In this document: positions 1-64,000 of the stretch, one piece after another
Layout of the letters: each line of letters opens with the position of its first letter
Position numbering within the stretch: the first letter of the stretch is position 1
Made by a program: the position numbers and the translations under genes
From: Candidatus Omnitrophota bacterium
GTDB taxonomy: Bacteria; Omnitrophota; Gorgyraeia; JAHJTE01
Direction: 5' to 3'
Assembly: GCA_018830005.1 (NCBI GenBank)
Contig: JAHJTE010000001.1
Span: 709,624 to 773,623, forward strand
Length of the DNA stretch: 64,000 nucleotides
The notes under the pieces: generated by a model
Databases searched by the model: none
Seen by the model: the letters and a program-made list of their open reading frames with translations, nothing else
What the model was told of the DNA's origin: nothing

Positions 1-5
1 AGTCT

Positions 6-344
6 TTGCCGCCAATTGAGATTGTACCGGATGAGCAATTTTTCAATTTTCAGGCTAAATATAAAAGCGAAGGCACGCAATATATTGTTCCGGCAAGGTT
101 AGATAAAACTTTATTAGAGCAGTTTAGGCATGCTGCGTTCTCTGCGCATAAATGCCTATCTTGTAGTGGATTTTCTCGTGTGGATATGCTTCTTGGCGCT
201 GGTGATAATAAGATTTATGTGCTTGAAGTGAATACGATTCCTGGTTTAACCGAAAGGAGTCTACTCCCTAAAGCGGCTAAGTATATCGGCCTTGATTTTC
301 CAAGGCTGTGTCAGGAAATACTAGGATTGGCTAGAGGCTTATGA
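6..344 (+). CDS. ddl: D-alanine--D-alanine ligase, C-terminal part (5' end outside the window)
   Basis: The translation ends ...LEVNTIPGLTERSLLPKAAKYIGLDFPRLCQEIL, the conserved Ddl C-terminus. It lies directly upstream of ftsQ-ftsA, the dcw-cluster order. Confidence 0.8.
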   Translation: MPPIEIVPDEQFFNFQAKYKSEGTQYIVPARLDKTLLEQFRHAAFSAHKCLSCSGFSRVDMLLGAGDNKIYVLEVNTIPGLTERSLLPKAAKYIGLDFPRLCQEILGLARGL

Positions 345-1147
345 AATATCAAAAGAGAAATATCAAGATTAAGCAAAAAAAGATTTTTAAAATAAGGTAT
401 ATAAGGAAGTTTGCGATATTTTCTATTTTAGTTATTTTAGCAATTCTGACTCTAAATCCCTCTTTTAAGAAGATACAAAAAAGCGCCTTTTTCGAAGTCA
501 GGACAGTTGTAATAAAAGGCAATCCCGGCTGGCTTGAGCACTCTGTGAGATTTCTTATTGGTAAGAATCTTTTTAGCATTGATTTAGACAAGGTCAGAAA
601 CAGATTAAAATATGAGCATTCTGAAATAGAAGAGATCTCATTAAGTAGACTTTGGCCAGATGCAATATATATTAAGTTTACTCTTAGAAAGGCTGTGGCG
701 ACATTGGCAGCAAGGGAAGATTTATTAGTTGACAAATACGGATTCTTTTTAGAAAGAGGCAAATATAAAGAGGCTGTCCTTGATTTACCTCTGATTCAAG
801 GCATCTCTCTTAGGGGATCAGAGAGAAAAAAGCGCATAAATTTAGATGCTAAAGTCACAGCAGCATTCGAACTTATCCAGCTATATTCAAAGTCAGGGAT
901 CTTAGATGATTACAGGCTGATTGAGGTAGATGTCGGACATATCTCCAAAAACGCACTCTCTATTAGCAAAAAAGAATCTGGCAAAGATCAGCATCGAATA
1001 ATTGTAAAGGTTGGCGAAGGTTCATATAAGAGGAAGTTAGAGATGCTAGAGGTCTTCTTAAACAAGGCAGATTTTAACTGGGCTAATATAAATTATGTTG
1101 ATTTGCGTTTTAACGAGCCGATCGTTGGTTTAAAAGATGGGCAATAG
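341..1147 (+). CDS. ftsQ: cell division protein FtsQ/DivIB (N-terminal TM helix plus POTRA-like region)
   Basis: 268 aa with a basic N-terminus and one TM helix, then a periplasmic domain. It sits between ddl and ftsA. Its ATGA start overlaps the ddl stop. Confidence 0.65.
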   Translation: MKYQKRNIKIKQKKIFKIRYIRKFAIFSILVILAILTLNPSFKKIQKSAFFEVRTVVIKGNPGWLEHSVRFLIGKNLFSIDLDKVRNRLKYEHSEIEEISLSRLWPDAIYIKFTLRKAVATLAAREDLLVDKYGFFLERGKYKEAVLDLPLIQGISLRGSERKKRINLDAKVTAAFELIQLYSKSGILDDYRLIEVDVGHISKNALSISKKESGKDQHRIIVKVGEGSYKRKLEMLEVFLNKADFNWANINYVDLRFNEPIVGLKDGQ

Positions 1148-2372
1148 TCAAATTTTTGTTGTGGATATCGGAGGCAGTAAGGTAAGTGCAGCCTTGGCAT
1201 TCTGCTCAAGGGACAATAGAATTTTTGAGATTTTTACTGAGTCCGCAAAAAGAAGAGCTGTATCTAGAAATAGCACAGAGTACATGAGCGATTTGAGTGA
1301 TATAATTTCAAACATCAAGACATCCTTAGAGAGGAAGACCGATACCAGATTAAAAGATGTCTTTGCCAATATTGATTCCGAATTTGTAAGTTGTCGCCTA
1401 AGTAAGGCGGCAATGGCCTTGACCCAAGGCGTTGCAAAGACTGTTTCGCATTCAGAGTTGAAGAGGGTCCAGAGTCAAGCCCGGCATTTGGGGCTTAAGC
1501 TTGATGAAGAAATACTGCATGAATTTCCTAGCCGCTATATAGTCGACTCAAACGTGGCTGTAGGCAATCCCTTGGGATTAGCAGCCAGAAAATTAGAAGT
1601 GGACCTATTCCTTATAGTCGCAAAGGCTATTGGTGTTGATTCTATGACTAAGATCCTAAGTCGCTCTGGACTAAAACTCAAATCAGTTTCCTTTTCAGGG
1701 ATTGCATCTGCTGCGGCAATATTAAAGAGCAGGGAAGAATTGCAAAATGCAGTTGTAATTGATATTGGAGCCCTAAATACAAAGATTGCGATTTTTTCTG
1801 ATGGCATCTTAAATGATGTAAAGGTGATACATTTTGCTGGAAATAATATTAGCGAGGCTATTTCAAGTTCCCTAAATCTATCTTATGCACTTGCTGAGGA
1901 ATTGAAAGAAACCTATAGCAGCGTAGCAGTTGATGTTGCTTTATCCGACGACGACATCATGATCAAGACCAAAAACTCTTATAAGACAATTAAACGCTCC
2001 AAGGTTTCTAAAGCGGCATTGCCAGAGGTAAAGAGATTGATTTCTTTGATAAAAGATTGCCTGGGTCAAGCCTTATCGAATGAGCCGCGTATTTTTGTCT
2101 GTGGAGGTACTGCGCTTTTAGATGGTCTCTTGGAGGCATTGGAGGCTGAGCTATCAGTACCAGTTGTTCTTGGCCGTCCAAACGTAGACTATTTCCCGGC
2201 CCAAAAACGTAATAATTTTTTCAAAAATCCTAGCCAGGCAACGATGGTCGGCCTTATTGCACTGGCTTTAAAAAAAGCAGATGTGATACCCGCCTCACCC
2301 AAGCCTAAAGGAAAAGAATTATTCGGTCAATTTCTTGAGAAAGTAAAGCAGGCCTATACTGATTATTTTTAG
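1137..2372 (+). CDS. ftsA: cell division protein FtsA (actin-like ATPase)
   Basis: N-terminal VVDIGGSKV phosphate-1 motif, CGGTALLDGL in the second actin-fold half, and a C-terminal amphipathic tail. It follows ftsQ. Confidence 0.8.
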   Translation: MGNSQIFVVDIGGSKVSAALAFCSRDNRIFEIFTESAKRRAVSRNSTEYMSDLSDIISNIKTSLERKTDTRLKDVFANIDSEFVSCRLSKAAMALTQGVAKTVSHSELKRVQSQARHLGLKLDEEILHEFPSRYIVDSNVAVGNPLGLAARKLEVDLFLIVAKAIGVDSMTKILSRSGLKLKSVSFSGIASAAAILKSREELQNAVVIDIGALNTKIAIFSDGILNDVKVIHFAGNNISEAISSSLNLSYALAEELKETYSSVAVDVALSDDDIMIKTKNSYKTIKRSKVSKAALPEVKRLISLIKDCLGQALSNEPRIFVCGGTALLDGLLEALEAELSVPVVLGRPNVDYFPAQKRNNFFKNPSQATMVGLIALALKKADVIPASPKPKGKELFGQFLEKVKQAYTDYF

Positions 2373-2428
2373 TCACCTTCCTCAACGTCCTCATATGAGT
2401 CCTTTTCCATTGACACTCATTTAGTTTT

Positions 2429-3157
2429 ATGTTAAGTTATTCCGTTAGCATTCTTAAAAAGTCAAAAGAGATGATTCAAGAAAATATTTTGCGCTTAAAG
2501 GAGCGCATAACCGCAGTCTGTAACCGCCTAGGCAGAAACCCGCAAGAAATTAAGATTGTCGCTATTACAAAAAATACCACACCCCCAATGATTAAGCAGG
2601 CTATTGATTACGGTATTAATGATATTGGCGAAAATCGTGTTCAGGATGCTATTTCAAAGTTTGCCAGTTTAGAGAGCGAGAAGATAAAATTTAGCAAACA
2701 TATGGTTGGCCATCTACAGACTAACAAGGCCAAAAAGTGCGTTGAAATATTTGATCTTATACAGTCTGTAGACAGCCTAAAACTAGCCTCAGAGATTAAT
2801 GAGCAGGCTGAAAAAATCAACAAAATCCAGAATATATTGATCCAGGTCAATACCTCTAGCGAAGTAACTAAATTCGGTCTGAAGTGCGAAGAGCTCAAAG
2901 GTTTTATAAGAGAGATTCCCAAATTTGAAAATTTAAAGGTTCAGGGTCTCATGACCATAGCGCCTTTAGTAGAGAATCCTCAAGAAGTACGTATCTTTTT
3001 TAAGAGATTAAGTGAATTAAAAGATAAGATTAACGAGCAGAGAGAGCAGGCTGAAAATATAGGAATCCTCTCAATGGGCATGACTGATGATTTTGAGGTA
3101 GCAATTGAGGAAGGCTCAAATATGATTAGGGTTGGCAGGGCTATTTTTGGAGACTAG
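2429..3157 (+). CDS. yggS: YggS/YlmE-family pyridoxal-phosphate homeostasis protein (alanine-racemase N-domain fold)
   Basis: IVAITKNT, GENRVQD and MGMTDDFEVAIEEGSNMIRVGRAIFG motifs. The true start may be the Met at 2471. Confidence 0.8.
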   Translation: MLSYSVSILKKSKEMIQENILRLKERITAVCNRLGRNPQEIKIVAITKNTTPPMIKQAIDYGINDIGENRVQDAISKFASLESEKIKFSKHMVGHLQTNKAKKCVEIFDLIQSVDSLKLASEINEQAEKINKIQNILIQVNTSSEVTKFGLKCEELKGFIREIPKFENLKVQGLMTIAPLVENPQEVRIFFKRLSELKDKINEQREQAENIGILSMGMTDDFEVAIEEGSNMIRVGRAIFGD

Positions 3158-3982
3158 ATGCAAAAAGGAATCGGGATTATAGGCTTTGGTAATATGGGTT
3201 CGGCGATTGCTGAACAATTAAAAGATAAATATCAAATTTTTGTTTTTGATAAGGATGAAAATAAGACCAGAGATTTAAGCTCTATTTATGTTAGTAGAGA
3301 TATTGATAGTTTATTAGCTAGAGTCGATACAGTTATATTGGCAGTAAAGCCGCAGGACTTTGATGCCTTAGTTAGCAAGATAAAAGATTTGCTCGCAAAT
3401 AAACTTGTGGTTTCGATTGCTGCTGGTATTTCTACAGAATATATCCAGAAGGAATTAGGCAAGGTGCGTATTATTCGCAGCATGCCTAATCTTCCTGCTA
3501 AAATAGGCCGTGGCATGATTTGTATATGTAGGGGCCAATATGCTACTGGCAATGATTTGAAATTTGCAAGAGAACTGTTTCTAAATTTGGGAACTATACT
3601 AGAGGTAGATGAGTCTATGATGGATTCTGCAACAGCAATCTCTGGCAGCGGCCCGGGTTTTCTCTATGCATTTCTTGAAAATAGAGAAAAAAGCCAATGG
3701 CCTGATTTTTTAAAAGAGAAATTCATACCTAAGCTCTCTGAGTCAGCCCTGAAGGCAGGCTTCAGGCAAGAAGAGGCCAAAATCTTGGCTAATCACACTG
3801 CTTGCGGTAGCCTTGCGTTACTAGAGCAGACTGGGCTAGGCCCGCAAGATTTACGAATGCAGGTTACTTCTAAAGGAGGCACTACAGAAGCTGGCTTAAA
3901 GAAATTAGACGTTAATAATGTTGAGTCTTTACTTGCGGCATGTGAAGCAGCTTTATTAAAAGTAAAGTCATTGTCGCGCTAG
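3158..3982 (+). CDS. proC: pyrroline-5-carboxylate reductase
   Basis: IGIIGFGNMGSAIAEQL Rossmann N-terminus and a conserved TSKGGTTEAGL C-terminal motif. Confidence 0.85.
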   Translation: MQKGIGIIGFGNMGSAIAEQLKDKYQIFVFDKDENKTRDLSSIYVSRDIDSLLARVDTVILAVKPQDFDALVSKIKDLLANKLVVSIAAGISTEYIQKELGKVRIIRSMPNLPAKIGRGMICICRGQYATGNDLKFARELFLNLGTILEVDESMMDSATAISGSGPGFLYAFLENREKSQWPDFLKEKFIPKLSESALKAGFRQEEAKILANHTACGSLALLEQTGLGPQDLRMQVTSKGGTTEAGLKKLDVNNVESLLAACEAALLKVKSLSR

Positions 3983-3992
3983 GGGAGTAATT

Positions 3993-4856
3993 ATGTCAGG
4001 AAAAATCGGAATCATGGGTGGAAGCGGCTTACAAAAATTAGAAGGGATAAAGGATGTGAGAAAAGAAGAGGTTAAGACACCTTTCGGAGATGCGTCGGAT
4101 AAATTTGTAATTGGGAAGCTAGAAGGCAAAGAGGTTGTTTTTCTGCCGCGGCATGGCCTGGGCCATAGGATAGCTCCGAGTGAAATAAATTATCGGGCTA
4201 ATATTTATGGAATGAAAAAACTTGGCGTTGAAAGAATAATCTCTGTAACTGCCTGCGGTAGTTTAAAAGAGGATATCAGGCCTTTAGATTTTGTGGCTGT
4301 TGATCAGTTTGTTGACAGGACTAATCATGCAAGGGATATGACCTTTTTTGATAAGGATATTGTTGTCCATGTAGTTTTTGCACATCCAGTATGCGCAGGG
4401 CTTTCTAATTCGATATGTGAGGCTGCTAAGCTAGGAGATGTCAGTATTCACAAGGGTGGTACCTACATAAACATGGAAGGACCCGCATTTTCAACTCTAG
4501 CAGAGTCGAATCTTTACCGGTCTTGGGGAATGGATATAATTGGCATGACTAATATGGCTGAGGCAAAATTAGCACGAGAGGCAGAGATATGTTATGCGAC
4601 ATTGGCTGCTGTAACGGATTATGACTGTTGGCATCTTGAACATGAAAGCGTAACTATAGATTTAGTAATTGCCAACTTACAAAAGAATATTGATAACGCA
4701 AAGAAGATCATATCTAATCTTGTTAAAATCCTACCGGACAAAAGAGATTGCGGCTGTCGCGATGCGCTTAAGTTTGCAATTATTACAGATAAAAACCTAA
4801 TACCGAATAGGGTAAAGAAAGATCTAGATATTATCATCGGAAAGTATATAAAATGA
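3993..4856 (+). CDS. mtnP: S-methyl-5'-thioadenosine phosphorylase
   Basis: IGIMGGSGL ... VTACGSL ... GMTNMAEAKLAREAEICYATLAAVTDYDCW, the PNP/MTAP family signature. Confidence 0.8.
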   Translation: MSGKIGIMGGSGLQKLEGIKDVRKEEVKTPFGDASDKFVIGKLEGKEVVFLPRHGLGHRIAPSEINYRANIYGMKKLGVERIISVTACGSLKEDIRPLDFVAVDQFVDRTNHARDMTFFDKDIVVHVVFAHPVCAGLSNSICEAAKLGDVSIHKGGTYINMEGPAFSTLAESNLYRSWGMDIIGMTNMAEAKLAREAEICYATLAAVTDYDCWHLEHESVTIDLVIANLQKNIDNAKKIISNLVKILPDKRDCGCRDALKFAIITDKNLIPNRVKKDLDIIIGKYIK

Positions 4857-7630
4857 GCCAGGATTATCGCAACACATTAAATCTACCAAAGACGTCTTTT
4901 AACATGCGGGCAAATCTGCCGAAGAATGAGCCTAAGATTTTAGATTCTTGGCAGGCTAGGAAGATTTACGATAAAATCAAGCTCAAGTATTCTAAAAGTA
5001 AATCTTATATCCTGCATGATGGGCCTCCTTATGCCAATGGTCATATCCACATCGGCCATGTCTTGAATAAGACCTTAAAGGATATCGTCGTAAAATACAA
5101 GACAATGAAAGGTTATAATTCTCCCTTTGTGCCTGGTTGGGATTGTCACGGTCTTCCCGTAGAACATCAGTTATTCAAGGAATTGGGAATAAATAAGGAC
5201 CAGATAGATCAGTTGAAATTTAGACGTAAGGCTTATGATTATGCAGTTAAATTTGTTAAAGTGCAGAAGCAGGAGTTTGAGCGTTTAGGGGTTTTTGCAG
5301 ATTGGGACAAGCCTTATTTGACATTAGATAATGACTATGAAGAAAGCATTATTGATTCATTTGCAAAATTAGTAAAAAAAGGATATATCTATCGCGGCCT
5401 AAAACCTGTTAACTGGTGTGCAAGGTGCGAAACTGCTTTAGCTGAAGCAGAGGTCGAATATGAAAAGCATACTTCACCTTCAGTATTCATTAAATTAAAA
5501 ATTGATGAATCTAATCAGATTCTTAAGGATAGCTATTTCGTGATTTGGACAACCACTCCCTGGACATTAATTGCGAATGTGGCAGTAGCAGCTCATCCTG
5601 ATTTCAATTATGCATACATTAAAACAGAGAAGGGCAATTTAATTTTATTAAAGGAATTATCCTCGCAACTTTTAGCGGCATTTGGCATAGAAAAATACGA
5701 GCTTATCAAAGAGATAAAAGGCAGAGATCTAGAAGGTCTAGGTTATACGCATGCTTTTGAGTTTAGGAAGGGTAAGGTTGTTTTAGCTGATTATGTATCT
5801 AAAGAGGAAGGCAGTGGTCTTGTTCATATAGCCCCGGGGCATGGTAGCGAAGATTATTTAACAGGCTTAAAATATAAGCTGGATATCGTGATGCCTGTAG
5901 ATGCAAAAGGAGTTTTTGATAAAACTGCGCATGAATTTAATGGCCTGAATGTGTTTAAGGCCAATGACATCATTATTGATAAACTAAAGATGAGAGGTTC
6001 ACTGCTGCGTACTGATAATATTGATCACTCTTATCCGCATTGCTGGAGATGCAAGAGCCCGGTAATATTCAGGGCAACAAAGCAGTGGTTTTTGAGAGTT
6101 GATCATAAGGAAAATATTTTTGCTAAGACCTTAAGGAGAAGACTCCAGGATGTAATCAAAAAGATTAGATGGATACCTGCAACCGGCAGGGAAAGGATTG
6201 CGACAATGGTGCAGTTAAGACCAGATTGGTGCTTGTCGCGTCAGCGCTATTGGGGCGTGCCTGTTCCAGCATTGGTGTGTAACAGCTGTCAGGAGGAATT
6301 CCTAGAGCCTAAGGTTATTGAGAGATTCAGCCGATTTATTAGCGAAGATGGTTCAGATGCGTGGTTAAAAAGAGACTTAGGAGATTTCCTTCCACCTGGC
6401 CTGAGTTGTCCGCATTGCGCAGGGAAGGATTTTTCGAAAGGAACTGATATCTTAGATGTCTGGTTTGATTCAGGCGTAAGCCATCAAGCAGTATTAAAGA
6501 GAAGAGCCGATTTAACCTTTCCTTGTGAATTATATCTAGAGGGTTCTGATCAGCATCGGGGTTGGTTTCAGTCTTCTTTGATACCTTCAATGTGCATAGA
6601 CAAACGAGCTCCATTTAAGGCCGTCTTAACTCACGGTTTTGTAGTTGATGGCAATGGAAGAAAGATGTCCAAGTCTTTAGGCAACGTAATTTCTCCCCAG
6701 GAGATTATTAAAGATTACGGAGTAGATATCTTAAGATTGTGGGTTGCTTCCAGCGATTATAATTTTGATGTGCGTATATCAGTCCAGATTCTGGCTCGTC
6801 TGTCTGAGGCCTACAGAAAAATAAGAAACACGATAAGATTTCTCTTGGGGAACTTATATGATTTTAATCCTAGAGAAATGAAATTAGACCTTAAAGATTT
6901 TAGTATATTTGACCGTTGGGCTATTTCAAGGCTATCTGAACTTACTGAACAGGTCGGTAAGTATTATGAGGATTTTGATTACTATAAGGCCTACCAGACT
7001 ATATATAGTTTTTGCTTAAGCTCTATGAGCACTTTTTATCTTGACGTAATGAAAGATTTACTTTATACTTCTAGGGCTAATTCTAAGGCACGCAGGGCAA
7101 CCCAAAGCGTTCTTTATCAAATATTACTTGTTCTTTCTAAGCTTATCGCTCCGATTTTAAGTTTTACTGCTGAAGAGGTATGGCAATCAATTCCCGCAGT
7201 AGAAGAAGAGAGTGTTTTCTTAAGTCCCTGGCCGAAGCTTAATAAAAAGTGGCGAGATTTAGGACTCGAGAATGATTTTAGAAAGATTTTAGAAATACGC
7301 GATTTAGTTTTAAAGGCCTTAGAGACAAAGCGTAGCCAAGGTATTATCGGAAGCCCCCTAGAGGCACGCGTAATCTTAGAAGTTAAGAACGAAAAAGATT
7401 TTAGGTTGCTTGATAAATTCCGTCATGATTTACCTGCGGTTTTTATAGTTTCACAAGTAGATTTAAGCAGAGGCAGTACTCTTAGCATAAAGATAGAAAA
7501 GGCAAAGGGCACTAAATGTGCGCGTTGCTGGAATTACAACGAAAATGTAGGTCTGGATAAAGTTTATCCTGAGATTTGTCCCAAGTGTATTAAGACATTA
7601 GGAGAGTCAGGCGAAGCTGCTAGGTCATAG
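4853..7630 (+). CDS. ileS: isoleucyl-tRNA synthetase
   Basis: 925 aa with a HIGH motif (PYANGHIHIGHVLNK), a KMSKS motif and a C-terminal Zn-finger (CARCWNY...CPKC). Confidence 0.95.
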   Translation: MSQDYRNTLNLPKTSFNMRANLPKNEPKILDSWQARKIYDKIKLKYSKSKSYILHDGPPYANGHIHIGHVLNKTLKDIVVKYKTMKGYNSPFVPGWDCHGLPVEHQLFKELGINKDQIDQLKFRRKAYDYAVKFVKVQKQEFERLGVFADWDKPYLTLDNDYEESIIDSFAKLVKKGYIYRGLKPVNWCARCETALAEAEVEYEKHTSPSVFIKLKIDESNQILKDSYFVIWTTTPWTLIANVAVAAHPDFNYAYIKTEKGNLILLKELSSQLLAAFGIEKYELIKEIKGRDLEGLGYTHAFEFRKGKVVLADYVSKEEGSGLVHIAPGHGSEDYLTGLKYKLDIVMPVDAKGVFDKTAHEFNGLNVFKANDIIIDKLKMRGSLLRTDNIDHSYPHCWRCKSPVIFRATKQWFLRVDHKENIFAKTLRRRLQDVIKKIRWIPATGRERIATMVQLRPDWCLSRQRYWGVPVPALVCNSCQEEFLEPKVIERFSRFISEDGSDAWLKRDLGDFLPPGLSCPHCAGKDFSKGTDILDVWFDSGVSHQAVLKRRADLTFPCELYLEGSDQHRGWFQSSLIPSMCIDKRAPFKAVLTHGFVVDGNGRKMSKSLGNVISPQEIIKDYGVDILRLWVASSDYNFDVRISVQILARLSEAYRKIRNTIRFLLGNLYDFNPREMKLDLKDFSIFDRWAISRLSELTEQVGKYYEDFDYYKAYQTIYSFCLSSMSTFYLDVMKDLLYTSRANSKARRATQSVLYQILLVLSKLIAPILSFTAEEVWQSIPAVEEESVFLSPWPKLNKKWRDLGLENDFRKILEIRDLVLKALETKRSQGIIGSPLEARVILEVKNEKDFRLLDKFRHDLPAVFIVSQVDLSRGSTLSIKIEKAKGTKCARCWNYNENVGLDKVYPEICPKCIKTLGESGEAARS

Positions 7631-7656
7631 GTTCATTCAAAAAAGGAGAATCAAAA

Positions 7657-8040
7657 GTGAAAAGGAAGTTATTGAGGAAGGATTTGAAAAATTTCAAGAA
7701 TTTAATAATAAAAAGAAAAGAAGAGATCCTTGAGGAATTAAGACACATAAGAGATGACACCTTGCGTCAGTCTCAGCGTGATGCTGCCGGAGATATAAGC
7801 GCCTATACCCTACATATGGCAGATATTGCTACTGATAGTTATGATCGTGAATTTTCTTTAGGTATCGCCTCCAACGAACGGAAGATACTTTATGAAATAG
7901 ATGACTCTTTAAAACGAATAGAAGAGGGAACATTTGGCATATGTGAATGCTGTGATAAGCCGATTGCGAAAACAAGGCTCAAGGTCCTACCCTATACGCG
8001 ACTGTGCAGAAAGTGTCAGGAAAAACTAGAGAAAAAATAA
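7657..8040 (+). CDS. DksA/TraR-family C4 zinc-finger protein
   Basis: GTG start. It has a coiled-coil N-terminus and a CECCDKPI...x17...CRKC zinc finger. It lies between ileS and lspA. Confidence 0.65.
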   Translation: MKRKLLRKDLKNFKNLIIKRKEEILEELRHIRDDTLRQSQRDAAGDISAYTLHMADIATDSYDREFSLGIASNERKILYEIDDSLKRIEEGTFGICECCDKPIAKTRLKVLPYTRLCRKCQEKLEKK

Positions 8041-8471
8041 TATTTTTTCTTTCTACCTTCCTTATTGTCCTCTTTGATTTTTTATCCAAGAGACTAATCT
8101 TAAATAGACTGTATTTTGGCGAGAGCATTCCTTTGATTCAGGGAGTTTTTCATATTAGCCTCGTAGCGAATCGCGGCAGCGCATTTGGGCTATTCAAGAA
8201 TCTATCCAGTTTCTTTACTGTATTTTCGATTATCGCAGTCTTGGTAGTTGGCTATTTATTTTTAACATCTAGGCAGACATCGAAGATATATCATCTTTCT
8301 CTTTCCTTGATTCTGGGCGGCGCCTTAGGTAATTTGATTGATAGGATCAGCCTTGGTTTTGTTGTCGACTTCCTGGATTTTAGAATCTGGCCGGTATTTA
8401 ATCTTGCTGATAGTGCAATAACTATCGGAGTCGGATTGTTAATCCTCCAGTTATTACATAAAAAGAAGTAA
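8004..8471 (+). CDS. lspA: lipoprotein signal peptidase II
   Basis: Four TM helices, ANRGSAFG and FNLADSAITIGVGLLIL motifs. The start is uncertain because the ORF overlaps the upstream gene by 37 nt. Confidence 0.85.
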   Translation: MQKVSGKTREKIIFFLSTFLIVLFDFLSKRLILNRLYFGESIPLIQGVFHISLVANRGSAFGLFKNLSSFFTVFSIIAVLVVGYLFLTSRQTSKIYHLSLSLILGGALGNLIDRISLGFVVDFLDFRIWPVFNLADSAITIGVGLLILQLLHKKK

Positions 8472-8498
8472 GCGATTAAGTTATAAGGACTAGGTTTA

Positions 8499-9263
8499 AT
8501 GTATCCAGTCATTTGTAGAATAGGCCCATTTACTTTGTATTCTTATGGCTTGATGTTTGCCTTTGCCTCTTTAGTATGTCTTTTCTTCGTAGTCAAAGAA
8601 GGTAAGACAAAAGGTATCCAGAGTACTATATTTTTTGATATTTTCTTCTGGACGCTTATAAGCGCAATAGTGGGCGCGCGCCTTCTTTATATCCTGACAA
8701 ATCTCAATCTTTATCTAGCAGAGCCTAAGGAAATCTTGAATATACACCATGGCGGCCAATCATGGTTTGGCGGTTTTGTCTTTGGCATGTTAGCTGCCAT
8801 AATTTTTATCAGAAGAAAAGGACTATCCTTTTTTTATATTGCAGATATCTTTGCGCCTTATCTTGCCTTGGCTCAAGGTATTGGTAGAATAGGTTGTTTT
8901 CTAAACGGCTGTTGTTATGGAAGGTTGAGTAATTCAATCTTTGCAATAGAATCCTTCTCGCATTCCGGCGCCAGACATCCTACGCAACTATATGCCTTTT
9001 TTAACCTGATATTAATTTTTGTTCTTTTATCCGCCTATAAAAAAAGGCGAAAAGAGATCATCCCTGGTGAGGTCTTCTGTCTATATCTCATCCTTTATGG
9101 TATCAATCGCTTCATAGTTGAGTTTTTCCGCGCTGATACCATTTCTACGCCCATCCTTACTTTAAGTCTTTTTCAGATATTTTCAATTATATGGATACTC
9201 AGCGCAGTTATTGCCTACTTAATTTTAAAAACAAAACATTATAATGGAAAAGCGCGAGTTTAA
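8499..9263 (+). CDS. lgt: prolipoprotein diacylglyceryl transferase
   Basis: GPFTLYSYGLMFAFA N-terminus, the GARLLY and GRIGCFLNGCCYG signature. The lspA-lgt pairing supports the call. Confidence 0.9.
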   Translation: MYPVICRIGPFTLYSYGLMFAFASLVCLFFVVKEGKTKGIQSTIFFDIFFWTLISAIVGARLLYILTNLNLYLAEPKEILNIHHGGQSWFGGFVFGMLAAIIFIRRKGLSFFYIADIFAPYLALAQGIGRIGCFLNGCCYGRLSNSIFAIESFSHSGARHPTQLYAFFNLILIFVLLSAYKKRRKEIIPGEVFCLYLILYGINRFIVEFFRADTISTPILTLSLFQIFSIIWILSAVIAYLILKTKHYNGKARV

Positions 9264-10149
9264 CGTAGAAGAAGAGGCCTCTAGTATGCGTCTGGACATC
9301 TTCTTGACGCATAAGCTATCGGGATCTGTTTCTCGCAATACAGTAAAAAAGCTTATTAGCCAAGGCCATGTTTTCCTAAACTCTAAAGTTAGGAAACCAT
9401 CTTGTAAGTTAAATTATCAGGATAAGGTTTGCGTTGAAATACCGCAAAAAGAGAAGTCTTGTTTAGAGGCATATTATATGCCTCTAAACATTATCTATGA
9501 GGATGATTCTTTATTGGTTGTTGATAAGCCAACAGGATTGAGTGTTCATCCCGGAGCGGGAAATCGCAACCGCACCTTGGTCAACGTCCTGCTTTCCTAT
9601 ACCCAGAGGCTTTCTGATGTTGATCCCAAACGGCCAGGCATTGTGCATAGGTTGGATAAGGACACCTCAGGGCTGTTAATTATTGCCAGGAATAATCAAG
9701 TCCATCTTAATTTGACACGCCAGTTTAAAGACCGCAGCGTAAAAAAAACCTACCTTGCCATTGTCGAAGGCAAGGTCCAGTTTGATGAGGGATTAGTCGA
9801 TGCACCTGTTGGGCCTGATCCACGCAGGCGTAAATTTATGAAAGTTAATTTTGCTCATAAGCGCCAGGCACAGACAACATATAAAGTGCTTAAACGCCTG
9901 CGAAATTTTAGCGTAGTTGAATTGTCTCCGATTACTGGCCGGACGCATCAGTTGAGAGTGCATATGAAATATCTCGGACATCCAATCTTGGGTGATGAAA
10001 AATATTCTGGCCGTTTTAAATTTAGTCGCCTCGCACTTCATGCAAAATTTATAAGATTACGCCACCCAGAAACAGGCAAGATAATGGAATTTAGCTCTTC
10101 CATTCCAAGAGAGATCTCAGAATTTATAAAACAGCAGGAGAAAATTTAA
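9244..10149 (+). CDS. rluD: RluA-family 23S rRNA pseudouridine synthase (RluD-like)
   Basis: An S4-like N-terminus, then the HRLDKDTSGLLIIARN catalytic motif. Confidence 0.85.
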   Translation: MEKREFNVEEEASSMRLDIFLTHKLSGSVSRNTVKKLISQGHVFLNSKVRKPSCKLNYQDKVCVEIPQKEKSCLEAYYMPLNIIYEDDSLLVVDKPTGLSVHPGAGNRNRTLVNVLLSYTQRLSDVDPKRPGIVHRLDKDTSGLLIIARNNQVHLNLTRQFKDRSVKKTYLAIVEGKVQFDEGLVDAPVGPDPRRRKFMKVNFAHKRQAQTTYKVLKRLRNFSVVELSPITGRTHQLRVHMKYLGHPILGDEKYSGRFKFSRLALHAKFIRLRHPETGKIMEFSSSIPREISEFIKQQEKI

Positions 10150-10152
10150 TAT

Positions 10153-10180
10153 TTGAGTTCGATGCTATATTTGTTATAAT
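10153..10180 (+). promoter_or_regulatory. candidate sigma70 promoter with an extended -10 (TTGAGT-N16-TGtTATAAT)
   Basis: Read directly from the sequence, upstream of the 10238 ORF. Confidence 0.35.
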
Positions 10181-10237
10181 AGCAATGTTGGATTGATTCT
10201 GTTAGTTTTAGGGAGAACAATTGAAGGAGGTTTTAAT

Positions 10238-10972
10238 ATGTCTGATTCAGTTAATATCTTTCGTGTAGGTTTGATTATCATTGTAATTTTGTTGCTTATC
10301 CTTGTGAGTGCTGCTGGTTTTTTTCTTCAACAGGAAATCAAAAAGAACACTAATCTGGGAGAGCAGCTAATCAAGGCGCAGGAACAGGAGAATTTATTGA
10401 AGTCTTCTTTTGAAAATTCAGACGAGAAGATATCGCGCCTAAATATCTTAATAGGAGAATCTCAAGAGGAGATTAAGTCGCTGACTTCAAAGATCTCTGT
10501 TTTAGAAAATGATAACATGAGGCTAAGCGAAGAACTTTCTAGCCTCAAAGGGCACATGCATACTACTAATAATCAAAATATAGAGTTTTTAAAGAAAGTA
10601 GATGATTTAGAGAATGAACTGAGACGCAAAGAGGGAGAGTTAGGGATTGCAGTTAAGGAGAAGGAGGATTTGCTTGCTAAGTTAGAAGTTTTAGAGCAAA
10701 AGCGCTCTTCTATTGATTTGGAGAAGATTGTAGTAAAACCTCTCCTGGAGGGAAAGATTGTAAATATTGATAGAAAATATAAGTTTTTAATAATTGATCG
10801 TGGAGAGCAAAATAATGTTGAGGTTGGAGATATATTTATCTGTTTTCTCGATGATAGAGAAATTGGGCAGGTTAAGGTAGAGAAGGTTTATGAATCGCTC
10901 TCAGCAGCAAATTTCTTACCCGATCTGCAGTTTCAATATCTGAAACAAGGAGCAAAGGTGGTAAGAAGATAG
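10238..10972 (+). CDS. hypothetical membrane-anchored coiled-coil protein with a small C-terminal beta-rich domain
   Basis: A GAAGGAGG RBS lies 8 nt upstream of the ATG at 10238. The protein has an N-terminal TM helix, about 130 aa of heptad coiled coil (LENDNMRLSEELSSLKG...), and a C-terminal GKIVNIDRKYKFLIIDRG...VGDIF region. The ORF-track start at 10193 has no RBS. Confidence 0.5.
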   Translation: MSDSVNIFRVGLIIIVILLLILVSAAGFFLQQEIKKNTNLGEQLIKAQEQENLLKSSFENSDEKISRLNILIGESQEEIKSLTSKISVLENDNMRLSEELSSLKGHMHTTNNQNIEFLKKVDDLENELRRKEGELGIAVKEKEDLLAKLEVLEQKRSSIDLEKIVVKPLLEGKIVNIDRKYKFLIIDRGEQNNVEVGDIFICFLDDREIGQVKVEKVYESLSAANFLPDLQFQYLKQGAKVVRR

Positions 10973-10974
10973 AT

Positions 10975-12291
10975 ATGAGGAAAATCAGTCCTGCGAGTTC
11001 CCTATCCGGCAGCCTGACCTTAGGCGGCGACAAATCGATTTCTCACCGGGCAATAATTTTAAGCTCTATCAGCGCCTCGCATGTTAGGATAAAAAATTTT
11101 TATCCATCTCAAGATTGCCTTTATACCCTGAGGGCCATGCGTAGCTTAGGCGTAGAGATTCGCCAGCTAAAAAAAGGACTATTGGATATATCAGGCGTGG
11201 GTTTAGGTGGGTTATCTGCCTCTGGGAGTATTTTTTTAGGTGATTCCGGCACAACCTATAGGTTGTTAGCAGGATTGCTATCTGGCCTGAGATGCTCAAT
11301 TAGTTTGAAGGCGGGAAAAAGCCTTTCTAAAAGACCGATGCGAAGAATCATTGTCCCCTTAACAAAGATGGGGGCAGTTATTAAAGGCCGGCAAGGGAAA
11401 AAATTTGAAAGTTATCCTCCTTTAAATATTAAAGGTGGCAATTTGAAAGGGATTATTTATAAACTGCCAGTAGCAAGTGCCCAGGTAAAATCTGCGATTC
11501 TTCTGGCTGGCTTAAATGCTAAGGGTAAGACTTGTATAAATGAAAAGGTCAGCTCGCGTGATCACACTGAAAGAATGCTAAAGACCTTTGGTGTTTCTGT
11601 TTCTGTTAAGGCAGGCAACATTAGGTTGCAGCCTCCCAAAAAAGAACTAAAAGGGCCGCCTCAGATCACGATCCCGGGTGATTTTTCTTCTGCGGCATTT
11701 TTTATTGTAGCTGCACTCCTGCTAAACGGCTCAAGGCTTACTATAAAAGGCGTAGGCGTGAATCCTACGCGTACGGGTTTGTTGAAGGTATTAAGAAGGA
11801 TGAAGGCAAATATTAAAGTCATTCCGCTTGCTAAAAATAGGCCAGATCTTGAGCCTATAGCTGAGGTAATTATAAGGAGTTCAGCATTGAAGGCGACCAA
11901 GGTGAGCCCAAAAGAGATTCCTTCTTTGATTGATGAGATACCAATCCTTATGGTAGCGGCAAGCTTTGCAAATGGCACTACTAGAATTCCTGCTGTAGAT
12001 GAATTAAGAGTCAAAGAGACTGATAGGATTTTCTCAATGCTTTATAATCTGAAGCGAATGGGTGTTAATATCAGGATTAAGAAAGAATCAGGCAAAGAGA
12101 CCATCTACATCAAAGGCCTTAAGCGATTAAAGGCTGTCAGGCTCAGGAGCTTTTCAGATCATCGTAGCGCAATGGCCTTGGTTGTTGCTGCTTGCTGCGC
12201 AGAAGGAGTGAGTTTCTTAGATGATACTTCTTGCATCCGCAAGTCCTTTCCTGATTTTTTTAAAGCGTTGGAGTCAGTCAAAGTTACTTAA
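10975..12291 (+). CDS. aroA: 3-phosphoshikimate 1-carboxyvinyltransferase (EPSP synthase)
   Basis: LTLGGDKSISHRAIIL, LGDSGTTYRLL and the conserved RVKETDRI motif. Confidence 0.9.
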   Translation: MRKISPASSLSGSLTLGGDKSISHRAIILSSISASHVRIKNFYPSQDCLYTLRAMRSLGVEIRQLKKGLLDISGVGLGGLSASGSIFLGDSGTTYRLLAGLLSGLRCSISLKAGKSLSKRPMRRIIVPLTKMGAVIKGRQGKKFESYPPLNIKGGNLKGIIYKLPVASAQVKSAILLAGLNAKGKTCINEKVSSRDHTERMLKTFGVSVSVKAGNIRLQPPKKELKGPPQITIPGDFSSAAFFIVAALLLNGSRLTIKGVGVNPTRTGLLKVLRRMKANIKVIPLAKNRPDLEPIAEVIIRSSALKATKVSPKEIPSLIDEIPILMVAASFANGTTRIPAVDELRVKETDRIFSMLYNLKRMGVNIRIKKESGKETIYIKGLKRLKAVRLRSFSDHRSAMALVVAACCAEGVSFLDDTSCIRKSFPDFFKALESVKVT

Positions 12292-12298
12292 ATTTTAA

Positions 12299-12327
12299 TT
12301 GACACAAGTAACTGATTTTGATATAGT
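12299..12327 (+). promoter_or_regulatory. near-consensus sigma70 promoter TTGACA-N17-TATAGT for the mreB operon
   Basis: TTGACA at 12299-12304, a 17-nt spacer, TATAGT at 12322-12327. A GAAGG RBS precedes mreB. Confidence 0.6.
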
Positions 12328-12370
12328 TAAGTATGCTAAAATTGATAAAATTCAAATTTGAAGGTTTATT

Positions 12371-13450
12371 ATGAAAAAGATTTGGCCACTAGTAAAACAG
12401 ATTTGGCGGCTCGTTTTTAATTATGTGCGTAGTCTATTCTCAAATGATATGGGTATAGATTTAGGCACAGCGACCACGCTCGTTTACGTTAAGAATGAGG
12501 GTGTTGTTTTATGTGAACCTTCAGTCGTTGCCATAGAAAAAGGGACTTCTCATGTTTTGGCAGTAGGCGAGGAGGCCAAGCGAATGCTAGGCAGAACTCC
12601 TGGCAATATTGTTGCTGTGCGGCCAATGAGAGATGGCGTTATCTCTGATTTTGAGGTCACAGAGGCGATGCTTAGATACTTTATCCGCAAGGTTCAGAGT
12701 AGAAGGGTATTATTTGGGCCGCGGCTTATTGTAGCTATTCCTTCTGGGATTACTGAGGTAGAAAAGCGGGCTGTGAGGGATTCTGCTGTGAGGGCGGGCG
12801 CCAGAGAGATATTCCTAATTGAAGAGCCTATGGCAGCAGCAATTGGAGTGGGATTACCAATCCAGGAGCCTACGGCCAATATGATTGTTGATATTGGCGG
12901 AGGCACAACAGAGATAGCCATTATCTCTTTAGCCGGTATTGTTTTTTCTAAATCCATTCGTATCGGCGGAGATGAAATGGATCAGGCAATTATCGAATAT
13001 ATAAAGAAAAATTATAATTTATTGATTGGTGAACGCACTTCCGAAGATATAAAGATAAAGATAGGTTCTGCCTATCCTTTAGAAGAGGAGCTTTCATTAG
13101 AAGTAAGAGGAAGAGACTTGGTAGCTGGTTTACCAAAGATGATTAATATAACCAGCGAAGAGGTCAGGGATGCATTAAAAGAGCCAGTACGCGCCATTCT
13201 TGATGTTGTCAAAATTAGCTTAGAGCGTATACCCCCCGAATTAGCCGCAGACTTGATAGAAAAAGGAATTATGCTTGCTGGCGGAGGTGCATTGTTACGG
13301 GGAATAGATAGCCTAATTGCTGAGGAGATGGGCTTGGTTGTTCATATTGCTGATGATCCTATGACCGCTGTTGCCTTAGGCACAGGCAAGGCATTGAGCG
13401 AGATTAAATACCTAAGGCGCGTTATGGTTAGTGTTAAATCAGAGCTTTAG
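12371..13450 (+). CDS. mreB: rod shape-determining protein MreB
   Basis: [29 protein letters not shown] and the overall actin fold. Confidence 0.95.
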
Positions 13451-13500
13451 TTTCCAAAAGATATTTTAACTTCAAATTTCCTCACTCTCGACCCCAAAGT

Positions 13501-14289
13501 GTGATAAGAATAAAAAAATTCATTCCTTTAATTACTTTTTTCTTTTTCCTTTTTATAATTCTTTCCTTTTCGCATCTTTCTTCCGGATTTAATCTTGCAT
13601 TTGATTTTTTGAAATTACCGCTTAAGATTTTCCTCTACCCCGGAAATATTATCAAAGAAATCCTCTTGCTGCAGGAGACCTATGATGAAAACTCACGCCT
13701 GAAACAAGAAAACGCCATTCTTAATTATAAAATGTCCCGTATCTTGAATATGAAACATGAAAATATTCGCCTAGAGGAACTCTTGGGACTAAAGAGTCAA
13801 TCAAGTTTTAATCTTGTTGCAGCCACTGTAATTGCTCGCGACCCGGATAACTGGACTTCAACACTTATTATCGACAAGGGTCAGGAGGCGAACATAAGAG
13901 AGGACTCTGTTGTTATAGGCCAAAAAGGCCTGGTGGGGATAGTAAGTGATATAGGCCTGACGACATCTAGAATAGTTCTGATCAACGATCCTAATTTTAA
14001 TTGCGCAGCGCTGTTACGAGACTCACGAGTGCATGGCCTGCTATCTGGTTCGATCTTTGGCGGATGTCGACTGCGTTTTCTTTCTCAGGAAGATGATGTA
14101 GCTATTGGCGATGTTGTAATCACAAGCGGCTTGACACTTGAGGTAAGTAGCAGCCTTTTTCCAAAAGGGATTGTAATTGGCAAGGTAAAGTTCATAGCTG
14201 AAGAGTCTTCCGGACTTGGTAAATATTGCTTGGTTGAGACCATTGAAAGATTAGAGAAATTGGAAGAGGTATTGGTAATTATTCCTTAA
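13501..14289 (+). CDS. mreC: rod shape-determining protein MreC
   Basis: GTG start, a TM helix and coiled coil, then VVIGQKGLVGIV...SRIVLINDPN beta-domain motifs. It follows mreB. Confidence 0.8.
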   Translation: MIRIKKFIPLITFFFFLFIILSFSHLSSGFNLAFDFLKLPLKIFLYPGNIIKEILLLQETYDENSRLKQENAILNYKMSRILNMKHENIRLEELLGLKSQSSFNLVAATVIARDPDNWTSTLIIDKGQEANIREDSVVIGQKGLVGIVSDIGLTTSRIVLINDPNFNCAALLRDSRVHGLLSGSIFGGCRLRFLSQEDDVAIGDVVITSGLTLEVSSSLFPKGIVIGKVKFIAEESSGLGKYCLVETIERLEKLEEVLVIIP

Positions 14290-14348
14290 GTTCATACCAA
14301 AACAAATTACAAATAAAAATTAATTTGTGATTTCGGTCATTTTTTTCT

Positions 14349-14846
14349 ATGATCAATTTTATCCTTAGTATCGCAAGTTTAATATTGCTTCATCTACAGG
14401 TTCTATATCCTGCTGGCCTTTTATTATTTGGTGCAAAACCAGATTTTCTGCTCATCCTCATTATATTTTTAAGCCTCTATAGTAAGAACGAGCGTACTTT
14501 TTTTTGGGCCGCACTTTTAGGAGGCTTGAAGGATCTTTTATCAGCTGATCTATTTGGAGTAAGCATTTTGAGTTTTGCGCTAATAAGTATGATTATGGCT
14601 AAAGTCGAAGCAAGATTTTTCTTTCGGAATAGATTTAAGACCTTATTTATTTTTGTATTTTGTATTTCTTTTCTGAACGGATTACTTTCTTATATGCTGC
14701 ATATATTTTTTAGTACTGGAATCTATCCCATCTTTGCTGGTTTTAAGATCTCAATTTTGCAGGCGATATTAACCGCATGTTGGTCAATACCTCTAATTTC
14801 CTTGTTAAAAAAATGCGTTTCAAGATTTTTTATATCTCAATCCTGA
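14349..14846 (+). CDS. mreD: rod shape-determining protein MreD (polytopic membrane protein)
   Basis: 165 aa and 5 TM helices, between mreC and PBP2. Confidence 0.6.
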   Translation: MINFILSIASLILLHLQVLYPAGLLLFGAKPDFLLILIIFLSLYSKNERTFFWAALLGGLKDLLSADLFGVSILSFALISMIMAKVEARFFFRNRFKTLFIFVFCISFLNGLLSYMLHIFFSTGIYPIFAGFKISILQAILTACWSIPLISLLKKCVSRFFISQS

Positions 14847-16537
14847 TAGCCTTTATATCTGTAGCTTCGCGTCTTTTCTTTCTGCAGATTATACAGGGTA
14901 ATTATTATCGCCTCCAGAGTGCGCGCAATACAATCAGGGTGATTCCCGAGAAAGCGATTCGTGGCAAAATCCTCGACAGAAATGGCGTCATCTTAGCGCA
15001 AGATCGACTTGCACTTGACGTGGCCATTATTCCTCAGGATTTGAAAGATATGCGCACAGTCTTTAGTGAGCTTTCAAAGATCTTTGCTATAAAAGAAGAG
15101 GAGCTAGAGGCAAGATTTAGAGGAAACATTAGCACTCCATTTGCGCCAGTAGTTGTACTCGGAGATATCGATAAGGAAAAGGCGTTAATAGTTGCTGAGA
15201 AGACAAATAAATTTCCCGGGGTAATAATAGAGTCTAGACCAACGCGGGTCTATCCCTATAAATACGTAGCTTCTCATATATTAGGTTATATGGGTATGCC
15301 CGAGGTGGTCAAGGAGAGTCTGGGGGATTATGGTTTTACTGCTGTCAATCAGGTAGGGATAAGCGGCATTGAGAAGTATCTAGAGAGATTCTTACGCGGT
15401 GAAAATGGAGGTATGCAGATTGAGGTTGACAATCGGGGCAGACAAACCAGCTTGCTTGGTTTGCGAGTTCCCAAAAAAGGCGTTGATATAAGATTGACAA
15501 TTGATATCAGGGTACAGGAGATCCTGGATGATTTGTTTAGCGAAAATAAGGGAGCAGCAATTTTAATACATCCGTTTAATGGTGAAATATTAGCCATGGT
15601 TAGCTCTCCCGCATTTGATCCTAATGTTTTTGTGGAAAAAGAACACAACAAATTGCGCTTGAGATATCTTCTTGATAAGGATGCGTCTCTTTTTAACCGT
15701 GCAACGCTAGGTCAGTATCCTGCTGGTTCGGTATTTAAGATAATTACTGCCTTGGCAGCCCTTACTAATAACGCGATTAATACTGATACGCGTTTCTTTT
15801 GTCCAGGAGGGAAACTCATTGGCAGGCGAGAATTTAAATGCTGGTCAAGACATGGAGAAGAGGATTTAAAAGATGCGATTGTTCATTCTTGCAACGTGTA
15901 TTTTTATAATGCGGCTATACTGCTGGGTGCCCAGAGGCTAAGCGAGTACGCAAAGATATTTAATTTAGGAAGACCTACGGGTATTGATTTACCTATGGAG
16001 GAGTCAGGATTTGTTCCTTCTCCATCCTTGCGTAGAGAGATCTATCATCAAGGCTGGTATAAAGGTGACACTGCTAATCTTGCGATTGGTCAGGGAGGTT
16101 TGCTGGTTACGCCGATTCAGATTGCATCAATGATTAGCGTTATTGCTAATTCAGGTCAGCTATTAAAACCGCATTTGGTTGCTGAGGTCGGCGGCAAGAA
16201 GGTAATATACGAAGCTCCTTCAAAGGTTAATATTGAATCTAATTATCTATCTTTCCTAAGAGGAGCCTTGCGCAGCGTAGTTGAGGATTCTAGCGGCACC
16301 GCCCATATGCTCCAGATGTACGATATGGAGATTAGTGCTAAAACTGGCACTGCCCAGGCAGGGGCAGGTCGCAAACATGGATGGGTTGTCGGATTTCTTC
16401 CCTTTGATAAACCAGAGGTAGCATTTGTTATATTTTTAGAGGATTCGCAAGGCAGTTCCTCTGCGAATGCCTTAGCGATAAAGTTATTTAGACGCCTGTA
16501 TAAAGAAAAGTTACTAGTTTTTAAACAAGACAAATAA
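14813..16537 (+). CDS. mrdA: penicillin-binding protein 2 (elongasome transpeptidase)
   Basis: SxxK (AGSVFKI), SCN and KTGTA motifs. The start is placed at MRFKIF (14813) rather than the overlapping 14777. Confidence 0.9.
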   Translation: MRFKIFYISILIAFISVASRLFFLQIIQGNYYRLQSARNTIRVIPEKAIRGKILDRNGVILAQDRLALDVAIIPQDLKDMRTVFSELSKIFAIKEEELEARFRGNISTPFAPVVVLGDIDKEKALIVAEKTNKFPGVIIESRPTRVYPYKYVASHILGYMGMPEVVKESLGDYGFTAVNQVGISGIEKYLERFLRGENGGMQIEVDNRGRQTSLLGLRVPKKGVDIRLTIDIRVQEILDDLFSENKGAAILIHPFNGEILAMVSSPAFDPNVFVEKEHNKLRLRYLLDKDASLFNRATLGQYPAGSVFKIITALAALTNNAINTDTRFFCPGGKLIGRREFKCWSRHGEEDLKDAIVHSCNVYFYNAAILLGAQRLSEYAKIFNLGRPTGIDLPMEESGFVPSPSLRREIYHQGWYKGDTANLAIGQGGLLVTPIQIASMISVIANSGQLLKPHLVAEVGGKKVIYEAPSKVNIESNYLSFLRGALRSVVEDSSGTAHMLQMYDMEISAKTGTAQAGAGRKHGWVVGFLPFDKPEVAFVIFLEDSQGSSSANALAIKLFRRLYKEKLLVFKQDK

Positions 16538-16539
16538 GT

Positions 16540-17676
16540 ATGACTAGAGAATTTGACTGGACGCTATTAGGAGTGGCTTTTGCAATAAGTATTATTGGGG
16601 TTATCTCCATTTATAGCGCAACACATTATACAGGAGGAGCTAGTCTAACTCTGCCAACGCAGATGCAAAGTAACATCTGGATTAAGCAGTTAATTTGGAT
16701 GTTGCTTGGCGTAATCCTTGCAGTGTTGGTTTCTAATATCAATTATCATCGCTTCTGGGATTTTGCCTGGCTTTTTTATATTGCTAGCATTATTTTGCTA
16801 GTTTTAGTTCTTTTTCGTGGCGCTGAAAGATCAGGCGCCAAGCGTTGGCTTGAATTTGGATATCTATCATTTCAACCAGTTGAATTAGTGAAGATTTCGA
16901 TAATAATTATTCTTGCACGCTATTTTACCAAGCAGATATCTTATCATTTTTCACAAAATCTTTATCATTCAAACCCCCTTATTTTATTAAGGACAGCATT
17001 TATTCCTTTGGGTCTTGTGCTTTGTCCATTTTTTCTCATCATCCTGCAGCCGGATTTAGGATCAAGCGTAGTATTGTTTCCAATTTTATTTGCTGTACTT
17101 TTTTGTACTCATGTTTCTAGAAAGTTTCTCATTACTTTGATTAGCCTAGGCCTGGCATCTTTGCCTTTCCTTTGGCAAATCTTGAAAGATTATCAAAAGC
17201 AGAGATTATTAGTTTTTTTGAATCCTGATCTTGATCCTCTGGGTGCAGGCTATACTATTGCTCAATCTAAGATAGCAATTGGTTCAGGTAAATTGTTAGG
17301 TAAAGGATGGCTCTCGGGTACTCAGAACCAACTCAATTTTTTACCTGAACGCCACACAGATTTTATTTTTTCCATTATCGCAGAAGAATGGGGTTTTTTT
17401 GGTTCAATGCTCATCCTTTCACTTTTCTTTCTGTTGGTTTGGCGGATTATAAAAGTTATCTTAAAGACAAATGATATCTTTGGCCGTATTATATGCATTG
17501 GCATTGTTGCTCTTCTTTCATTTCAAATTTTGGTTAATATTGCTATGAGCAGCGGAATGATGCCGGTGGTAGGTCTGCCATTGCCCTTTATTAGTTATGG
17601 AGGTTCATCTTTATTACTTTCATATCTATGCATTGGTATAGTATTGAATATTTCTAAGCAACGCATAATCTTTTAA
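16540..17676 (+). CDS. rodA: SEDS-family peptidoglycan glycosyltransferase RodA
   Basis: Ten TM helices, a GAKRW motif and the FtsW/RodA/SpoVE family C-terminus. It follows PBP2. Confidence 0.9.
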   Translation: MTREFDWTLLGVAFAISIIGVISIYSATHYTGGASLTLPTQMQSNIWIKQLIWMLLGVILAVLVSNINYHRFWDFAWLFYIASIILLVLVLFRGAERSGAKRWLEFGYLSFQPVELVKISIIIILARYFTKQISYHFSQNLYHSNPLILLRTAFIPLGLVLCPFFLIILQPDLGSSVVLFPILFAVLFCTHVSRKFLITLISLGLASLPFLWQILKDYQKQRLLVFLNPDLDPLGAGYTIAQSKIAIGSGKLLGKGWLSGTQNQLNFLPERHTDFIFSIIAEEWGFFGSMLILSLFFLLVWRIIKVILKTNDIFGRIICIGIVALLSFQILVNIAMSSGMMPVVGLPLPFISYGGSSLLLSYLCIGIVLNISKQRIIF

Positions 17677-17696
17677 TTTTTTAATAAAGACATATC

Positions 17697-19412
17697 ATGC
17701 AAGATTTATTATTGAGCGTAAAAAAGCCAGCTCGTTATATTGGCACTGAGTTTAATGGCAATCATGGCCTAAAACAAGATGTGGCTGTAAAATTCGCCAT
17801 CTGTTTTCCGGGTCTATACGAGATAGGCATGAGTAATTTGGGTTTGAGAATAATATATGGTCTTCTGAATAGTCAGCAAGATTGTTTATGCGAGAGATTC
17901 TTTCTGCCGGCACCTGATATGCTTGGATTGATAAAGAGCAAAAAGGCTAAATTTACATCCCTTGAGTCAGGACGTAGTTTAAGTGATTTTGATATTGTTG
18001 GTTTTTCACTCCAGCATGAGTTAGATTATACAAATGTATTGCACATGCTAGAGCTTGCTGGATTGCCTTTTTTTTCGAGGCAACGCCATGAAAATCATCC
18101 TTTGATAATTGCAGGAGGTCCTGCCTTAGCTAATCCTGAGCCAATAGCTGATTTTTTTGACTTATTTATTATCGGCGAGGCAGAAGAGGCCCTTCTAGAA
18201 TTGACTGCTGAATATAAAAAGTTCCCTAGCAGGCTTAATCGCAAAGAATTGCTGGCGCGGCTTTCAAAGATAGACGGCATATATGTTCCAATGCTTAAAG
18301 GCAGAGTTGGTTTTTCTGTTAGGCGCCGATTCATTAAAGACCTAAATTCATCTTTTTTTCCGCAAGACTGGATTGTTCCTTATATCCCTATTGTTCATGA
18401 TAAGATAATGCTTGAGGTAATGCGCGGCTGTCCACATTCTTGTCGCTTTTGCCAGGCGAGAATGTTTTATTCTCCTTTTAGGATAAAGAGCAAAGAAAGG
18501 ATTGTTCAACTAGGTTTAGCAGCACAGGAGAAAAGCGGCTACGAAGAGATATCGTTGTTAGGTCTATCTTCCTTGGATCATCCCCAGATAAAAGAAATCT
18601 ATAGCTGTTTGACTGATGCCTTGCGTAGTCAATGTGTCGGCGTCTCTTTAGGTTCGCTGCGACCAAGCTCTAGGGTTTTGAATCTGCTGGAGATGACAGC
18701 CAAGATAAAAAAGGTCGGACTTACTTTGGCCATAGAAAGCGGCTCAAACTGGCTGCGGCAGCTTATAAACAAGCAAATAGATATGGATTCATTAAAAGAA
18801 TTGATTCAAGCTTGTTATTCTAAAGGCCTAAGACGGATTAAGCTCTATTTTATGTTCGGCCTGCCTTTTGAGAGAGAGGATGATCTGGAATCAATTGCCG
18901 ATATAATCTACGAATTAGCTCATATAGGAGGCAGGCTTAGAAAGAATCTATTGTTTTCAGTAAGCATTAATCCTTTTATTCCTAAACCACATACTGTTTT
19001 TCAATGGCATCCTATGGATGATTTGAAGACCTTAGATAGAAAAAAGAGGTTTTTGATTTCAGCAATTTATAAGCGGATCAAGAATGTAAAGATTAGTTTT
19101 CATTCTCCTGGTATGAGTTATGTAGAGGCGCTTCTTGCTCGTGGCGACAGAAAGATGTCTGGACTTATTATCGAGGCATTTAAAAGAGGTGCGCTAATGG
19201 ACTCTTACGGTGATTATTTTAATTTTGACTTATGGCAGGAGGCTGAAAAAGCAGCTGGGATTGACGCCGGGAGTTATCTTTATCGTGAAACTATAGATGA
19301 GCAAAAATTGTGCTGGGACTATATAGATATGGGCTACGATAAAGAAAGGCTTAAAATAGAATACGAAGATGTTATTAAACTCGGGCGTATGAGGCCAGGC
19401 CAGGGGTCCTAA
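17697..19412 (+). CDS. uncharacterised radical SAM protein with an N-terminal B12-like/Rossmann region (TIGR03960-like)
   Basis: A CPHSCRFC (CX3CX2C) radical SAM cluster motif. Its position after rodA matches the TIGR03960 family context. Confidence 0.7.
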   Translation: MQDLLLSVKKPARYIGTEFNGNHGLKQDVAVKFAICFPGLYEIGMSNLGLRIIYGLLNSQQDCLCERFFLPAPDMLGLIKSKKAKFTSLESGRSLSDFDIVGFSLQHELDYTNVLHMLELAGLPFFSRQRHENHPLIIAGGPALANPEPIADFFDLFIIGEAEEALLELTAEYKKFPSRLNRKELLARLSKIDGIYVPMLKGRVGFSVRRRFIKDLNSSFFPQDWIVPYIPIVHDKIMLEVMRGCPHSCRFCQARMFYSPFRIKSKERIVQLGLAAQEKSGYEEISLLGLSSLDHPQIKEIYSCLTDALRSQCVGVSLGSLRPSSRVLNLLEMTAKIKKVGLTLAIESGSNWLRQLINKQIDMDSLKELIQACYSKGLRRIKLYFMFGLPFEREDDLESIADIIYELAHIGGRLRKNLLFSVSINPFIPKPHTVFQWHPMDDLKTLDRKKRFLISAIYKRIKNVKISFHSPGMSYVEALLARGDRKMSGLIIEAFKRGALMDSYGDYFNFDLWQEAEKAAGIDAGSYLYRETIDEQKLCWDYIDMGYDKERLKIEYEDVIKLGRMRPGQGS

Positions 19413-19467
19413 GATGATTTTGGCGAGTGATAATCTTTTAAGTTTTTTGAGTTCCTTTTAAAAGACA

Positions 19468-19496
19468 TTGACATTTAAAAAATAATCCGTTATAGT
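19468..19496 (+). promoter_or_regulatory. near-consensus sigma70 promoter TTGACA-N17-TATAGT heading island A
   Basis: TTGACA at 19468-19473, TATAGT at 19491-19496, inside the 200-bp gap before the GGDEF gene. Confidence 0.55.
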
Positions 19497-19611
19497 AAAT
19501 TAAAATGAAGTTTATTCGTTGAGGTTCTCTGGCGAAAAATGCTTAATTTATCCTGTAAGTTACTTGCTGGTAGCTTAGCAAGTAAAGGGATTCATTAAAG
19601 GAGATGTATAA

Positions 19612-21057
19612 ATGAAAAAAAATAATAAAAAATCCAATTTATCCTCGAGAAGCTTAAAGGTAAAGCTTAAGTTGGCGTTTGCGCTATCTTCGGTTATCCC
19701 TATTTTGATTTTACTTAATATGCTAAACCCTAGCTTGTTTAGTTTTACTTTCAGGCTTAACGAGATACAGCCGATAACTATTAAGTTCTGGCCAATATTT
19801 ATAATTACTACAGTGATTGTAAGTCTGGGTTATTATATCTTGAAGCTGATAATCGATCCGGTAATTTCAATAAGTCGTGATGCCAAACATATAGCCCAGG
19901 GTGATTTCGAACGCGTAATTAAGGTCGGTGCTGACAGAGGGGATGAAATCGGAGATTTGAGCTTTGCCTTAGATAAGTTAACAACGCGAATTCGTAGTTC
20001 AATGCAAGAATTGAGCCAGTACGGCGAGAAGACCAAGAAGATAAATCTGGAGATTAATAAGCGCGTAGTGGTCTTGAGTAATCTCCTGCAGATAAGCACT
20101 TTAATCTCTCAAGGCGCAAACTTAAACGAAATACTACATTTAAGTGTAGATAGGATTATGGAGGTGGGTCAGTCAGAGATAGGTTTCCTGATGGTTAAAG
20201 AGCAGATGAAAAATGTATTGACGATGAGGTCTTTACGCGGCGTAGGCGCAGGGAGATTTGAAAATCTCGAAATCGCAATTGGCGAAAATCCTCTGGCGGA
20301 TTTAATCTATAGAAAAGAGGTTATAATCCTTGATCAAAACAACAAAGATACATCAAGAGAGGTTAACGCCTGGCAGGAAAAGTTTGCAATGCGCAATGCC
20401 GTCATAATACCTTTGTTTGTACGCGGCGATCCCTTGGGTATTATCTGTATTGCCAATAATAAAGAGAACTTTTCTTATACTTCTGACGATTTAGAAGTGA
20501 TTGAAATCTTCGTTAAACAGATAGCGATTGCGCTTGAGACAGATTTCTTACATTTCAGAGTCCAAAAATTAGAGGTAAAGGATGCCCTTACCGGACTTTA
20601 CAATGAAAGATTTGTAAAGGCACGTTTAGATGAAGAGATCAAGAGGGCAATTATTTACCAGAGGCCATGTGCCTTCCTCTTGTTCAATGTTGACAATTTC
20701 AAACGTTACTATACACTTTTTGGCGGCCTTGCCTCTGAGGCCGCACTTAAAAGGATTGCTCTCGTTCTGGAAGATAGTATTACTGATGTAGATAGGGTGG
20801 GGCGTTTTGGTGATAATGATTTTGCTGTAATTTTACCTGAGCGTAATAAAAAAGAGGCCAATAAGATTGCAGAAGATATAAGAAAGAAACTAGAGTTTGT
20901 TTTTAAAGAAGAACCAGACGCCAACAAGAGAATAACCTTAAGCGGTGGCGTAAGCGAAAATCCCATTGATGGCGTTTCTGCACAAGAGCTGGTTGTTAAA
21001 GCGCGGCAGATGCTGATGGAAGCAAAGGCAAGAGGCAAGAACCAGATAAAGGGTTAG
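19612..21057 (+). CDS. membrane HAMP-GAF protein with a degenerate GGDEF domain (GGEEF replaced by GDNDF, no RxxD I-site)
   Basis: Two TM helices and a HAMP region (DLSFALDKLTTRIRS), then a GAF-like region. The GGDEF fold is recognisable (LTGLYNERF...FNVDNFKRY...GRFGDNDFAVILPE) but the catalytic motif is altered. Confidence 0.8.
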   Translation: MKKNNKKSNLSSRSLKVKLKLAFALSSVIPILILLNMLNPSLFSFTFRLNEIQPITIKFWPIFIITTVIVSLGYYILKLIIDPVISISRDAKHIAQGDFERVIKVGADRGDEIGDLSFALDKLTTRIRSSMQELSQYGEKTKKINLEINKRVVVLSNLLQISTLISQGANLNEILHLSVDRIMEVGQSEIGFLMVKEQMKNVLTMRSLRGVGAGRFENLEIAIGENPLADLIYRKEVIILDQNNKDTSREVNAWQEKFAMRNAVIIPLFVRGDPLGIICIANNKENFSYTSDDLEVIEIFVKQIAIALETDFLHFRVQKLEVKDALTGLYNERFVKARLDEEIKRAIIYQRPCAFLLFNVDNFKRYYTLFGGLASEAALKRIALVLEDSITDVDRVGRFGDNDFAVILPERNKKEANKIAEDIRKKLEFVFKEEPDANKRITLSGGVSENPIDGVSAQELVVKARQMLMEAKARGKNQIKG

Positions 21058-21066
21058 AGTTTAACT

Positions 21067-21510
21067 ATGAGCGCATTTAAAAAAGTAATGGCAAAACAAT
21101 TAGGGGAGCTTCTGATTGAACGTGGAGTTATCGGGGCTAAACATCTTGAGAAGGCGCTTGAAGTTCAGAAGGAAAAAGGCGGTCTTATCGGGGAAATCCT
21201 TGTAGAATTAGGTTTTGCAAAGGAAGAGGATATAGCTCATGCATTAACTGCCCAGTACGGGTTTCCATACTTACCTTTAAAAAATTATGATATAGATTTA
21301 GAAATTGTCCGGATTATCCCTAAGAATGTAGCTATCCAGTACTGTCTTATTCCCATAGATAAGATCGGCACCTCGCTAACAGTTGCTATGTCTAATCCAT
21401 TAAATGTTCAGGCGATCGAGGATATAGAACTACTTACCAAGTGCAAGGTTCAGACTTTTGTAAGCACCCCTTCAGATATTAGAGAGACAATAAAGAAATA
21501 TTATAAATAA
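21067..21510 (+). CDS. stand-alone MshEN/T2SSE_N domain protein, a putative c-di-GMP receptor
   Basis: Two tandem copies of the MshEN-type motif, KQLGELLIERGVIGAKHLEKALEVQ and LIGEILVELGFAKEEDIAHALTAQ. No ATPase domain. Confidence 0.75.
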   Translation: MSAFKKVMAKQLGELLIERGVIGAKHLEKALEVQKEKGGLIGEILVELGFAKEEDIAHALTAQYGFPYLPLKNYDIDLEIVRIIPKNVAIQYCLIPIDKIGTSLTVAMSNPLNVQAIEDIELLTKCKVQTFVSTPSDIRETIKKYYK

Positions 21511-21558
21511 AACCCAATATTCCTCATCTTTGGTATTTATTTTTAATTTTTAATAACT

Positions 21559-23274
21559 ATGGTTTCTTTAAAAGAACGCCTTACAGAGATCCTGATTAAG
21601 AATAAAATCATCACGCGGGAGAACCTGGATAAGGCGATTGCAGTTCAGTCTAAAGAAGGCGGAAGGCTGAGCGATATCCTTGTGCGTTTAGGATATGTAG
21701 ACCAGAAAGACTTAGTTATTGCCTTAAGTGAAGGTTTGGGCCTGCCCCCGATTGACCTAAACCGTTTCAAGATTGAATCGGAAGTAACTAAACTTATCCC
21801 CCAGGAGACCGCAAGGCACTACCAGATAATCCCTGTATCAAAAATGGGTAATACGCTTACCTTGGCTATGGCCGATCCTCTCAACGTCTTTGCTATTGAT
21901 GCAGTCAAGACCTTGACAGGTTTTGATATAAATCCGATTATCGCAAAGCCGGAAGATGTGATGAATGCAATTACTCAATATTACGGAGAGGACTCTTACC
22001 AGGCTATAGAAGATATAATTGATGAAATGGGTAAAGATAGCGAGCTGGAAGTTATTAAGGATGAAAAGATAGATTATGCAGACGTGCAGGAATTGGCTCG
22101 TCTTACTCAAGAAGCCCCTGTAATTAAGATTACCAATCTTTTCCTAAAGCAGGGAATTGAAGCCAGGGCCTCGGATATATTAATTGAGCCGTTTGAGAAA
22201 AGTGTTCGCGTTAGGCTACGTGTTGATGGCATGTTAAAAGAGATTGAATCCCCGCCTAGATCTTTACATGCTTCCGTAGTCTCTAGGATTAAGGTAATGT
22301 CTGGAATGGATATAGCCGAACATAGGCTTCCTCAGGATGGAAGATTTAAGATCAAGCTAGAAGGCAAGGATGTTGATTTTCGTGTTTCAGTTTTGCCTTC
22401 TAGCTTTGGAGAAAAGGTTGCTTTGCGTATCCTGGATAAAACTACGGCAAAATTGGATATTACCCAACTTGGATTTGACAAGCATGCCGTGGAGGTTCTA
22501 AAAAAAAGTGCCCTTAAGCCGCATGGTATGATTCTTACCTGCGGCCCTACAGGAAGCGGTAAGACAACCACGTTATATTCTTTGCTTAAATTTATCGATG
22601 CCCCAGATAAGAACATTATTACAGTCGAAGACCCTGTAGAATACCAACTTCGCGGCATTAATCAGGTCACTGTAAATGTAGATATTGGACTTACATTTGC
22701 CAGTTGCCTGCGTTCTATCTTGCGGCAGGATCCTGACATTATTATGGTAGGTGAAATTCGCGATTTTGAAACAGTCGATATTTCAATTAAGGCCGCGTTA
22801 ACAGGCCATCTTGTTTTGAGTACGTTACATACTACTACAGCTCCTGGTTCTGTGATTCGGCTTGGAGATATGGGCGTAGAACCATTTTTAATTACCTCTA
22901 GTGTTATTGCTGTTATGTCCCAGAGGCTACTACGCAAGCTTTGCGAACGCTGTAAAGAAGAGATAGTAGTTAAAGAAGAGGTCTCCAAGAAGGTAGGCAT
23001 AAAGACAGGGACAAAGGTCTTTGCTGCAACGGCCTGCAAGAATTGTCTTAATACTGGTTATGCTGGCCGTTTAGGAATAATAGAGATTTTAGAATTAACC
23101 CCCAAGGTTAAAGAGTTGATACTTGGTCGGGTGCCGGAGGATGTGATTAAGAAAGCTGCTCGCGAGGAAGGGATGAAGACACTTCAGGAGGCTGGTATAG
23201 AAAAAGTTATCGAGGGCCTCACTTCTATAGACGAAGTTGTGCGCCTTACAGCGCCTGATAAAGAAATGGCATAA
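21559..23274 (+). CDS. pilB: type IV pilus assembly ATPase PilB/GspE (copy 1)
   Basis: A GspE-N domain, Walker A GPTGSGKTT, Asp and His boxes and a C4 Zn motif CERC...CKNC. Confidence 0.9.
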   Translation: MVSLKERLTEILIKNKIITRENLDKAIAVQSKEGGRLSDILVRLGYVDQKDLVIALSEGLGLPPIDLNRFKIESEVTKLIPQETARHYQIIPVSKMGNTLTLAMADPLNVFAIDAVKTLTGFDINPIIAKPEDVMNAITQYYGEDSYQAIEDIIDEMGKDSELEVIKDEKIDYADVQELARLTQEAPVIKITNLFLKQGIEARASDILIEPFEKSVRVRLRVDGMLKEIESPPRSLHASVVSRIKVMSGMDIAEHRLPQDGRFKIKLEGKDVDFRVSVLPSSFGEKVALRILDKTTAKLDITQLGFDKHAVEVLKKSALKPHGMILTCGPTGSGKTTTLYSLLKFIDAPDKNIITVEDPVEYQLRGINQVTVNVDIGLTFASCLRSILRQDPDIIMVGEIRDFETVDISIKAALTGHLVLSTLHTTTAPGSVIRLGDMGVEPFLITSSVIAVMSQRLLRKLCERCKEEIVVKEEVSKKVGIKTGTKVFAATACKNCLNTGYAGRLGIIEILELTPKVKELILGRVPEDVIKKAAREEGMKTLQEAGIEKVIEGLTSIDEVVRLTAPDKEMA

Positions 23275-23280
23275 ATTAAA

Positions 23281-24981
23281 ATGGCAACTTTAAGCAATAA
23301 GATATTAGAGATTTTAGTTAAGACAAAGCGCATCTCCCTTAAGCAGAAGCAGCAGGTTTTGTCTTTAAAGAAGCAAAAGGATTCATCAATCAAAGATATC
23401 CTTATTAATGAGGGTTTTATTTCTAATAAGGAGTTGTTAGCAGTTCTTTCAGAAGAATTTAGATTACCGCCTTTAGATCTATCTAAATATAAAATTGATG
23501 CGGAGATAATCAAGATTATTCCCGAACGCCTGGCTCGCCAGCATCATCTTATCTGCGTTTCTCAGATTGGCTCTACGATTACTGTGGCAATGAGTGATCC
23601 TTTAAATATATTCGCGCTTGATGATTTGCGGATTTTGACAAAAAAGGAAATTGATCCTGTAATATCAACTGAAAGCGATATAAACAAAGCTATTGAAAAA
23701 TATTATTGCGGGGACGTGGTTGCTATTTCTTCTTTGCTTGATGAGGGAGATAAAACAGCAGAGGTATTAAGTGTTGATGGCGAACAATCAAATATATCAG
23801 CTGTTATCGAAGAGAGCCAAAAGGCCCCGATTGTAAAAGTCGTTGATTTGATTATTGCCGAGGCCCTTTATAAACGGGCTTCTGATATTCATGTTGAGCC
23901 GGCTGAAGAAGGTTTACGAGTGCGTTACCGCATAGATGGCAATCTGTATGACACTCTTACATTACCGAAAAGCAATCAAAATGCTATTTTAGCGCGACTT
24001 AAGATTATGAGCGGTTTAGACATAACCGAATCAAGGCTTCCGCAAGACGGACGCTTTAAGATTAGGTTGGAATCAAAGGAGATAGACTTTCGTGTTTCTG
24101 CACTGCCGACGACATTTGGTCAAAAGTTCGTTCTGAGGGCATTGGATAAATCAAGTCTTTCTATGGGGTTGGATAAGCTTGGTTTCTTTCCAGAGAGATT
24201 GGCGCTGTTTAAACAGGCGATAGCAAAGCCTTATGGAATGATTTTAGTTACAGGGCCAACAGGAAGCGGGAAATCTACAACCCTTTATTCTATATTGAAT
24301 CGATTGAATACGATGGAAAAAAACATAATTACTGTTGAAGACCCTGTTGAGTATCAGATTGAGGGCATCACCCAGATACATGTAAAACCTGAGATTGGCC
24401 TTACCTTTGCTGCTGGATTACGTTCCATACTGCGTCAAAGTCCGGATATCATTATGATTGGTGAGATTCGCGATTCCGAGACAGCAGATATAGCTGTGCG
24501 TGCTTCTCTAATTGGGCAGTTAGTTTTTTCTACCTTGCACACAAATGATGCTGCTGGCGCAATCACACGTTTAATTGATATGGGGGTTGAGCCATTTCTT
24601 GTTGCCTCTTCAATTATTATGACCTGTGCACAGAGGCTTTGTCGTAAAATATGTAATGCCTGCAAAGAGCCAGTCGAAATCCCGGACAGTATCCTTAAAA
24701 AATTAACTCTAAGGCCAACCAAGACAGATACCTTTTATGCAGGACGCGGCTGTAACCACTGCAACAATACTGGTTATTTTGGCAGATTGGCAGCTTTAGA
24801 AGTCTTGATGATTGACGATAATATATGCAGGATGATTTTAAAAAAATCTTCTAGTGATCAGATTAAGGAATATGCAATTAAAAATAATGGCATGCAGACA
24901 ATCTGGGATGATATGATGCGTAAGCTTAAAATGGGTGCTACTACTTACGAGGAAGTTTTACGCGTAGCGATTGATACATAA
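23281..24981 (+). CDS. pilB: type IV pilus assembly ATPase PilB/GspE (copy 2, tandem paralogue)
   Basis: Same architecture as copy 1. Walker A GPTGSGKST, C4 motif CRKICNAC...CNHC. Confidence 0.9.
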   Translation: MATLSNKILEILVKTKRISLKQKQQVLSLKKQKDSSIKDILINEGFISNKELLAVLSEEFRLPPLDLSKYKIDAEIIKIIPERLARQHHLICVSQIGSTITVAMSDPLNIFALDDLRILTKKEIDPVISTESDINKAIEKYYCGDVVAISSLLDEGDKTAEVLSVDGEQSNISAVIEESQKAPIVKVVDLIIAEALYKRASDIHVEPAEEGLRVRYRIDGNLYDTLTLPKSNQNAILARLKIMSGLDITESRLPQDGRFKIRLESKEIDFRVSALPTTFGQKFVLRALDKSSLSMGLDKLGFFPERLALFKQAIAKPYGMILVTGPTGSGKSTTLYSILNRLNTMEKNIITVEDPVEYQIEGITQIHVKPEIGLTFAAGLRSILRQSPDIIMIGEIRDSETADIAVRASLIGQLVFSTLHTNDAAGAITRLIDMGVEPFLVASSIIMTCAQRLCRKICNACKEPVEIPDSILKKLTLRPTKTDTFYAGRGCNHCNNTGYFGRLAALEVLMIDDNICRMILKKSSSDQIKEYAIKNNGMQTIWDDMMRKLKMGATTYEEVLRVAIDT

Positions 24982-25001
24982 ATTTTTAAAGGGGAGATAA
25001 A

Positions 25002-26201
25002 ATGACAGTTTTCAAATATACGGCGAAAAATAGATCAGGTAAAAAGATCTCAGGCATGCTAGAAGCTGATAATCAGAATCTGGCTATTGAGACTTTGCGT
25101 AAGAAAGAATTAATACCTATTAGCCTATCGGAAGAGAAGGCAAAACGGCGTGTTAGTGGGCGCAAGGTTAAATTGGATGATCTTGTTATTTTTTCTCGTC
25201 AGCTGGCTACGATGGTTGATTCAGGAATTCCCCTTGTTCAGGCATTAAGCATTCTAGGAGAGCAGGTGCAAAAGGAAAATTTCCGGCAGGTGATTTTAAG
25301 GATACGTCAAGATATCGAAGAAGGTGCAGGTTTTTGTGATGCCCTGGCTAAGCACACAGCAGTATTTTCTCCGCTTTACATTAATATGGTAAAGGCAGGA
25401 GAAGCAAGTGGTTTATTGAATGAGATATTAGATAGGTTAGCTAATTATTTAGAAAAGGCAAGCGCCTTGCAGAGAAAGGTAAAATCTTCCTTGACCTATC
25501 CAATCGTGGTAATTGCCATGGCCTTAATTATTACTATCTTTTTGCTGGTTAAGGTTGTTCCAACATTTAGAGGTATATTTGATATGCTTGGCGGTACCTT
25601 GCCTTTACCTACGCGGATCTTGATTGGTTTCAGCGATATGTTGCGGCATTCATTCTTGTATATTGTAATTTTCTTAGTTGGTGTAGTATTCCTGCTTAAG
25701 AAATGGTCAAAGACTCCAAGGGGGAGAAGGACCATTGATTATTACCTACTCAAGCTTCCTGTCTTTGGCCCACTTTTAAAGAAAGTAGCAATAGCTAAGT
25801 TCAGCCGGACACTTTCTACGTTAGTAAGAAGCGGCGTTCCTATCTTAGGTTCCTTAGAGATTGTAGGCAAGACAGCAGGCAATAAAATAGTTGAAGAGGC
25901 ATTAGATAACGCGCGCAAGTCTATTAAAGAAGGTGAGCCTATTTCCGGCCCCTTGAGTGAAAGCGATGCGTTTCCGCCTATGGTAGTAAGGATGATTGCT
26001 GTAGGCGAACAGACAGGCGAGTTGGAGAAGATGTTAAGCAAGATCGCTGACTTTTATGATGAGCAGGTTGATGCCACAGTAAGTTCTATGACAAGTTTAA
26101 TTGAGCCAATGGTCATCGCCTTTTTAGGTGTTATTATCGGTGGCATTGTAGTCTCATTATTCTTGCCCATATTTAAGATTACGGAACTATTGGGAAGATG
26201 A
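25002..26201 (+). CDS. pilC: type IV pilus platform protein PilC (GspF family)
   Basis: Two GspF repeats and three TM helices. It follows the pilB genes. Confidence 0.9.
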   Translation: MTVFKYTAKNRSGKKISGMLEADNQNLAIETLRKKELIPISLSEEKAKRRVSGRKVKLDDLVIFSRQLATMVDSGIPLVQALSILGEQVQKENFRQVILRIRQDIEEGAGFCDALAKHTAVFSPLYINMVKAGEASGLLNEILDRLANYLEKASALQRKVKSSLTYPIVVIAMALIITIFLLVKVVPTFRGIFDMLGGTLPLPTRILIGFSDMLRHSFLYIVIFLVGVVFLLKKWSKTPRGRRTIDYYLLKLPVFGPLLKKVAIAKFSRTLSTLVRSGVPILGSLEIVGKTAGNKIVEEALDNARKSIKEGEPISGPLSESDAFPPMVVRMIAVGEQTGELEKMLSKIADFYDEQVDATVSSMTSLIEPMVIAFLGVIIGGIVVSLFLPIFKITELLGR

Positions 26202-26275
26202 GGTGTTTTTAGATCAGGGCTACAGGAATAATTTTTTAACCTAACTCTTTCATTATTAATTTGTTAAGAAAATTC

Positions 26276-26305
26276 TTGACTTTGTAATAGTTAGGTGTCT
26301 ATAAT
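26276..26305 (+). promoter_or_regulatory. sigma70-type promoter TTGACT-N18-TATAAT for the riboswitch-pilA transcript
   Basis: TTGACT at 26276-26281, TATAAT at 26300-26305, about 50 nt upstream of the GEMM element. Confidence 0.5.
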
Positions 26306-26352
26306 ATATTTTACAGGGCCTAATTTTTATGGTATACTTGAGGTAACATTGA

Positions 26353-26468
26353 AAAAGGCAAACCAGTCGTAAGGCTGGGACGCAAAGCTAAAGGGCCTTG
26401 TGAAAGGGTAGCCAGTTACCAATGAGAATAACCTATTTCAGGTGACTGGAATAGGTTTTATTTTTTTG
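26353..26468 (+). ncRNA. c-di-GMP-I (GEMM) riboswitch-like leader with a terminator expression platform (copy 1)
   Basis: GGCAAACC-AGTC-GTAA(GNRA)-GGCTGG-GACGCAAAGC-TAAAGGGCC matches the GEMM core (Vc2: GGCAAACCAUUCGAAAGAGUGGGACGCAAAGCC). It is followed by hairpin CCTATT...AATAGG plus a T-run at 26430-26468. Confidence 0.8.
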
Positions 26469-26578
26469 GCCGGGACTAATAAATGTCAAGCCAGAGGAAA
26501 ACGAAATTATTATTATTTTTCTAGAAACTGGGTTGATATGATAAGTTCAATCAAGGCCAAGAGAGGAGGTTGTTAATT

Positions 26579-27007
26579 ATGAGAAACAGATCAGGTTTTA
26601 CCTTGGTTGAAATCATGATTGTTGTTGCTATTATTGCTTTATTGGCAGCCATAGCAATACCTAACCTGTTGCGTGCTCGTCTCAATGCTAACGAGTCTGC
26701 ATCGATTGCTGCTATGCAGACGCTTTCTACTGCAGCCCAGAGTTATCGTTCAGCTAATCCTAGTTATCCTACTAACTTAGCTGCTTTGTCTAACGCAACT
26801 CCACCTTATATTGATTCTGTATTAGCAGGTGGAACAAAATCAGGCTATGCATTTATTTTGACAGGTACCACAAATGCATTTACTGCAACTGCTGCTCCTA
26901 GCACTGTGGGCACTACGGGTAATAGATATTTCTTTGTTGATGAAAGTGGTGTTGTCAGGTATGCTAGTGGCGCTGCAGCTACATCTGCAAGCAGCCCAAT
27001 TGAATAA
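26579..27007 (+). CDS. pilA: type IV major pilin (PilA-like), leader MRNRSG followed by FTLVEIM
   Basis: GGAGG RBS 9 nt upstream of the ATG at 26579 (the track start at 26570 is a TTG). Class III signal peptide G|FTLVEIMIVVAIIALLAAIAIPNL, 142 aa, Ser/Thr-rich C-terminal tail. Confidence 0.85.
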   Translation: MRNRSGFTLVEIMIVVAIIALLAAIAIPNLLRARLNANESASIAAMQTLSTAAQSYRSANPSYPTNLAALSNATPPYIDSVLAGGTKSGYAFILTGTTNAFTATAAPSTVGTTGNRYFFVDESGVVRYASGAAATSASSPIE

Positions 27008-27035
27008 GGATTCAACTTAAGGATTTACGAGAAAA

Positions 27036-27066
27036 GGCGCTTCTTTTTAAGAGGCGCCTTTTTTCT
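27036..27066 (+). terminator. intrinsic terminator after pilA
   Basis: GGCGCTTCT-ttta-AGAGGCGCC hairpin followed by TTTTTTCT. Confidence 0.65.
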
Positions 27067-27086
27067 AACTAGATATCTTTAAAGGA

Positions 27087-28856
27087 ATGAAAAGATCACA
27101 ACAAATTATACTTATTATCCTTGTCGGTTTATTGTTTTATTTTAATAGTCTTTTTAATGGGCTTGTTTGGGATGATGAGTTTTTAATCAAGGACAACCCT
27201 TATATCAGAAGCATTCCGACTGCTTTTTCTTACGCCTTTTCTAATGATCTATTCCCGGGAGAGCTACTATTTAAGCGGACTAATTATTATCGGCCCCTGC
27301 AGACACTAAGTTACTCTCTAGATTTTTTTATCTGGAAAGATACGCCCTTTGGTTTTCATCTCGCTAATTTAATCCTGCATATTATTAATGCCCTTTTAAT
27401 ATATTTAATTATTTCCTGTCTTTATAATCTGCCTTTGGTTTCTTTTGTTTGTGCCTTATTCTTTGTAGCCCATCCTATTCATCATGAGGCAGTGAGCTAT
27501 ATCTCTGGCCGTGCAGATTTATTGGCAGCATTTTTTATCTTGAGCTCTTTTTATTGCTTCCTTAAATATAGACTCGAGAATATAGCTGTGCGGCGCAATT
27601 ATTTCCTTGTTTTATCATTTATTTGTTTCTTTTTAGCACTTCTTTCTAAGGAGTATGCACTTATCCTGCCTTTCCTATTTTTATCCTTTGATTTTTCTTT
27701 TCAAAAATTAAATAGAAAAAATCTAGGCCAATACGTTTTCTTCTTACCCCTGATATTCCTCTTTATCATGTTGCGACTTTCTGCTTTAGGATTGGATAAT
27801 TCATTGCTGGGCGGCAGATATGCACATTTACTTTGGCAGGAATTGCCGATTCGTTTTTTTGGTTTTATAAAAAGCATACCGCTTTACTTAGGTATTTTAA
27901 TTTTTCCGGTTGATTTGCATATGCGCAGAGCCTTTCCCAGACCTGCAGGCCTTTTCGATCCTTTAGTATGGATTGGTATTTTTATTTTGCTCAGTTGTTA
28001 CTTCATTTTTTATAAAAGGAGAAAACAGGAGCCGCTTTATTTATTTTTGTTTCTTTGGTTTTTGATTCCTGTAGTTTCTCAATCACAGCTAACGCTTTCC
28101 GGATTTGGCTTTGCCGAGCACTTTTTATACCTTGCCTCAATGGGCGTCTTCTTTGCTTTTGCAAAGGTTTTTGTGGGCCTTTTTCTTAAATTTAAAGCAA
28201 GGGCGCAAAAACAGAGATTTATCGTTACTATACTTTTAATCTTACTTAGTTTTTATGGCAGCTTGACGAGTGTCCATAATCTTAACTGGAAGGATAGTCT
28301 GACATTCTATAAGTGGACGCTGAAGTTTTCACCCGAGAGCATTAAGTTGCGCATAAATCTAGCCAGAGAGTATATTGCCCTAGGTAGGGATGATCTGGCC
28401 TTAGTTGAATTCTTACGTGCTAAAAAGTTATTAGAGCAAGTGGAGGTATCTAAATATAAAGATAAACCAATTTTAGATTGGACTCTGAATGAGGCGATAG
28501 TAGTCGGCTATTACAATGTGGCTGTGCTTCATGCCAGCCAGAAAGATTATACAAGGGCGGAGCAGGAATATCGGCTGTCCCTTGCGATTAAGCCAAATTT
28601 TAATAAGGCACGTAATAATCTAGCTGCCTTATTGACCAAGCTAGGCAGAGATAAAGAGGCGATAGAGCAATTGTCGCTTGTTTTGAGTTCTGATCCAGAA
28701 GATTTAAAGGCATATTATAATCTGGGCGCAATCTTAGCGAATCTAGGCGAAGATGAAAAGGCAAGGCAGGTCTGGCAAGATGGCTTAAAGATAGATCCGG
28801 ATGATGCCAAGATTGGCGATGCGCTTGCGAGGCTCCTGGAAGAGAAGAAGAGATGA
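27087..28856 (+). CDS. PMT/TMTC-like GT-C glycosyltransferase domain (DUF1736-like, NGLVWDDEF motif) fused to a C-terminal TPR array
   Basis: About 11 TM helices and an acidic DD(E/F) motif in the first periplasmic loop, as in protein O-mannosyltransferases. C-terminal TPR repeats (YYNVAVLHASQKDYTRAEQEYRLSLAIKPN...). Confidence 0.65.
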   Translation: MKRSQQIILIILVGLLFYFNSLFNGLVWDDEFLIKDNPYIRSIPTAFSYAFSNDLFPGELLFKRTNYYRPLQTLSYSLDFFIWKDTPFGFHLANLILHIINALLIYLIISCLYNLPLVSFVCALFFVAHPIHHEAVSYISGRADLLAAFFILSSFYCFLKYRLENIAVRRNYFLVLSFICFFLALLSKEYALILPFLFLSFDFSFQKLNRKNLGQYVFFLPLIFLFIMLRLSALGLDNSLLGGRYAHLLWQELPIRFFGFIKSIPLYLGILIFPVDLHMRRAFPRPAGLFDPLVWIGIFILLSCYFIFYKRRKQEPLYLFLFLWFLIPVVSQSQLTLSGFGFAEHFLYLASMGVFFAFAKVFVGLFLKFKARAQKQRFIVTILLILLSFYGSLTSVHNLNWKDSLTFYKWTLKFSPESIKLRINLAREYIALGRDDLALVEFLRAKKLLEQVEVSKYKDKPILDWTLNEAIVVGYYNVAVLHASQKDYTRAEQEYRLSLAIKPNFNKARNNLAALLTKLGRDKEAIEQLSLVLSSDPEDLKAYYNLGAILANLGEDEKARQVWQDGLKIDPDDAKIGDALARLLEEKKR

Positions 28857-36874: not shown

Positions 36875-38729
36875 AAAATTAGCAATTTCTATAAGTATTT
36901 TCTTTTTCTTATTTTTGATATTACAAAATACTTCAGGTCCTGAGTCATTAGTTATCGCAGAGGAATTAGAGCTGGAGGATTTATCGCAACTCTTTGAGGA
37001 AGAGATTGATGTAGAAATTTTTGGCCTTGAGGATGAGGTTTCTTCTGAGATTATGGCTGAAGAGCTTAATGAAGAGGAATTAAAGGCGGTAGAGGCTGAG
37101 TTTGAAGAGGCTGAAGAAATCTTTGGCCTAGGTCAAGAAGAGGAGGCCTTGGATATCCCAGAAGAGGTTGCAGCGGAAATTTTGGCAGAAGAGCTCCCTA
37201 TTGTTACAGAATCTGAGTTGTCGTCTGAATTAGACCAGCTTGAGCCGGCAGGAAAGAAGCTGGCCGAAGAGGTTACTGAGGTGCAAGAGGGGAAGACGCA
37301 AGAGGAGGAGTTACCGGTTACCAAGGTATCCCTTGATTTTAAAGAGGCAGATATTAGAAATGTGTTAAGAATCCTTTCTTATAAAAGTGGAGTTAATATT
37401 GTTGCAAGCCCTGAAGTAACCGGCTTAGTTACTATAAGACTTACTGATGTTCCTTGGGATAAGGCATTAGATGTGGTGCTTGATACTTATGGTTTCGGAC
37501 ATGAACGCAAGGAAAACATTATTACGGTTTATCCTATGGAAATGCTTACTGCAAGAAAAAGCCAAGAGCAGGCGTTAGCGGCAGTTCAGCCTACAGTAAC
37601 TAAAGTTATAAAACTAAAGTTTATTGATGCTACTGATATGAAGAAGGCGCTTGATCCACAGCTATCTCCGCGCGGCAGGGTTACTGTTTTGGAGGCAACC
37701 GGTCAAGCTGGATGGGAATTTGGCGGCTCAGAGTTAGGTAAAAGAGCGCGCATAGGTGAAAAAACGAGCAGATCGAAAATGCTCATTATCTCTGATATCC
37801 CTCCGGTATTAGAAAGGCTAGAGGAGGTTATTGCTGAATTAGATGTGCGGCCAGAGCAGGTGTTAATTGAAGTGAGACTTTTGGAAGTAAATCGCGATAA
37901 ATTATCTGACTTAGGTATGGAGTGGGGTACAGGCTCTGATGGTACAGGCTTTATCGAGACAAGCGGTAAGGGTTTAGACGGAAGCTCAGAGACTCAACTT
38001 AGCGTCCAAGGCGAAACGCTTCAAGTATCGCCTTCGACGTTTTCTTCTAAGTCTGGTTTTTCTGGAATTACACCGTTTAATGCTGGCCTTACTGCTACAT
38101 TCCAAAAGATTACCGGCAGTCAGTTTCAGGCTATATTACATGCTGTAGCAGAGGACGTAGAAGTAAATACACTTTCAGCACCACGCATCTTGACATTGAG
38201 TGATCAGGAGGCGACTATCCTAATAGGAAGCAAATATCCTATTCTTACCTCTGATGTAAGTACAGAGGCAGGGGCGACAGTTACCACAACACTTGATTAC
38301 TATGAGGATATCGGAATCCAGCTTAATGTTGTGCCTCAGGTTAATGACGATGGCTATATTAATCTAATCGTACATCCTGCGGTAACTTCTATTTCAAGCT
38401 ACATAGGGGACAATTCCTATCCTGTAATAATAACCCGTGAGGCAGAGACACAGCTTTTGATTAAAGATGGCGAGACAATAGTCATTGGTGGACTGCTTAA
38501 GGATGTAAAGGGAGAGTCAGAAATTGGCATTCCATTTTTAAGTAAGATCCCTATTCTAGGTTTTTTATTTAGGCGCACGGTAGTAGATATAGAAAAGATC
38601 GATCTTTTAATATTTATAACTGCAAGAGTAGTTAAATCCGAAGGGGACCTGATAACGTTTAAACAAAGCGTAGAAACTCCGGTCAGAAATTTAATACCAG
38701 CAGAGCCCGTAATTAAAGAAGAAGAGTAA
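36858..38729 (+). CDS. pilQ: type IV pilus secretin PilQ with an acidic Glu-rich N-terminal extension
   Basis: GTG start after an AAGGAGGG RBS. AMIN/N0-N1-like domains and a C-terminal secretin signature (IVIGGLLKD...EIGIPFLSKIPILGFLF). Confidence 0.9.
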   Translation: MQVKIKKLAISISIFFFLFLILQNTSGPESLVIAEELELEDLSQLFEEEIDVEIFGLEDEVSSEIMAEELNEEELKAVEAEFEEAEEIFGLGQEEEALDIPEEVAAEILAEELPIVTESELSSELDQLEPAGKKLAEEVTEVQEGKTQEEELPVTKVSLDFKEADIRNVLRILSYKSGVNIVASPEVTGLVTIRLTDVPWDKALDVVLDTYGFGHERKENIITVYPMEMLTARKSQEQALAAVQPTVTKVIKLKFIDATDMKKALDPQLSPRGRVTVLEATGQAGWEFGGSELGKRARIGEKTSRSKMLIISDIPPVLERLEEVIAELDVRPEQVLIEVRLLEVNRDKLSDLGMEWGTGSDGTGFIETSGKGLDGSSETQLSVQGETLQVSPSTFSSKSGFSGITPFNAGLTATFQKITGSQFQAILHAVAEDVEVNTLSAPRILTLSDQEATILIGSKYPILTSDVSTEAGATVTTTLDYYEDIGIQLNVVPQVNDDGYINLIVHPAVTSISSYIGDNSYPVIITREAETQLLIKDGETIVIGGLLKDVKGESEIGIPFLSKIPILGFLFRRTVVDIEKIDLLIFITARVVKSEGDLITFKQSVETPVRNLIPAEPVIKEEE

Positions 38730-38763
38730 AACTGTTTAAAATATTTTACAAATTGCTTTAATT

Positions 38764-38801
38764 AACCCTTGGCAGATTTGTTTGTCAGGGGTTATTTTCT
38801 T
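38764..38801 (+). terminator. possible intrinsic terminator after pilQ
   Basis: CCCTTGGCAGA-tttg-TTTGTCAGGGG hairpin (11 bp with 3 G·U pairs), then TTATTTTCTT. Confidence 0.35.
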
Positions 38802-38823
38802 AAGGCACAATTGGCGAAGTCAA

Positions 38824-39132
38824 TTGAAAGCGAAGGTTATTATCGAAATAAAATTTTCAAAGTGCGGCCTAATGCGTTACATATCTCATTTGGATTTGTT
38901 GCGGTTATTTAGGCGTGCAGCAAGCAGGGCAAAGATTGCCCTAGAGTTAACACGCGGCTTTAATCCGCATCCAAAAATAAGTATAAATAGGGCATTGAAA
39001 TTAGGCGAAGAATCCGATGCGCTTTTTTGTCAATTTGGACTAGAAGCAAAAATGGATACACAGGAGTTTGCAAGCCGTTTGCAGCAGGAGTTACCCGAAG
39101 GGATAAGCATAAAGCAAGCCAAACTAATATGA
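38824..39132 (+). CDS. TIGR03936/DUF2344-like 'radical-SAM-linked' protein, short form
   Basis: IEIKFSKCGLMRYISHLDLLRLFRRAASRA...GFNPHPKIS matches the family N-terminus. The start is proposed at the in-frame TTG at 38824 (the track start at 38782 is also a TTG). The stop overlaps the rng ATG (ATGA). Confidence 0.5.
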   Translation: MKAKVIIEIKFSKCGLMRYISHLDLLRLFRRAASRAKIALELTRGFNPHPKISINRALKLGEESDALFCQFGLEAKMDTQEFASRLQQELPEGISIKQAKLI

Positions 39133-40625
39133 CTAAATTTATTTTAATTAATTCTGGAACGCAAGAGAATCGCGTTGCTATGCTTAAGGATGGAAAACTG
39201 GAAGAATTTTTCATAGAGAGAGTCAATAAGCGAACTATTGTCGGTAATATTTATAAAGCCAGAATTGATTCAATAGCAACATCTTTAAACGCTGCCTTTG
39301 TCGATATCGGATTAGGAAAGAAGGGTTTTCTTTATTTATCCCAGCCTGCTTTTGGTCCTGAATTCAATGATGATGATGTTGATAATTTAACTCTTGCAGC
39401 TTCCCCCCAGGTTAAAAAAAACGGGCGTTTAAATGTAGGTCAGGAGATTCTTGTCCAGGTAGTAAAAGAGCAATTTGGCACCAAGGGGCCGCGGCTGACA
39501 ACCAAAATATCATTGCCCGGCAGATACTTGGTAGTAATACCATATAGCAATAATATCGGTATTTCCCGGCGTATTGACGAGGATGCTGAGAGAAAGCGCT
39601 TAAAGGATCTTATGCATTCGATGCGGCTTCCTTCTGATTTTGGATTTGTTATTCGCACAGTAAGCGTAGGCACAGACAAGAGGCAGTTGCATCGAGATGT
39701 AAAGTTTTTAATTAAACTCTGGCATAGAATCGCGCAGATCTCTCATCGTAGTAAAACGCCAGCATTAATTCATGAAGAATTCAATCTAATAATGCGCATT
39801 GTACGTGATTCATTTACTGAAGATGTTACGAATATATTCATAGATTCTAAGAGAGATTTTCATGCTATTAGAAGATTTGTCCGTATCTATTCTCCTAGTC
39901 TATTGCGTAAGGTTCTGTTTTACCGAGGCAAGGAACCATTATTTGAGAAGTTTAAAATAGAAGAAAAGATCGATGAGATTTATGAGCGCAAAGTAAATTT
40001 GAAATCAGGTGGTTATCTATATATTGAACCCACAGAAGGTCTAGTGGCTGTTGATGTTAATAGCGGAAGATTCAAAGGCCCTACTGCTGCAAGGGGTGTT
40101 AAGGCCCAGGAAGAGATGGCATTTAAGGTCAATATGGAAGCCGCAGATGAGATTGCCAGACAATTGAGACTGAGGGATTTGGGTGGGCTTATTGTAATTG
40201 ATTTTATTGATATGATAAAGGATGTTCACCGCAAGCGAGTATTTACCCACTTTAAGCAATTACTCAAACATGATAGGGCAAAGACAGATGTAATCAGAAT
40301 ATCTGAGTTTGGAATTCTGGAGATGACACGTCAGAAGCAGCGTTTAAGCGCTGAGAAGGTGTCTTTTCAAATCTGTCCTTATTGTGAGGGTAGGGGTAGA
40401 GTTAGAACAGTGGCCACAGTTGCTATCGCAGTTTTACGCATGCTTAATAAAGTCTTAAAAGAGCAAAAAAAGGGAAAACTATTAATTAGTTTACATCCAG
40501 ATGTCGTTGAATTCTTAAATCTGCAATATAAAGATACCTTAAAGGATTTACAGCAAAGATTCAAATCTTCCTTAATTCTTAATCCTAGTCCACATCTGCA
40601 CTTAGAGAAAATCATTATAGAATAA
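39129..40625 (+). CDS. rng: ribonuclease G/E-family endoribonuclease
   Basis: The start is taken at MTKFILIN. S1 domain and the RNase E/G catalytic core (VAVDVNSGRF, DLGGLIVIDFIDM). Confidence 0.9.
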   Translation: MTKFILINSGTQENRVAMLKDGKLEEFFIERVNKRTIVGNIYKARIDSIATSLNAAFVDIGLGKKGFLYLSQPAFGPEFNDDDVDNLTLAASPQVKKNGRLNVGQEILVQVVKEQFGTKGPRLTTKISLPGRYLVVIPYSNNIGISRRIDEDAERKRLKDLMHSMRLPSDFGFVIRTVSVGTDKRQLHRDVKFLIKLWHRIAQISHRSKTPALIHEEFNLIMRIVRDSFTEDVTNIFIDSKRDFHAIRRFVRIYSPSLLRKVLFYRGKEPLFEKFKIEEKIDEIYERKVNLKSGGYLYIEPTEGLVAVDVNSGRFKGPTAARGVKAQEEMAFKVNMEAADEIARQLRLRDLGGLIVIDFIDMIKDVHRKRVFTHFKQLLKHDRAKTDVIRISEFGILEMTRQKQRLSAEKVSFQICPYCEGRGRVRTVATVAIAVLRMLNKVLKEQKKGKLLISLHPDVVEFLNLQYKDTLKDLQQRFKSSLILNPSPHLHLEKIIIE

Positions 40626-40658
40626 GATCAGGCCTTGGTTTAAGTGGCTTGATTTTAC

Positions 40659-40687
40659 TTGATAGTTTTAACTACTTATGTTAACAT
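40659..40687 (+). promoter_or_regulatory. candidate promoter TTGATA-N17-TAACAT for rplU-obg, followed by a 5' leader hairpin GGGTCT...AGACCC (40689-40706)
   Basis: Read directly. Confidence 0.35.
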
Positions 40688-40735
40688 AGGGTCTCAAATA
40701 AGACCCAGACTTGTTGAAACTAAAGGAGATAAAAT

Positions 40736-41056
40736 ATGTATGCCATAATCAAGAGCGGTTCAAAACAATACCGCGTAGAAAAGAATTCCGAGATAGATGT
40801 CGAGAAGATATCATTGCGTCCTCGCGCCAAGACAATAACCCTGGATGAGGTGTTGTTGTTATCTGCTGCAAAAGAGATAAGCGTTGGCAGGCCATATCTT
40901 AAAAATGTAAGTATTAAGGCTGAGGTTATAGCGCCGATTATCAAGGCAGATAAAGTGATTGCTTTTAAATTTCGCAGGAGGAAAGATTCGCATTGGAAGA
41001 AGGGACATCGTCAGAAACTAACCCGCCTTAAAATAAAAGAGATCACAGTCAGTTAA
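40736..41056 (+). CDS. rplU: 50S ribosomal protein L21
   Basis: MYAIIKSGSKQYRV... is near-universal L21. Confidence 0.95.
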   Translation: MYAIIKSGSKQYRVEKNSEIDVEKISLRPRAKTITLDEVLLLSAAKEISVGRPYLKNVSIKAEVIAPIIKADKVIAFKFRRRKDSHWKKGHRQKLTRLKIKEITVS

Positions 41057-41082
41057 TAATCTGTGCAATCTATTTAAAAGAG

Positions 41083-42039
41083 ATGTTCATTGATACTGCC
41101 AGGATTAAGCTTAAGGCTGGAGACGGCGGCAATGGCTGTCGGAGTTCTAGGCGTAGAAAAAATAGGAGGTTTTCTATACCTGATGGCGGAAGCGGCGGCA
41201 AGGGAGCGGATATAAAGTTTTGCGTGGATTCTAAGGTTCAGACGCTTCTGGATTTTCGTTATCGTCAGCATTTTCGCGCGAAAAACGGTACTCAGGGCGG
41301 TTCGAATTGTAAGAAAGGAAAAGATGCGCCTGAGTTGATAATCAAGGTTCCTCCTGGTACTATTATTCGCGATGCAGAATTAGGATTGCTCTTGCGGGAT
41401 TTAACAGGTCCTGAAGAAGAGGTAATTGCGGTAAAGGGAGGCAGTGGCGGCCGCGGTAATAGTTCTAGACGTCACATGGCAGAAGAAGGAGCTAAAGGCG
41501 AAGAGAAAGAAGTAACTCTTGAGCTTAAGATTATTGCTGATGTAGCAATCGTCGGACTTCCCAACGCAGGAAAATCCAGTTTAATTACTTGCCTGTCCCA
41601 TGCTAGGCCAAAAATTGCTGCTTATCCGTTTACGACAAAATCACCTATCTTAGGAGTTTTCGAATCATCTGATTTTTCTTTTGTGCTTATTGATGTCCCC
41701 GGACTTATAGAAGGAGCCCATTTGGGTAAAGGCATGGGGGATACATTCTTGAGGCATATAGAAAGAACCAGATTATTATTGCAGGTTATTGATATATCTA
41801 ACCAAACGTCCTCTGATCCCTTATCAGATTATGAAATTATAAATGAGGAACTGAAGGCCTCTGGCAGGAATCTAGAGAAAAAGCCGCGGATTATCGTTGC
41901 TAATAAAATAGATTTAGAGGGTTGGCAGGATAATCTAAAGAGGTTAGAGGAGGGGTTAGGCACTCCCGTAATCGCGATTTCTTGTAAGGAAAAACAAGGT
42001 CTAAAGAGGTTGATTGATGAAATTAAGCGAAAATTATAG
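41083..42039 (+). CDS. obg: GTPase Obg/CgtA
   Basis: MFIDTARIKLKAGDGGNGC...GGSGGKGADI Obg fold, then G1 GLPNAGKSSL and G3 DVPGLIEGA. Confidence 0.95.
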   Translation: MFIDTARIKLKAGDGGNGCRSSRRRKNRRFSIPDGGSGGKGADIKFCVDSKVQTLLDFRYRQHFRAKNGTQGGSNCKKGKDAPELIIKVPPGTIIRDAELGLLLRDLTGPEEEVIAVKGGSGGRGNSSRRHMAEEGAKGEEKEVTLELKIIADVAIVGLPNAGKSSLITCLSHARPKIAAYPFTTKSPILGVFESSDFSFVLIDVPGLIEGAHLGKGMGDTFLRHIERTRLLLQVIDISNQTSSDPLSDYEIINEELKASGRNLEKKPRIIVANKIDLEGWQDNLKRLEEGLGTPVIAISCKEKQGLKRLIDEIKRKL

Positions 42040-43084
42040 ACGTTTGGTAATTAAAGTCGGAACGAGCATCCTCACAGATAGCGCGAATCATCTCGATATT
42101 GGTTTTATTAATAATATTGCTTATCAGGTTTCGGCTCTTGTAGGCGAAGGAAGAGAAGTCGTTGTTGTTTCAAGCGGCGCTATTGCATGTGGCTTGGATA
42201 ATTTAAGTTTAACAAAGAGGCCTACTAAATTGGACAAGCTTTCTGCCCTAGCCTCTTTAGGTCAAATCAGGCTGATGGAGGCATATCAGAATGCCTTTAG
42301 GAAATATCATAATAATTGTGCTCAGGTATTGCTTACTTGGGATGATTTTGATAAAAGGGCCCGATTCTTAAATGCAAAAAAAACGCTAAATCAATTATTC
42401 AAATATAAGTCTGTTGCGATTATCAATGAAAATGATTCAGTCTCTACAGAGGAGATAAAATTCGGAGATAATGACAGATTGTCAGCTTTAGTTGCTACTC
42501 TTATCTCCAGCGATATCCTTATAATCCTTTCAGATGTTGATGGGCTTTTTGACAGAAAGAACAACAGGTTAATCAACCTTGTTGAGAAAATCGATAATGA
42601 GATTATGCGTCTAGCCTGCGGTAGTAAGAAGTTTAGCTGCGTGGGAGGAATGCACACAAAACTTGAGGCTGTAAAGATCGCAAATAATGCTGGCATACCC
42701 TGCATCTTAGCTAACGGAAAAACCAAGGATATCCTGATTGATATTGCTAAAGGTGAAAGCCCGGGTACATTTTTTTGTGCAGGTACTAGGCCGAAAGATA
42801 AGAAAAACTGGATTGCAACTAGTGCAAAGTGCAAGGGTGCGATTGTGGTTGATGCAGGAGCCAAGGCAGCAATTATTGCCAGGAAAAAGAGCCTCTTGAG
42901 TGTAGGTATCATAGAGGCGCAGGGTGAATTTAAAGAGAATGATGTTGTGTTTATCGCTGATATGGCCGGCTCTAAATTTGCCAAGGGTATAACAAGATTT
43001 TCAGCCCAAAAGATTAACCAGATAAAAGGCAAAAAAGGCCAGCCGGAAGTAGTGCATCGCGATTGCCTTATTGTTATTGAGTAG
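42014..43084 (+). CDS. proB: glutamate 5-kinase with a PUA domain
   Basis: LVIKVGTSILTD and VVSSGAIACG motifs. C-terminal PUA. Confidence 0.9.
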   Translation: MMKLSENYRRLVIKVGTSILTDSANHLDIGFINNIAYQVSALVGEGREVVVVSSGAIACGLDNLSLTKRPTKLDKLSALASLGQIRLMEAYQNAFRKYHNNCAQVLLTWDDFDKRARFLNAKKTLNQLFKYKSVAIINENDSVSTEEIKFGDNDRLSALVATLISSDILIILSDVDGLFDRKNNRLINLVEKIDNEIMRLACGSKKFSCVGGMHTKLEAVKIANNAGIPCILANGKTKDILIDIAKGESPGTFFCAGTRPKDKKNWIATSAKCKGAIVVDAGAKAAIIARKKSLLSVGIIEAQGEFKENDVVFIADMAGSKFAKGITRFSAQKINQIKGKKGQPEVVHRDCLIVIE

Positions 43085-43090
43085 GTAATT

Positions 43091-44353
43091 ATGAAAGACA
43101 GTCTAAAAGGGCAAATACTAGAAATCGCTAAATCTGCCAAGCAGGCCTCTTTTGAGTTAGCGCTTAGCTCAAAACAAGAGAGGAGAGATTGTATTCTCAC
43201 AATGGCCGATGCCTTACTTGAAAATAAGGCAATAATCCTTAATGAGAATAAAAAAGACATCGAGAAGGCAGGTCAGGACACAAAGACTGAAGCGTTTATT
43301 GACAGATTGACGCTGAATGAAGAGCGATTGAAAAAGATGTCTGAATCACTAAAGAGCATTGCAGGTCTCAATGATTCAATGGGAGAGGTGATCAAGGCTC
43401 ATAAGGTAGCTTCTGGCCTGGAAATCAAAAAGGTTAGAGTTCCAATCGGCGTTGTTAGTATAATCTATGAATCGCGGCCGGATGTTACTAGCGACTGTTT
43501 AGGTCTTTGTTTAAAAAGCGCTAATGCACTTATTTTAAGAGGAGGCAGTGCAGCAATTAATTCAAATATAGCAATCTTTAACATACTAAAAGATGTTATT
43601 AAAAAGTGCGGCCTTGCTCATGACGGATATCAATTAGTTAAAAATACCGATAGAAAATCAATCGATATCTTACTAAAAATGAATAATTATATTGATTTAG
43701 TCATACCCAGAGGCGGAGAAGCGCTTATAAATGAAGTTACTAAAAAATCAACGATTCCGGTGATAAAGCATTATAAAGGAATTTGCACTGTCTATGTAGA
43801 TGTGGCTGCTAATTTAGATATGGCCTATAAGATTTGTCTTAATGCAAAGGTAGAGCGGCCGGGCGTATGCAATGCAATGGAGACATTACTTGTTCATAAA
43901 AAGATTGCCGCAATATTTTTGCCGAAGATGCTTGAACTCTTTTTTCAAGAGAAGGTAGAGGTAAGAGGCACAGCCAGCGTTAGAAAATTCAACTCGAAAG
44001 TTATAAAGGCAAAAAGGGGTGATTTTCAGACTGAATTTCTTGATTTGATTTTAGCTGTACGTATAGTTGATGGCTTGGATGAGGCGATTGAGCACATAAA
44101 TACCTTTGGTTCGCATCATTCTGATAGCATTGTTACTGAGGATCAGATTGCAGCAAGAAAGTTTTTGCAGCAAGTTGACTCTGCCTGCGTATTTTTAAAT
44201 ACCTCAACCCGCTTTAGTGATGGTTATCAATTCGGTATGGGCGCAGAGATGGGGATTTCAACGGATAAGATTCATGCACGCGGTCCAATGGCAGTTGAGG
44301 AGTTGACCACCTATAAATATCAGATTATAGGAAACGGCCAGATTAGAGAATAA
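43091..44353 (+). CDS. proA: gamma-glutamyl phosphate reductase
   Basis: Aldehyde dehydrogenase fold, VIPRGGEALI and CNAMETLLVHK motifs. Confidence 0.9.
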   Translation: MKDSLKGQILEIAKSAKQASFELALSSKQERRDCILTMADALLENKAIILNENKKDIEKAGQDTKTEAFIDRLTLNEERLKKMSESLKSIAGLNDSMGEVIKAHKVASGLEIKKVRVPIGVVSIIYESRPDVTSDCLGLCLKSANALILRGGSAAINSNIAIFNILKDVIKKCGLAHDGYQLVKNTDRKSIDILLKMNNYIDLVIPRGGEALINEVTKKSTIPVIKHYKGICTVYVDVAANLDMAYKICLNAKVERPGVCNAMETLLVHKKIAAIFLPKMLELFFQEKVEVRGTASVRKFNSKVIKAKRGDFQTEFLDLILAVRIVDGLDEAIEHINTFGSHHSDSIVTEDQIAARKFLQQVDSACVFLNTSTRFSDGYQFGMGAEMGISTDKIHARGPMAVEELTTYKYQIIGNGQIRE

Positions 44354-44925
44354 TGAGAATAGGAATATTAGGCGGAACATTTAACCCTGTTCATATTGGT
44401 CATTTGATTCTAGCTGAATATGCACGCCAGGCCCTGAGATTAGATAAGCTTTTTTTCGTGCCAGCAAATATATCTCCTCTTAAGTCAAGGTCTCAAGCTG
44501 TCTCTAGCTATCATAGATTAGAGATGCTGAAACTTGCGATAAGAGGATGCAGGGATTTTGCGATTTCAGATATGGAGATAAAAAGAGGCGGTAAATCTTA
44601 TACGCTTGAAACATTGTATGCATTCCTTAAAGAATTCAATAATAAAAAAGATAAAATTTTTTTTATAAGCGGTTCTGATTCTTTGGGCCAGCTTAATAGA
44701 TGGAAGGATTTTAAGCAGATATTAAAAATTGCTAAATTCGTGGTGGCCGAAAGACCGGGATTTTCTCCATGTAGGCCTTCAGGCCATATTAAGACTATTC
44801 AGATACCGCAGATTGATATTTCTTCCTCTCTGATCAGAGCGCGTTTAAGAGCAGGTAAGTCAGTTCAGTATCTGGTTCCTGATAGAGTAGCTGCCTATAT
44901 TAAAAAGGGGAGACTTTTTAGATAA
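44353..44925 (+). CDS. nadD: nicotinate-nucleotide adenylyltransferase
   Basis: GILGGTFNPVHIGH (HxGH) and ISSSLIR motifs. Confidence 0.85.
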   Translation: MRIGILGGTFNPVHIGHLILAEYARQALRLDKLFFVPANISPLKSRSQAVSSYHRLEMLKLAIRGCRDFAISDMEIKRGGKSYTLETLYAFLKEFNNKKDKIFFISGSDSLGQLNRWKDFKQILKIAKFVVAERPGFSPCRPSGHIKTIQIPQIDISSSLIRARLRAGKSVQYLVPDRVAAYIKKGRLFR

Positions 44926-45564
44926 ATGAAAATTCTAGTTGCACCATCAATTCTAGCAGGTGATTTTGGTCGTCTGAATGAAGAAATTAAAAGAATAGAG
45001 AAGGCAGGCGCAGATTTAATACACATAGACGTAATGGATGGACATTTTGTTCCCAATATTACTATAGGCCCGAGGCAGGTGTCAGCTATTAAAAAGAGTA
45101 CTCGCCTACCGCTGGATGTGCATTTAATGATAGAAGAGCCTTTTAAGCTTTTGGATGATTTCGTCAACGCTGGTTCGGATATAATTACTGTTCACATTGA
45201 AAACGTCTCTTTAAAGACATTAAAGGCAAGGTTTAAAGAGCTAAGGGCAAAAAATGTAAGATTAGGAGTTGCACTTAAGCCCAAGACAAGTATTAAGGCA
45301 ATCGCATCTTGCATTGACTATCTTGATTTCATCCTTCTCATGAGCGTTAATCCTGGTTTTTGCGGTCAGAAATTCATGCCTCTAGTTTATCCTAAGATAG
45401 AAAATCTAAGAAAGGTATACAATCTTGATATTGAGGTTGATGGCGGCGTAAATAATGAAAATGCACCGCGATTAATCTCTTGCGGAGCAAATGTGTTAGT
45501 TGCCGGAAATTATATATTCAAGTCAAAGGATATTTCCCAGGCAGTGAGGAGTCTTAGGGCATGA
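44926..45564 (+). CDS. rpe: ribulose-phosphate 3-epimerase
   Basis: APSILAGDFGRL, HIDVMDGHFVPN, MSVNPGFCGQKF. Confidence 0.9.
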   Translation: MKILVAPSILAGDFGRLNEEIKRIEKAGADLIHIDVMDGHFVPNITIGPRQVSAIKKSTRLPLDVHLMIEEPFKLLDDFVNAGSDIITVHIENVSLKTLKARFKELRAKNVRLGVALKPKTSIKAIASCIDYLDFILLMSVNPGFCGQKFMPLVYPKIENLRKVYNLDIEVDGGVNNENAPRLISCGANVLVAGNYIFKSKDISQAVRSLRA

Positions 45565-46964
45565 GGAAAAAGCCAGTGATTAAATTCGGTACAGACGGCT
45601 GGAGGGCGGTTATAGCAGGAGATTTTACATTCGAGAATGTTGCGATTCTTTCTCAGGCAGTAAGTGATTACTTTAAGAGTCTTAAGTCAGGCGGGCAAGT
45701 TGAGGCAGTCATTGGTTTTGATACACGCTTTCTATCACGCGAGTTTGCGCATTATGCAGCAGAGGTGTTGGTGGCTAATAGGATAAAGGTTATATTATCT
45801 GATAGGGCAATATCTACGCCAGCCTTAAGTTTTGCCACTAAATCTAACAGATGCGATTTTGGAATAATGATTACGGCAAGTCATAATCCCCCTGAATTTA
45901 ACGGGTTCAAGATTAAGGATAGCTTCGGCGGCGCTGCTGATACTGATATAACCAAGGCCGTTGAAAAATTACTTCATAAAAATAAAGTAAAAAAGGCAAG
46001 CCTAGCTAATAACAGATATTGCAAGGTCAAAAATTTAATCACTGCTTATGAAGGCTTTCTAAAAAAATATTTAGATTTAAGAAAGATACATTCTAGACGC
46101 CTTAATGTTCTCGTTGATGTAATGCATGGCAGTGGCAATGCGATAATACCTGACTGTATTGGAAGCGGCAAGGTAAAGGTTACCTTGATGCGTAGCGACG
46201 TGAATCCTTCATTTGACGGAGCAAGGCCTGAACCATTGCCGGAGAATTTGAGTCAGATGATACATCGTATGAAAAATGAGAAATTTGATTTAGGATTGGT
46301 GCTTGACGGCGATGCGGACAGAATTGCCGCACTTGATTCAGACGCTAACTTTATCAGCCCCCAGGTTATACTCTGTCTTTTAATCCTTCATTTATTCCAA
46401 GACCGCAAAGAAAAAGGTGCGGTAGTTAAGACAGTGGTGGGCACAACATTGCTTGATAAGGTCTGCGCACATTTAAAATTAAAGCTATTCGAGACGCCTG
46501 TTGGTTTTAAATATATAAGCAAGCTGATGAAGGAAACTACTGTATTGGTTGGCGGAGAAGAGGCAGGCGGTATTGGTTTTAAAAATTATATCCCTGAACG
46601 TGATGGCAGCTTAGCCGGATTGCTGCTTTTGGAGATGTTATCGTTTAGAGGACGTAGCATAAAGCAGCTCATAAAGGAACTGAAATCCAAATTTGGAAGT
46701 TTTTATTATACCAAGGATAGCATTGAATTGCATAATGTAGGCCACTTCAATTTAGGAAATGTTAAGGTTCCCAAAAAGATATTAGGAAAGGATGTAGTGC
46801 GAATTAACAGAAAAGACGGCCTGAAGCTTATCGGGAGTGACGAAAGCTGGTTAATGTTACGGCCTTCGGGAACCGAGCCGATTGTTAGAGTTTATGCCGA
46901 GGCTGCTACAAGAGAGAAGGCAGAGAGGTTGATTTCATTAGGTAAGAAGATGATTAGATCGTGA
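45561..46964 (+). CDS. phosphoglucomutase/phosphomannomutase-family protein
   Basis: GTDGWRA, active-site TASHNPPEFNGFK, metal loop DGDADR. Confidence 0.85.
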   Translation: MRKKPVIKFGTDGWRAVIAGDFTFENVAILSQAVSDYFKSLKSGGQVEAVIGFDTRFLSREFAHYAAEVLVANRIKVILSDRAISTPALSFATKSNRCDFGIMITASHNPPEFNGFKIKDSFGGAADTDITKAVEKLLHKNKVKKASLANNRYCKVKNLITAYEGFLKKYLDLRKIHSRRLNVLVDVMHGSGNAIIPDCIGSGKVKVTLMRSDVNPSFDGARPEPLPENLSQMIHRMKNEKFDLGLVLDGDADRIAALDSDANFISPQVILCLLILHLFQDRKEKGAVVKTVVGTTLLDKVCAHLKLKLFETPVGFKYISKLMKETTVLVGGEEAGGIGFKNYIPERDGSLAGLLLLEMLSFRGRSIKQLIKELKSKFGSFYYTKDSIELHNVGHFNLGNVKVPKKILGKDVVRINRKDGLKLIGSDESWLMLRPSGTEPIVRVYAEAATREKAERLISLGKKMIRS

Positions 46965-47563
46965 CGACGTTATGTTATCGTCTTTCAAAAGTCCTCTTAT
47001 TGTTGATTTTAAAGGTAATACTGCGAATCAAAATTAAGGTTAAGGGACTTGAGTTCATACCCAAGAAGGGGGCATTCCTTTTAATTTCCAACCACCTAAG
47101 CTATCTGGATCCGCCTATAGTCGGTATAAGCTGTCCACGTCCACTCATATTTTTGGCTCGCAAGGACTTGTTTGATATTCGCTTTCTGGGTCCTTGGATG
47201 AGGGCTGTAGGGGTTGTTCCGCTTATGCCTGAGAGTGGGGATATTAAAGCAATCAAAGGGGCGATAAAGGCATTAAAAAAAGGTAATGTTGTGGCTGTTT
47301 TTCCTGAGGGCGCTAGGCAGGCAGCTACGGAAAGTTCTTTTCAAAATATAAAGAAAGGCTTTTTGCTTCTTGCAAAGAAGCCCAATGTCCCTATTGTAGT
47401 AGCAAAGGTTACAGGCAGCGAGAAGGCATGGCCAAGAGACTCAAAATGCATAAAACGAGGAACAGAGGTAGAGGTTAGTTTTAGTAAGCCATTGATGATA
47501 GGTAGCTTTGAGGATTACGAGCAAGAACTTAAAACTCTAAAGGCAGTCTTTGCCAAGTTGTAA
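46961..47563 (+). CDS. plsC: 1-acyl-sn-glycerol-3-phosphate acyltransferase
   Basis: NHLSYLD (HX4D) and FPEGAR motifs. Confidence 0.8.
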   Translation: MTTLCYRLSKVLLLLILKVILRIKIKVKGLEFIPKKGAFLLISNHLSYLDPPIVGISCPRPLIFLARKDLFDIRFLGPWMRAVGVVPLMPESGDIKAIKGAIKALKKGNVVAVFPEGARQAATESSFQNIKKGFLLLAKKPNVPIVVAKVTGSEKAWPRDSKCIKRGTEVEVSFSKPLMIGSFEDYEQELKTLKAVFAKL

Positions 47564-47663
47564 TATGTTAAAAGAGCATACCAATTCTTCTTGACTTTTA
47601 GTTAGATTTAGGCTAACTTATTAAGATTATGATGCAAAAATCTATATATAGAGGTGAAAGGGA

Positions 47664-49211
47664 ATGAAGAGTCAGAATGATACGCTAGAAAGTCTGTATG
47701 GTGGCAGTTTCAAAAATTTTAAAGATGGACAAATTGTAAAAGGCAAGGTAGTCAATATCAGCTCAAAAGAAGCAATGATAGATATTGGCTATAAATCAGA
47801 GGGTATGATTCCTTTGATAGAGTTTGATAGCAATGAATTAGTCATAGGAGCTGAAGTTGAGGTTTTGATTGAATCTTTGGAGGCAGACGATGGGACGATT
47901 GTTCTTTCCAAAGAAAAAGTTAGAAGAATGAAAGGCTGGGATGAGATTTGTGCGGCTGCAGAGGAAGGAGGACAACTTTTGGAAGGCAAGGTAAAGGCCA
48001 AGATTAAAGGAGGCTATACATTGGATGTTATGGGGGTCGATGCCTTTTTGCCTGAATCCCTATCTACCTTTAGGGGAAAGCCCCAGAGAGAAATCATTAA
48101 TAATGTATTTAAGTTTCAGGTTATTAAGATGAATAATCAGCGTCGAAGTTTGATAGTTTCTCGCAAAGATGCCCTTGCCAAGGAGAGGGATTCTGTTAAA
48201 AAGCAACTCTGGCAAGAGCTGAAGATTGGAGATATTCGTCAAGGCCAGGTTAAGGCCATTACTGATTTTGGTGCATTTGTAGATTTAGGCGGCGTAGACG
48301 GCCTTCTTCATATAACAGATATGAGCTGGTCACGAATTTCTCATCCATCGGAGATAGTGGCGATTGGAGATAAAATAGAGGTAATGATTTTAAATTTAGA
48401 CAAGGATAATTCTCGTGTGTCCTTAGGCCTAAAACAGCGCACGCCTGATCCTTGGGAGAATGTAGAAGAGAGGTTTCCGCCTGAGACAAAAGTAAAAGGC
48501 AAGATTGTTAATATATTAAATTACGGCCTGTTTGTAGAGTTAGAAAAGGGCATAGAAGGTCTTGTGCATATTTCCGAGATTTCCTGGAGTAAGAGGACGG
48601 CTGATCTGAAGGATACTTTTGCCATTGGAGATATGATCGAGGCCAAGGTCTTGAATGTTGAACCGCAGACAAAAAGGATTTCCTTAAGCATAAAACAACT
48701 TGAGCCAAATCCCTGGGAAACAGCCAGTGATAAATATACAAGGGATATGAAGGTTACTGGCGCTGTTAGGGGATTTAGTGAGTATGGTGCATTTGTTGAG
48801 TTGAGCGATAATCTAGAGGGAATGATCCATGTTTCAGATATGTCTTGGACAAAGAAGATCAGTCACCCTCAAGAGGTGTTGAGAAAAGGACAGCGCGTAG
48901 AGGTTATAGTTTTGTCTGTTGATGCTCAGAATCAGAAAATATCACTCGGGCTAAAACAGTTAACAGAAAATCCCTGGCCGAAGATTGCACAGGAATATGA
49001 GCTGGATAAGATAGTCGAGGCAGAGGTGTCCTCCCTGACAAATTTTGGTGTTTTTGTAAAATTATCAGATGAATTGGAAGGTTTAATCTACACCGGAGAA
49101 ATTGAGCCCAGCGTTAAAGAGACATTAAAGCCAGGTGATAAGATAAAGGCAAAAATAATTAAGGTCGATGTAGATGCCGCCAAGATTGGCTTAAGTGCTA
49201 AATTAGAATGA
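47664..49211 (+). CDS. rpsA: 30S ribosomal protein S1 (multiple S1 domains)
   Basis: Repeated S1 OB-fold units (G.V...T.FGAFV.L...GLLH.S). Confidence 0.9.
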   Translation: MKSQNDTLESLYGGSFKNFKDGQIVKGKVVNISSKEAMIDIGYKSEGMIPLIEFDSNELVIGAEVEVLIESLEADDGTIVLSKEKVRRMKGWDEICAAAEEGGQLLEGKVKAKIKGGYTLDVMGVDAFLPESLSTFRGKPQREIINNVFKFQVIKMNNQRRSLIVSRKDALAKERDSVKKQLWQELKIGDIRQGQVKAITDFGAFVDLGGVDGLLHITDMSWSRISHPSEIVAIGDKIEVMILNLDKDNSRVSLGLKQRTPDPWENVEERFPPETKVKGKIVNILNYGLFVELEKGIEGLVHISEISWSKRTADLKDTFAIGDMIEAKVLNVEPQTKRISLSIKQLEPNPWETASDKYTRDMKVTGAVRGFSEYGAFVELSDNLEGMIHVSDMSWTKKISHPQEVLRKGQRVEVIVLSVDAQNQKISLGLKQLTENPWPKIAQEYELDKIVEAEVSSLTNFGVFVKLSDELEGLIYTGEIEPSVKETLKPGDKIKAKIIKVDVDAAKIGLSAKLE

Positions 49212-50419
49212 CTAAGATAGGAATCGGAGAACAGCTTACTAAAATAAAGAGAGGTATCGTTGAGATAATCAGCGAGCCAGAGTTAATTGCAAAGCTTGAA
49301 AGCTCATTGCGGCAGAAAGCACGGCCTCTAAGGGTAAAGGCAGGTTTTGATCCTACTACAAGCGATATCCACCTTGGACATACAGTCCTCTTGAAGAAAT
49401 TGCGCGCCTTTCAAGATTCAGGACACAAGGTAGTCCTCCTGATTGGCGATTATACTGCACTTATTGGTGATCCTTCTGGGCAGTCTCAGACAAGAAAAAT
49501 GCTCACGCCCGAAGTGGTTAACCGCAATGCCAAAACTTACTTAGGGCAAGTTTCTAAAATACTGCTTATGGGTAAAAAACATCTTGAGGTAAGATATAAT
49601 TCTGAGTGGTTTGGTAAGGGATGGAATGGAAAGGATAAAGTAGACCTAGATAAGTTCTTGGAAATCACCTCTAGATATAATGTTGCCAGGATTATAGAAC
49701 GCGATGATTTTTCAAATAGGTTAAAAGATGGCAAGCCTATCAGTGTCCTGGAGTTTTTATATCCTTTAATGCAGGGCTATGATTCGGTCGTGCTTAATGC
49801 TGATATTGAATTAGGGGGTACAGATCAAAAGTTCAATCTCTTGATCGGCCGTGATATACAGCGTATCTATGGCAAACAGCCTCAGGTAGTGATTACTCTG
49901 CCTTTACTTGAAGGCCTAGACGGCAAGCTAAAGATGTCCAAGACCTATAATAATTATATCGGCATTGCCGAGAAACCAGATGAGATTTTTGGTAAGATTA
50001 TGTCCACATCAGATGAGCTTATGTTGCGTTTTTACGATGTGCTTACAGAGGATAATCTAGGCGTCGTCAAGAAAATGCACCCAAAAGAGGCAAAGCTGAA
50101 TCTAGCCGAAGGTATAGTTTCCAGATTCTATTCACAAAAGCTTGCGGCTAAGGCAAGAAGTGATTTCGAGGCTGTATTTAGTCAAGGCAAAGAGCCAAAG
50201 AAGACTTCCAACTACCGCCTTAAAGACAAAAACGGCGAGACAATTTTTAGTGTGCTTACTAATAGTGGACTTGTCTCCTCAGGCAATGAGGCGCGGCGTC
50301 TGTTGCGCGATGGCGCAGTACGCCTTGCTAATAAAGTAATAAAGGATGAAAAATTCCTCGTTGACTCACCTGCTATGCTTAAAGTCGGAAAGACACGCTT
50401 CTTAAAGATTACTCTTTAG
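49208..50419 (+). CDS. tyrS: tyrosyl-tRNA synthetase
   Basis: DPTTSDIHLGH (HIGH) and KMSKT motifs. C-terminal S4 domain. Confidence 0.95.
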   Translation: MTKIGIGEQLTKIKRGIVEIISEPELIAKLESSLRQKARPLRVKAGFDPTTSDIHLGHTVLLKKLRAFQDSGHKVVLLIGDYTALIGDPSGQSQTRKMLTPEVVNRNAKTYLGQVSKILLMGKKHLEVRYNSEWFGKGWNGKDKVDLDKFLEITSRYNVARIIERDDFSNRLKDGKPISVLEFLYPLMQGYDSVVLNADIELGGTDQKFNLLIGRDIQRIYGKQPQVVITLPLLEGLDGKLKMSKTYNNYIGIAEKPDEIFGKIMSTSDELMLRFYDVLTEDNLGVVKKMHPKEAKLNLAEGIVSRFYSQKLAAKARSDFEAVFSQGKEPKKTSNYRLKDKNGETIFSVLTNSGLVSSGNEARRLLRDGAVRLANKVIKDEKFLVDSPAMLKVGKTRFLKITL

Positions 50420-50453
50420 ACCCACCTTTTTAAAAACCAAAATCAAAATAACT

Positions 50454-50485
50454 GCTTCTGTTAGCGCAAAGAAGCTTTAGATTTT
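50454..50485. terminator. hairpin between the convergent tyrS and CHASE2-GGDEF genes (possible bidirectional terminator)
   Basis: GCTTCT-10 nt loop-AGAAGC flanked by T/A-rich runs on both strands. Confidence 0.35.
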
Positions 50486-50499
50486 GTAATCTCAAGGAT

Positions 50500-52227
50500 T
50501 TATTTAGTAGGAGGCCTTTCTGGTATGAGGAAAACACACACCTTGTTTCTACCTGTCTCTTTGGCTTTATAAAGCGCCTTGTCAGCGAAAGAGATTAATT
50601 CTTTAGGGGTCTGGGCATCTGTCTCAGTTAAGGATGCGATTCCTATACTGATTGTTACCTTTAGAGGCTGGTTCCCTTTATAAGGGAAGTTAAATTCTTC
50701 AATAGATTTTCTTAGACGTTCAGCGTAGATACTGGCGCCTTTTGCAGTTGTATTAGGCAAAATACAGCAGAATTCTTCACCGCCGTAACGGGCCACGACA
50801 TCCACTCTGCGGCTGCTCTCCTGGATGATCCTAGCAACATTCTTTAAGATTACATTTCCTTCTTCATGCCCGTAAGTGTCGTTTACTTTTTTAAAGTGGT
50901 CAACATCCATTATCAAAAATGTAAGTTGAGTATTTTCCTCTTTTGCGTGTGCAAATTCAGAATCAAGTTTAAGTATTAGATAGCGATGTACAAAGAGTCC
51001 TGTGAGCCCATCAGTAATCGCCATAGTTTTTAAGATTGCTGCCTCAACCAATAAGCGCATATATTTGTATGTCTCCGTGCCCAGATACAAAAATGCGGCA
51101 ATAAATATCGGACCAAAGTAGTCAAAGGATAAGTTTTGATAGGAAAGCAGAAAGGAAACAAGCATAAGCCCTAAAAGCTCTAGCGCCAAAAGAAGGGAAC
51201 CTTTAAGGATTGAGAGTTTATAGGTGAATATTGCGGTGCAAATTGCAACTATTAGAATCAACAGGATTGAGAAAATCTCAGGCGTCTCTTTTAGAAAATT
51301 TCCTGATAAGTACATTAGGATTTCATTGGCATTGATTACTACCCCTGGCATCAGGCCCAGGGGGGTAGGGTAGACATCGTGAAAGATTTCAGCAGTCGTG
51401 CCGACGAGAATAATCTTTTTGTGGATACTTGCTTTACTAGCAGTTTTATTGATTATTTTATGAAAGGGGATGATTTCAAAGTCTTTATTTTTTGCCTGGT
51501 AATTAATCAATGCTGTGCCTTTTTCTGAAAGAGGAATGATTACTTGCTTTGTTGTTTTTGCCACATCTTTTAGATTGATAAGCATTCTGCGATTATTAAG
51601 TGAGACGTCGTTTTTAATATCGCTTTCGTGATAGCGCAAAAAGGTCTTTAGTCCGAAAGAGGTTTTTAGTATTCCCGGAAGGTCTTTTCTTGGAAACAGG
51701 AGGCGGCAATTACGCACGGTTAAATCTTTATCGCGTGTCTTGTTAACAAAGCCAAAGCCTAAGGCTGCTTTTTGCAAAGGCAGATAAGGTTCATTATAAC
51801 TTTTATCCGGGGCAATGTAACTTGCAAGAATTACATTGCCTGCATTTTTAATTGCCTCAGCCAGTGCCGAATCATCATCCTTATTATTGCTTTCTCCTGT
51901 AAATACCATATCCAGACTAATGATCTTTGGTCTGTATTCATTTAGGTTATCAATAAATTCACTCAAGAAACTTCGTGACCAGGGCCATTTTTTCTGCAAG
52001 ACCATGAATGATTCGTCATCAATAACAACAAGGCTGATCTCTTTTAATTCTTTGGGTTTAGGTTTTAACTGATAAGTAAGGCGATTAAACAAATCAGCAG
52101 TTTTTAACGAAAGGATATTTAAAAAAGTAATTTTATGGGAGGAAAAAGAATAAGCCAGGCTTATAATCATCGCCACACAGATTACCTTTATCAGATTCTT
52201 ATCCCAGGATATCTTTTTCTTTTTCAT
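50500..52227 (-). CDS. CHASE2 sensor-domain diguanylate cyclase (canonical GGEEF, RxxD I-site present)
   Basis: N-terminal periplasmic CHASE2-like region, three C-terminal TM helices, GGDEF domain with DVDHFKKVNDTYGHEEGN and RRVDVVARYGGEEF. Confidence 0.85.
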   Translation of the reverse strand: MKKKKISWDKNLIKVICVAMIISLAYSFSSHKITFLNILSLKTADLFNRLTYQLKPKPKELKEISLVVIDDESFMVLQKKWPWSRSFLSEFIDNLNEYRPKIISLDMVFTGESNNKDDDSALAEAIKNAGNVILASYIAPDKSYNEPYLPLQKAALGFGFVNKTRDKDLTVRNCRLLFPRKDLPGILKTSFGLKTFLRYHESDIKNDVSLNNRRMLINLKDVAKTTKQVIIPLSEKGTALINYQAKNKDFEIIPFHKIINKTASKASIHKKIILVGTTAEIFHDVYPTPLGLMPGVVINANEILMYLSGNFLKETPEIFSILLILIVAICTAIFTYKLSILKGSLLLALELLGLMLVSFLLSYQNLSFDYFGPIFIAAFLYLGTETYKYMRLLVEAAILKTMAITDGLTGLFVHRYLILKLDSEFAHAKEENTQLTFLIMDVDHFKKVNDTYGHEEGNVILKNVARIIQESSRRVDVVARYGGEEFCCILPNTTAKGASIYAERLRKSIEEFNFPYKGNQPLKVTISIGIASLTETDAQTPKELISFADKALYKAKETGRNKVCVFLIPERPPTK

Positions 52228-52435
52228 TGTAAAATTAGTCTAGCATAAAAGTGGGGTTTAGGCAAGGCTAAAATCTCTGAGTATGTTTTTATAACTTTAA
52301 CATTAGCAATAGGTTGCATTAAGGATATCTTTTGTTTTCAGCTTGAAATCATGCATTGTCTATGTTATACTTAAATTGTTAGGAAATAAGCTCGAAAAAA
52401 CCCTGAATCTAGTGTTCTGTATAGGGCATTAGTCG

Positions 52436-52604
52436 GAAAAGGCAAACCATTTGAAAGAATGGGGCGGATTGAAGTGTCTGGCTTGATAAGAGCCGCAAAG
52501 CTAAAAGAGCCTACGTCCTGAATTTTTAGGATAGGGTAGTCAGCTGCCGAGATTAAGGTTTGTAACCCTATTCTTTTGTAAAAAAATAGGGTTTTTTATT
52601 TTTA
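52436..52604 (+). ncRNA. c-di-GMP-I (GEMM) riboswitch-like leader with terminator (copy 3, extended variant)
   Basis: GGCAAACC-ATTT-GAAA-GAATGG-GGCGG[...GGCTTGATAAGAGCC]GCAAAGC. Terminator AACCCTATTC...AATAGGGTT plus T-run directly before the ATG at 52617. Confidence 0.8.
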
Positions 52605-52616
52605 TGAGGCCTTAAG

Positions 52617-53282
52617 ATGAAAAGAAAAGGTTTTAGTTCATTAGAGTTAATAATTGGCTTAGCCCTTACGGCTATTATGGCTACTATGGGCATTGTTAAT
52701 TTCAGTAGCCAGGATGCGTTATTGCTTGATGCTGCAGCCCAAAAAGTTGTCTCTGACTTAAATTACGCCAGGATGTTGGCTATTGACATGGGAGAGCAAA
52801 GCGAATATACTTATTCTGGAGGCGAAGCAGGCGAGGAGGCAGGCAACTTTGTGGTTATGGATTTTAGTGATGAGGCTTCAACTCTTCCTAGTTCTTATCG
52901 CGCTGTTCCTGCGTTACAGCTGCCTGCAGAAACTGGAGATCCTGTTGGCACAAGAATTAGTGTGTTATATGAACCGGTAGTGAGAAATATTACAGAAAAA
53001 GTTGAACTTTTTTTTCCTAGTGAAGATGATTTTAAACAAGTCAAGATACAATCTGTAGACTTTGGCGATGACGGATCAGGCGGCGCTTATAACGCTGTTC
53101 GTTTTGAAGGACCTACAGGCAGACCAATGAACGGTACCTGGGTTATGGGGAATGATGAAAATGCTTATTTTTCAACTGATACAGGATTGGGAAGTTCAGG
53201 TGGCATTATTGTTGTAGAGTATAATGGCAGAACTAAGATAGTCAGGATTTCTCGTATCGGAAGGATTACTATTGAAAATTAA
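52617..53282 (+). CDS. prepilin-type pilin-like protein, KG|FSSLELIIGLALT
   Basis: ATG with a GAGG RBS. Class III signal peptide. 221 aa with a Gly-rich C-terminal domain. Confidence 0.7.
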   Translation: MKRKGFSSLELIIGLALTAIMATMGIVNFSSQDALLLDAAAQKVVSDLNYARMLAIDMGEQSEYTYSGGEAGEEAGNFVVMDFSDEASTLPSSYRAVPALQLPAETGDPVGTRISVLYEPVVRNITEKVELFFPSEDDFKQVKIQSVDFGDDGSGGAYNAVRFEGPTGRPMNGTWVMGNDENAYFSTDTGLGSSGGIIVVEYNGRTKIVRISRIGRITIEN

Positions 53283-53790
53283 TAATATTAGTAACAGATT
53301 GCATAAACTGTTAATTTTAAAAGCTCCATCAGGTCTATCACTGATGGAGCTTTTGGTTGTTATTGTCATTATCGCAGTATCCTTATTGCCTCTCTATGCC
53401 TTATTCAATCAAGCAATACTAGCCCATGTAACTGCTCAAGTTATGACTACTTCTTCTTATCTTGGCCAGTATGCTATGGAAAGTATGTTGTCCAAGGATT
53501 TTTTTGAGCTTCTTAACGAACTTGATAGTGATGTGCATTCTTATGGCAACGATACTGTCTTTGCTGGCCCTTTTTCTAAGTATAAATACACAATAGAGGT
53601 TGATGCTATTGATCCTGAATACGGTGGCGCTGGAGGGGATTTAGCTGATATAAGTGCGAGAGTTAGTTCAGCTGATGGCGTTGCAAGCGGCAGTTATCTG
53701 CGTATCTATGTAAGGATAACAAATGATATTCAGCCCGGTAAGCAATTAGAACTCTACAGTATAGTCACACCAGCAGGAGACGGGTATTGA
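53272..53790 (+). CDS. prepilin-like pseudopilin, ...APSG|LSLMELLVVIVIIAV
   Basis: The track start is a TTG overlapping the upstream gene, so the true start is uncertain. Methylation-type motif with L at +1. Confidence 0.55.
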   Translation: MKINNISNRLHKLLILKAPSGLSLMELLVVIVIIAVSLLPLYALFNQAILAHVTAQVMTTSSYLGQYAMESMLSKDFFELLNELDSDVHSYGNDTVFAGPFSKYKYTIEVDAIDPEYGGAGGDLADISARVSSADGVASGSYLRIYVRITNDIQPGKQLELYSIVTPAGDGY

Positions 53791-53791
53791 T

Positions 53792-54331
53792 ATGAAAACA
53801 AAAGGGTTTACTCTTATAGAAATGGTTATTAGCATTGCGGTTTTAGCTATTATTGCTGTAGTGCTTACCCCTATTGTATTACAATCAATAGATTTATTTT
53901 TGATGTCCAGAACTCAAGAGGTACTTGCTAATGAATCAAGATTTGCCATGAATTGGATGTCAGAAGAAATAAAAACAGAATGCGCAAGTTTCAATACTAT
54001 TGACGGTATGAGTTTGACATTTACAACCTGTGCAACGTGTGATCCTCCCAATACACCGATTTCCTATGATTGGGATAGTGCTAATAATAGATTGATTCGA
54101 ACAGTTGGCGGAGGAGACGACAACGACGATATTTTAGCTGAAAGAGTAAGTTTTGCAGAGTTTCGGGTTTTTGATACAGTTGATTTAGATATGTCGGCAG
54201 GACAGACTAACGTGAGTGATTTCAGTACGTTTGATGTAAGATTTGTGCAGATAAGATTAGCGATAACAGATGATACTGGAACAAAGGCCTATAGCCTTGT
54301 AACTCGGATTATGCCGCGTTATCTGCAATAG
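53792..54331 (+). CDS. prepilin-type minor pilin, KG|FTLIEMVISIAVLAII
   Basis: ATG start, AGGAGA RBS, canonical GFTLIEM motif. 179 aa. Confidence 0.7.
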   Translation: MKTKGFTLIEMVISIAVLAIIAVVLTPIVLQSIDLFLMSRTQEVLANESRFAMNWMSEEIKTECASFNTIDGMSLTFTTCATCDPPNTPISYDWDSANNRLIRTVGGGDDNDDILAERVSFAEFRVFDTVDLDMSAGQTNVSDFSTFDVRFVQIRLAITDDTGTKAYSLVTRIMPRYLQ

Positions 54332-54334
54332 CCA

Positions 54335-56917
54335 GTGTTGATGATGCTAAGTTTTAAATTTAACAGAAAATCCTTTGCCTTAATTCTGGCGCTGTGGATT
54401 CTGGTTGCCTTTAGCGTTATTGCCATGACAGCGATGTATGTGGTAAGCCGCAAACTTGATGAATATGTAAACCAGATAAATTCGCTTAAAGGTCAGTATT
54501 TAGCAGAATCAGCCAAGAATTACTTTTTAGAATATGTCACACCTTTTGATAATGATTTGATGGGCAACCCCCAGATAAACAAGGAATTAGGAGGAGAAAA
54601 CTTTCAATTTAGTATAAATTATGACACTGACCCTGCTCCTACAGCACGAACTGCAAGTATGACCCTTACCGGAAGCTCTCCTGGAGTTAACCGCTTTATA
54701 AGCTTGAATATAATTGAAGATGAAAATCAGAATGATGAAATAATTAAAAAAGTTAAGAAATACAATGCGGTTATTAAGAATCAGAACCCGATTACCTTAG
54801 AGGATGTGTGTATCACCAGAGGTTGTACTGAGTGGTATACTGCGGCTGATTGTGTTGACAACTGTCCTTCAACCAGTGGCGCTACTCCCGACGGTTGTTG
54901 TGAAGTATGTTATAGCTCGAGTAACTGCACTGATGCCTGTCCTTCAACCAGTGGTGGTAGTCCGAGTGGTTGTTGTGAGGGCTGTTATAGCTCAAGCAAC
55001 TGCACTGATGCCTGTCCTTCAACCAACTACTGTTGCGAAGGATGCTACAACTCAAGCAACTGCACTGACTCCTGCCCTTCAACTAGTTCCTGTTGCGAAG
55101 GATGCTACAACTCAAGCAACTGCACTGACTCCTGCCCTTCAACTAGTTCCTGTTGCGAAGGATGCTACAACTCAAGCAACTGCACTGATACCTGTCCTTC
55201 TACTAGTTCCTGTTGTGAAGGCTGTTATAGCTCAAGCAACTGCACTGACTCCTGCCCTTCAACTAGTTCCTGTTGCGAGGCATGTTATAGCTCAAGCAAC
55301 TGCACTGACTCCTGCCCTTCAACTAGTTCCTGTTGTGAAGGCTGTTATAGTTCTTGTTTTAGTGCTGTTACTAATAATTATTATAATGGGGATTGCAGCC
55401 AAGACACTGCTGCTAGTTGCTGTCTTTCTTCTGTGCCTTCAGGCTATGAATACTGTTGTGAGGCAGTTTCCTGTCAATGTCAGACAGCAGCATATCCGTG
55501 TAAAACTGTGTGTTGTCCAGAGTCAGACTATCCAACTTGGAGTACGACTTGTGATGCTAGTTATAGCTGCGATTCAAATTGGGAGCAGTCTTGCATTGAG
55601 ACGGGATGGTGTGCTTGCTCATTAGAAAGAGAGACTGGTTTTATTCTAGCAGGCGGGGAACCACAATGTCCGTGTTGTCTAGAATATGGGGATTGGACTT
55701 GTAAGACTATAAAGTTAGCATGTCCAGGCGGATGGAAGACCTCCTGCAGTAACTACGAATGTAGTAATTATGATTGTAGTGATTACGAATGTAGTAATTA
55801 TGAGTGTAGTAATTATGAATGTAGTAATTATGAGTGCAGAAACTACGACTGCAAAAACTATAAATGTAAGACAGAAGATTGCACAGCATGGCGTTCGCCA
55901 ACATTTCATAGCACTACCTACTTTGACGTATCAAGCGTCCAAGTAACTACAAACTATTCTCCCACTGCGAATCAGGCAATATGGGGAGAGTCCACTGACG
56001 CTAAGAACCTCTATGTAAATGGTAGCCTAGACCTTGATAATATCAGTGATATTACAAAATATGGTGTCTGGGGTGATGCCTATGCAAAGGATGCAATAAC
56101 TGATACTATTGGTGCAATACATGGTAGTGAGTTTGAGAATTGTAACTCAGTCGCAAATCCTGATGAATGTAGCTGGTCAGTTACAAAACCCGCAATAGAT
56201 ACAGCTTATTATGATAGGTTATTTGTTAAGGCGCAGGCTATGACTGCAGGCGATTTGCCAGATATAACCACTACCTCTTCAGGCTCCTCTGATCGACAAC
56301 TAAAAGGAAAGAATATTTTTGTAAATGGCAATGTTACTATTAGTACTGATAGCGATAATCCCTTGGAAGGCCCAGGGAATATTATTGCTATTGGAACAAT
56401 TACAATTAGTAATAGTGCTCATATTGAAGAGAATATTGGCCTTATCAGTAAAACCGCAGTTAATATTGGTCAGTCAGCGCGTGTTGGTAGGGCCAAGACC
56501 GGGGATACAAGTGGTGAATTTATTCAAGGAAAAGGCGTATTTATCTATGTTGCTAGAGATGCAGGCACAACTGTAGTAGATTTAGGATATTATTCCAAGA
56601 CAAAGGCCTATATCTTAGTAGTGCCGCATACATCTGGTACCACAGAAAATACAATAAAGGTTAGTGACTACCATGATGATGCCTCTCCTGATGATAATCG
56701 TTATGCCCGGCTTCAGGGTTTAATCTATACTGAAGGTCTTCATGATGAGACTGGTGAGGTTTACGGCTATATTTATACAGACAATCTAACCAATGACCAG
56801 ATAGTAATGTTGCGGCTGCTTGAGGATGATGTTTCTGGAACTCCTGTTGAATCACAGCGGCCCATAAAAATCAGAGGCCTTTATAACATTGGCATAGCCA
56901 ACCTTACTTATAAATAG
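54335..56917 (+). CDS. 860-aa PilX-N-like pilus protein with a hyper-Cys-rich tandem-repeat stalk and a beta-helix-like C-terminal domain
   Basis: GTG start. N-terminus FALILALWILVAFSVIAMTAMYVVSRK (PilX_N-like). About 8 copies of CCEGCYNSSNCTDSCPSTSS and about 8 copies of CSNYE. The C-terminus (NIFVNGNVTISTDSD...GNIIAIGTITISNS) resembles the 500-aa PilX-like protein. Confidence 0.7.
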   Translation: MLMMLSFKFNRKSFALILALWILVAFSVIAMTAMYVVSRKLDEYVNQINSLKGQYLAESAKNYFLEYVTPFDNDLMGNPQINKELGGENFQFSINYDTDPAPTARTASMTLTGSSPGVNRFISLNIIEDENQNDEIIKKVKKYNAVIKNQNPITLEDVCITRGCTEWYTAADCVDNCPSTSGATPDGCCEVCYSSSNCTDACPSTSGGSPSGCCEGCYSSSNCTDACPSTNYCCEGCYNSSNCTDSCPSTSSCCEGCYNSSNCTDSCPSTSSCCEGCYNSSNCTDTCPSTSSCCEGCYSSSNCTDSCPSTSSCCEACYSSSNCTDSCPSTSSCCEGCYSSCFSAVTNNYYNGDCSQDTAASCCLSSVPSGYEYCCEAVSCQCQTAAYPCKTVCCPESDYPTWSTTCDASYSCDSNWEQSCIETGWCACSLERETGFILAGGEPQCPCCLEYGDWTCKTIKLACPGGWKTSCSNYECSNYDCSDYECSNYECSNYECSNYECRNYDCKNYKCKTEDCTAWRSPTFHSTTYFDVSSVQVTTNYSPTANQAIWGESTDAKNLYVNGSLDLDNISDITKYGVWGDAYAKDAITDTIGAIHGSEFENCNSVANPDECSWSVTKPAIDTAYYDRLFVKAQAMTAGDLPDITTTSSGSSDRQLKGKNIFVNGNVTISTDSDNPLEGPGNIIAIGTITISNSAHIEENIGLISKTAVNIGQSARVGRAKTGDTSGEFIQGKGVFIYVARDAGTTVVDLGYYSKTKAYILVVPHTSGTTENTIKVSDYHDDASPDDNRYARLQGLIYTEGLHDETGEVYGYIYTDNLTNDQIVMLRLLEDDVSGTPVESQRPIKIRGLYNIGIANLTYK
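54858..55355 (+). repeat. in-frame 60-bp tandem repeat array (about 8 units; the two 5' units are 75 bp)
   Basis: Units 55021-55080, 55081-55140 and 55141-55200 are near-identical (ctgttgcgaaggatgctacaactcaagcaactgcactgactcctgcccttcaactagttc). The period coincides with the 60-column lines of the sequence listing. Confidence 0.9.
55745..55865 (+). repeat. in-frame 15-bp tandem repeat (tgtagtaattatgaa, about 8 units) encoding (CSNYE)n
   Basis: Read directly. Protein: CSNYECSNYDCSDYECSNYECSNYECSNYECRNYDCKNYKC. Confidence 0.85.
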
Positions 56918-56953
56918 CCTTCCTAGATAGACCCCAAATTTCAAACCAACTAC

Positions 56954-56995
56954 TAATCTTTCAATGGCTGCGCTGTTGGTTTTTGGATTTATTTG
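56954..56995 (+). terminator. possible terminator after the 860-aa gene
   Basis: AACCAAC...GTTGGTT stem with a long loop, then TTTTGG. Confidence 0.3.
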
Positions 56996-57175
56996 TTTCT
57001 GTATTTGTAACTTTAATATAGCAATATGTTGTATAAGATAAAAAAATATTGCTTAGCCTTGAAATATAACAGGAGGTATGTTATATTTTATGTTGACAAT
57101 TTAGAAATGAAGCGAAAAGTCCCGAATCTAGTAGTTTAGGTGTCGGGATCCCTTCTAAAATGCTAAATATTTTAG

Positions 57176-57343
57176 AAGGGGGCAAACCATTTGAAAGAAT
57201 GGGGCGGGCCGAGTGCCTGGTCCTAATAAGGACCGCAAAGCTAAAGAGCCTAAGTCCTGAATTTTCAGGATATGGTAGTCAGTTGCCGAAGTCAAAACAG
57301 CAATTTACTACCCTATTCTTTTAAGTGGAATAGGGTTTTTTTA
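57176..57343 (+). ncRNA. c-di-GMP-I (GEMM) riboswitch-like leader with terminator (copy 4, extended variant)
   Basis: GGCAAACCATTTGAAAGAATGGGGCGG[GCC...GGTCCTAATAAGGACC]GCAAAGC. GGTAGT at 57264 can pair with ACTACC of the terminator 5' arm. Terminator CCCTATTC...GAATAGGG plus T7. Confidence 0.8.
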
Positions 57344-57362
57344 TGTGAGGATAAGACTAAAG

Positions 57363-57632
57363 ATGGACAAGAAAGGTTTTACACTAGTTGAGATTATGAT
57401 TGTAGTCGGGGTTCTTGCGCTGCTAATGGCTATTTCATTGCCGATATTATCAAGAATGCGCCAAAATGCAAATGAGGCAAAAACCCAGGCTGAACTTAAT
57501 TCACTGTATAAGGCAGTTAACATGTATTATGCCTATAATGGCAGATACCCTAGCGAGTTGAGCGAATTAAGTGATTATATTACAATAGCTAACATTGATA
57601 ATAAATACGAGTTGAATTCGGATCTACCTTAA
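57363..57632 (+). CDS. short type IV pilin (89 aa), MDKKG|FTLVEIMIVVGVLALLMAISLP
   Basis: ATG at 57363 with an AGGA RBS. The track start at 57345 is a GTG inside the terminator T-tract. Shares the paralogous pilin motif with the pilin at 26579. Confidence 0.8.
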   Translation: MDKKGFTLVEIMIVVGVLALLMAISLPILSRMRQNANEAKTQAELNSLYKAVNMYYAYNGRYPSELSELSDYITIANIDNKYELNSDLP

Positions 57633-57652
57633 GAGGACTTGGTGAAGAGAAG

Positions 57653-58264
57653 ATGATTAAGAATTGTTTAGTCTCCATATTTAGTTTGATCTTGCTGCTA
57701 GGCTTATCCTTAAGTTCTGCAGAGGCAGCTTCTAATAATACCTGGTTGATTAAATCAAAGGCCACTGGTTCAGAACAGGTATTTGCTGTGTGGATGGATG
57801 GTCGGTTGAGTTCTGGCACACCTGTCTCAGAGGACGGGATTATTAGTAGTGTAACCTTTAGTGGCAGTCAATATCTTTCTGCCAAGGAATGGGTTACAAA
57901 TGAGCAGACTGGTGCAGTCCGCACTTATTGGAGCAATAAACCTATTGTCTATGGAATGGAATCAGAAGGAGGTACATACAGGATTGTCTTATCGGCAAAG
58001 AATTATGTTGGTAGCACTGGTTGGAGCCTGCCAAAGGGATATAAGAATTTTAATGTCGTTGTTAAAGTAGCTAATAAGAAGGTTGGTACAATTCTCCTAG
58101 AGGCAAGTGATACAGAGGTAAAGACAGGGTATCTGGTCCTAAATGATATCGAATCAGGCGTTCATCAGGTCAAACTAATCTGGAATAATGATAGCTACAA
58201 GCCAGCAAAGAAGTGGGATGCAAATATAGAAATCCAAAGTGTAGCATTTGAGAAGATTGAATAA
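57653..58264 (+). CDS. hypothetical secreted beta-rich protein
   Basis: Signal peptide LLLGLSLSSAEA|AS. 203 aa, no recognisable motif. Co-transcribed 20 nt after the short pilin. Confidence 0.45.
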   Translation: MIKNCLVSIFSLILLLGLSLSSAEAASNNTWLIKSKATGSEQVFAVWMDGRLSSGTPVSEDGIISSVTFSGSQYLSAKEWVTNEQTGAVRTYWSNKPIVYGMESEGGTYRIVLSAKNYVGSTGWSLPKGYKNFNVVVKVANKKVGTILLEASDTEVKTGYLVLNDIESGVHQVKLIWNNDSYKPAKKWDANIEIQSVAFEKIE

Positions 58265-58345
58265 GGTTTATTTGAGTGTACCCGCCCTTAGATATAACTT
58301 GCTGTATAGCAATGAGTTATGAAAATAATAATTATTGGCAGATTA

Positions 58346-58374
58346 TTGAAATAAGCCTTTATTTGTGTTATACT
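58346..58374 (+). promoter_or_regulatory. candidate promoter TTGAAA-N17-TATACT upstream of GEMM copy 5
   Basis: Read directly. Confidence 0.4.
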
Positions 58375-58399
58375 TTAGTTGACAATTAGTTAAGTACGA

Positions 58400-58530
58400 A
58401 AAGGGCAAACTATTCGAGAGAATAGGACGCAAAGCCAAGAGTCCTTAGCATCTTTAGATGTCAAGGATTGTCTGGTTACCGAAATTAAAAATGTGGACCT
58501 ATTCTTTTCGAAGAATAGGTTTTTTATTTA
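58400..58530 (+). ncRNA. c-di-GMP-I (GEMM) riboswitch-like leader with terminator (copy 5)
   Basis: GGCAAACTATTCGAGAGAATAGGACGCAAAGCC is almost a base-for-base match to the Vc2 aptamer core, with a GAGA GNRA loop. Terminator GACCTATTC...GAATAGG plus T-run. Confidence 0.85.
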
Positions 58531-58606
58531 TATAAAGAAAATTGCTTGAAGCTTATGTTTTATTGCGGTATACTATTAAGCGGTATATTACTAGGAGGAT
58601 CTAAAA

Positions 58607-60316
58607 ATGAACAGGAATCTTAGAAAGGGATTTAGTAGTATCGAATTTATCGGTGTGCTTACGGTAATTGTTGTAATTTTGGCATTTTCTATCCCTAAAA
58701 TTGTATCTACAAAAATAGCAGCAAACGAAACTGCCGCAATCAGCGATCTCTACAAATTGGGATCAGCGTTTGAAGCGTATCGCTCAATATACAGTACTTA
58801 CCCAAGAGATTTTTCCGACCTTAACAACCTTGCTCCGGATTTAATCGGGCAGGAGTTTGTCTCAGTCTCTGGGGCAGAATACGCTAAAGGCGGATATGCC
58901 TTTAAGATTGATTCTGTTGATACTGATATTGTGCCTACATATGCCTTTAGAATCTATGCTGAGCCAAAGGTTTCTTCGTTCAGGGTTACTGCTGGTCTTG
59001 TTAGCGGTATTCCTACTGGTAGACGCGTATTTAAGTATGGTGTGAATAAGGCAGACGCTAGTGTTGGTTATTATGCTAAGAATCCTGGAACGAGTCAGCC
59101 TGAGGCAATCTCCGACTGGATTCCTCTTACAGGAGTTGAAGGACGGGGTTTTATGGGCACATCAACAACTACACCACCTCCACCACCTCCACCACCAACT
59201 TCACCTCCTACTACAACAACTACAACAACTACTACTACAACGTCCGATACTGCACTTACATTTACAACGCAGACTATTACAACTACTATAGCCACTATAA
59301 CCACTACAACAACTACAACTAGCACAACGACTACTACACTAGGGCTAATCGGAACTACTACCACTGTACAGACAACAACAACCACAGATGTAACAGAAAC
59401 ACTTCCTGGTCTTCTTAGTTGTCCTTATGTTCATGTTTGGGATGGAAGTCAGTTTATAAAAGACAATGATATTATTCCGGGTGGAAATACTCATGAATAT
59501 ACTGATTACTATAAATTAACCAAACAGGTTAGTGCGGATAAAAATGGTGACTTATTATTTAAGATTATTGAACCTTTGGATGAAAAATCTTATCTTGATA
59601 AGGCACATCTAATAGAGGTTAGACATCCTAAGTTTGTTAATATTGCTCCTTCGCCAGAGGGTGAGATGTTCACTTATAAACAAAGGGCCTTAAGGCGACC
59701 AAGAAAGGCCATTGATACAAATGGTGAAGATATTCTAAGTCTTGTTTCTAGCAAGGGCAAAGGTGATTATCATGGTCTTCCTGGAGATTTTGTTACATTT
59801 GATTTTGGTAAGATTAAAAAAGCACCTAATGGCATGCGACTTATCTTAAGCTCTGACTTAGAATATGCCTATGCTGCTAAAAGCACGAAGTCGCTGCATA
59901 TTGAGGTGTTTCTTGAGGATAGCTATTGGCAGGAGATCTCTATAGTTCATCCTCATGAGGCCTGGGATATCTGGGCAATAGATCTAGCTTCATTTAAAGA
60001 CAAGATTGCTGGTGAGCTTAGGGTAAAGATCAACTGGAAAAATGAACACAAGCTAGATTTTGCACTTTTAGATATGTCAGCCCAGGTTCCGATTAAGATT
60101 AGAGACCTAGCCTTGGTTGAGGCAAAACACAATAAGAGATTCTTCAGTAATGTAATGTCTCTACTTAAGAAGTCTGATAATAGATATGCCAAGATGGTTA
60201 AAGGCGATGAGATATCTCTTAGATTTAGAGGTTCTAGCAAGGGCTTAGAGCCTAAAGAGGTGTTAAGTTATATCTTTGTCAGCGAGGGCTTTTATAAGCC
60301 GCTCATTAAGAAATGA
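58607..60316 (+). CDS. pilin-domain fusion protein: prepilin N-terminus + pilin globular head + Pro/Thr-rich linker + roughly 330-aa C-terminal domain of unknown function
   Basis: KG|FSSIEFIGVLTVIVVILAFSIP. A paralogous pilin motif (AISDLYKLGSAFEAYRSIYSTYP), then a P8 and poly-T linker, then a novel domain starting CPYVHVWDGSQ. Confidence 0.7.
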   Translation: MNRNLRKGFSSIEFIGVLTVIVVILAFSIPKIVSTKIAANETAAISDLYKLGSAFEAYRSIYSTYPRDFSDLNNLAPDLIGQEFVSVSGAEYAKGGYAFKIDSVDTDIVPTYAFRIYAEPKVSSFRVTAGLVSGIPTGRRVFKYGVNKADASVGYYAKNPGTSQPEAISDWIPLTGVEGRGFMGTSTTTPPPPPPPPTSPPTTTTTTTTTTTSDTALTFTTQTITTTIATITTTTTTTSTTTTTLGLIGTTTTVQTTTTTDVTETLPGLLSCPYVHVWDGSQFIKDNDIIPGGNTHEYTDYYKLTKQVSADKNGDLLFKIIEPLDEKSYLDKAHLIEVRHPKFVNIAPSPEGEMFTYKQRALRRPRKAIDTNGEDILSLVSSKGKGDYHGLPGDFVTFDFGKIKKAPNGMRLILSSDLEYAYAAKSTKSLHIEVFLEDSYWQEISIVHPHEAWDIWAIDLASFKDKIAGELRVKINWKNEHKLDFALLDMSAQVPIKIRDLALVEAKHNKRFFSNVMSLLKKSDNRYAKMVKGDEISLRFRGSSKGLEPKEVLSYIFVSEGFYKPLIKK

Positions 60317-60336
60317 TAGGCTAGATATAGGCGAAT

Positions 60337-60831
60337 ATGTTTAGAAACAATAGTCCCGTTAGAGAGCCTAACAAAGCAAAGAGGACTCTGACGGGACTTA
60401 CTTTATTTGAGGCCCTATTAGTTACGGCGGTAATCGGGATTGTTCTTGTCTTGAGTATTCCACACCTATCCAGGATGAAAATCCAGGCCAATGAGACTGA
60501 TGCAATAGCCTCTTTGGGCAAGATAGCCGCAGCCATGGAGGTTTACCGTATCCTCTATAAAACATATCCAGACAATTTAAATAAGCTCTCAATAGTCAAT
60601 CCTACTCTTTCAGCAGGACCATTGTTGAGTAGTGGCTCAAAAAGTGGCTATAATTACCGGATTGAAATTGAAGATGAGAGTTTTGATCCGAATAGCTTTA
60701 CTGTGATTGCAGAACCAAAACAGCCGCTTAAAACTGGTGAACATAGGTTTAAAGTTGACCAGAATGGAATCATATATTCTACAGACTCTCAGACCTCAAT
60801 AGTCTGGATGCCTCTGGGCGGTGCAATCTAA
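60337..60831 (+). CDS. prepilin-type pilin paralogue (long leader, ...LTG|LTLFEALLVTAVIGIVLVL)
   Basis: Shares the IASLGKIAAAMEVYRILYKTYP motif with the other paralogues. 164 aa. Confidence 0.65.
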   Translation: MFRNNSPVREPNKAKRTLTGLTLFEALLVTAVIGIVLVLSIPHLSRMKIQANETDAIASLGKIAAAMEVYRILYKTYPDNLNKLSIVNPTLSAGPLLSSGSKSGYNYRIEIEDESFDPNSFTVIAEPKQPLKTGEHRFKVDQNGIIYSTDSQTSIVWMPLGGAI

Positions 60832-60932
60832 AAGGCCCTCCTCGAGATAATCTCTTCCTTAAGTCTAATCCACTCTTTTTTAAAGGTCTAATAAAGAAAA
60901 CTTGGTAGGATCCTTGAGCTTTATAGAAAGGC

Positions 60933-62273
60933 CTATTTTATGAAATCAATAAATAGCCGCAATTCTCTAGGCAGGGTTCTAATGTTAATTCCAGATATTC
61001 TCTTGGCGAGATAACCTGGCCTTAGATAAAAGGAGTAATATGCGTTTCTAGTAATCGTTGTCAGTTCTTTTAGCGAGTAATTTCCACCCGGGCAGCTTTG
61101 GGGGAAATCAAGCGTTTTTCTATTTCCTTTTATACTTTCATAGAATTTAGTCCCAGGATAGGGCGTTGCAATATGGAAGGAGGCATAGGTGGGATTTAGT
61201 TGCTTAGCCAGCTCTATAGTTTTTTTGAAATCCTCTTTTATTTCTTCTGGAAATCCGAACATAAAGAAACAAGCTGTCTGGATCCCTGCTGATTTTGTTA
61301 ATTCAATACCATTTCTTATTTGTTCTAAGGTTAATTGTTTTTCTATTCTTTCTAGAATCCTTTGCGAGCCTGATTCAATTCCAAAATGAATGAGGACACA
61401 GCCTGCTTCTTTCATCATCTTTAGCATCTCAAGGCTTAGTGCATCTGGCCTAGTCTGGCAAGTCCAGCGGAAACCATGTTTGTTTTTAATCAGATAATTG
61501 CATAGTTCTTTCACCAGCTTCTTGTTGAAGGTAAAGGTCTCATCATAAAAATAGGCGTTTTTTATGCCGAACTTTGAGATTGCAGTTTCCACTTCAGCAA
61601 TAAGCTTCGTGCTGGATTTTAGCCGGCAGGTATTGCCGTACATTACCTGTAGGCAATAGGTACATTTATACGGACATCCTCTTGCACCCTCAAAGATCAT
61701 AAATCTATCACCCAGGATTTCGTAATTGTATTTGTATTGTTTTACAAGATGATAAGCAGGAAGGGGTAGAGAGTTTAAATCAACCAATTCTGTTTTTGGA
61801 TTAGAGATTATCTTGCCGCCTTGTTTATAAACTAGGCCAGGGACATATTTTTTTTCTTTCCTAGCCAGATCTAGCACCATAGACTCTGGTTCGCCCTTGA
61901 TTATGCCTGCGGCCCCACTTTTTTCTAGAACCTCCTCAGGAAAGAGGCAGCAGTGAGCGCCATAAAGATACAGATTCTCTTTTGGAAAGGCAGCGATAAA
62001 TTCAAGGAATGTCTCAAAATCAAGGTTAGGGCATTGCCATTTATAGAGAGGACTTGAGGTGATAATTATTTTATCATATTTTCTTGAAAGAGTAATTATA
62101 TCAGCTTTTGCTTTGCTATCAGCGTTTGCATCAAAGATCTCAACATCAATACCTGCCTTTTCCAATATAGCAGCACAATACATTAAATCAAGAGGAGGGA
62201 AGGTGCGGTTAAATCTGTGCCCCTTTTTACTTACCTTGGTTTTCCAGCTGGGGTTAACTAAAAGAATCTTCAT
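60933..62273 (-). CDS. B12-binding-domain radical SAM protein
   Basis: N-terminal cobalamin-binding-like Rossmann region, then a CPYKCTYC radical SAM motif. Confidence 0.8.
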   Translation of the reverse strand: MKILLVNPSWKTKVSKKGHRFNRTFPPLDLMYCAAILEKAGIDVEIFDANADSKAKADIITLSRKYDKIIITSSPLYKWQCPNLDFETFLEFIAAFPKENLYLYGAHCCLFPEEVLEKSGAAGIIKGEPESMVLDLARKEKKYVPGLVYKQGGKIISNPKTELVDLNSLPLPAYHLVKQYKYNYEILGDRFMIFEGARGCPYKCTYCLQVMYGNTCRLKSSTKLIAEVETAISKFGIKNAYFYDETFTFNKKLVKELCNYLIKNKHGFRWTCQTRPDALSLEMLKMMKEAGCVLIHFGIESGSQRILERIEKQLTLEQIRNGIELTKSAGIQTACFFMFGFPEEIKEDFKKTIELAKQLNPTYASFHIATPYPGTKFYESIKGNRKTLDFPQSCPGGNYSLKELTTITRNAYYSFYLRPGYLAKRISGINIRTLPRELRLFIDFIK

Positions 62274-63007
62274 TAATGCACCCAGAATCTGCTTTTAAGG
62301 AAGAGGGTAAAAAGATGTCTATATCTGTATATGGCCTCGTCTATAATATTAAATTTACTTTTTCTAGTGTCATCGCAATCAACAGAGATTTCAGTAATCT
62401 TACCGCCACTTTTGAAAATTCTGTAGATAGTTTCCACTACATAAGAAGTTCCTACATCCCGGCTTAGAAAATCCAGATATTGAAGCAAGGTCTTTCTTCT
62501 ATAGGCCTTGGCTGAGGGTGAATAGTCATGGAAGGGAAGTCCCATTAATAAATGCGCAATCCCTATATATATAATGCTTCCCCAGCGTCTTATCTTTGAT
62601 CTGCGTTGCGTCCCCATTACCTTAGAGCCTATGACTACCTCAAAGTCAGCTAAAAGATTGCAGGCCTTCTGAATAAAGCTCATATCAATAGTAAGATCCA
62701 TATCCAAGGATACAATTTTATCAAAGCAGGCCTTGCCAACTGCCTTACGAAAGGCCAACCCTACGCCCCTGCGACGACTAAGAATAACCTTAACATTAGA
62801 ATTTTTGCTAGCAAGCTCATTAGCTAAAAGAGCACTTTTATCAGTACAGCCGTTACAAGAAAGCATGACTTCGTAGTTGGGTTTAAGTTTCCCAAGATGA
62901 TTTAGAATCTTCGTAGTATTTTTAACAATCAAGTCTTCTTCATTATAGACCGGAATAATAACTGATATACCTTCTTTATCCATCTTTGCTCCTTTTTCTG
63001 GATGCAT
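62273..63007 (-). CDS. family-2 glycosyltransferase (polyprenyl-phosphate sugar synthase-like)
   Basis: ISVIIPVYNEEDLI N-terminus and the DxD-containing region VSLDMDL. Confidence 0.8.
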   Translation of the reverse strand: MHPEKGAKMDKEGISVIIPVYNEEDLIVKNTTKILNHLGKLKPNYEVMLSCNGCTDKSALLANELASKNSNVKVILSRRRGVGLAFRKAVGKACFDKIVSLDMDLTIDMSFIQKACNLLADFEVVIGSKVMGTQRRSKIRRWGSIIYIGIAHLLMGLPFHDYSPSAKAYRRKTLLQYLDFLSRDVGTSYVVETIYRIFKSGGKITEISVDCDDTRKSKFNIIDEAIYRYRHLFTLFLKSRFWVH

Positions 63008-63827
63008 AAGTTATGTATATTAAAATTATGATTACTAATCCTGAGAAAAATAACCAGCTATTTGTAAACCAATTCTTTAATGGCTCCTTTGCTTCAACTG
63101 ATAAAAAACAAGGGCTCATTTCTGAGTAATGTTTGTTCTTGTATTCATACTCGGCAATAAAGAATGCTAGGGAATTTGTAAGGGGCAGTACCTTAAAGTT
63201 TTGGAAGTCGAATTGGATTTCAATTTGTGCATTTGCAGGGAGTTTGAGCTTATCAGATTCTAGATGTGAGATAATCTCTTTAGCGTGCAGAACCTTGAGG
63301 GTGATCTCTTTAGTTGTCTCATCAAGATTCAGCAATGTTAGAGAGGCCTGCTTTTTTTGGTTGCCGGAAATTACGAAACTTGCAGCCTTAATTGCAATTC
63401 GGCTTAAAGTATTTTGGCCTACATTAAACTGGTGTATCCTTGGCGTTGAGAACGGATAGCCGTTTGCATCTTGATAAGAGATTAATAGAGGCAGATGATA
63501 TGTCCCCTCTAGGTTTACTCCCAGAGATTTGATATCTAAGTCTTCCTGCCAGATAAACTCTTTGTTCGGATCCAGGTTTACTGGATTAGATAAGATGTAG
63601 TCTTTATCTCTTGAGAGGATAGCCGGAAAAACTGAATAGGCAGTTTCATCTCCTTTGTTTTTCACCTTTACCTCAAGTCTTAATATTCCCTTTTTACTAT
63701 CTGGGTTAATAACCTCACTATTTATAACAGTTTCTATGGTTATTTGTTCTGCCAGGACATAATTAATAGGCATTAGGAGCATCACTGTCAGCGCGATAAA
63801 CAGATTAATAATAAAGTTTGTTTTCAT
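62976..63827 (-). CDS. hypothetical exported protein with a C-terminal TM anchor
   Basis: Signal peptide MKTNFIINLFIALTVMLLMP, C-terminal hydrophobic helix plus RKRSK. No family recognised. Confidence 0.45.
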   Translation of the reverse strand: MKTNFIINLFIALTVMLLMPINYVLAEQITIETVINSEVINPDSKKGILRLEVKVKNKGDETAYSVFPAILSRDKDYILSNPVNLDPNKEFIWQEDLDIKSLGVNLEGTYHLPLLISYQDANGYPFSTPRIHQFNVGQNTLSRIAIKAASFVISGNQKKQASLTLLNLDETTKEITLKVLHAKEIISHLESDKLKLPANAQIEIQFDFQNFKVLPLTNSLAFFIAEYEYKNKHYSEMSPCFLSVEAKEPLKNWFTNSWLFFSGLVIIILIYITYASRKRSKDG

Positions 63828-63841
63828 TATTTATATCCTCC

Positions 63842-64000
63842 TTATTTATTTTTCATATCTTTAATTGACGCCTTGGCATGTTCTACGTAGAGGGAGTACT
63901 TATCTATAGTTGCTGCTTTTTTTAAACTCTCAAGGGCTTTTTTATTCTTGCCCAAGCTTCGGTAGATCTGTCCTATTTCATAGTAAGATTCTGCTATATA
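63842..64000 (-). CDS. 3' end of a TPR-like protein (partial; the N-terminus lies beyond the window)
   Basis: Reverse-strand translation ...YIAESYYEIGQIYRSLGKNKKALESLKKAATIDKYSLYVEHAKASIKDMKNK*. Not in the ORF track, weak support. Confidence 0.25.
   Translation of the reverse strand, partial: YIAESYYEIGQIYRSLGKNKKALESLKKAATIDKYSLYVEHAKASIKDMKNK

Follow-up and report, generated by a model that had tools for sequence, protein, structure and literature searches.

Three pilus-subunit gene sets, each headed by its own c-di-GMP-I aptamer and terminator, in an Omnitrophota bacterium

The closest described relatives of the locus analyzed here come from Clostridioides difficile and Geobacter. In C. 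difficile, all seven functional class I c-di-GMP riboswitches are OFF switches (PMC6366702). Among them, Cd1 (Cdi-1-3), at the flgB operon, acts on transcription as an OFF switch: its aptamer and terminator can form side by side, and an antiterminator competes with the aptamer and unfolds it (PMC9262584, PMC6366702). In the pilM switch, which is ON, the aptamer and the terminator exclude each other (PMC9262584). Type IV pilus genes are directly controlled by a cyclic-dinucleotide riboswitch with a terminator in C. difficile, where class II Cdi-2-4 stands before the major pilin gene pilA1, and in Geobacter, where a cGAMP-sensing GEMM-Ib aptamer stands before pilMNOPQ. Each of these is a single switch, and both are ON.

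We analyzed a window of 64,000 nucleotides from a Candidatus Omnitrophota bacterium (assembly GCA_018830005.1, contig JAHJTE010000001.1). One part of it, island B, holds three pilus-subunit gene sets, each headed by its own c-di-GMP-I aptamer and terminator: the plan of promoter, aptamer, intrinsic terminator and pilin genes is repeated three times. In contrast to Cdi-2-4 and pilM, the window carries five aptamers of class I, all with a canonical c-di-GMP pocket and predicted to be OFF switches; three of them head pilin-only cassettes. Island B shares the aptamer class of Cd1, but Cd1 controls flagellar genes, whereas these leaders head pilins, occur as several copies within one structural-gene locus and are known from sequence alone. 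All parts of island B belong to known families; only their arrangement, in itself unsurprising, is new. The leaders and the adjoining cyclase gene are as follows.

50500-52227, minus strand: CHASE2-GGDEF diguanylate cyclase gene, divergent from leader 1 (Pfam CHASE2 8.8e-47, GGDEF 3.5e-49)
52343-52371, plus strand: promoter of leader 1, TTGAAA-17-TG-TATACT, aligning with the other leader promoters
52409-52432, plus strand: 5' hairpin abutting aptamer 1 (RNAfold)
52431-52551, plus strand: c-di-GMP-I aptamer 1 (RF01051, 43.6 bits, threshold 35)
52564-52600, plus strand: intrinsic terminator 1 (sequence, folds)
56961-56979, plus strand: terminator-like hairpin closing operon 1
57059-57087, plus strand: promoter of leader 2, TTGAAA-17-TG-TATATT, followed by a TTGACAA box
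57119-57180, plus strand: two 5' hairpins of leader 2 (RNAfold)
57171-57290, plus strand: c-di-GMP-I aptamer 2 (RF01051, 50.3 bits)
57310-57343, plus strand: intrinsic terminator 2, 5' arm pairing with P2 loop and 3' strand (57193-57204)
58346-58374, plus strand: promoter of leader 3, TTGAAA-17-TG-TATACT, followed by a TTGACAA box
58395-58484, plus strand: c-di-GMP-I clan aptamer 3, compact type (RF03167, 68.9 bits, threshold 59)
58495-58528, plus strand: intrinsic terminator 3, 5' arm pairing with P2 3' strand (58417-58428)
58546-58574, plus strand: promoter-like element between terminator 3 and the B7 start codon

Aptamers were sought with cmscan against Rfam 15 on the plus strand, with gathering scores as thresholds. 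The three GEMM leaders proposed in a preliminary description all lie above these scores and pass the RF01051-type covariance check, aptamer 3 falling in RF03167; the Rfam starts lie 5 nt upstream of those first given. Each terminator is a G+C-rich hairpin with a T-run, 3' of its aptamer. The description had placed a terminator immediately before each pilin start codon, which does not hold for leader 3: a gap of 79 nt separates terminator 3 from the ATG, and the promoter-like element within it could bypass the switch. The relative L008 has TTGACA-18-TATGAT at the equivalent place. The leader promoter consensus, TTGAAA-17-TGnTATAyT, precedes each of the three aptamers, and all five leaders of the window have it at one shared position; by eye, we read the same element in three orthologous leaders of other genomes and in that of fragment L089. 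Taken as a whole, the promoter scan showed no enrichment over shuffles.

The ligand-contact positions are canonical in the Rfam alignments (the G before a GC pair, the A in CGC-A-AAGC and the CC in UGCCGA), and the island B aptamers presumably bind c-di-GMP. Aptamers 1 and 2 do depart from the consensus. Aptamer 1 has a 30-nt two-hairpin insertion after P2; aptamer 2, its paralogue, carries the same insertion and shares 76% identity with the stretch of aptamer 1 and terminator 1. Both replace the consensus GAC by GCC or ACC. Aptamer 2 departs further: its 5' junction reads GGG instead of AAA, it lacks an obvious P1, and a 5' hairpin, the second of leader 2 (57150-57180), competes with it and sequesters that junction in RNAfold. 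Because of these deviations, their affinity or even their ligand could differ, and both might sense another dinucleotide or have decayed, leaving leader 3 as the only true c-di-GMP switch. Their Rfam scores are indeed the lowest, and related leaders at this locus in L008 and L089 have an A at the G20 position, which we take to be the signature of cGAMP selectivity in Geobacter. Nevertheless, we give this proposal very little credence: all five window aptamers keep a G at the G20 position together with the CGCAAAGC and UGCCGA motifs, and both insertion hairpins covary between aptamers 1 and 2 through compensatory changes, which argue for selection. L005, L089 and L190 also have insertions at this site, so it tolerates them, and at the specificity position the GGDEF proteins nearby carry D or E instead of the Ser of Hypr enzymes.

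Which way would these leaders switch? Most likely all three are OFF switches, such that a rise in c-di-GMP would shut the pilin sets off. We predict this because aptamer and terminator do not overlap and because the terminator arm is complementary to P2 or P3, an arrangement that recurs in metagenomes. With zero nucleotides in common, aptamer and terminator can form together. The 5' arm of terminator 1, AACCCUAUUCUUUU, has its complement in the P3 3' strand (52528-52537) and also in the P2 loop and 3' strand. When transcripts were truncated past the terminator 5' arm, RNAfold predicted a duplex of at least 10 bp between the arm and P3 in leader 1, and between the arm and P2 in leaders 2 and 3. 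Equal pairing was reached by ∼1 in 100 shuffled arms for leaders 2 and 3 and by ∼9 in 100 for leader 1; by this test the complementarity was not significant for A2, L004 and L005 individually, and the terminator and antiterminator states are 0.3-5.5 kcal/mol apart. Among metagenomic sequences, 53 independent GEMM-I-like leaders show the same duplex design, with a mean duplex energy of -11.8 kcal/mol versus -8.2 for shuffled arms (Wilcoxon p = 1e-9) and with the pairing site in P2 (32 leaders) or P3 (18 leaders). One of the 53 heads a flagellar FlgE/F/G gene, a class that c-di-GMP represses in C. difficile via the Cd1 riboswitch (PMC6366702).

In the proposed mechanism, the terminator 5' arm would invade P2 or P3 of a free aptamer during transcription, forming an antiterminator, and the pilin genes would be transcribed. 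An aptamer bound to c-di-GMP would stay locked, the self-contained terminator would fold, and transcription would stop. The leaders would be OFF switches of the Cd1 type, with the divergent CHASE2-GGDEF cyclase, which has a GGEEF motif and an RxxD I-site, as the likely local source of the signal. They differ from Cd1 in the point of attack: the Cd1 antiterminator engages the aptamer 3' end, whereas the island B arm targets either the P2 loop and 3' strand or the 3' strand of P3.

The same anatomy could instead describe ON switches, in which bound c-di-GMP prevents termination, so that the pilin sets are induced at high levels. The two riboswitches of pilus genes that have been studied by experiment, C. 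difficile pilA1 (class II; PMC6366702) and Geobacter pilM (cGAMP GEMM-Ib; PMC9262584), work in this way, adhesion is usually favoured by c-di-GMP, and the MshE-type c-di-GMP-binding motifs of the PilB ATPases described below make a coherent positive logic attractive. In leader 1, a short UAUAGGG 5' of the aptamer could pair with the terminator arm CCCUAU. We nonetheless consider ON switching unlikely: complete terminator hairpins lie 10-19 nt 3' of the aptamers, and because the two have no nucleotides in common, a folded aptamer cannot block the terminator. Possible P1 extensions stop short of the terminator in leaders 2 and 3, and the conserved complementarity joins the terminator arm to interior aptamer strands, as an OFF design needs.

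Eight open reading frames follow the leaders. Six encode a class-III signal peptide, G↓(F/L)xxxE and then a hydrophobic helix (at 52617, 53272, 53792, 57363, 58607 and 60337), another is GspK/PilX-like without E5, and the remaining one encodes a Sec-secreted non-pilin. The earlier view of a pilin-only locus is borne out: Pfam and NCBIfam profile searches found no ATPase, platform or secretin in 52.4-60.8 kb. Operon 1 comprises the following.

52617-53282, plus strand: B1, 221 aa, GspH/FimU-like minor pilin, KRKG↓FSSLE (ORF motif)
53272-53790, plus strand: B2, 172 aa, PilV/GspI-like minor pilin, PSG↓LSLME (Pfam N_methyl 22.8 bits; NCBIfam PilV 1.2e-5)
53317-53356, plus strand: 16-bp perfect hairpin in the B2 signal-peptide coding region (fold z = -5.45)
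53792-54331, plus strand: B3, 179 aa, GspJ/PilW-like minor pilin, KTKG↓FTLIE (Pfam N_methyl 30 bits)
54335/54341-56917, plus strand: B4, 858-860 aa, GspK/PilX-like (ORF)

The ends of these genes overlap or abut. B1 gives weak N-terminal NCBIfam matches to XpsH and GspH, and B3 to GspJ and ComGF; gene callers shorten B2 to 148 aa and thus cut off its signal peptide. B4 combines a hydrophobic N-terminus with Cys-rich tandem repeats (54862-55350 and 55748-55848) and a beta-rich C-terminal part; it has zero matches in Pfam, NCBIfam and PDB, and the only two homologues found are both from Omnitrophota. Operon 1 resembles a priming or tip set of minor pilins whose genes follow the GspH-I-J-K order and whose fourth member is a giant Cys-repeat protein, the putative H-I-J-K roles being read only from weak N-terminal profile matches, gene order and gene size. 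Like GspH-I-J-K (T2SS) and FimU-PilV-PilW-PilX (T4aP), it has four packed genes, three small G↓FxxxE pilins and a large fourth product with a hydrophobic N-terminus without E5. Unlike in those sets, the fourth protein has ∼860 aa with Cys-rich tandem repeats; the similarity to them is confined to the N-terminal helices, far under family cut-offs, and operon 1 comes in addition to the minor-pilin set of island A, which it duplicates.

57363-57632, plus strand: B5, 89 aa, short PilA-type pilin, MDKKG↓FTLVE (Pfam N_methyl and T2SSG)
57653-58264, plus strand: B6, 203 aa, Sec-secreted beta-sandwich protein, not a pilin (signal peptide read from the ORF)

Operon 2 pairs a truncated, geopilin-like paralogue of the major pilin with a secreted protein modelled as a beta-sandwich. 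A GTG start for B5 at 57345 was replaced by the ATG at 57363. B5 is 49% identical to the island-A major pilin, and its best PDB matches are Geobacter 'geopilin domain 1' chains (E = 1e-8). B6 has no sequence similarity to PDB chains at E ≤ 5; its low-confidence AF2 model gives Foldseek matches of CBM35/36/6-like type, and its one homologue is likewise next to a short pilin. The pair resembles the split pilin PilA-N/PilA-C of Geobacter: B5 is truncated, its best solved relatives are PilA-N chains, the gene directly after it encodes a secreted protein, and the two are kept together in a second lineage (L089). However, B6 is predicted, at low confidence, to be a CBM-like jelly roll of ∼180 aa, not the small pilin head domain of PilA-C.

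58607-60316, plus strand: B7, 569 aa, modular pilin
60337-60831, plus strand: B8, 164 aa, PilA-type pilin, RTLTG↓LTLFE (Pfam ComP_DUS 28.6 bits)

In operon 3, B7 joins a PilA-type module through a Thr/Pro linker to a double beta-sandwich module of ∼290 aa. This C-terminal module is CBM32-like; it has no Pfam model and occurs elsewhere at the C-termini of secreted S8/C25 proteases and of lectin or beta-helix proteins. The fusion of pilin, linker and bulky beta-sandwich recalls PilB (vWA) and PilC (lectin) of Streptococcus sanguinis and CofB of ETEC, a modular 'grafting' strategy reported to be widespread in type IV pilins (PMC8179133, PMC9934059); B7 differs in that its grafted domain is undescribed and its pilin module is of the major-pilin (PilA) type. 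We infer an adhesive role for the beta-sandwich modules. B8 is 31.5% identical to the island-A pilin over 146 aa. B5, B7 and B8 are all paralogous to the major pilin of island A, which fits the earlier reading of the locus as a repertoire of alternative subunits.

The preliminary description also proposed a comparison of cassette content among relatives, and content does differ. The CHASE2-GGDEF gene is syntenic with a riboswitch-pilin locus in L004, L005 and L008, and in three relatives the orthologous locus beside it holds operon 3 only. MAG234 has an operon-1-like set and a different modular pilin, and fragment L089 has operon 2 followed by operon 3; these differing operon sets show that the cassettes vary. 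In L009 the neighbour of the CHASE2-GGDEF gene is a GspH-like pilin gene with no detectable aptamer in its leader. The aptamer 3 orthologues score 69.7 bits in L004, 60.8 bits in L008 and 32 bits in L005, where the aptamer carries an 86-nt insertion. Operon 3 with its aptamer 3 leader is ancestral at the locus, and it is the only operon that is.

The presumed assembly machine of these pilins lies 14 kb upstream.

21067-38729, plus strand: island A, presumed assembly machine
26348-26424: island A aptamer before the major pilin gene
32144-32230: island A aptamer before the gene of the PilX-like protein

Island A encodes an MshEN-only protein, two MshEN-bearing PilB ATPases, PilC and the major pilin, then two TPR proteins, two minor pilins, a PilX-like protein, PilM, PilO and PilQ. 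The PilB ATPases have MshE-type c-di-GMP-binding motifs. The MshEN domains of Vibrio MshE promote pilus extension, an effect that is a point against our preferred explanation. A further such point is that neither a prepilin peptidase gene nor a PilT gene is present within the window.

Could the filament instead be a short, T2SS-like secretory pseudopilus, with the cassettes as alternative pistons or tips that export B6 or neighbouring secreted proteases? The window encodes no PilT retraction ATPase, B6 is Sec-secreted, and the pilins weakly match GspG, GspH and GspJ profiles. Furthermore, B5 and the B7 family are nearest to Geobacter geopilin chains, including PDB 6vk9, a structure reportedly interpreted as a secretory, pseudopilus-like filament. 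The machinery argues otherwise: PilM (TIGR01175, 155.8, cut-off 133) and PilQ (TIGR02515, 286.9, cut-off 284.35) exceed their NCBIfam cut-offs, the ATPases score higher as PilB than as GspE, and PilO is present, while GspC, GspL and GspM were not found in the window machinery. All Gsp pseudopilin scores are far under cut-offs, and surface display is the only setting in which a 569-aa pilin with a long linker and a lectin-like module makes sense. We therefore judge a pseudopilus improbable. By its profile matches, island A is a complete type IVa pilus machinery, not a T2SS, which answers the pseudopilin alternative raised in the preliminary description.

To that description, our analysis adds the predicted OFF polarity, the types of the modules and the position of operon 3 as the only ancestral one. 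On balance, we favour the reading of island B as an accessory subunit locus for the type IVa pilus machine of island A, organized as three units under OFF switches, and consider it probable. The island B pilins would use the island-A machine, and the predicted polarity of their leaders would be opposite to that of the pilus riboswitches of C. difficile and Geobacter.

A scan of the whole window with the Rfam 15 covariance models (clan CL00126, models RF01051 and RF03167, gathering scores 35 and 59) yielded five c-di-GMP-I clan aptamers, all on the plus strand and all above the curated gathering score. Two belong to island A, the upstream type IVa pilus cluster, and three to island B, the pilin-only locus at 52.4-60.8 kb, where the preliminary description had proposed three GEMM leaders from the sequence by eye; each of the three is confirmed by the covariance models. 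GEMM RNAs owe their name to their association with membrane and motility genes. In a second assembly of the same species the scores of the island-B aptamers are identical. The elements of these leaders are as follows.

52431-52551, plus strand: aptamer 1, RF01051, 43.6 bits against 35
57171-57290, plus strand: aptamer 2, RF01051, 50.3 bits against 35
58395-58484, plus strand: aptamer 3, RF03167, 68.9 bits against 59
26348-26424 and 32144-32230, plus strand: the two island-A aptamers (Rfam 15)
52343-52371, 57059-57087 and 58346-58374, plus strand: leader promoters, TTGAAA-17-TGnTATAyT, 5' of each island-B aptamer
52564-52600, 57310-57343 and 58495-58528, plus strand: intrinsic terminators 1, 2 and 3, hairpin and T-run
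56961-56979, plus strand: terminator-like hairpin that closes the first transcription unit

By sequence, the ligand-contact nucleotides are canonical in the window's aptamers. In leaders 1-3 the alignment places a G before the G-C pair (..GGGC/AGGC AAAC), an A in CGC-A-AAGC and CC in U(G/A)CCGA, and the Rfam alignments give the same G and A, with CC in UGCCGA, for all aptamers of the window; we take these three positions to be Vc2 G20, A47 and C92. Both matches to RF03167 (the 'GGC' model) have A at the A47 column, where the model consensus has G, so that the pocket reads as canonical, and at the level of sequence these two are best read as compact canonical aptamers. Helix P2 (CCAUU-UGAAAG-AAUGG in leaders 1 and 2, CUAUUC-GAGA-GAAUAG in leader 3) carries a GNRA-type loop, and a P3 hairpin is predicted in all three leaders, as expected of the class. 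Leaders that precede a B7-like pilin gene in two relatives (L008, 9694-9776; L089, a metagenome fragment, 999-1161) carry AAUAGCAAAC and therefore have A at Vc2 position 20, which is G in canonical c-di-GMP-I. A G20-to-A change marks cGAMP-selective GEMM-Ib in Geobacter. The GGDEF protein adjoining the L008 leader has E at the specificity position, as against the Ser of Hypr enzymes, and the L089 fragment holds no GGDEF gene. We rejected a cGAMP/Hypr-GGDEF reading because the neighbouring GGDEF proteins have D or E rather than Ser and because every aptamer of the window carries G.

Aptamer 1 is a paralogue of aptamer 2 (76% identity across aptamer and terminator). The two share an extra insertion of 30 nt (52463-52494 and 57203-57233), which is placed between P2 and the closing G-C pairs and folds into two hairpins; both hairpins show compensatory changes from one copy to the other. 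Larger insertions occupy the same site in related loci (L005, 6412-6497; L089, ~1035-1118; L190, 5490-5646), where the Rfam scores fall to 32-35 bits. A structured two-hairpin insertion of 30 to ~86 nt is thus recurrent in the clade, and standard annotation would miss those riboswitches of relatives that it carries below the gathering threshold.

A perfect hairpin followed by a T-run lies 10-19 nt 3' of each island-B aptamer. Taken whole, the promoter scan did no better than chance; the element TTGAAA-17-TGnTATAyT stands at the same position in all five window leaders and in leaders of four other genomes or fragments. Since each leader has its own promoter, aptamer and terminator, island B consists of three transcription units: B1-B4 (operon 1), B5-B6 (operon 2) and B7-B8 (operon 3). 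A TTGACAA box was also observed 3-5 nt 3' of the -10 hexamer (window 57082-57099 and 58369-58385; L005 ~6361-6378; L089 ~975-992), with two window matches against 0.03 expected; as no -10 element follows it, it is probably an operator or initial transcribed element and not a second promoter. Promoter-like elements also occur 3' of the terminator, at 58546-58574 (TTGAAG-17-TATACT, between terminator 3 and the B7 start codon) and at L008 ~9881-9915 (TTGACA-18-TATGAT, between terminator and pilin start), and these could give basal expression independent of the riboswitch.

The genes that these leaders precede, and their flanks, are listed here, a slash marking the end of the prepilin leader peptide.

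50500-52227, minus strand: CHASE2-GGDEF cyclase with GGEEF motif and RxxD I-site, flanking island B
52617, plus strand: start of B1, KRKG/FSSLE
53272, plus strand: start of B2, PSG/LSLME
53792, plus strand: start of B3, KTKG/FTLIE
54335/54341-56917, plus strand: B4, ~860 aa, hydrophobic N-terminus without E5, like GspK and PilX
57363, plus strand: start of B5, DKKG/FTLVE
57653-58264, plus strand: B6, Sec signal peptide, not a pilin
58607, plus strand: start of B7, LRKG/FSSIE
60337, plus strand: start of B8, TLTG/LTLFE
60933-64000, minus strand: the other flank, a radical-SAM, glycosyltransferase and TPR block with a B12-binding radical-SAM gene and a 283-aa ORF

Six of the eight ORFs (B1, B2, B3, B5, B7 and B8) have a textbook class III signal peptide, that is, a short basic leader ending in G, then F, L or M, E at +5 and ~20 hydrophobic residues. 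The type IV pilin signature (IPR012902/PF07963, N_methyl) or TIGR02532 exceeds its cut-off in B2, B3 and B5. Pfam and NCBIfam agree in finding pilin-type signatures only within island B, and no ATPase, platform protein or secretin, which bears out its description as a pilin-only locus. The public gene calls for B2 use an internal ATG, giving a 148-aa product from which the prepilin signal peptide is lost; with a start at the TTG at 53272, which overlaps the stop codon of B1, both the motif and the N_methyl match are recovered (B2, 53272-53790). Within the signal-peptide coding region of B2 there is also a 16-bp perfect hairpin (53317-53356, z = -5.45) followed by a U-rich stretch; it spans the internal ATG chosen by the gene callers and may be an intra-operon attenuator or translational control element.

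Operon 1 may encode a priming or tip complex. Gene order, tight packing, sizes, a fourth member without E5 and weak N-terminal NCBIfam matches (B1 to XpsH/GspH, B2 to PilV, B3 to GspJ/ComGF, B4 to none) suggest that B1-B4 form a second priming or tip set of the GspH-I-J-K or FimU-PilV-PilW-PilX type. A PDB sequence search with B1, B2, B3, B4 and B6 matched nothing past the N-terminal helices. Among 5.8 billion proteins B4 finds just two homologues, both of them in Omnitrophota. Within the regions 54862-55350 and 55748-55848 it contains two types of tandem repeat that encode Cys-rich motifs: one of 60/75 nt in ~6-8 copies (CCEGCYxSSNCTDxCPSTSx) and one of 15/30 nt (YECSN). The repeat region is 135 nt shorter in the second assembly (L002), reflecting either true copy-number variation or assembly collapse.

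Operons 2 and 3 carry subunits of another kind. In a BLASTP comparison of the window pilins, B5 (49% identity over 70 aa), B8 (31.5% over 146 aa) and the first ~120 residues of B7 (31%) proved to be paralogues of the island-A major pilin, so that these operons carry PilA-type (shaft-type) variants. Among solved structures, Geobacter 'geopilin domain 1' chains are closest to B5 and to the B7 family; for B5, of 89 aa, the best PDB matches are 9egp, 7tgg and 2m7g/6vk9, all of this domain (E 1e-8 to 4e-6). B5 resembles the Geobacter split pilin in being a short pilin of the PilA-N type. The full PilA-N/PilA-C analogy for B5-B6 was rejected: the B5 side fits, but B6 shows no PilA-C similarity, and its predicted fold is not that of a pilin head. 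B6 has a single homologue and no meaningful match in a PDB sequence search (best E = 1.3, to unrelated proteins); the fold predicted for it, with low confidence, is similar to the jelly rolls of CBM35/36/6.

The pilin B7 is modular: after residues 1-190, which share homology with the pilin of island A, come a Thr/Pro linker, Cys-rich in relatives, and a C-terminal region of ~290 aa that is modelled as an independent region of beta-sandwiches (residues 272-569, window 59420-60316, pLDDT around 80-90). This region begins CPYVHVWDG..F.KDNDIIPGG and corresponds to no Pfam model. An exhaustive profile-free search found it, without the pilin module, in 1135 protein clusters, usually at the C-terminus of secreted S8/C25 peptidases and of Laminin_G_3 (lectin), beta-helix and FG-GAP proteins; one carrier is the C25 peptidase directly 3' of a relative's pilin operon (L004, 12461-15640). 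Its carriers could share it as a means of binding a target or of anchoring to the surface. The grafting of binding modules onto pilins is known to be widespread (PMC8179133). The module of ~290 aa, uncharacterised and common to a pilin and to many secreted proteases, is widespread and worth defining.

The machinery presumed to assemble these subunits lies in island A.

19.6-38.7 kb (19612-38729): island A, in order GAF-GGDEF cyclase, stand-alone MshEN protein, two MshEN-bearing PilB-type ATPases, PilC, aptamer, 145-aa major pilin, two TPR proteins, two minor pilins, aptamer, PilX_N protein, PilM, PilO and secretin

Pseudopilins next to a GspD/E/F set would have spoken against the preliminary description, but no such arrangement is seen in the window. 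By its NCBIfam scores the machine is type IVa: the secretin exceeds the cut-off of PilQ (286.9 against 284.35) but not that of GspD (258.3 against 351.35), PilM scores 155.8 against a cut-off of 133, and the two ATPases score 646.6 and 639.5 with PilB versus 594.1 and 598.3 with GspE. PilO is present, GspC, GspL and GspM were not found, and no pilin score reaches the equivalog cut-off of GspG, GspH, GspI or GspJ (best GspG 48.3 against 88.85, GspH 16.4 against 80, GspJ 19.3 against 64.85). On the evidence of PilM, PilO and PilQ we rejected a T2SS reading. PilT and PilD were not found within the window, where the ORFs at 43.1-47.6 kb were identified by synteny with L004 only. Two island-A proteins, the stand-alone MshEN protein and the first ATPase, score above the cut-off for the MshE-type c-di-GMP motif, and island A (19612-38729) combines three putative layers of c-di-GMP control on a single T4aP system.

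Comparison with relatives shows that the cassette content of the locus varies, as the preliminary description had anticipated. Three lineages (L004/L010, L005-L007 and L008) have the order S1, TyrRS, CHASE2-GGDEF (minus strand), aptamer and terminator, B7-like gene, B8-like gene, C25 peptidase, rRNA; of the three operons, only operon 3 with its riboswitch is ancestral in these lineages. In MAG234 (L009 and L190), the GGDEF gene faces an operon-1-type set, and the leader beside it in L009 has no GEMM match even at E <= 10, so that this cassette is without a recognisable aptamer. After the set come a membrane protein of 551 aa, an aptamer, a pilin of 377 aa and a B8-like pilin. The membrane protein (L190, 3722-5377, between the B4-like gene and the riboswitch) is polytopic and by eye resembles a PMT/ArnT-type glycosyltransferase. 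The riboswitch-led 377-aa pilin (L190, 5831-6964) has a different, Cys-rich C-terminal extension in place of the beta-sandwich module, which suggests that modules are swapped on a common pilin scaffold. The 1.6-kb fragment L089 holds a B5-like gene, a B6-like gene, aptamer and terminator, and a B7-like gene. B5 and B6 move together as a pair. None of the relatives examined has the radical-SAM block at the orthologous locus; their pilin operon lies directly against the gene for the C25 peptidase, and the block is therefore an insertion specific to the window's lineage. A GGDEF-protein scan of genome contigs returned only two orthologous loci, the other matches being unrelated GGDEF proteins. 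Recent horizontal acquisition of island B was considered and rejected, as its GC content (0.37-0.44) is not distinct from that of the flanks.

How would c-di-GMP act on these three operons? The terminators are self-contained and share no nucleotides with the aptamers. Landgraf et al. (PMC9262584) contrast the Cd1 OFF switch, whose aptamer and terminator can form together and face a competing antiterminator, with the pilM ON switch, in which formation of the aptamer excludes that of the terminator and vice versa. The island-B leaders share the Cd1 topology. When we folded transcripts ended after the 5' arm of the terminator, the arm paired over 10-12 bp with the 3' strand of P3 in leader 1, and over the same range with the loop and 3' strand of P2 in leaders 2 and 3. 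Shuffled arms were as stable in about 1 of 100 cases for leaders 2 and 3, which is significant, and in about 9 of 100 for leader 1, which is suggestive. The fold energies of the terminator and antiterminator states are -47.0 and -46.7 kcal/mol in leader 1, -53.9 and -59.4 in leader 2, and -40.1 and -38.8 in leader 3; by this model the two states are near-isoenergetic in leaders 1-3.

All five leaders of the window have the same arm, CCUAUUC, and for that reason we scanned metagenomes for the arm pattern. The pattern CGCAAAGC...CCTATTC...GAATAGG matched 100 metagenome stretches (listed loci L090-L169), one contig of which is an island-A homologue with both riboswitches. Of 53 distinct GEMM-I-like leaders, 32 have an arm complementary to the loop and 3' strand of P2 and 18 an arm complementary to the 3' strand of P3; the mean duplex energy is -11.8 kcal/mol versus -8.2 kcal/mol for shuffled arms (Wilcoxon p = 1e-9). 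The genes 3' of the metagenome leaders are diverse: many encode secreted proteins, others response regulators, pilins and, in L098, a flagellar FlgE/F/G protein. The CCUAUUC...GAAUAGG terminator is thus a widespread partner of GEMM-I that either acts as a mimic of aptamer helix P2 or base-pairs with the 3' strand of P3. OFF switches are characterised by a conserved antiterminator that has to unfold the aptamer, and on this modelled and analogical basis we consider it fairly probable that c-di-GMP terminates transcription of all three pilin sets. If so, the polarity is opposite to that of the two pilus riboswitches characterised so far. The overall logic would nevertheless be mixed and not uniformly negative, since the PilB ATPases bear c-di-GMP-binding MshEN domains; such domains are activating in Vibrio MshE.

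The five riboswitches might further be read as a graded, RNA-encoded programme that sets pilus composition, a reading we think unlikely. The computed balance favours the terminator by 1.3 kcal/mol in leader 3, is neutral in leader 1 and favours the antiterminator by 5.5 kcal/mol in leader 2, which also has an aptamer-sequestering hairpin. Under such a programme, as the CHASE2 cyclase next to the locus raised c-di-GMP, the pilin with the lectin module would be lost first, the alternative tip complex next and the short pilin last, and one machine would alternate between filaments that differ in tip or sheath. B5 together with B6 might then be a split, non-covalent equivalent of the fused B7.

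All components come from known families: the class I c-di-GMP riboswitch, type IV pilins, a modular pilin and a T4aP machine. What is new is the arrangement: a single pilus system carries five aptamers, and three of these each precede a pilin cassette that holds no machinery, is evolutionarily mobile and lies beside a conserved CHASE2 cyclase; the phylum and the predicted OFF polarity are also new. The P2/P3-mimicking terminator is a recurrent expression platform of class I c-di-GMP riboswitches in environmental bacteria, and may aid the prediction of ON or OFF polarity from sequence. To our knowledge, Omnitrophota is a phylum without cultured models, and its members are thought to live attached to other cells. 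The locus offers a compact, testable case of a second messenger acting on the structural repertoire of a type IV pilus and not on its motor.

Follow-up and report, generated by a model that had tools for sequence, protein, structure and literature searches.

Reading frame and layout of the gene

What kind of protein carries a segment of more than 350 residues in which one residue in five is a cysteine, and what might such a segment do on a pilus? The question is raised by an ORF on the + strand (54335..56917, stop codon included; 860 aa) of the window, by which we mean the whole 64,000-nucleotide stretch of Candidatus Omnitrophota DNA that was analysed. An earlier note had described the product as a PilX-like pilus component with a hyper-cysteine stalk. 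The ORF itself is confirmed and encodes a minor pilin of the GspK/PilX/ComZ class with a hyper-cysteine insert. It starts with a GTG codon; the NCBI call of the same gene (P0001) has 858 aa and begins at an ATG two codons downstream. The protein contains 75 cysteines, not about 85 as first counted, and 73 of these lie in a dense region, residues 159-516 (358 residues, 20.4% Cys), against a mean of 1.06% for the other ORFs in the window.

This insert (54809..55882, + strand), which is missing from the family members of about 500 aa, consists of three parts, all read on the + strand. Eight repeat units of the form CC-x2-C-Y-x4-C-x3-C-P-x4 (54862..55350) are followed by a non-repetitive Cys-rich segment (residues 342-470, 55358..55744) and by C-x-x-Y-x pentapeptides of the CSNYE type with a closing CKTEDC (residues 471-516, 55745..55882). 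The CC[E][GAV]CY starts of the eight units are found at residues 188, 213, 233, 253, 273, 293, 313 and 333, and TRF reports tandem arrays with periods of 75 bp (2.2 copies), 60 bp (6.3 copies, 90% match) and 15 bp (5.7 copies), the first two in the eight units. The number of units agrees with the earlier note, their cysteine content does not: instead of 6-7 there are 5 Cys per 20-aa unit, and each unit splits into two Cx3Cx5 halves. The unique Cys-rich segment is present as described. Eight pentapeptides (residues 471-510) are found as well, the exact sequence CSNYE occurring in only four of them; the others read CSNYD, CSDYE, CRNYD and CKNYK, and a ninth, degenerate unit CKTED follows. Cysteine spacings in the insert are CC, CxxC and Cx3C.

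That the ORF is an artefact is hardly credible, whether one thinks of a pseudogene, of a misread frame or of repeats collapsed in assembly. The copy number of tandem repeats easily comes out wrong in a short-read MAG, two neighbouring 60-bp units are identical in their DNA, and an overlapping ORF (54804..55625, 273 aa) runs over the same repeats in another frame, being an out-of-frame reading of the Cys repeats. The repeat copy number is therefore uncertain, while the frame is unaffected. It runs unbroken across the insert from one flanking domain to the other, both of which have many homologues, it is kept together with the architecture in two orthologues from independent assemblies, and the repeat periods of 75, 60 and 15 are all divisible by three. 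Compared codon by codon, the repeat units differ by 66 synonymous and 33 non-synonymous changes; the repeats are under selection in the frame of the ORF. The wrong frame that had been named as a possible refutation is thus contradicted by both the orthologues and the unit differences.

Orthologues and insert-less relatives

Two diverged orthologues from Omnitrophota, P0002 and P0003 (51% and 41% identity), share architecture and frame, and together with the present protein they are the only full-length insert-bearing proteins found in public data. Their repeat units measure about 17-26 aa (mostly 17-20) and vary in copy number and unit sequence, and they carry 7-11 C-x-x-[YF]-x units, so that the three-part layout of units, unique segment and pentapeptides is retained at 41% overall identity. 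The units of P0003, which has 59 cysteines in total, drop two of the five Cys with the array retained. The paired loss of Cys3 and Cys5 was considered as a sign of a C3-C5 disulfide and rejected, as one unit retains C3 without C5.

About 17 relatives of 470-620 aa possess both flanking domains with a short linker in place of the insert. In an exhaustive profile search, relatives of about 410-620 aa match profile positions 1-150 and ~500-840 only, and in alignment A2 the Cys block is an insertion at the domain junction. Judged from these alignments, the Cys block was inserted in one clade into a family whose members, about 500 aa long, are otherwise ordinary, a point that the earlier note had missed. 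A different Cys repeat stands behind a homologous N-domain in the fragment P0010, the only sequence that a word-indexed profile search for further insert-bearing orthologues yielded; a genome scan returned only the known P0003 locus, a first metagenome scan none, and a second one only insert-less relatives. Matches to the repeats alone (P0019, P0023, P0030-P0092) were rejected after inspection because they resemble the insert by low complexity only, most being translated microsatellites of eukaryote type or Cys repeats of no relation.

Flanking domains and pilin class

In the AF2 model the order of domains is pilin, insert, solenoid and a final conserved strand, with the N- and C-terminal domains modelled confidently; this order is compatible with that of ComZ-like, solenoid-bearing PilX tip pilins. 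Residues 1-158 (54335..54808, + strand) comprise a class III-type signal, the long α1 helix (residues 11-68 in the model) and a pilin-like β-sheet domain, whose predicted globular part resembles the GspK fold. The leader ends in ...FNRKS and is followed by FALILALWILVAFSVIAM, with a putative cleavage site between ...NRKS and FALILALW and a leucine at +5. Within the family, position -1 is Ser, Ala or Gly in 19/19 members and +1 is Phe in 17/19, and Glu+5 is missing from all 19, which have Leu or Ile instead. Subunits of the K class are invariably without Glu+5 (PMC12918778).

The PilX-N-type N-terminus proposed earlier could not be substantiated by family models: no Pfam family, including PilX_N (PF14341) and T2SSK, matches the 860-aa protein at E ≤ 1, and no NCBIfam model does so, GspK and PilX models included. 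PilX_N matches two of 20 family members, weakly (E ≥ 1.8e-4). ComZ (6QVI) is likewise not recovered in searches of PDB sequences with profiles A1 and A2, even at E ≤ 10, hence the relationship to ComZ rests on the predicted fold. It is at the level of the modelled fold that the protein belongs to the family.

The C-terminal domain (residues 517-842, 55883..56860, + strand) is β-rich, as had been expected, and is predicted to be a triangular β-solenoid of the ice-binding-protein (DUF3494)/ComZ type and not a propeller; no PilY1/PilC β-propeller domain of Pfam is matched in the protein. It contains a conserved Cys pair, C603...C612, which brackets a loop in about 12 family members. A kinship of this domain with the 500-aa PilX_N protein of island A (32359..33861), as claimed earlier, had to be abandoned: BLASTP gives E 0.61 at best, and hhalign aligns the N-terminal helix alone (E 0.028). 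The island-A protein also contains closely spaced Cys pairs, and the pairs in both proteins may be read as signs of periplasmic disulfide formation in the lineage.

The chain ends with a P-x4-G-L-Y motif and the last predicted strand (residues 843-860, 56861..56914, + strand). Conservation of the motif is high (P, G and L in 19/20 sequences each, Y in 18/20), and DSSP assigns a strand at 853-859 of the model. In ComZ, cyanobacterial PilX, GspK and CpaL the chain re-enters the pilin sheet via its extreme C-terminal strand (PMC6561018, PMC12918778, bioRxiv 10.64898/2026.02.12.705559), and a self-supplied C-terminal strand has been modelled for GspK-class subunits without PilY1 (PMC12918778). By analogy, the last strand would return to the sheet of the protein's own pilin domain. 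If so, the Cys block would be one leg of a loop-out rather than a spacer that lifts the solenoid, which makes the picture of a stalk doubtful.

The minor-pilin operon

Three genes for N_methyl pseudopilins, all on the + strand, immediately precede the Cys-rich gene. The first (52617..53282, 221 aa) is GspH/FimU-like and has the class III signal MKRKGFSSLELIIG; its HMM matches to GspH and N_methyl are weak and below curated cut-offs (XpsH/GspH of NCBIfam, E 4e-4), and a homologue occupies the matching position in locus L005. The second (53272..53790, 172 aa; Pfam N_methyl E 6.6e-5) holds the GspI/PilV position, and its homologues directly upstream in L001 and L005 share the C-terminal motif ...IVTPAG.GY. 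The third (53792..54331, 179 aa, MKTKGFTLIEMV; Pfam N_methyl E 3.4e-7) holds the GspJ/PilW position and has homologues directly upstream of the family gene in L001, L002 and L005. All three carry Glu+5 (LELIIG, LMELLV and LIEMVI). Pseudopilin genes also precede the Cys-rich gene directly in the orthologue loci L001 and L002, and in L005 the fourth place of the same operon is taken by an insert-less relative. The operon is thus conserved, and in its four-gene minor-pilin set the 860-aa protein comes fourth, as the GspK/PilX-class subunit. Its position in the operon, the missing Glu+5 and the GspK- and ComZ-like predicted fold agree with the earlier view of a PilX-like component that is probably located at the pilus tip.

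A small T2SSG-type pilin (57345..57632, + strand, 95 aa; N_methyl E 9.8e-8, T2SSG E 3.6e-4) is encoded directly downstream. The window further contains two PilB, PilC, PilM, PilO and a secretin as well as two minor-pilin sets, and a PilY1 domain is absent from every ORF scanned in it. Two candidate neighbours were dismissed. The downstream membrane glycosyltransferase is not a conserved companion, the 551-aa protein of L001 not being homologous to the 569-aa protein of the window. Thioether or lanthionine modification by a B12-radical SAM enzyme (60933..62273, - strand) is unlikely because this gene is not beside the L001 orthologue and because pilins are exported unfolded.

Composition and conservation of the insert

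The residues Ile, Leu, Val, Met and Phe make up 4.7% of the insert as compared with 23-27% in the flanking domains. His and Met are absent, Tyr and Trp together account for 8.9%, and the net charge is -34. With 20% Cys, less than 5% aliphatic residues and a strongly negative charge the insert cannot form a hydrophobic core, and consequently Cys cross-links would have to hold it together. In the three full-length insert-bearing sequences, which form a shallow tree, 37 of 73 Cys but only 23 of 285 non-Cys positions are invariant (p = 4e-15), a roughly six-fold difference. At the same time the insert is the fastest-evolving region, with 25-38% identity between orthologues as compared with 50-72% for the flanks, and the unique segment, 25% identical to both orthologues, is its least conserved part.

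The AlphaFold modelling recommended earlier succeeds for the flanks and fails for the insert, which has a pLDDT of 24-42 within the full-length model and of 31 on average when modelled alone. In the insert-only model each unit contributes two short strands (pLDDT 40-53), and these pairs recur with strict periodicity. Since its structure is not predicted confidently, terms such as compact, rod-like or disulfide-braced are drawn from composition. The Cys density is indeed exceptional, and a known family with assigned function, the other refutation envisaged, was not encountered: neither the whole protein nor three pieces of the insert match Pfam at E ≤ 10, NCBIfam gives nothing, the insert profile A4 has no match among PDB sequences even at E ≤ 10, and profiles A1 and A2 retrieve nothing relevant there. 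The 49-residue CSNYE tract does not match Pfam Pentapeptide (PF00805) at E ≤ 10, and the CQxFN units of P0003 are devoid of the small and D/N positions of such repeats, A(D/N)LXX.

The closest parallels in composition, and in composition only, are the Cys-braced β-helical antifreeze protein of Tenebrio molitor, keratin-associated proteins and metallothioneins. All are very rich in Cys and rely on metal or on Cys cross-links, and not on a hydrophobic core, to hold their folds or matrices in shape. The first two typically have short tandem units that contain Cys; keratin-associated proteins, however, are eukaryotic and intracellular. The likeness to metallothioneins suggested earlier is poor. 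These are cytosolic and without aromatic residues, whereas the insert is a Tyr- and Trp-containing, extracytoplasmic segment of 358 residues inside an exported pilin, it fits by its Cys fraction only, and no metallothionein HMM matches it.

Proposed role of the insert and its alternatives

We regard it as fairly probable that the protein is the apical subunit of a four-protein type IV pilus priming complex and carries a cross-linked, fast-evolving Cys module. The subunit would insert into the inner membrane and probably be cleaved at ...KS/FALIL, its N-terminal helix and the three upstream minor pilins would nucleate the filament, and the ice-binding-protein-like solenoid would cap the tip as cargo, on the pattern of Thermus ComZ and cyanobacterial PilX, before the extreme C-terminal strand comes back to the pilin sheet. 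In a small clade, units of about 17-26 aa (20 aa here) and of 5 aa would have been duplicated in tandem, so that the stretch linking the pilin domain to the solenoid expanded to about 300-360 residues. Disulfides formed in the periplasm are the most likely kind of cross-link, and they would yield a module that is compact or rod-like, resists proteases and is exposed next to the solenoid at the pilus apex. Such a module could have an adhesive or structural role, as its composition suggests, and rapid change of its sequence and copy number would be expected of a surface part that touches partner cells, prey or particles. The odd Cys totals (75, and 59 in P0003) imply that not every Cys is paired within one chain and, together with the mostly anaerobic life of Omnitrophota, weaken the term disulfide-braced.

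The same two points lend some weight to a thiolate module for metals or minerals, which we consider unlikely. Reduced Cys together with Asp and Glu would coordinate Fe, Zn, Ni, Cu or sulfide minerals, anoxic reducing water would keep the thiols reduced, and the module would serve to scavenge metal or to fix the cell on particles. A Cys content of 20%, the CC, CxxC and Cx3C spacings and the negative charge are in line with this, and the C-x3-C-P with which the units end is reminiscent of the cluster motif of ferredoxins. Most Omnitrophota are anaerobes, and for some of them metal reduction has been predicted (PMC10066038). Yet the insert matches no HMM for metal binding even at E ≤ 10, metallothionein and Fer4 included, the aromatic content and the lack of His are unlike classical metallothioneins, and the loss of two Cys per unit in P0003 with retention of the array ill fits fixed tetrahedral sites. 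Preassembled Fe-S clusters are unlikely as well, since pilins cross the membrane unfolded via Sec. A quite improbable alternative is a neutral or tolerated low-complexity expansion, a flexible disordered spacer that arose by replication slippage at a permissive linker. It would account for the very low AF2 confidence throughout the insert, for young DNA repeats with 90% identity and two identical units, for the differences in copy number and unit sequence between orthologues and for the absence of the insert from most family members. It does not account for the six-fold conservation of Cys, the excess of synonymous unit differences or the tripartite layout kept at 41% identity, and slippage cannot yield a non-repetitive Cys segment of 130 residues. 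The same segment, which is not periodic although it lies between both repeat types, also speaks against additional rungs of the C-terminal solenoid, a very remote reading in which units of about 20 aa and of 4 x 5 aa would lengthen the solenoid around a core of Cys ladders or cross-rung disulfides. The two halves of each unit and the strand pairs of the insert-only model fit such rungs, the unit length of about 17-26 aa (mostly 17-20) comes close to one turn of a triangular solenoid, and the Cys/Thr/Ser/Asn-rich composition resembles the Tenebrio antifreeze protein; model confidence, however, is too low to serve as evidence, and the insert profile finds no PDB sequence.

Beyond the cross-linked apical module, we see a small chance that the insert acts as a chemical adhesin by thiol/disulfide exchange or metal-thiolate bonding, or else is a core-less, Cys-laddered extension of the solenoid. 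The former would form covalent or coordinate bonds with the envelope of host or prey or with sulfide and oxide minerals, the latter, lacking a hydrophobic core, would represent a class of fold so far unseen in bacteria, and with either version of sulfur chemistry type IV pili would attach by a principle that is new to the literature.

Omnitrophota are uncultured, mostly ultra-small and thought to be attached to or to prey on cells, with type IV pili as the leading candidate for attachment (PMC10066038), and the subunit at the pilus tip decides what the pilus touches. Here the tip architecture known from ComZ and PilX would extend to Omnitrophota, and the junction between pilin and solenoid would be a hot spot for grafting lineage-specific modules, in this case one with a Cys density otherwise met in antifreeze proteins, keratin-associated proteins and metallothioneins. 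A disulfide-braced module would imply extensive oxidative folding, unexpected for presumed anaerobes, and a module binding metals or minerals a new mode of pilus adhesion. For structural study the protein would offer a compact, repeat-built, core-less scaffold.

Comparison with known tip subunits

A tip protein made of a pilin domain and a β-solenoid is already known from ComZ; it is the hyper-Cys insert that is new. ComZ of Thermus thermophilus (PDB code 6QVI) combines a GspK-like pilin domain with a large triangular ice-binding-type β-solenoid, and it shares both fold neighbours, GspK and ice-binding proteins, with the 860-aa protein (PMC6561018). Its gene also stands among minor pilin genes, and a location at the pilus tip has been proposed. 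In contrast, ComZ has two short interdomain linkers and no Cys-rich module, and the main text of its description makes no use of the word disulfide (PMC6561018). No sequence similarity is detectable between the two proteins, and while ComZ binds DNA, the insert is unlikely to do so at its net charge of -34.

Cyanobacterial PilX bears an ice-binding-type solenoid between the penultimate and last pilin strands, proposed to be a tip plug in systems without PilY1, and alternative minor-pilin sets serve one machine there (bioRxiv 10.64898/2026.02.12.705559), just as two sets are present in the window. It belongs to another phylum, and some members possess extra undefined domains, hyper-Cys repeats not being described (bioRxiv 10.64898/2026.02.12.705559). 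GspK/XcpX of type II secretion and CpaL of Tad systems share the missing Glu+5, the fourth place after H/I/J-like pseudopilins, a conserved extreme C-terminus and, in CpaL, a large middle region that loops out (PMC12918778). The cargo of GspK, however, is a small α-helical domain inserted elsewhere in the sheet (PMC6561018), Pfam and NCBIfam models of GspK and PilX do not match the present protein, and the machinery of the window (PilM, PilO, secretin) is of the type IVa kind rather than T2SS or Tad.

A precedent for cysteine enrichment at a pilus tip is provided by the PilY1 clades of Myxococcota, in which a lineage-specific rise in Cys has been read as disulfide stabilisation of extended extracellular domains (PMC13190605). 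They belong to the PilY1 family, with vWFA and β-propeller domains and without tandem Cys repeats, and even these longest variants of their dataset have a median of 17-41 Cys per protein (PMC13190605), as compared with 73 in 358 residues here.

The 860-residue protein and its reading frame

The ORF at 54335..56917 (+ strand) encodes, as had been proposed, a protein of 860 amino acids starting at a GTG codon; its GenBank counterpart is an 858-aa hypothetical protein (KJ593_04065) from a Candidatus Omnitrophica MAG, located on an 848-kb contig. The earlier note had estimated about 85 cysteines; the actual count is 75, of which 73 are confined to residues 159–516 and make up 20.4% of this stretch (mean of the 39 other ORFs in the window: 1.06%). 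The insert harbors eight CC-E-[GAV]-C-Y units, the number originally given, with starts at residues 188, 213 and thereafter in 20-residue steps up to 333. Each unit contains five cysteines rather than the six or seven described, the consensus CC-x2-C-Y-x4-C-x3-C-P-x4 being composed of two Cx3Cx5 halves and one extra cysteine. The unique cysteine-rich segment said to follow the units is indeed non-repetitive (about residues 342–470) and leads to eight pentapeptides (residues 471–510), correctly counted before but following the broader pattern C-x-x-Y-x, four of them being exactly CSNYE, and a closing CKTEDC. In the DNA, Tandem Repeats Finder delineates arrays of period 75 (2.2 copies), 60 (6.3 copies, 90% match) and 15 (5.7 copies).

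The earlier note had allowed for a wrong reading frame, but orthologues, codon differences, cysteine invariance and repeat periods all identify the frame as genuine. Two full-length orthologues, P0002 (822 aa, 51% identity) and P0003 (824 aa, 41% identity, from a different Omnitrophota MAG), show an unchanged order of parts. Pairwise codon differences are predominantly synonymous, both among the 60-bp units (66 synonymous versus 33 non-synonymous) and among the 15-bp units (49 versus 37). Within the insert, 37 of 73 cysteines are invariant in the three proteins, compared with 23 of 285 other residues (Fisher p = 4e-15), and every repeat period of the gene is divisible by three. A 273-aa ORF at 54804..55625 is an out-of-frame reading of the same repeats. 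Two adjoining 60-bp units (window 55031..55150, residues 233–252 and 253–272) are identical in DNA. Since the MAG is a short-read assembly, the copy number is uncertain and could have been called too low or too high, and slippage probably occurs readily in the array; the frame is unaffected by this. That the ORF with its repeats is an artefact is extremely improbable.

Nature of the insert

Besides cysteine, the insert is composed of 34% Ser/Thr/Asn and 8.9% Tyr/Trp, lacks His and Met and carries a net charge of −34. Aliphatic residues, Phe and Met amount to 4.7%, versus 23–27% in the flanking domains. Since such a composition cannot bury a hydrophobic core, the insert, if folded, must be held by cysteine cross-links. 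Disulfides are the simplest reading, because the domain lies outside the cytoplasm and because disulfide-rich extracellular modules typically feature CC doublets and aromatics. In relatives, moreover, a conserved pair of cysteines brackets a loop of the solenoid, and closely spaced cysteine pairs occur in the separate 500-aa PilX_N protein at 32359..33861; both favor the disulfide reading and hint that the lineage makes periplasmic disulfides. Against this reading count the odd cysteine total and the host organisms, which are presumed anaerobes. Reduced thiolates binding metal or mineral would agree better with these two points and are the least improbable alternative, if still an unlikely one; CC doublets and aromatics are untypical of metallothioneins.

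A neutral disordered spacer is somewhat less probable again: residues 177–508 are modelled at a pLDDT of 24–42 in the AF2 prediction of the whole protein, a structure that is not confident, but the conservation of the cysteines and the synonymous excess oppose neutrality. Modelled alone, the insert yields an uninformative mean pLDDT of 31, the sole feature being two short strands that recur with every 20-aa unit (pLDDT 40–53). Such a periodicity could be expected of a cysteine-laddered extension of the solenoid; the insert finds no match among solved structures or Pfam families, and as a specific structural claim this extension is very doubtful.

Family and insertion at a domain junction

An exhaustive profile search of 1.84 billion representative proteins (E <= 1e-3) returned 126 matches. 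True relatives (P0004–P0024 and others) are about 410–620 aa long and cover only profile positions 1–150 and about 500–840, while repeat-only matches proved on inspection to be unrelated low-complexity proteins. In the 20-sequence family alignment, 17 of the 19 other sequences have gaps opposite residues ~159–516 and possess a short linker instead, which often contains cysteines (e.g. CYNCGGGYC, CWDCNGNCGCC). The cysteine block is therefore regarded as an expansion confined to one clade, located at a permissive junction between domains, and full-length carriers number only three in the searched collections. In P0010, a 279-aa fragment on a 1-kb contig, a different cysteine repeat (WGTCKV / WGTTCIR, six times, then CCAE...) comes after a homologous N-domain (48% identity). 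Unrelated cysteine-rich repeats have been gained at this one junction more than once.

On the basis of identities to P0002 and P0003, respectively, the insert is the fastest-evolving part of the protein: the N-domain retains 72 and 54% and the C-domain 63 and 50%, compared with 38 and 35% for the 20-aa repeats and 25% in both cases for the unique segment. The P0003 locus (L001) also encodes a 361-aa pilin-like protein (5879..6964, +), whose head resembles that of the pilin at window position 58607 and whose C-terminal half is a cysteine-rich module between TTTPPP linkers (CICGCPTTSCPSGY...CSCVCTRTCS...). Cysteine-rich pilin cargo thus recurs in the lineage.

Proposed placement among tip pilins

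The AF2 model, built with the family alignment, depicts a confident pilin-type N-domain (helix 11–68, strands 81–167, pLDDT 70–89) and a confident beta-rich C-domain (residues 510–860, pLDDT about 90). ComZ ranks first in Foldseek against the PDB, yet the match is not significant. ComZ itself has the same two fold neighbors as the window protein: its pilin domain is reported to resemble GspK and its solenoid the ice-binding protein FfIBP (PMC6561018). The same architecture has been reported for all cyanobacterial PilX homologues, where the solenoid was proposed to plug the tip in place of PilY1 (bioRxiv 10.64898/2026.02.12.705559, a 2026 preprint). GspK-class subunits have been described as lacking Glu+5, as completing the pilin sheet with a strand from their own extreme C-terminus where PilY1 is absent and, in CpaL, as looping out large middle regions (preprint, PMC12918778). 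The window-protein family fits these descriptions at both termini: position −1 is Ser, Ala or Gly in 19/19 sequences, position +1 is Phe in 17/19 and position +5 is Leu or Ile in 19/19, and a near-invariant P-x4-G-L-Y at the extreme C-terminus is followed by a predicted strand. Pfam PilX_N does not match the window protein and matches 2/20 relatives weakly, and ComZ was not recovered by PDB sequence searches. The placement consequently relies on fold, operon position and terminal features, not on sequence, and at this level the modelled protein would belong with the ComZ/PilX-solenoid tip pilins. Should the protein's final strand run back to the pilin sheet, as it does in ComZ, the solenoid would remain tethered at its C-terminal end, and the cysteine block would form a loop-out leg beside or beyond the solenoid and not a spacer beneath it, as the term stalk had implied.

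The base architecture of pilin domain and solenoid is already known. In the papers searched, no account was found of a tip pilin containing a tandem-repeat module of 358 residues with 20% Cys; the nearest precedent is a moderate cysteine enrichment in some myxobacterial PilY1 clades, with medians reaching 41 Cys in proteins of much greater length (PMC13190605). The cysteine density and presumed pilus-tip setting are striking and pose a testable question on sulfur chemistry at the pilus tip, the significance being limited by the tiny clade of carriers and the putative role of the insert.

Genomic context

The window encodes a type IVa pilus system with two PilB-type ATPases (21559, 23281), PilC (25002), a pilin (26570), a first minor-pilin set (30903, 31434 and the 500-aa PilX_N/DUF4900 protein), PilM (34364), PilO (35890) and a secretin (36858). 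Housekeeping genes separate this machinery from a second pilin cluster, in which a pseudopilin gene with weak GspH/XpsH matches (52617) and two further ones (53272, 53792) precede the 860-aa gene, which starts 3 nt beyond the preceding stop. A 95-aa T2SSG-type pilin (57345..57632) and additional pilin-like genes complete the cluster. The same pseudopilin genes also lie upstream of the orthologues in both orthologue loci, L001 and L002, and upstream of an insert-less relative in L005. No PilY1 domain was found among the scanned window ORFs.

The window protein and the three upstream minor pilins would prime assembly and end at the pilus apex, where the solenoid may cap the tip and a cross-linked, acidic cysteine module would be displayed. 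The fast variation of this module among relatives would be in keeping with a surface that touches partner cells, prey or particles.

Two separate minor-pilin sets (30903..33861 and 52617..57632), each with its own K-type subunit, adjoin a single set of machinery genes. This arrangement suggests that the same machine can assemble pili that differ in their tips, for which there is precedent in Myxococcus (PMC13190605) and cyanobacteria (bioRxiv 10.64898/2026.02.12.705559). Within the region 19612..24981, a GAF-GGDEF protein (19612) lies upstream of the PilB-type genes and a stand-alone 147-aa MshEN-domain ORF (21067..21510) precedes the two tandem, MshEN-bearing ATPases; a CHASE2-GGDEF protein (50500..52227, −) is encoded just ahead of the second cluster. 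Such an organization suggests that piliation is controlled by c-di-GMP.

The gene at 57653..58264 (+), flanked by those of the small pilin and of a modular pilin, specifies a product of 203 aa. It has a signal peptide and weakly resembles CBM60 (E 0.005, short of the cut-off), and may bind carbohydrates either as a secreted protein or in association with the pilus. The modular pilin itself (58607..60316, +, 569 aa) consists of a class III signal, a pilin head of ~180 aa, a Thr/Pro linker of ~90 aa (TTTPPPPPPPPTSPPTTTT...) and a C-terminal domain of ~300 aa that has no match in Pfam. It is followed by a 164-aa pilin (60337..60831, +) whose ComP_DUS-type domain passes the curated Pfam cut-off (E 2.7e-6); the DNA-uptake receptor pilin of Neisseria belongs to this family. 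Just downstream of the cluster, the minus strand carries genes for a B12-binding radical SAM enzyme and a family-2 glycosyltransferase (60933..63007); no link of this pair to the cysteine-rich protein was found, and it is not conserved beside the L001 orthologue. In L001, the orthologous pilin cluster is followed within a few kb by the gene for a secreted 958-aa Peptidase_C25 (gingipain-type) protein with a Flg_new_2 domain (7817..10693, +).

Follow-up and report, generated by a model that had tools for sequence, protein, structure and literature searches.

Size variation through in-frame variable-number tandem repeats (VNTRs) is known for several microbial surface proteins, including the alpha C protein of group B Streptococcus, the staphylococcal Aap/Sdr proteins, the Vlp/Vsa proteins of Mycoplasma and the ALS proteins of Candida. 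Cysteine-rich variable surface proteins with CXXC motifs are found in Giardia (the VSPs) and in ciliates (the immobilisation antigens), and the Tenebrio antifreeze protein is an example of a disulfide-laddered solenoid. Among the components of type IV pili, ComZ of Thermus thermophilus (PDB 6QVI) binds DNA, and this GspK-like pilin, which carries an inserted beta-solenoid, has been argued to be located at the tip (PMC6561018). Type IVa pili (T4aP) are near-universal in the Omnitrophota, a group of uncultured and mostly ultra-small bacteria thought to be host-dependent and to attach by type IV pili, host attachment being the role proposed for these structures (PMC10066038).

The locus described here comes from a Candidatus Omnitrophota metagenome-assembled genome (MAG) and lies in what we call the window, the whole 64-kb stretch of DNA (64,000 nucleotides) that was analysed. 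The window contains a full T4aP machinery and, as the fourth gene of a minor-pilin operon, a gene for a large Cys-rich protein:

21067-38729, + strand: type IVa pilus machinery (an MshEN protein, two PilB-type ATPases, PilC, pilins, a second PilX_N protein, PilM, PilO and a secretin)
52617-54331, + strand: three upstream minor (pseudo)pilin genes, GspH/FimU-like (52617), PilV-like (53272) and GspJ/PilW-like (53792)
54341-56917, + strand: gene of the 858-aa Cys-rich protein (NCBI MBU2541060.1, KJ593_04065; taken from the list of open reading frames, exact match to P0001 of a Candidatus Omnitrophica MAG)
57345-60831, + strand: downstream pilin genes, GspG-like (57345), a 569-aa pilin (58607) and a ComP_DUS-type pilin (60337), together with a 203-aa secreted protein (57653)

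The three upstream genes carry N_methyl motifs, with weak matches to GspH, PilV and GspJ, and the synteny of the operon is kept in all four of the other loci compared (L001-L004, of which L003 and L004 hold more distant orthologues). Exposure of the Cys-rich protein at the cell surface is plausible, given its place in a minor-pilin operon, its pilin-like N-terminus and its relatives of the ComZ/PilX type and, judging from these relatives, it is probably placed at the tip of the type IV pilus. In the neighbouring 569-aa pilin, the P/T-rich short repeats are invariant among three assemblies.

The Cys-rich gene, for which an alternative GTG start exists at 54335, encodes 75 cysteines, 73 of them within residues 155-515. 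A clade-specific, Cys-rich insertion of about 350 aa holds both tandem arrays and sits between the pilin-like domain and the beta-solenoid-like domain:

54341-54850, + strand: N-terminal pilin-like domain, conserved in all homologues (hydrophobic alpha1, KSFALILALWILVAFSV..., and the YLAESAKNYFLEY motif, followed by short beta strands)
54863-55012, + strand: two 75-bp (25-aa) units, which form the long array's diverged 5' edge (TRF and codon-register units)
55013-55372, + strand: six 60-bp units (20 aa, 5 Cys), the 3' half of the last one degenerate (TRF and codon-register units)
55030-55188, + strand: 159-nt tract with exact 60-nt periodicity, in which 99 nt recur exactly (at 55030 and 55090)
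55373-55744, + strand: non-repetitive Cys-rich stretch separating the two arrays
55745-55864, + strand: 15-bp array of eight units encoding CSNYE-type pentapeptides (TRF and unit inspection)
55865-56917, + strand: C-terminal all-beta (solenoid-like) domain of about 350 aa, shared with PilX_N/DUF7305 proteins of 380-570 aa

These arrays, which a sequence-only reading had placed at 54858-55355 and 55745-55865 in a Cys-rich gene, were recovered by TRF and by division into codon-register units. TRF reported a 75-bp array (54862-55025, 2.2 copies, 87% matches), a 60-bp array (54971-55350, 6.3 copies, 90% matches, score 555) and a 15/30-bp array (55748-55848), and the arrays within 54862-55350 and 55748-55848 are the sole tandem repeats scoring 60 or more across the 64-kb window. 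In codon register, positions 54863-55372 resolve into 2 x 75-bp and 6 x 60-bp in-frame units (starting at 54863 and 54938, and at 55013, 55073, 55133, 55193, 55253 and 55313), each long unit translating as CPSTSSCCEGCYxSSNCTDx, and the eight units of the 15-bp array are followed by two more degenerate ones. The unit lengths (75, 60 and 15 bp) are all divisible by 3, and every unit keeps to the frame of the ORF 54341-56917. An overlapping 273-aa ORF (54804-55625) was rejected, like the antisense ORFs within the arrays, as a by-product of stop-free repeats.

The similarity between units is highest in the centre of the long array, where adjacent units differ at 2-7 of 60 nt (2 nt between the units at 55073 and 55133) and the near-identity extends to synonymous sites, the edge units being less alike, as is typical of ongoing unequal exchange. 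The units at 55021-55080, 55081-55140 and 55141-55200 had been described as differing at only 2-4 positions, and this holds for neighbours (4 mismatches between the first and the second, 3 between the second and the third) but not for the first and the third, which differ at 7. An exact repeat of 99 nt cannot be a product of chance within 64 kb and, together with an orthologue (L004) that keeps the protein repeats without a DNA array, it indicates that the units have been homogenised in their DNA more than the protein sequence calls for.

Neither the whole Cys-rich protein nor any of its three parts gave a significant family in Pfam or NCBIfam: its own PilX_N match is weak (E=4, below the Pfam threshold), and the Cys-rich segment has no Pfam family even at E<=10 and no NCBIfam match. 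A protein search with this segment alone returned nothing, not even its own protein, presumably because of composition filtering. A pentapeptide-repeat (Rfr) fold was considered for the CSNYE array and rejected, having no Pfam support, and the CQxFN units of the orthologue depart from the A(D/N)LXX consensus. The AF2 model of the C-terminal domain has a pLDDT of 83.6 and a pTM of 0.86, and its top Foldseek matches, all non-significant, are ice-binding beta-solenoids (including FfIBP), tailspikes and ComZ. The full-length AF2 model (4 sequences) has a pLDDT of 35.5, too low to be of use, with the Cys-rich part at about 25-30.

A profile search through the C-terminal domain gave 54 matches. The homologues are Cys-poor proteins of 380-570 aa of the PilX_N and DUF7305 type, without the Cys-rich insertion; in the family scan, PilX_N was found in 9, DUF7305 in 12 and a Bactofilin-like match in 8 of 48 members. 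Cysteine content is 7-9% in the Cys-rich clade and 0-3% in the other family members, except P0027 and P0055. The family profile matches the second PilX_N protein of the window (96.4% probability, E=1e-9), while the direct comparison of the Cys-rich protein with this second protein (hhalign) is non-significant. Against the PDB, the family profile (A4) reached ComZ (6QVI) with E=1.4e-5 over the whole sequence, through three co-linear stretches that are each non-significant alone, and the profile of the Cys-rich clade (A1) found nothing. The wider family thus appears to be weakly related to the Thermus tip pilin. A literature search for 'DUF7305' returned no paper.

Of the more distant orthologues, L003 (41% identical) carries homogenised arrays with a different long unit (51 bp x4 at 95%, and 15 bp x8.5), and in the 51% orthologue (L004) the protein repeats are present and the DNA-level array is absent. 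Taken together, these two loci reveal lineage-specific turnover of the repeats, i.e. concerted evolution.

Apart from a few SNPs, the other public assemblies of this organism depart from the window in repeat number alone. At 90% identity the protein falls into a cluster of 5, of which the four near-full-length members (858, 823, 778 and 862 aa) are 100% identical outside the arrays, their lengths being explained by the loss of two or four 20-aa units and the gain of one 5-aa unit. The allele set thus comprises four alleles, all of them consensus sequences from metagenome assemblies, with 8/9, 6/10, 4/9 and 8/10 long and short units (20-aa/5-aa), and all are in frame. This agrees with the expectation of the sequence-only reading that the arrays would expand and contract without frameshifting. 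The state of the 15-bp array does not follow that of the 60-bp array across the four combinations.

At the DNA level, a three-way MAFFT alignment of 19.66 kb (the window, L001 and L002) was preferred, as the mismatch counts from BLAST overstate the divergence because the repeats are misaligned. This alignment contains 4 SNPs, clustered within a single 500-bp patch near 47 kb, and exactly three indels, all within the two arrays and with in-register chimeric units at their junctions. One of the three is an additional TGTAGTAATTATGAA unit, which the alignment puts after 55804 and which is present in L001 and also in the independent GEM protein P0007; the latter has the same 8 long units as the window. 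The other two are losses from the long array:

55030-55149, + strand: 120 bp (2 units) missing from L001 and L002, with units 3 and 5 fused in register at the junction
55202-55321, + strand: a second 120 bp (2 units) missing from L002 only, with the junction in a 29-nt stretch common to units 6 and 8

Scans for more alleles in JGI metagenome contigs (a related-locus scan and an exact 26-mer scan) found none, and a scan of genome contigs for further alleles found only the 41% orthologue.

Based on these observations, our preferred reading (with a probability of about 0.62) is that the arrays are in-frame minisatellites in the gene of a large minor pilin, Cys-rich and related in type to PilX/GspK/ComZ, which is most likely located at the pilus tip, and that they vary in size by gain and loss of units. 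Unequal recombination or replication slippage between units would add or remove whole units, a process that would keep the central units almost identical in DNA, synonymous sites included. With such gain and loss, the alleles in near-clonal populations would be told apart solely by how many 20-aa (5-Cys) and 5-aa (1-Cys) modules they encode. An exposed module would thereby become larger or smaller and richer or poorer in Cys, rather than being switched ON or OFF, and any adaptive value may lie in altered binding to hosts or surfaces, or in evasion of recognition.

In-frame size variation is supported, but part of it may be an assembly artefact, and the rival explanation, in which there is one fixed allele with at least 8 long units and the shorter alleles (perhaps the pentapeptide difference as well) result from collapse or mis-threading, is rather unlikely. 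The 99-nt exact repeat and the 159-nt periodic tract are longer than common k-mer sizes, and the loss common to L001 and L002 corresponds to a loop of near-identical units, being exactly the minimal path through a de Bruijn graph that skips this loop. Additionally, both differences in the 60-bp array are reductions in copy number, the direction expected from collapse, which counts against real variation; a 115-kb Logan contig (k=31) ends inside unit 3 of the long array; and the JGI gene call P0005, a mere 225-aa C-terminal fragment starting at the internal Met634 on a 198-kb contig, suggests that the gene is disrupted or mis-assembled there. The warning in the sequence-only reading that such arrays are prone to collapse was therefore apt and, since short-read MAGs disagree or break at this locus, the copy number in a single assembly is untrustworthy without spanning reads. 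Set against this, the difference in the 15-bp array is probably real: inspection of the unit sequences showed that its near-identical core is 45-60 nt long, with distinguishable flanking units and no repeated 33-mer, so that ordinary reads span it and an assembly error is unlikely, and the extra unit was found in two independent sources (L001 and P0007). The second loss in L002, found in a MEGAHIT k141 contig, brings its units together over no more than 29 nt of identity, so that k-mers longer than about 30 nt over the junction would need to exist in the reads; 8 long units occur in two independent assemblies; and the arrays of the 41% orthologue behave alike over evolutionary time. The 120-bp losses themselves could be either real recombination or short-read collapse.

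It is quite improbable that the arrays are a static structural feature, i.e. a repetitive Cys-rich domain with a recent one-off duplication and neither raised mutability nor a role for length variation. Many extracellular proteins have internal repeats without being hypervariable, the repeats of the 51% orthologue have diverged, and those of the 569-aa pilin are unchanged; but the assemblies are set apart by three indel events as opposed to 0-4 SNPs in 19.66 kb, the central units are more alike than those at the edges, and the 41% orthologue has an independently homogenised array with a different unit length. The locus had also been called a likely contingency locus, which stands as far as in-frame size variation is concerned and is not supported for strict ON/OFF switching. 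A classical phase-variable gene, whose repeat changes would turn the tip protein ON and OFF, is extremely improbable here, given that the 15-, 60- and 75-bp units preserve the frame, that no allele represented by DNA or by a full protein leaves the frame and that TRF reported no mono- to tetranucleotide tract in the gene or just upstream, even if the P0005 fragment could reflect a disrupted allele.

Under the preferred reading of size-variable minisatellites, a Cys-rich module at the pilus tip that changes length faster than SNPs accumulate would be a candidate determinant of attachment specificity, and the array would serve as a natural strain-typing marker for Omnitrophota populations. A more ambitious reading, which we regard as improbable, takes the 60-bp unit (four pentapeptides) to specify a single coil of a solenoid laddered by disulfides or metal, and the 15-bp unit to specify a quarter-coil, so that the minisatellites would tune, one coil at a time, the length and thiol content of a hitherto undescribed pilus-tip module in these host-dependent bacteria. 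If each unit does form a coil, the module would be a fast-evolving organ for recognising host or mineral surfaces.

Compared with ComZ, the Cys-rich protein would likewise be a large minor pilin from a minor-pilin locus, in which a hydrophobic helix at the N-terminus leads into an AxYxAEAG-type motif and then into a big domain predicted to be of beta-solenoid type and a short C-terminal segment; however, the sequence similarity is weak, the fold matches are non-significant, and ComZ is without the Cys-rich repeat insertion or DNA tandem arrays. With the PilX/GspK tip (pseudo)pilins (PilX_N PF14341, DUF7305 PF23981) it shares a gene position after GspH-, PilV- and GspJ-like genes, what appears to be a matching N-terminal architecture and a C-terminal domain whose homologues carry these families (9 and 12 of 48), but it falls under every Pfam threshold and bears the insertion of about 350 aa. 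The resemblance to the Giardia VSPs, the ciliate antigens and the Tenebrio protein would be one of analogy, consisting of a high Cys content and periodic CXXC-containing units in a presumably exposed protein, and a 20-aa period would fit one coil of a laddered solenoid; there is no detectable homology, the pLDDT of the Cys-rich part is below 35 and, unlike in the VSPs and ciliate antigens, it is the number of units within one gene that varies, with no switching among gene copies. The closest parallel is with the VNTR genes of surface proteins, where tandem DNA units in multiples of 3 also lie inside an ORF, are near-identical down to synonymous sites and are gained or lost as whole units between otherwise identical strains, in a product that is here predicted to be exposed. 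The present case differs in its host, an uncultured Omnitrophota bacterium, in its product, a pilus minor pilin instead of a wall-anchored adhesin or a lipoprotein, and in its extremely Cys-rich units (5 Cys per 20 aa).

The repeats that the sequence-only reading described at 54.8-55.9 kb are present and, as it held, in frame: one ORF, 54341-56917, which encodes the Cys-rich protein, sets the frame for all arrays, and besides these the 64-kb window holds no tandem repeat scoring at least 60 in TRF.

Tandem arrays of the Cys-rich gene
54862-55025: 75-bp array, 2.2 copies, merging into the 60-bp array (TRF)
54971-55350: 60-bp array, 6.3 copies, 90% matches, score 555 (TRF)
55748-55848: 15/30-bp array (TRF)
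54863 and 54938: starts of the two 75-bp units in codon register
55013-55372: six 60-bp units in codon register
55745-55864: 15-bp array, eight CSNYE-type units, then two degenerate units

Each long-array unit encodes CPSTSSCCEGCYxSSNCTDx, with five Cys, and the stretch 55030-55188 is perfectly periodic, because a 99-nt exact repeat has copies at 55030 and 55090. The 2-4 mismatches claimed between three of the 60-bp units need correction: in the register used there the counts are 4, 3 and 7 (the last exceeding the claim), and it is the closest pair in codon register that differs at 2.

The protein's 90% cluster has five members from five sources, and the four near-full-length ones, which we aligned, are 100% identical outside whole-repeat-unit differences.

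Alleles (units of 20/25 aa; pentapeptide units)
Window: 8; 9
P0004 (GCA_043815545.1): 6; 10
P0006 (ENA ERZ27247117, MEGAHIT k141): 4; 9
P0007 (GEM): 8; 10

At the DNA level, we compared the window with the 6/10 (L001) and 4/9 (L002) assemblies in a three-way alignment of 19.66 kb. It contains four SNPs, all in L001 and all at 47011-47508 (none in L002); these four substitutions occupy a 500-bp patch of an acyltransferase gene, which looks like a small recombination tract and not clock-like divergence. The only indels are the following three; at their junctions, two units are fused in register.

Indels in the three-way alignment
55030-55149: 120 bp, absent from both L001 and L002
55202-55321: 120 bp, absent from L002
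15-bp array: 15 bp extra in L001

Because all three lie in the arrays, these are the sole sites of length change between genomes that are at least 99.98% identical over 19.66 kb.

These differences might be purely an artefact of assembly, and the earlier caution about short-read collapse was justified. In the Logan assembly of SRR6514730, a 115.5-kb contig (L006, SRR6514730_1396) terminates at 6268 (window ~55059), part-way through unit 3 of the 60-bp array, and the next contig downstream in this sample (L009) begins ~270 nt past the gene, so that the gene is fragmented there. Moreover, the loss common to L001 and L002 is exactly an assembler's loop skip over three near-identical units, and both long-array differences are losses. 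A further cluster member, P0005 (JGI/IMG), is just a 225-aa C-terminal piece that begins at an internal Met634; as this fragment sits on a 198.5-kb contig, the upstream part of the gene seems to be interrupted or mis-assembled there. Against a pure artefact, however, individual reads can cross the 45-60-nt core that holds the pentapeptide difference, and two independent sources show that difference. In L002, a k=141 assembly, the second loss fuses units that share just 29 nt of identity at the junction, and 8 long units are found in two assemblies. We therefore hold the 15-bp polymorphism to be real with a probability of about 85%, and for the 120-bp differences the balance is close to even.

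Tandem repeats are well known to be unstable. Here, adjacent units would most likely undergo unequal exchange that depends on RecA, or slip during replication, generating in-frame alleles that differ in the size and the Cys number of a module predicted to be exposed. Among orthologues, the 41%-identical one has its own homogenised arrays with another long unit (51 bp x4 at 95%; 15 bp x8.5) and the 51%-identical one has no DNA-level array, a pattern that points to unequal exchange with turnover specific to each lineage. Of the length-variable contingency locus proposed from the sequence, length variation stands (subject to the assembly caveat) and strict contingency switching does not: since the unit lengths are multiples of three and every allele is in frame, repeat change is not an ON/OFF switch.

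The 858-aa product exactly matches MBU2541060.1, a hypothetical protein on an 848-kb contig of a Candidatus Omnitrophica MAG, and neither Pfam nor NCBIfam gives a significant match to the whole protein. Its only whole-protein relatives are two other clusters (51% and 41% identity, on Omnitrophota or unnamed MAG contigs), which share the architecture and differ in repeat numbers and sequences. A search of 1.8 billion proteins with a profile built on the C-terminal ~350 aa retrieved 54 representatives, mostly of 350-620 aa and mostly Cys-poor (the exceptions in length being a handful of fragments and two unusually long proteins), in which a ~170-aa N-terminal domain is typically joined directly to the C-terminal one. 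Among 48 scanned, DUF7305 was found in 12, PilX_N in 9 and the beta-helical Bactofilin family in 8. A confident AF2 model of the C-terminal domain from the family alignment (pLDDT 83.6, pTM 0.86) is a run of regular short strands; Foldseek gave no significant match in PDB or viral structures, its top matches being ice-binding beta-solenoids, tailspikes and the Thermus pilin ComZ. By sequence, the family profile matches ComZ at E=1.4e-5 from three co-linear weak stretches. ComZ, a GspK-like pilin, has a beta-solenoid insertion ahead of its final strand, and its location at the pilus tip was argued on steric grounds (PMC6561018). On the basis of these domain matches, the model, the ComZ similarity and the tip argument, we read the protein as a putative PilX/GspK/ComZ-type tip minor pilin. 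The Cys-rich insertion (~350 aa, residues ~155-515, 73 of 75 Cys, 20% Cys, 20% Ser), which contains both arrays, would have expanded in this small clade, where it separates the pilin-like part from the solenoid; shorter relatives have small Cys clusters at its position. Since two family members, P0027 (26 Cys in 538 aa) and P0055 (61 Cys in 1017 aa; repeats of ~100 aa precede its solenoid on the N-terminal side), are independently Cys-rich, such elaborations of the PilX_N/DUF7305-type family may have arisen more than once.

The gene is fourth in its operon, after three genes with prepilin N-terminal methylation motifs and weak GspH/FimU-, PilV- and GspJ/PilW-type matches, and further pilin genes lie 3' of it. 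One of these, a 569-aa pilin (58607-60316), has a long Pro/Thr-rich low-complexity linker of 3-, 9- and 12-bp repeats (59172-59321) that, unlike the Cys-rich arrays, are the same in all three assemblies; at the locus of the 41% orthologue (L003), the matching region contains an 18-bp repeat (6648-6709).

Other pilus-related features of the window
19612-21057 (+): GAF-GGDEF protein, immediately 5' of the MshEN/ATPase genes
21067-38729: complete type IVa pilus (T4aP) set, with a stand-alone MshEN protein, two tandem PilB-type ATPases, PilC, pilins, PilM, PilO and secretin
32359-33861: 500-aa protein within that set, PilX_N plus weak DUF4900
50500-52227 (-): CHASE2-GGDEF diguanylate cyclase, divergent from the Cys-rich minor-pilin operon
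60337-60831: 164-aa pilin, among those 3' of the Cys-rich gene in its operon, ComP_DUS (28.6 vs a Pfam gathering score of 27.3 bits, which it passes)

The family profile aligns with the N-terminal domain of the other PilX_N protein (96.4% probability, E=1e-9), and the Cys-rich clade alone gives a match below significance. This second PilX_N protein belongs to a separate minor-pilin set within the T4aP genes, so the genome carries two distinct sets, which could prime different filaments. Both tandem ATPases carry an MshEN domain (of c-di-GMP-binding type), and the GGDEF genes adjoining both pilus loci suggest c-di-GMP control of the pilus. A role in host attachment has been proposed for Omnitrophota T4aP (PMC10066038). 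A DNA-uptake (competence-type) pilus is another possibility, raised by the ComP_DUS pilin together with the weak relationship to ComZ seen in the family of the Cys-rich protein. ComP_DUS is the fold of the Neisseria DNA-uptake minor pilin.

The arrays probably fall into a familiar class, in-frame VNTRs of surface-protein genes; what is unusual is their setting, a Cys-rich insertion in a predicted minor pilin of the PilX/ComZ type from an uncultured phylum.

Follow-up and report, generated by a model that had tools for sequence, protein, structure and literature searches.

Five c-di-GMP-I aptamers before pilin operons in an Omnitrophota genome are probable transcription-termination OFF switches

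The 64,000-nucleotide stretch of DNA analysed here (the window) contains five c-di-GMP-I aptamers, each of them followed by a hairpin with a U-tract and then by pilin genes, and we consider it probable that the five leaders are transcription-termination riboswitches of the OFF type, in which the ligand, the stop of the polymerase and the sense of the ligand effect are predictions. A first-pass annotation of the window had described these leaders as aptamer/antiterminator/terminator switches acting on transcription, and this core claim held computationally, as promoter, aptamer, hairpin with U-tract, and pilin genes are present in 5/5 copies. What that annotation called every copy were four copies, and these are all real, but a fifth one had been missed. 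The transcriptional c-di-GMP-I OFF switch is a known and well-established kind of element, and the basic finding is ordinary in this respect; new are the host phylum, the number of pilin operons (five) that would be under such control, and an expression platform that deviates from the usual one by a switching strand inside the aptamer and by a terminator that is conserved in sequence. The elements on which the following paragraphs rely are these:

26348-26424, + strand: aptamer of copy 1 (Rfam)
32144-32230, + strand: aptamer of copy 2 (Rfam)
52431-52551, + strand: aptamer of copy 3 (Rfam), with an insertion as in copy 4
57171-57290, + strand: aptamer of copy 4 (RF01051, 50.3 bits, gathering score 35)
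58395-58484, + strand: aptamer of copy 5 (Rfam), the one absent from the first-pass annotation
57187-57202, + strand: P1b hairpin of copy 4
52465-52495 (copy 3) and 57205-57234 (copy 4), + strand: insertion next to the ligand pocket, two small hairpins each
26430-26457 and U-tract, + strand: predicted terminator of copy 1 (element span 26348..26468)
32238-32267 and U-tract, + strand: predicted terminator of copy 2 (element span 32144..32274)
52564-52593 and U-tract, + strand: predicted terminator of copy 3 (element span 52431..52599)
57310..57343, + strand: predicted terminator of copy 4 (stem ACCCUAUUCU / GGAAUAGGGU at 57310-57336, U7 at 57337-57343)
58495-58522 and U-tract, + strand: predicted terminator of copy 5 (element span 58395..58527)

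All five aptamers lie on the + strand and were found above gathering score in an Rfam scan of the whole window (GEMM-I, RF01051, clan CL00126; 66.8, 51.8, 43.6, 50.3 and 68.9 bits for copies 1 to 5, versus gathering scores of 35 and 59). All 16 modelled pairs are kept in the five copies, with the exception of one P1 pair in copy 4, and compensatory changes (e.g. C-G to U-A) maintain the helices P1a, P1b and P2; in a set of six related leaders, 9 of 27 aptamer pairs were changed on both sides according to RNAalifold. The pattern GGC...GCAAAGC...(A/G)CC is present in 5/5 copies, and the alignment shows that the ligand-contacting G, A and C are retained, i.e. the G and the A that flank P1a on its 5' and 3' side, respectively, and the junction C that precedes the 3' strand of P1, which we take to be the nucleotides numbered G20, A47 and C92. 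The G that specifies c-di-GMP is likewise kept in all five, and c-di-GMP is the ligand that would be expected from these sequences. Copies 1 and 5 scored best with the c-di-GMP-I-GGC model (RF03167), above its gathering score, and read GCAAAG where that model has the consensus GCGAAG and RF01051 has GCAAAG. The label GGC presumably refers to a G instead of an A at the position 3' of P1a, and since both copies carry the A at this diagnostic position, they are ordinary c-di-GMP-I aptamers, for which the label is misleading. That the label might denote a change in the P1b bulge was considered and rejected when both Rfam consensus lines were compared, the copies carrying the canonical A. A literature search on the GGC variant and on riboswitches of Omnitrophota returned nothing directly relevant.

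The hairpins follow 7-22 nt after each aptamer and have stems of 9-12 bp, which are succeeded by at least 6 U. Those of copies 2 and 3 were missed by a terminator scan only since their loops exceed its 8-nt limit, and the terminators were located by anchoring on the conserved motif. Hairpins of the type CCTATT...AATAGG occur five times in the window, exclusively after the five aptamers, with a chance expectation of 0.34; the possibility that they represent a generic genome-wide terminator or repeat was rejected on the grounds of this distribution in the window. It can be expected from their composition that these hairpins act as intrinsic terminators at which RNA polymerase would stop. They do not sequester the ribosome-binding sites. 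In the Omnitrophota loci that were used for comparison (see below), the few extra matches to the motif lie within a pilB coding sequence or behind a degenerate aptamer. The latter case (L027, 11297-11445) is an aptamer-like sequence after pilC that the covariance model missed at E<0.01, although the conserved terminator GUGCCUAUUCUU...GAGAAUAGG is still present there.

A promoter-like site of the type TTGAAA-17-TGnTATACT precedes every aptamer of the window, and sites of the type TTGAAw-16/17-TGnTATACT precede nearly all related aptamers. The genes on the 3' side encode prepilin-type proteins with N_methyl motif, and also PilX_N, T2SSG-like and ComP-like proteins. Copy 2 is followed by a PilX_N protein and then by pilM and further genes, copy 3 by three pilin-like genes and an 860-aa ORF, and copy 5 by a 569-aa protein with pilin-like N-terminus and a ComP-like minor pilin. 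The surrounding type IV pilus locus encodes PilB paralogs with MshEN, PilC, PilM and a divergently oriented CHASE2-GGDEF cyclase, and this combination of a cyclase with MshEN-containing PilB proteins suggests that c-di-GMP may be coupled to pili at both the RNA and the protein level. The best relatives of the PilC of the window all come from Candidatus Omnitrophota MAGs. The features of this context are:

57059..57087, + strand: predicted promoter of copy 4, TTGAAA-17-TG-TATATT
58346-58374, + strand: predicted promoter of copy 5 (promoter-like sequence)
57119..57180, + strand: 5' leader of copy 4 with two hairpins (sequence and MFE)
~26579-27007: pilin gene downstream of copy 1, which follows pilC (25002-26201)
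57364..57632, + strand: first gene after copy 4, small prepilin-type protein with N_methyl motif, T2SSG-like
57653-58264: next ORF after this gene
50500-52227, - strand: CHASE2-GGDEF diguanylate cyclase, divergent from copy 3
21559-23274 and 23281-24981: PilB-type ATPases with MshEN (at least two in the locus)
17697-19412: third ORF of the same length, candidate for a further one

For the antiterminator of such a switch, two aptamer strands come into consideration, namely the 3' strand of the aptamer and the loop with the 3' strand of P1b. The predicted pairings are:

26412-20 with 26441-49, + strand: copy 1 antiterminator CCAGUUACC : GGUGACUGG, plus UGAGA (26423-27) : UUUCA (26436-40)
32218-32226 with 32249-32257: copy 2 antiterminator GCCAGUUGC : GUAACUGGU, 9 bp, plus AAUAG (32228-32) : CUAUU (32242-46)
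52528-37 with 52565-74, + strand: copy 3, candidate with the 3' strand, AGGAUAGGGU : ACCCUAUUCU, 10 bp
52453-64 with 52566-77, + strand: copy 3, candidate with P1b, GAAAGAAUGGGG : CCCUAUUCUUUU
57188..57204 with 57311-57327, + strand: copy 4, antiterminator 5' strand CAUUUGAAAGAAUGGGG, comprising the P1b 5' strand, GAAA loop and 3' strand; P=0.996
57274..57286 with 57300-57312, + strand: copy 4, aptamer 3' strand GGUAGUCAGUUGC with the spacer GCAAUUUACUACC, 12/13 pairs; P=0.954
58417-26 with 58498-507, + strand: copy 5 antiterminator AGAGAAUAGG : CCUAUUCUUU, plus CGCA (58428-31) : UGUG (58492-95)

For copies 1 to 4, the first-pass annotation had named segments of the aptamer 3' strand as complementary to the 5' arm of the terminator, and all four complementary pairs were found at their places, most of them extending further. 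In copy 1, CCAGTTACC (26412-26420) and GGTGACTGG (26441-26449) form 9 pairs including one G-U, and in copy 2 the noted match CCAGTT/AACTGG extends to GCCAGUUGC:GUAACUGGU. Copy 3 has ATAGGG at 52531-52536 opposite CCCTAT at 52566-52571, and copy 4 has GGTAGT at 57274-57279 opposite ACTACC at 57307-57312, continued by AGUUGC (57281-86) : GCAAUU (57300-05), a helix that overlaps and removes the bottom 3 bp of the terminator. The generalization to every copy does not extend to copy 5, where 183/300 shuffles were as good, and the 5' arm is not the main partner in copies 1 and 2. There, the actual target is the terminator apex, which comprises the loop together with the final base of the 5' arm and the beginning of the 3' arm, and only the second short helix (UGAGA:UUUCA and AAUAG:CUAUU, respectively) contacts the 5' arm. 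When the last 22 nt of the aptamers were compared with the platforms, 6, 30, 24, 3 and 183 of 300 dinucleotide shuffles were as good in copies 1 to 5, and with the whole aptamer it was 52, 147, 35, 0 and 5 of 400, this latter test being too noisy for copies 1 and 2 individually, for which reason segment-specific tests were used instead. The short matches of the 3' strand that had been noted for copies 1 to 4 are thus only weakly above chance.

In copies 3, 4 and 5, the tetraloop of P1b together with its 3' strand (GAAAGAAUGGGG or GAGAGAAUAGG) can pair with the terminator 5' arm (CCUAUUCUUUU), and this pairing is stronger than the match of the 3' strand, with 13/1000, 0/1000 and 2/300 shuffles as good, respectively. 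The P1b 3' strand sequence of copies 4 and 5 includes GAAUGGGG or GAAUAGG. The helix of copies 3 and 4 is GAAAGAAUGGGG : CCCUAUUCUUUU, which in copy 4 is lengthened to 17-18 bp. Both candidate helices of copy 4 stack end to end and are able to coexist (-53.7 vs -55.3 kcal/mol), whereas those of copy 3 compete for the same 5' arm. Which of them prevails in copy 3 depends on the transcript start: with a transcript that begins at the aptamer, constraint folding favoured the P1b helix (-45.1 vs -23.7 kcal/mol), and with a transcript from the predicted start that includes the 5' leader, the 3'-strand helix was favoured by 2.2 kcal/mol (P 0.91 vs 0.08). Under either assumed start, some aptamer strand sequesters the terminator arm of copy 3. 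The view of the first-pass annotation that the 3' strand is the switching strand is therefore appropriate for copies 1 and 2 and partly for copy 4, but not for copy 5, which uses the P1b loop and 3' strand, and in copy 3 it depends on the start. That the 3' arm of the terminator pairs with the 5' strand of P1b was considered as well and dropped, as this pairing was inconsistent across relatives.

Folding of the leaders with and without the aptamer constraint resulted in mutually exclusive pairings in 5/5 copies. In transcripts that end before the 3' arm, the MFE structure contains the antiterminator in all five copies, and in stepwise folding the antiterminator takes over once its 3' strand is made. 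After synthesis of the 3' arm, the terminator is back at the minimum in copies 1, 2, 3 and 5 and never in copy 4. Antiterminator pairs have ensemble probabilities of at least 0.95 in copies 1, 2, 4 and 5. If the aptamer pairs are enforced at full length, the terminator forms in 5/5 leaders, which agrees with the earlier reasoning that a locked aptamer lets the terminator form. At the level of secondary structure, the enforced aptamer lies 10-30 kcal/mol above the antiterminator as long as the 3' arm has not been transcribed, and in copy 4 the difference is still 21 kcal/mol at full length; this gap would have to be closed by the energy of the ligand and of tertiary contacts, or by kinetics. 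The first-pass annotation considered the opposite logic to be equally possible, and on this point we differ: the gap of 7-22 nt allows the aptamer and terminator to coexist, as they do in Cd1 and not in pilM (PMC9262584), and this coexistence renders an OFF switch clearly more likely than an ON switch.

Mechanistically, the proposed switch would operate as follows. The aptamer would be transcribed first, from its own promoter. If c-di-GMP is bound, P1, P1a, P1b and P2 would be locked, the CCUAUUC...GAAUAGG hairpin with its U-tract could form, and the polymerase would stop before reaching the pilin genes. Without ligand, an aptamer strand would pair with the emerging terminator region, thereby blocking the terminator and permitting read-through. 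The strand in copies 1 and 2 would consist of the 3' side of P2, the junction with the ligand-contacting C and the 3' side of P1, and would bind the terminator apex together with part of the 5' arm. In copy 5 and most relatives from other Omnitrophota, it would be the P1b tetraloop, the P1b 3' strand and the adjoining P1a 3' strand that bind the 5' arm of the terminator along with the bases immediately preceding it. Copy 4 would employ both strands together, and in copy 3 the alternatives would compete. For the P1b design, it is conceivable that the terminator arm invades the aptamer via two toeholds, the single-stranded GAAA loop and the GGGCAC beside the pocket, and both toeholds would be buried once the ligand and the tetraloop-receptor contact are in place.

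Comparative evidence comes from 80 Omnitrophota loci, on which a covariance model made from the five window aptamers was run. This search detected 18 further aptamers, most of which are located directly 3' of pilC and 5' of a major pilin that is highly conserved. These related leaders share (18/18) the terminator core CCUAUUC/GAAUAGG, which is present in the form of (G)CCUAUUC...GAAUAGG(C) at the stem base with a U-tract, and has been kept across genomes whose PilC proteins are only ~60% identical, while spacers, loops and aptamer insertions have diverged. Such a conservation of sequence implies that the terminator has another strand to pair with. Complementarity to (U)GUG-CCUAUUCUUU exists in a conserved segment of the aptamer, GAAAGARUGGG(G)CAC, and for the duplex of the P1b 3' strand with the 5' arm, 13 or fewer of 300 shuffles were as good in copy 5 and in 13/14 distant leaders. 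In a register test with 34 leaders, 82% of the cells pair, versus 46-63% in slid registers, and in the same leaders the covariation score was 0.222 versus 0.188 in shuffles, a value reached by 2/500 of them. The pairing is kept in variants (AGGAUGGG with CCCAUUCU; GGGUGGG with CCUAUCC), and the bases 5' of the stem (GUG/UGUG) match CAC/CACA in the aptamer, with UGCG being found where the aptamer has CGCA. RNAalifold predicted RUGGG:CCUAY as the only conserved long-range pairing in 15 leaders that end before the 3' arm, and in six leaders of the type of copies 1 and 2 it predicted CCAGUURC:GYNRCUGG together with AAURGR:CCUAUU, with one column showing A-U, G-U and G-C. In the P1b helix, many pairs have U opposite A or G, and true compensatory changes are few; as the aptamer side is nearly invariant and the U-rich arms tolerate A or G, the support consists of conserved complementarity more than of covariation. 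A metagenome scan mostly returned unrelated aptamers of gut Firmicutes, with the Omnitrophota type making up ~10 of 125. The aptamer 3' strand served as the antiterminator in 46 of 72 terminator-bearing metagenome leaders, mostly of one human-gut family, and the P1b design was seen only in the ~10 environmental leaders of the Omnitrophota type. As a more tentative proposal, it is possible that Omnitrophota possess a phylum-wide c-di-GMP-I lineage in which the P1b tetraloop and 3' strand, together with the pocket-flanking P1a strand, constitute the switching strand in place of the aptamer 3' end, and by which c-di-GMP represses the major pilin as well as four further pilin operons of a single type IV pilus locus.

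How do these leaders compare to known systems? In C. difficile, class I c-di-GMP switches are transcriptional OFF switches and class II are ON switches (PMC11477304). The closest parallel is Cd1 of the C. difficile flgB operon, a validated class I OFF switch in which the aptamer and terminator compete with a transient antiterminator that pairs G147-C87 and C148-G86, including the junction C that pairs with the ligand (PMC9262584). The leaders of the window share with Cd1 the aptamer class, the stand-alone terminator that coexists with the aptamer, and an antiterminator built from an aptamer strand and the terminator 5' strand; in copies 1 and 2, the ligand-pairing junction C is part of this aptamer strand, too. 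They differ from Cd1 in coming from another phylum (Omnitrophota), in preceding pilin instead of flagellar genes, in a terminator core sequence that is conserved across the phylum, and in that copies 4 and 5 and most Omnitrophota relatives use the internal P1b/P1a strand, ~70-125 nt 5' of the terminator, with the strands competing in copy 3. Cdi2_4 of the C. difficile type IV pilin operon is also a c-di-GMP leader with a terminator-based platform directly before pilin genes (PMC11477304), but it is a class II element of unrelated fold and ON logic, whereas the window leaders are of class I and their architecture predicts OFF. The c-GAMP switch (GEMM-Ib) before pilM in Geobacter metallireducens is a transcriptional switch with the GEMM-I fold that precedes pilus genes, and in this ON switch the aptamer and terminator are mutually exclusive (PMC9262584); in contrast, the window aptamers keep the c-di-GMP-specifying G and their terminators have no overlap with the aptamer. 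The human-gut c-di-GMP-I family resembles our leaders by a class I aptamer and a conserved terminator (GCACUGUCUG...CAGUGC) that follows 9-11 nt later, and its antiterminator, which is formed by the aptamer 3' strand, corresponds to the design that the first-pass annotation had assumed. This gut family (L081-L200, e.g. L090, L100, L115, L141) is large and nearly invariant, with the terminator GCACUGUCUGnnUGRCAGUGC and an antiterminator that uses GGCAG/CAGU/GCAU of the aptamer 3' strand.

What alternatives exist for c-di-GMP-dependent OFF switches? An ON switch, in which c-di-GMP prevents termination and raises pilin expression as in the C. difficile class II or the c-GAMP pilM switches, would fit the observation that in Firmicutes the usual effect of c-di-GMP is to promote type IV pili (PMC11477304) and the presence of MshEN PilB ATPases and a GGDEF cyclase in the locus, and a repression of pilins would indeed run opposite to what is seen in the pilin operon of C. 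difficile with its ON control. Moreover, even the full-length leader of copy 4 is more stable with the antiterminator than with the terminator, so that thermodynamics alone does not show a ligand-induced termination. ON switches of this family, however, need a mutually exclusive aptamer and terminator (PMC9262584). In the window, both are separated by the 7-22-nt gap without any overlap, the terminator forms in all five leaders with enforced aptamer, the bound state sequesters neither terminator arm, and all alternative partners of the terminator reside inside the aptamer. An extended P1 helix that overlaps the terminator, as an ON design would have it, was considered, and none was found. An ON switch thus seems improbable to us. 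It could also be that the complementarities are incidental, the hairpins being constitutive attenuators or insulators and the aptamers acting via translation, RNA stability or Rho, or not at all. Single matches of 6-9 nt are indeed near chance in the whole-aptamer test (52/400 in copy 1, 147/400 in copy 2), purine-rich aptamer strands are promiscuous partners for U-rich terminator arms, and in many relatives there is a promoter 3' of the terminator that would dilute the effect of a switch. Against this stand the conservation of the terminator core amid diverging loops and spacers in genomes with PilC proteins of ~60% identity, the way in which GUG/UGUG tracks CAC/CACA of the aptamer and UGCG goes with CGCA, the confinement of the motif to positions after aptamers in the window, and the significance of the family-wide duplex tests, and the accessible ribosome-binding sites speak against it as well. 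Mere coincidence therefore has a small likelihood in our estimation.

A further explanation concerns only some copies, chiefly copies 3 and 4, which might sense another ligand or might be ligand-independent structured leaders. These two copies have the lowest Rfam scores (43.6 and 50.3) and contain an insertion of ~29 nt with two hairpins that lies between the P1b bulge (GGC) and the P1a 3' strand, beside the ligand pocket, and thereby makes a multi-helix junction out of the internal loop at this place. In addition, copy 4 has GG in place of the consensus AA 5' of the pocket G (two A-to-G changes in the junction) and a 12-bp hairpin over the P1 5' strand. The insertion, the GG and this 5' hairpin make ligand binding by copies 3 and 4 less certain. 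Nevertheless, both score above the gathering score, the three ligand-contacting nucleotides (G, A and C) are kept in the alignment, both hairpins of the insertion show compensatory changes between copies 3 and 4, and a two-hairpin insertion recurs at the same site in a distant Omnitrophota MAG (L012, ~11345-11395), which suggests that the insertion is a maintained, functional variant. We thus regard it as unlikely, at least on these grounds, that copies 3 and 4 are anything other than c-di-GMP sensors. Other relatives carry large insertions in the P1b 5' strand instead (L069, L044, L039, L026, L059, L003, L079, L019, L006).

If the leaders function as OFF switches, c-di-GMP would shut off the major pilin and four other pilin operons, which is a concrete and testable regulatory link for an uncultured phylum, and such a repression of pilins would be the reverse of the ON control in Clostridioides. 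Since both the terminator and the pilC-riboswitch-pilA order have been conserved across Omnitrophota, the outcome of a single in vitro assay would be informative for many genomes. An internal hairpin near the ligand pocket that serves as switching strand would widen the repertoire of expression platforms, and it would account for the sequence conservation of the terminator, which is rarely seen: its 5' arm (GUGCCUAUUCUUU) would have been kept as a decoy for the internal P1b/P1a strand.

Some further features of the leaders and their relatives were noticed. Many pilC-riboswitch-pilA loci of Omnitrophota have a sigma-70 promoter close to the consensus (TTGACA-17/18-TATAAT or similar) 3' of the terminator and 5' of pilA (L069, L039, L079, L026, L003, L022, L062, L012 and L019; 28-135 nt past the terminator), and in these loci the major pilin would have one riboswitch-gated and one independent promoter. 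No such downstream promoter was detected before the pilin gene of copy 1 in the window, and behind copy 5 there is a second promoter-like site at 58546-58574, between the terminator and the gene start at 58607. Copies 3 and 4 have extensions of 53-77 nt on the 5' side of the aptamer (52395-52432 and 57112-57180, respectively) with the common hairpin motif CGAAAA-n-CCC(U/G)GAAUCUAGUR. In the leader of copy 4, hairpin 1 (57119-57149) has the loop GAAUCUAGU, which it has in common with copy 3, and hairpin 2 (57150-57180) has 12-13 bp and a 3' strand that overlaps the 5' end of the aptamer, covering the P1 5' strand. In copy 3, the 3' arm of the terminator and the U-tract (52587-52597) have a complement in AAAAAACCCUG (52395-52405).
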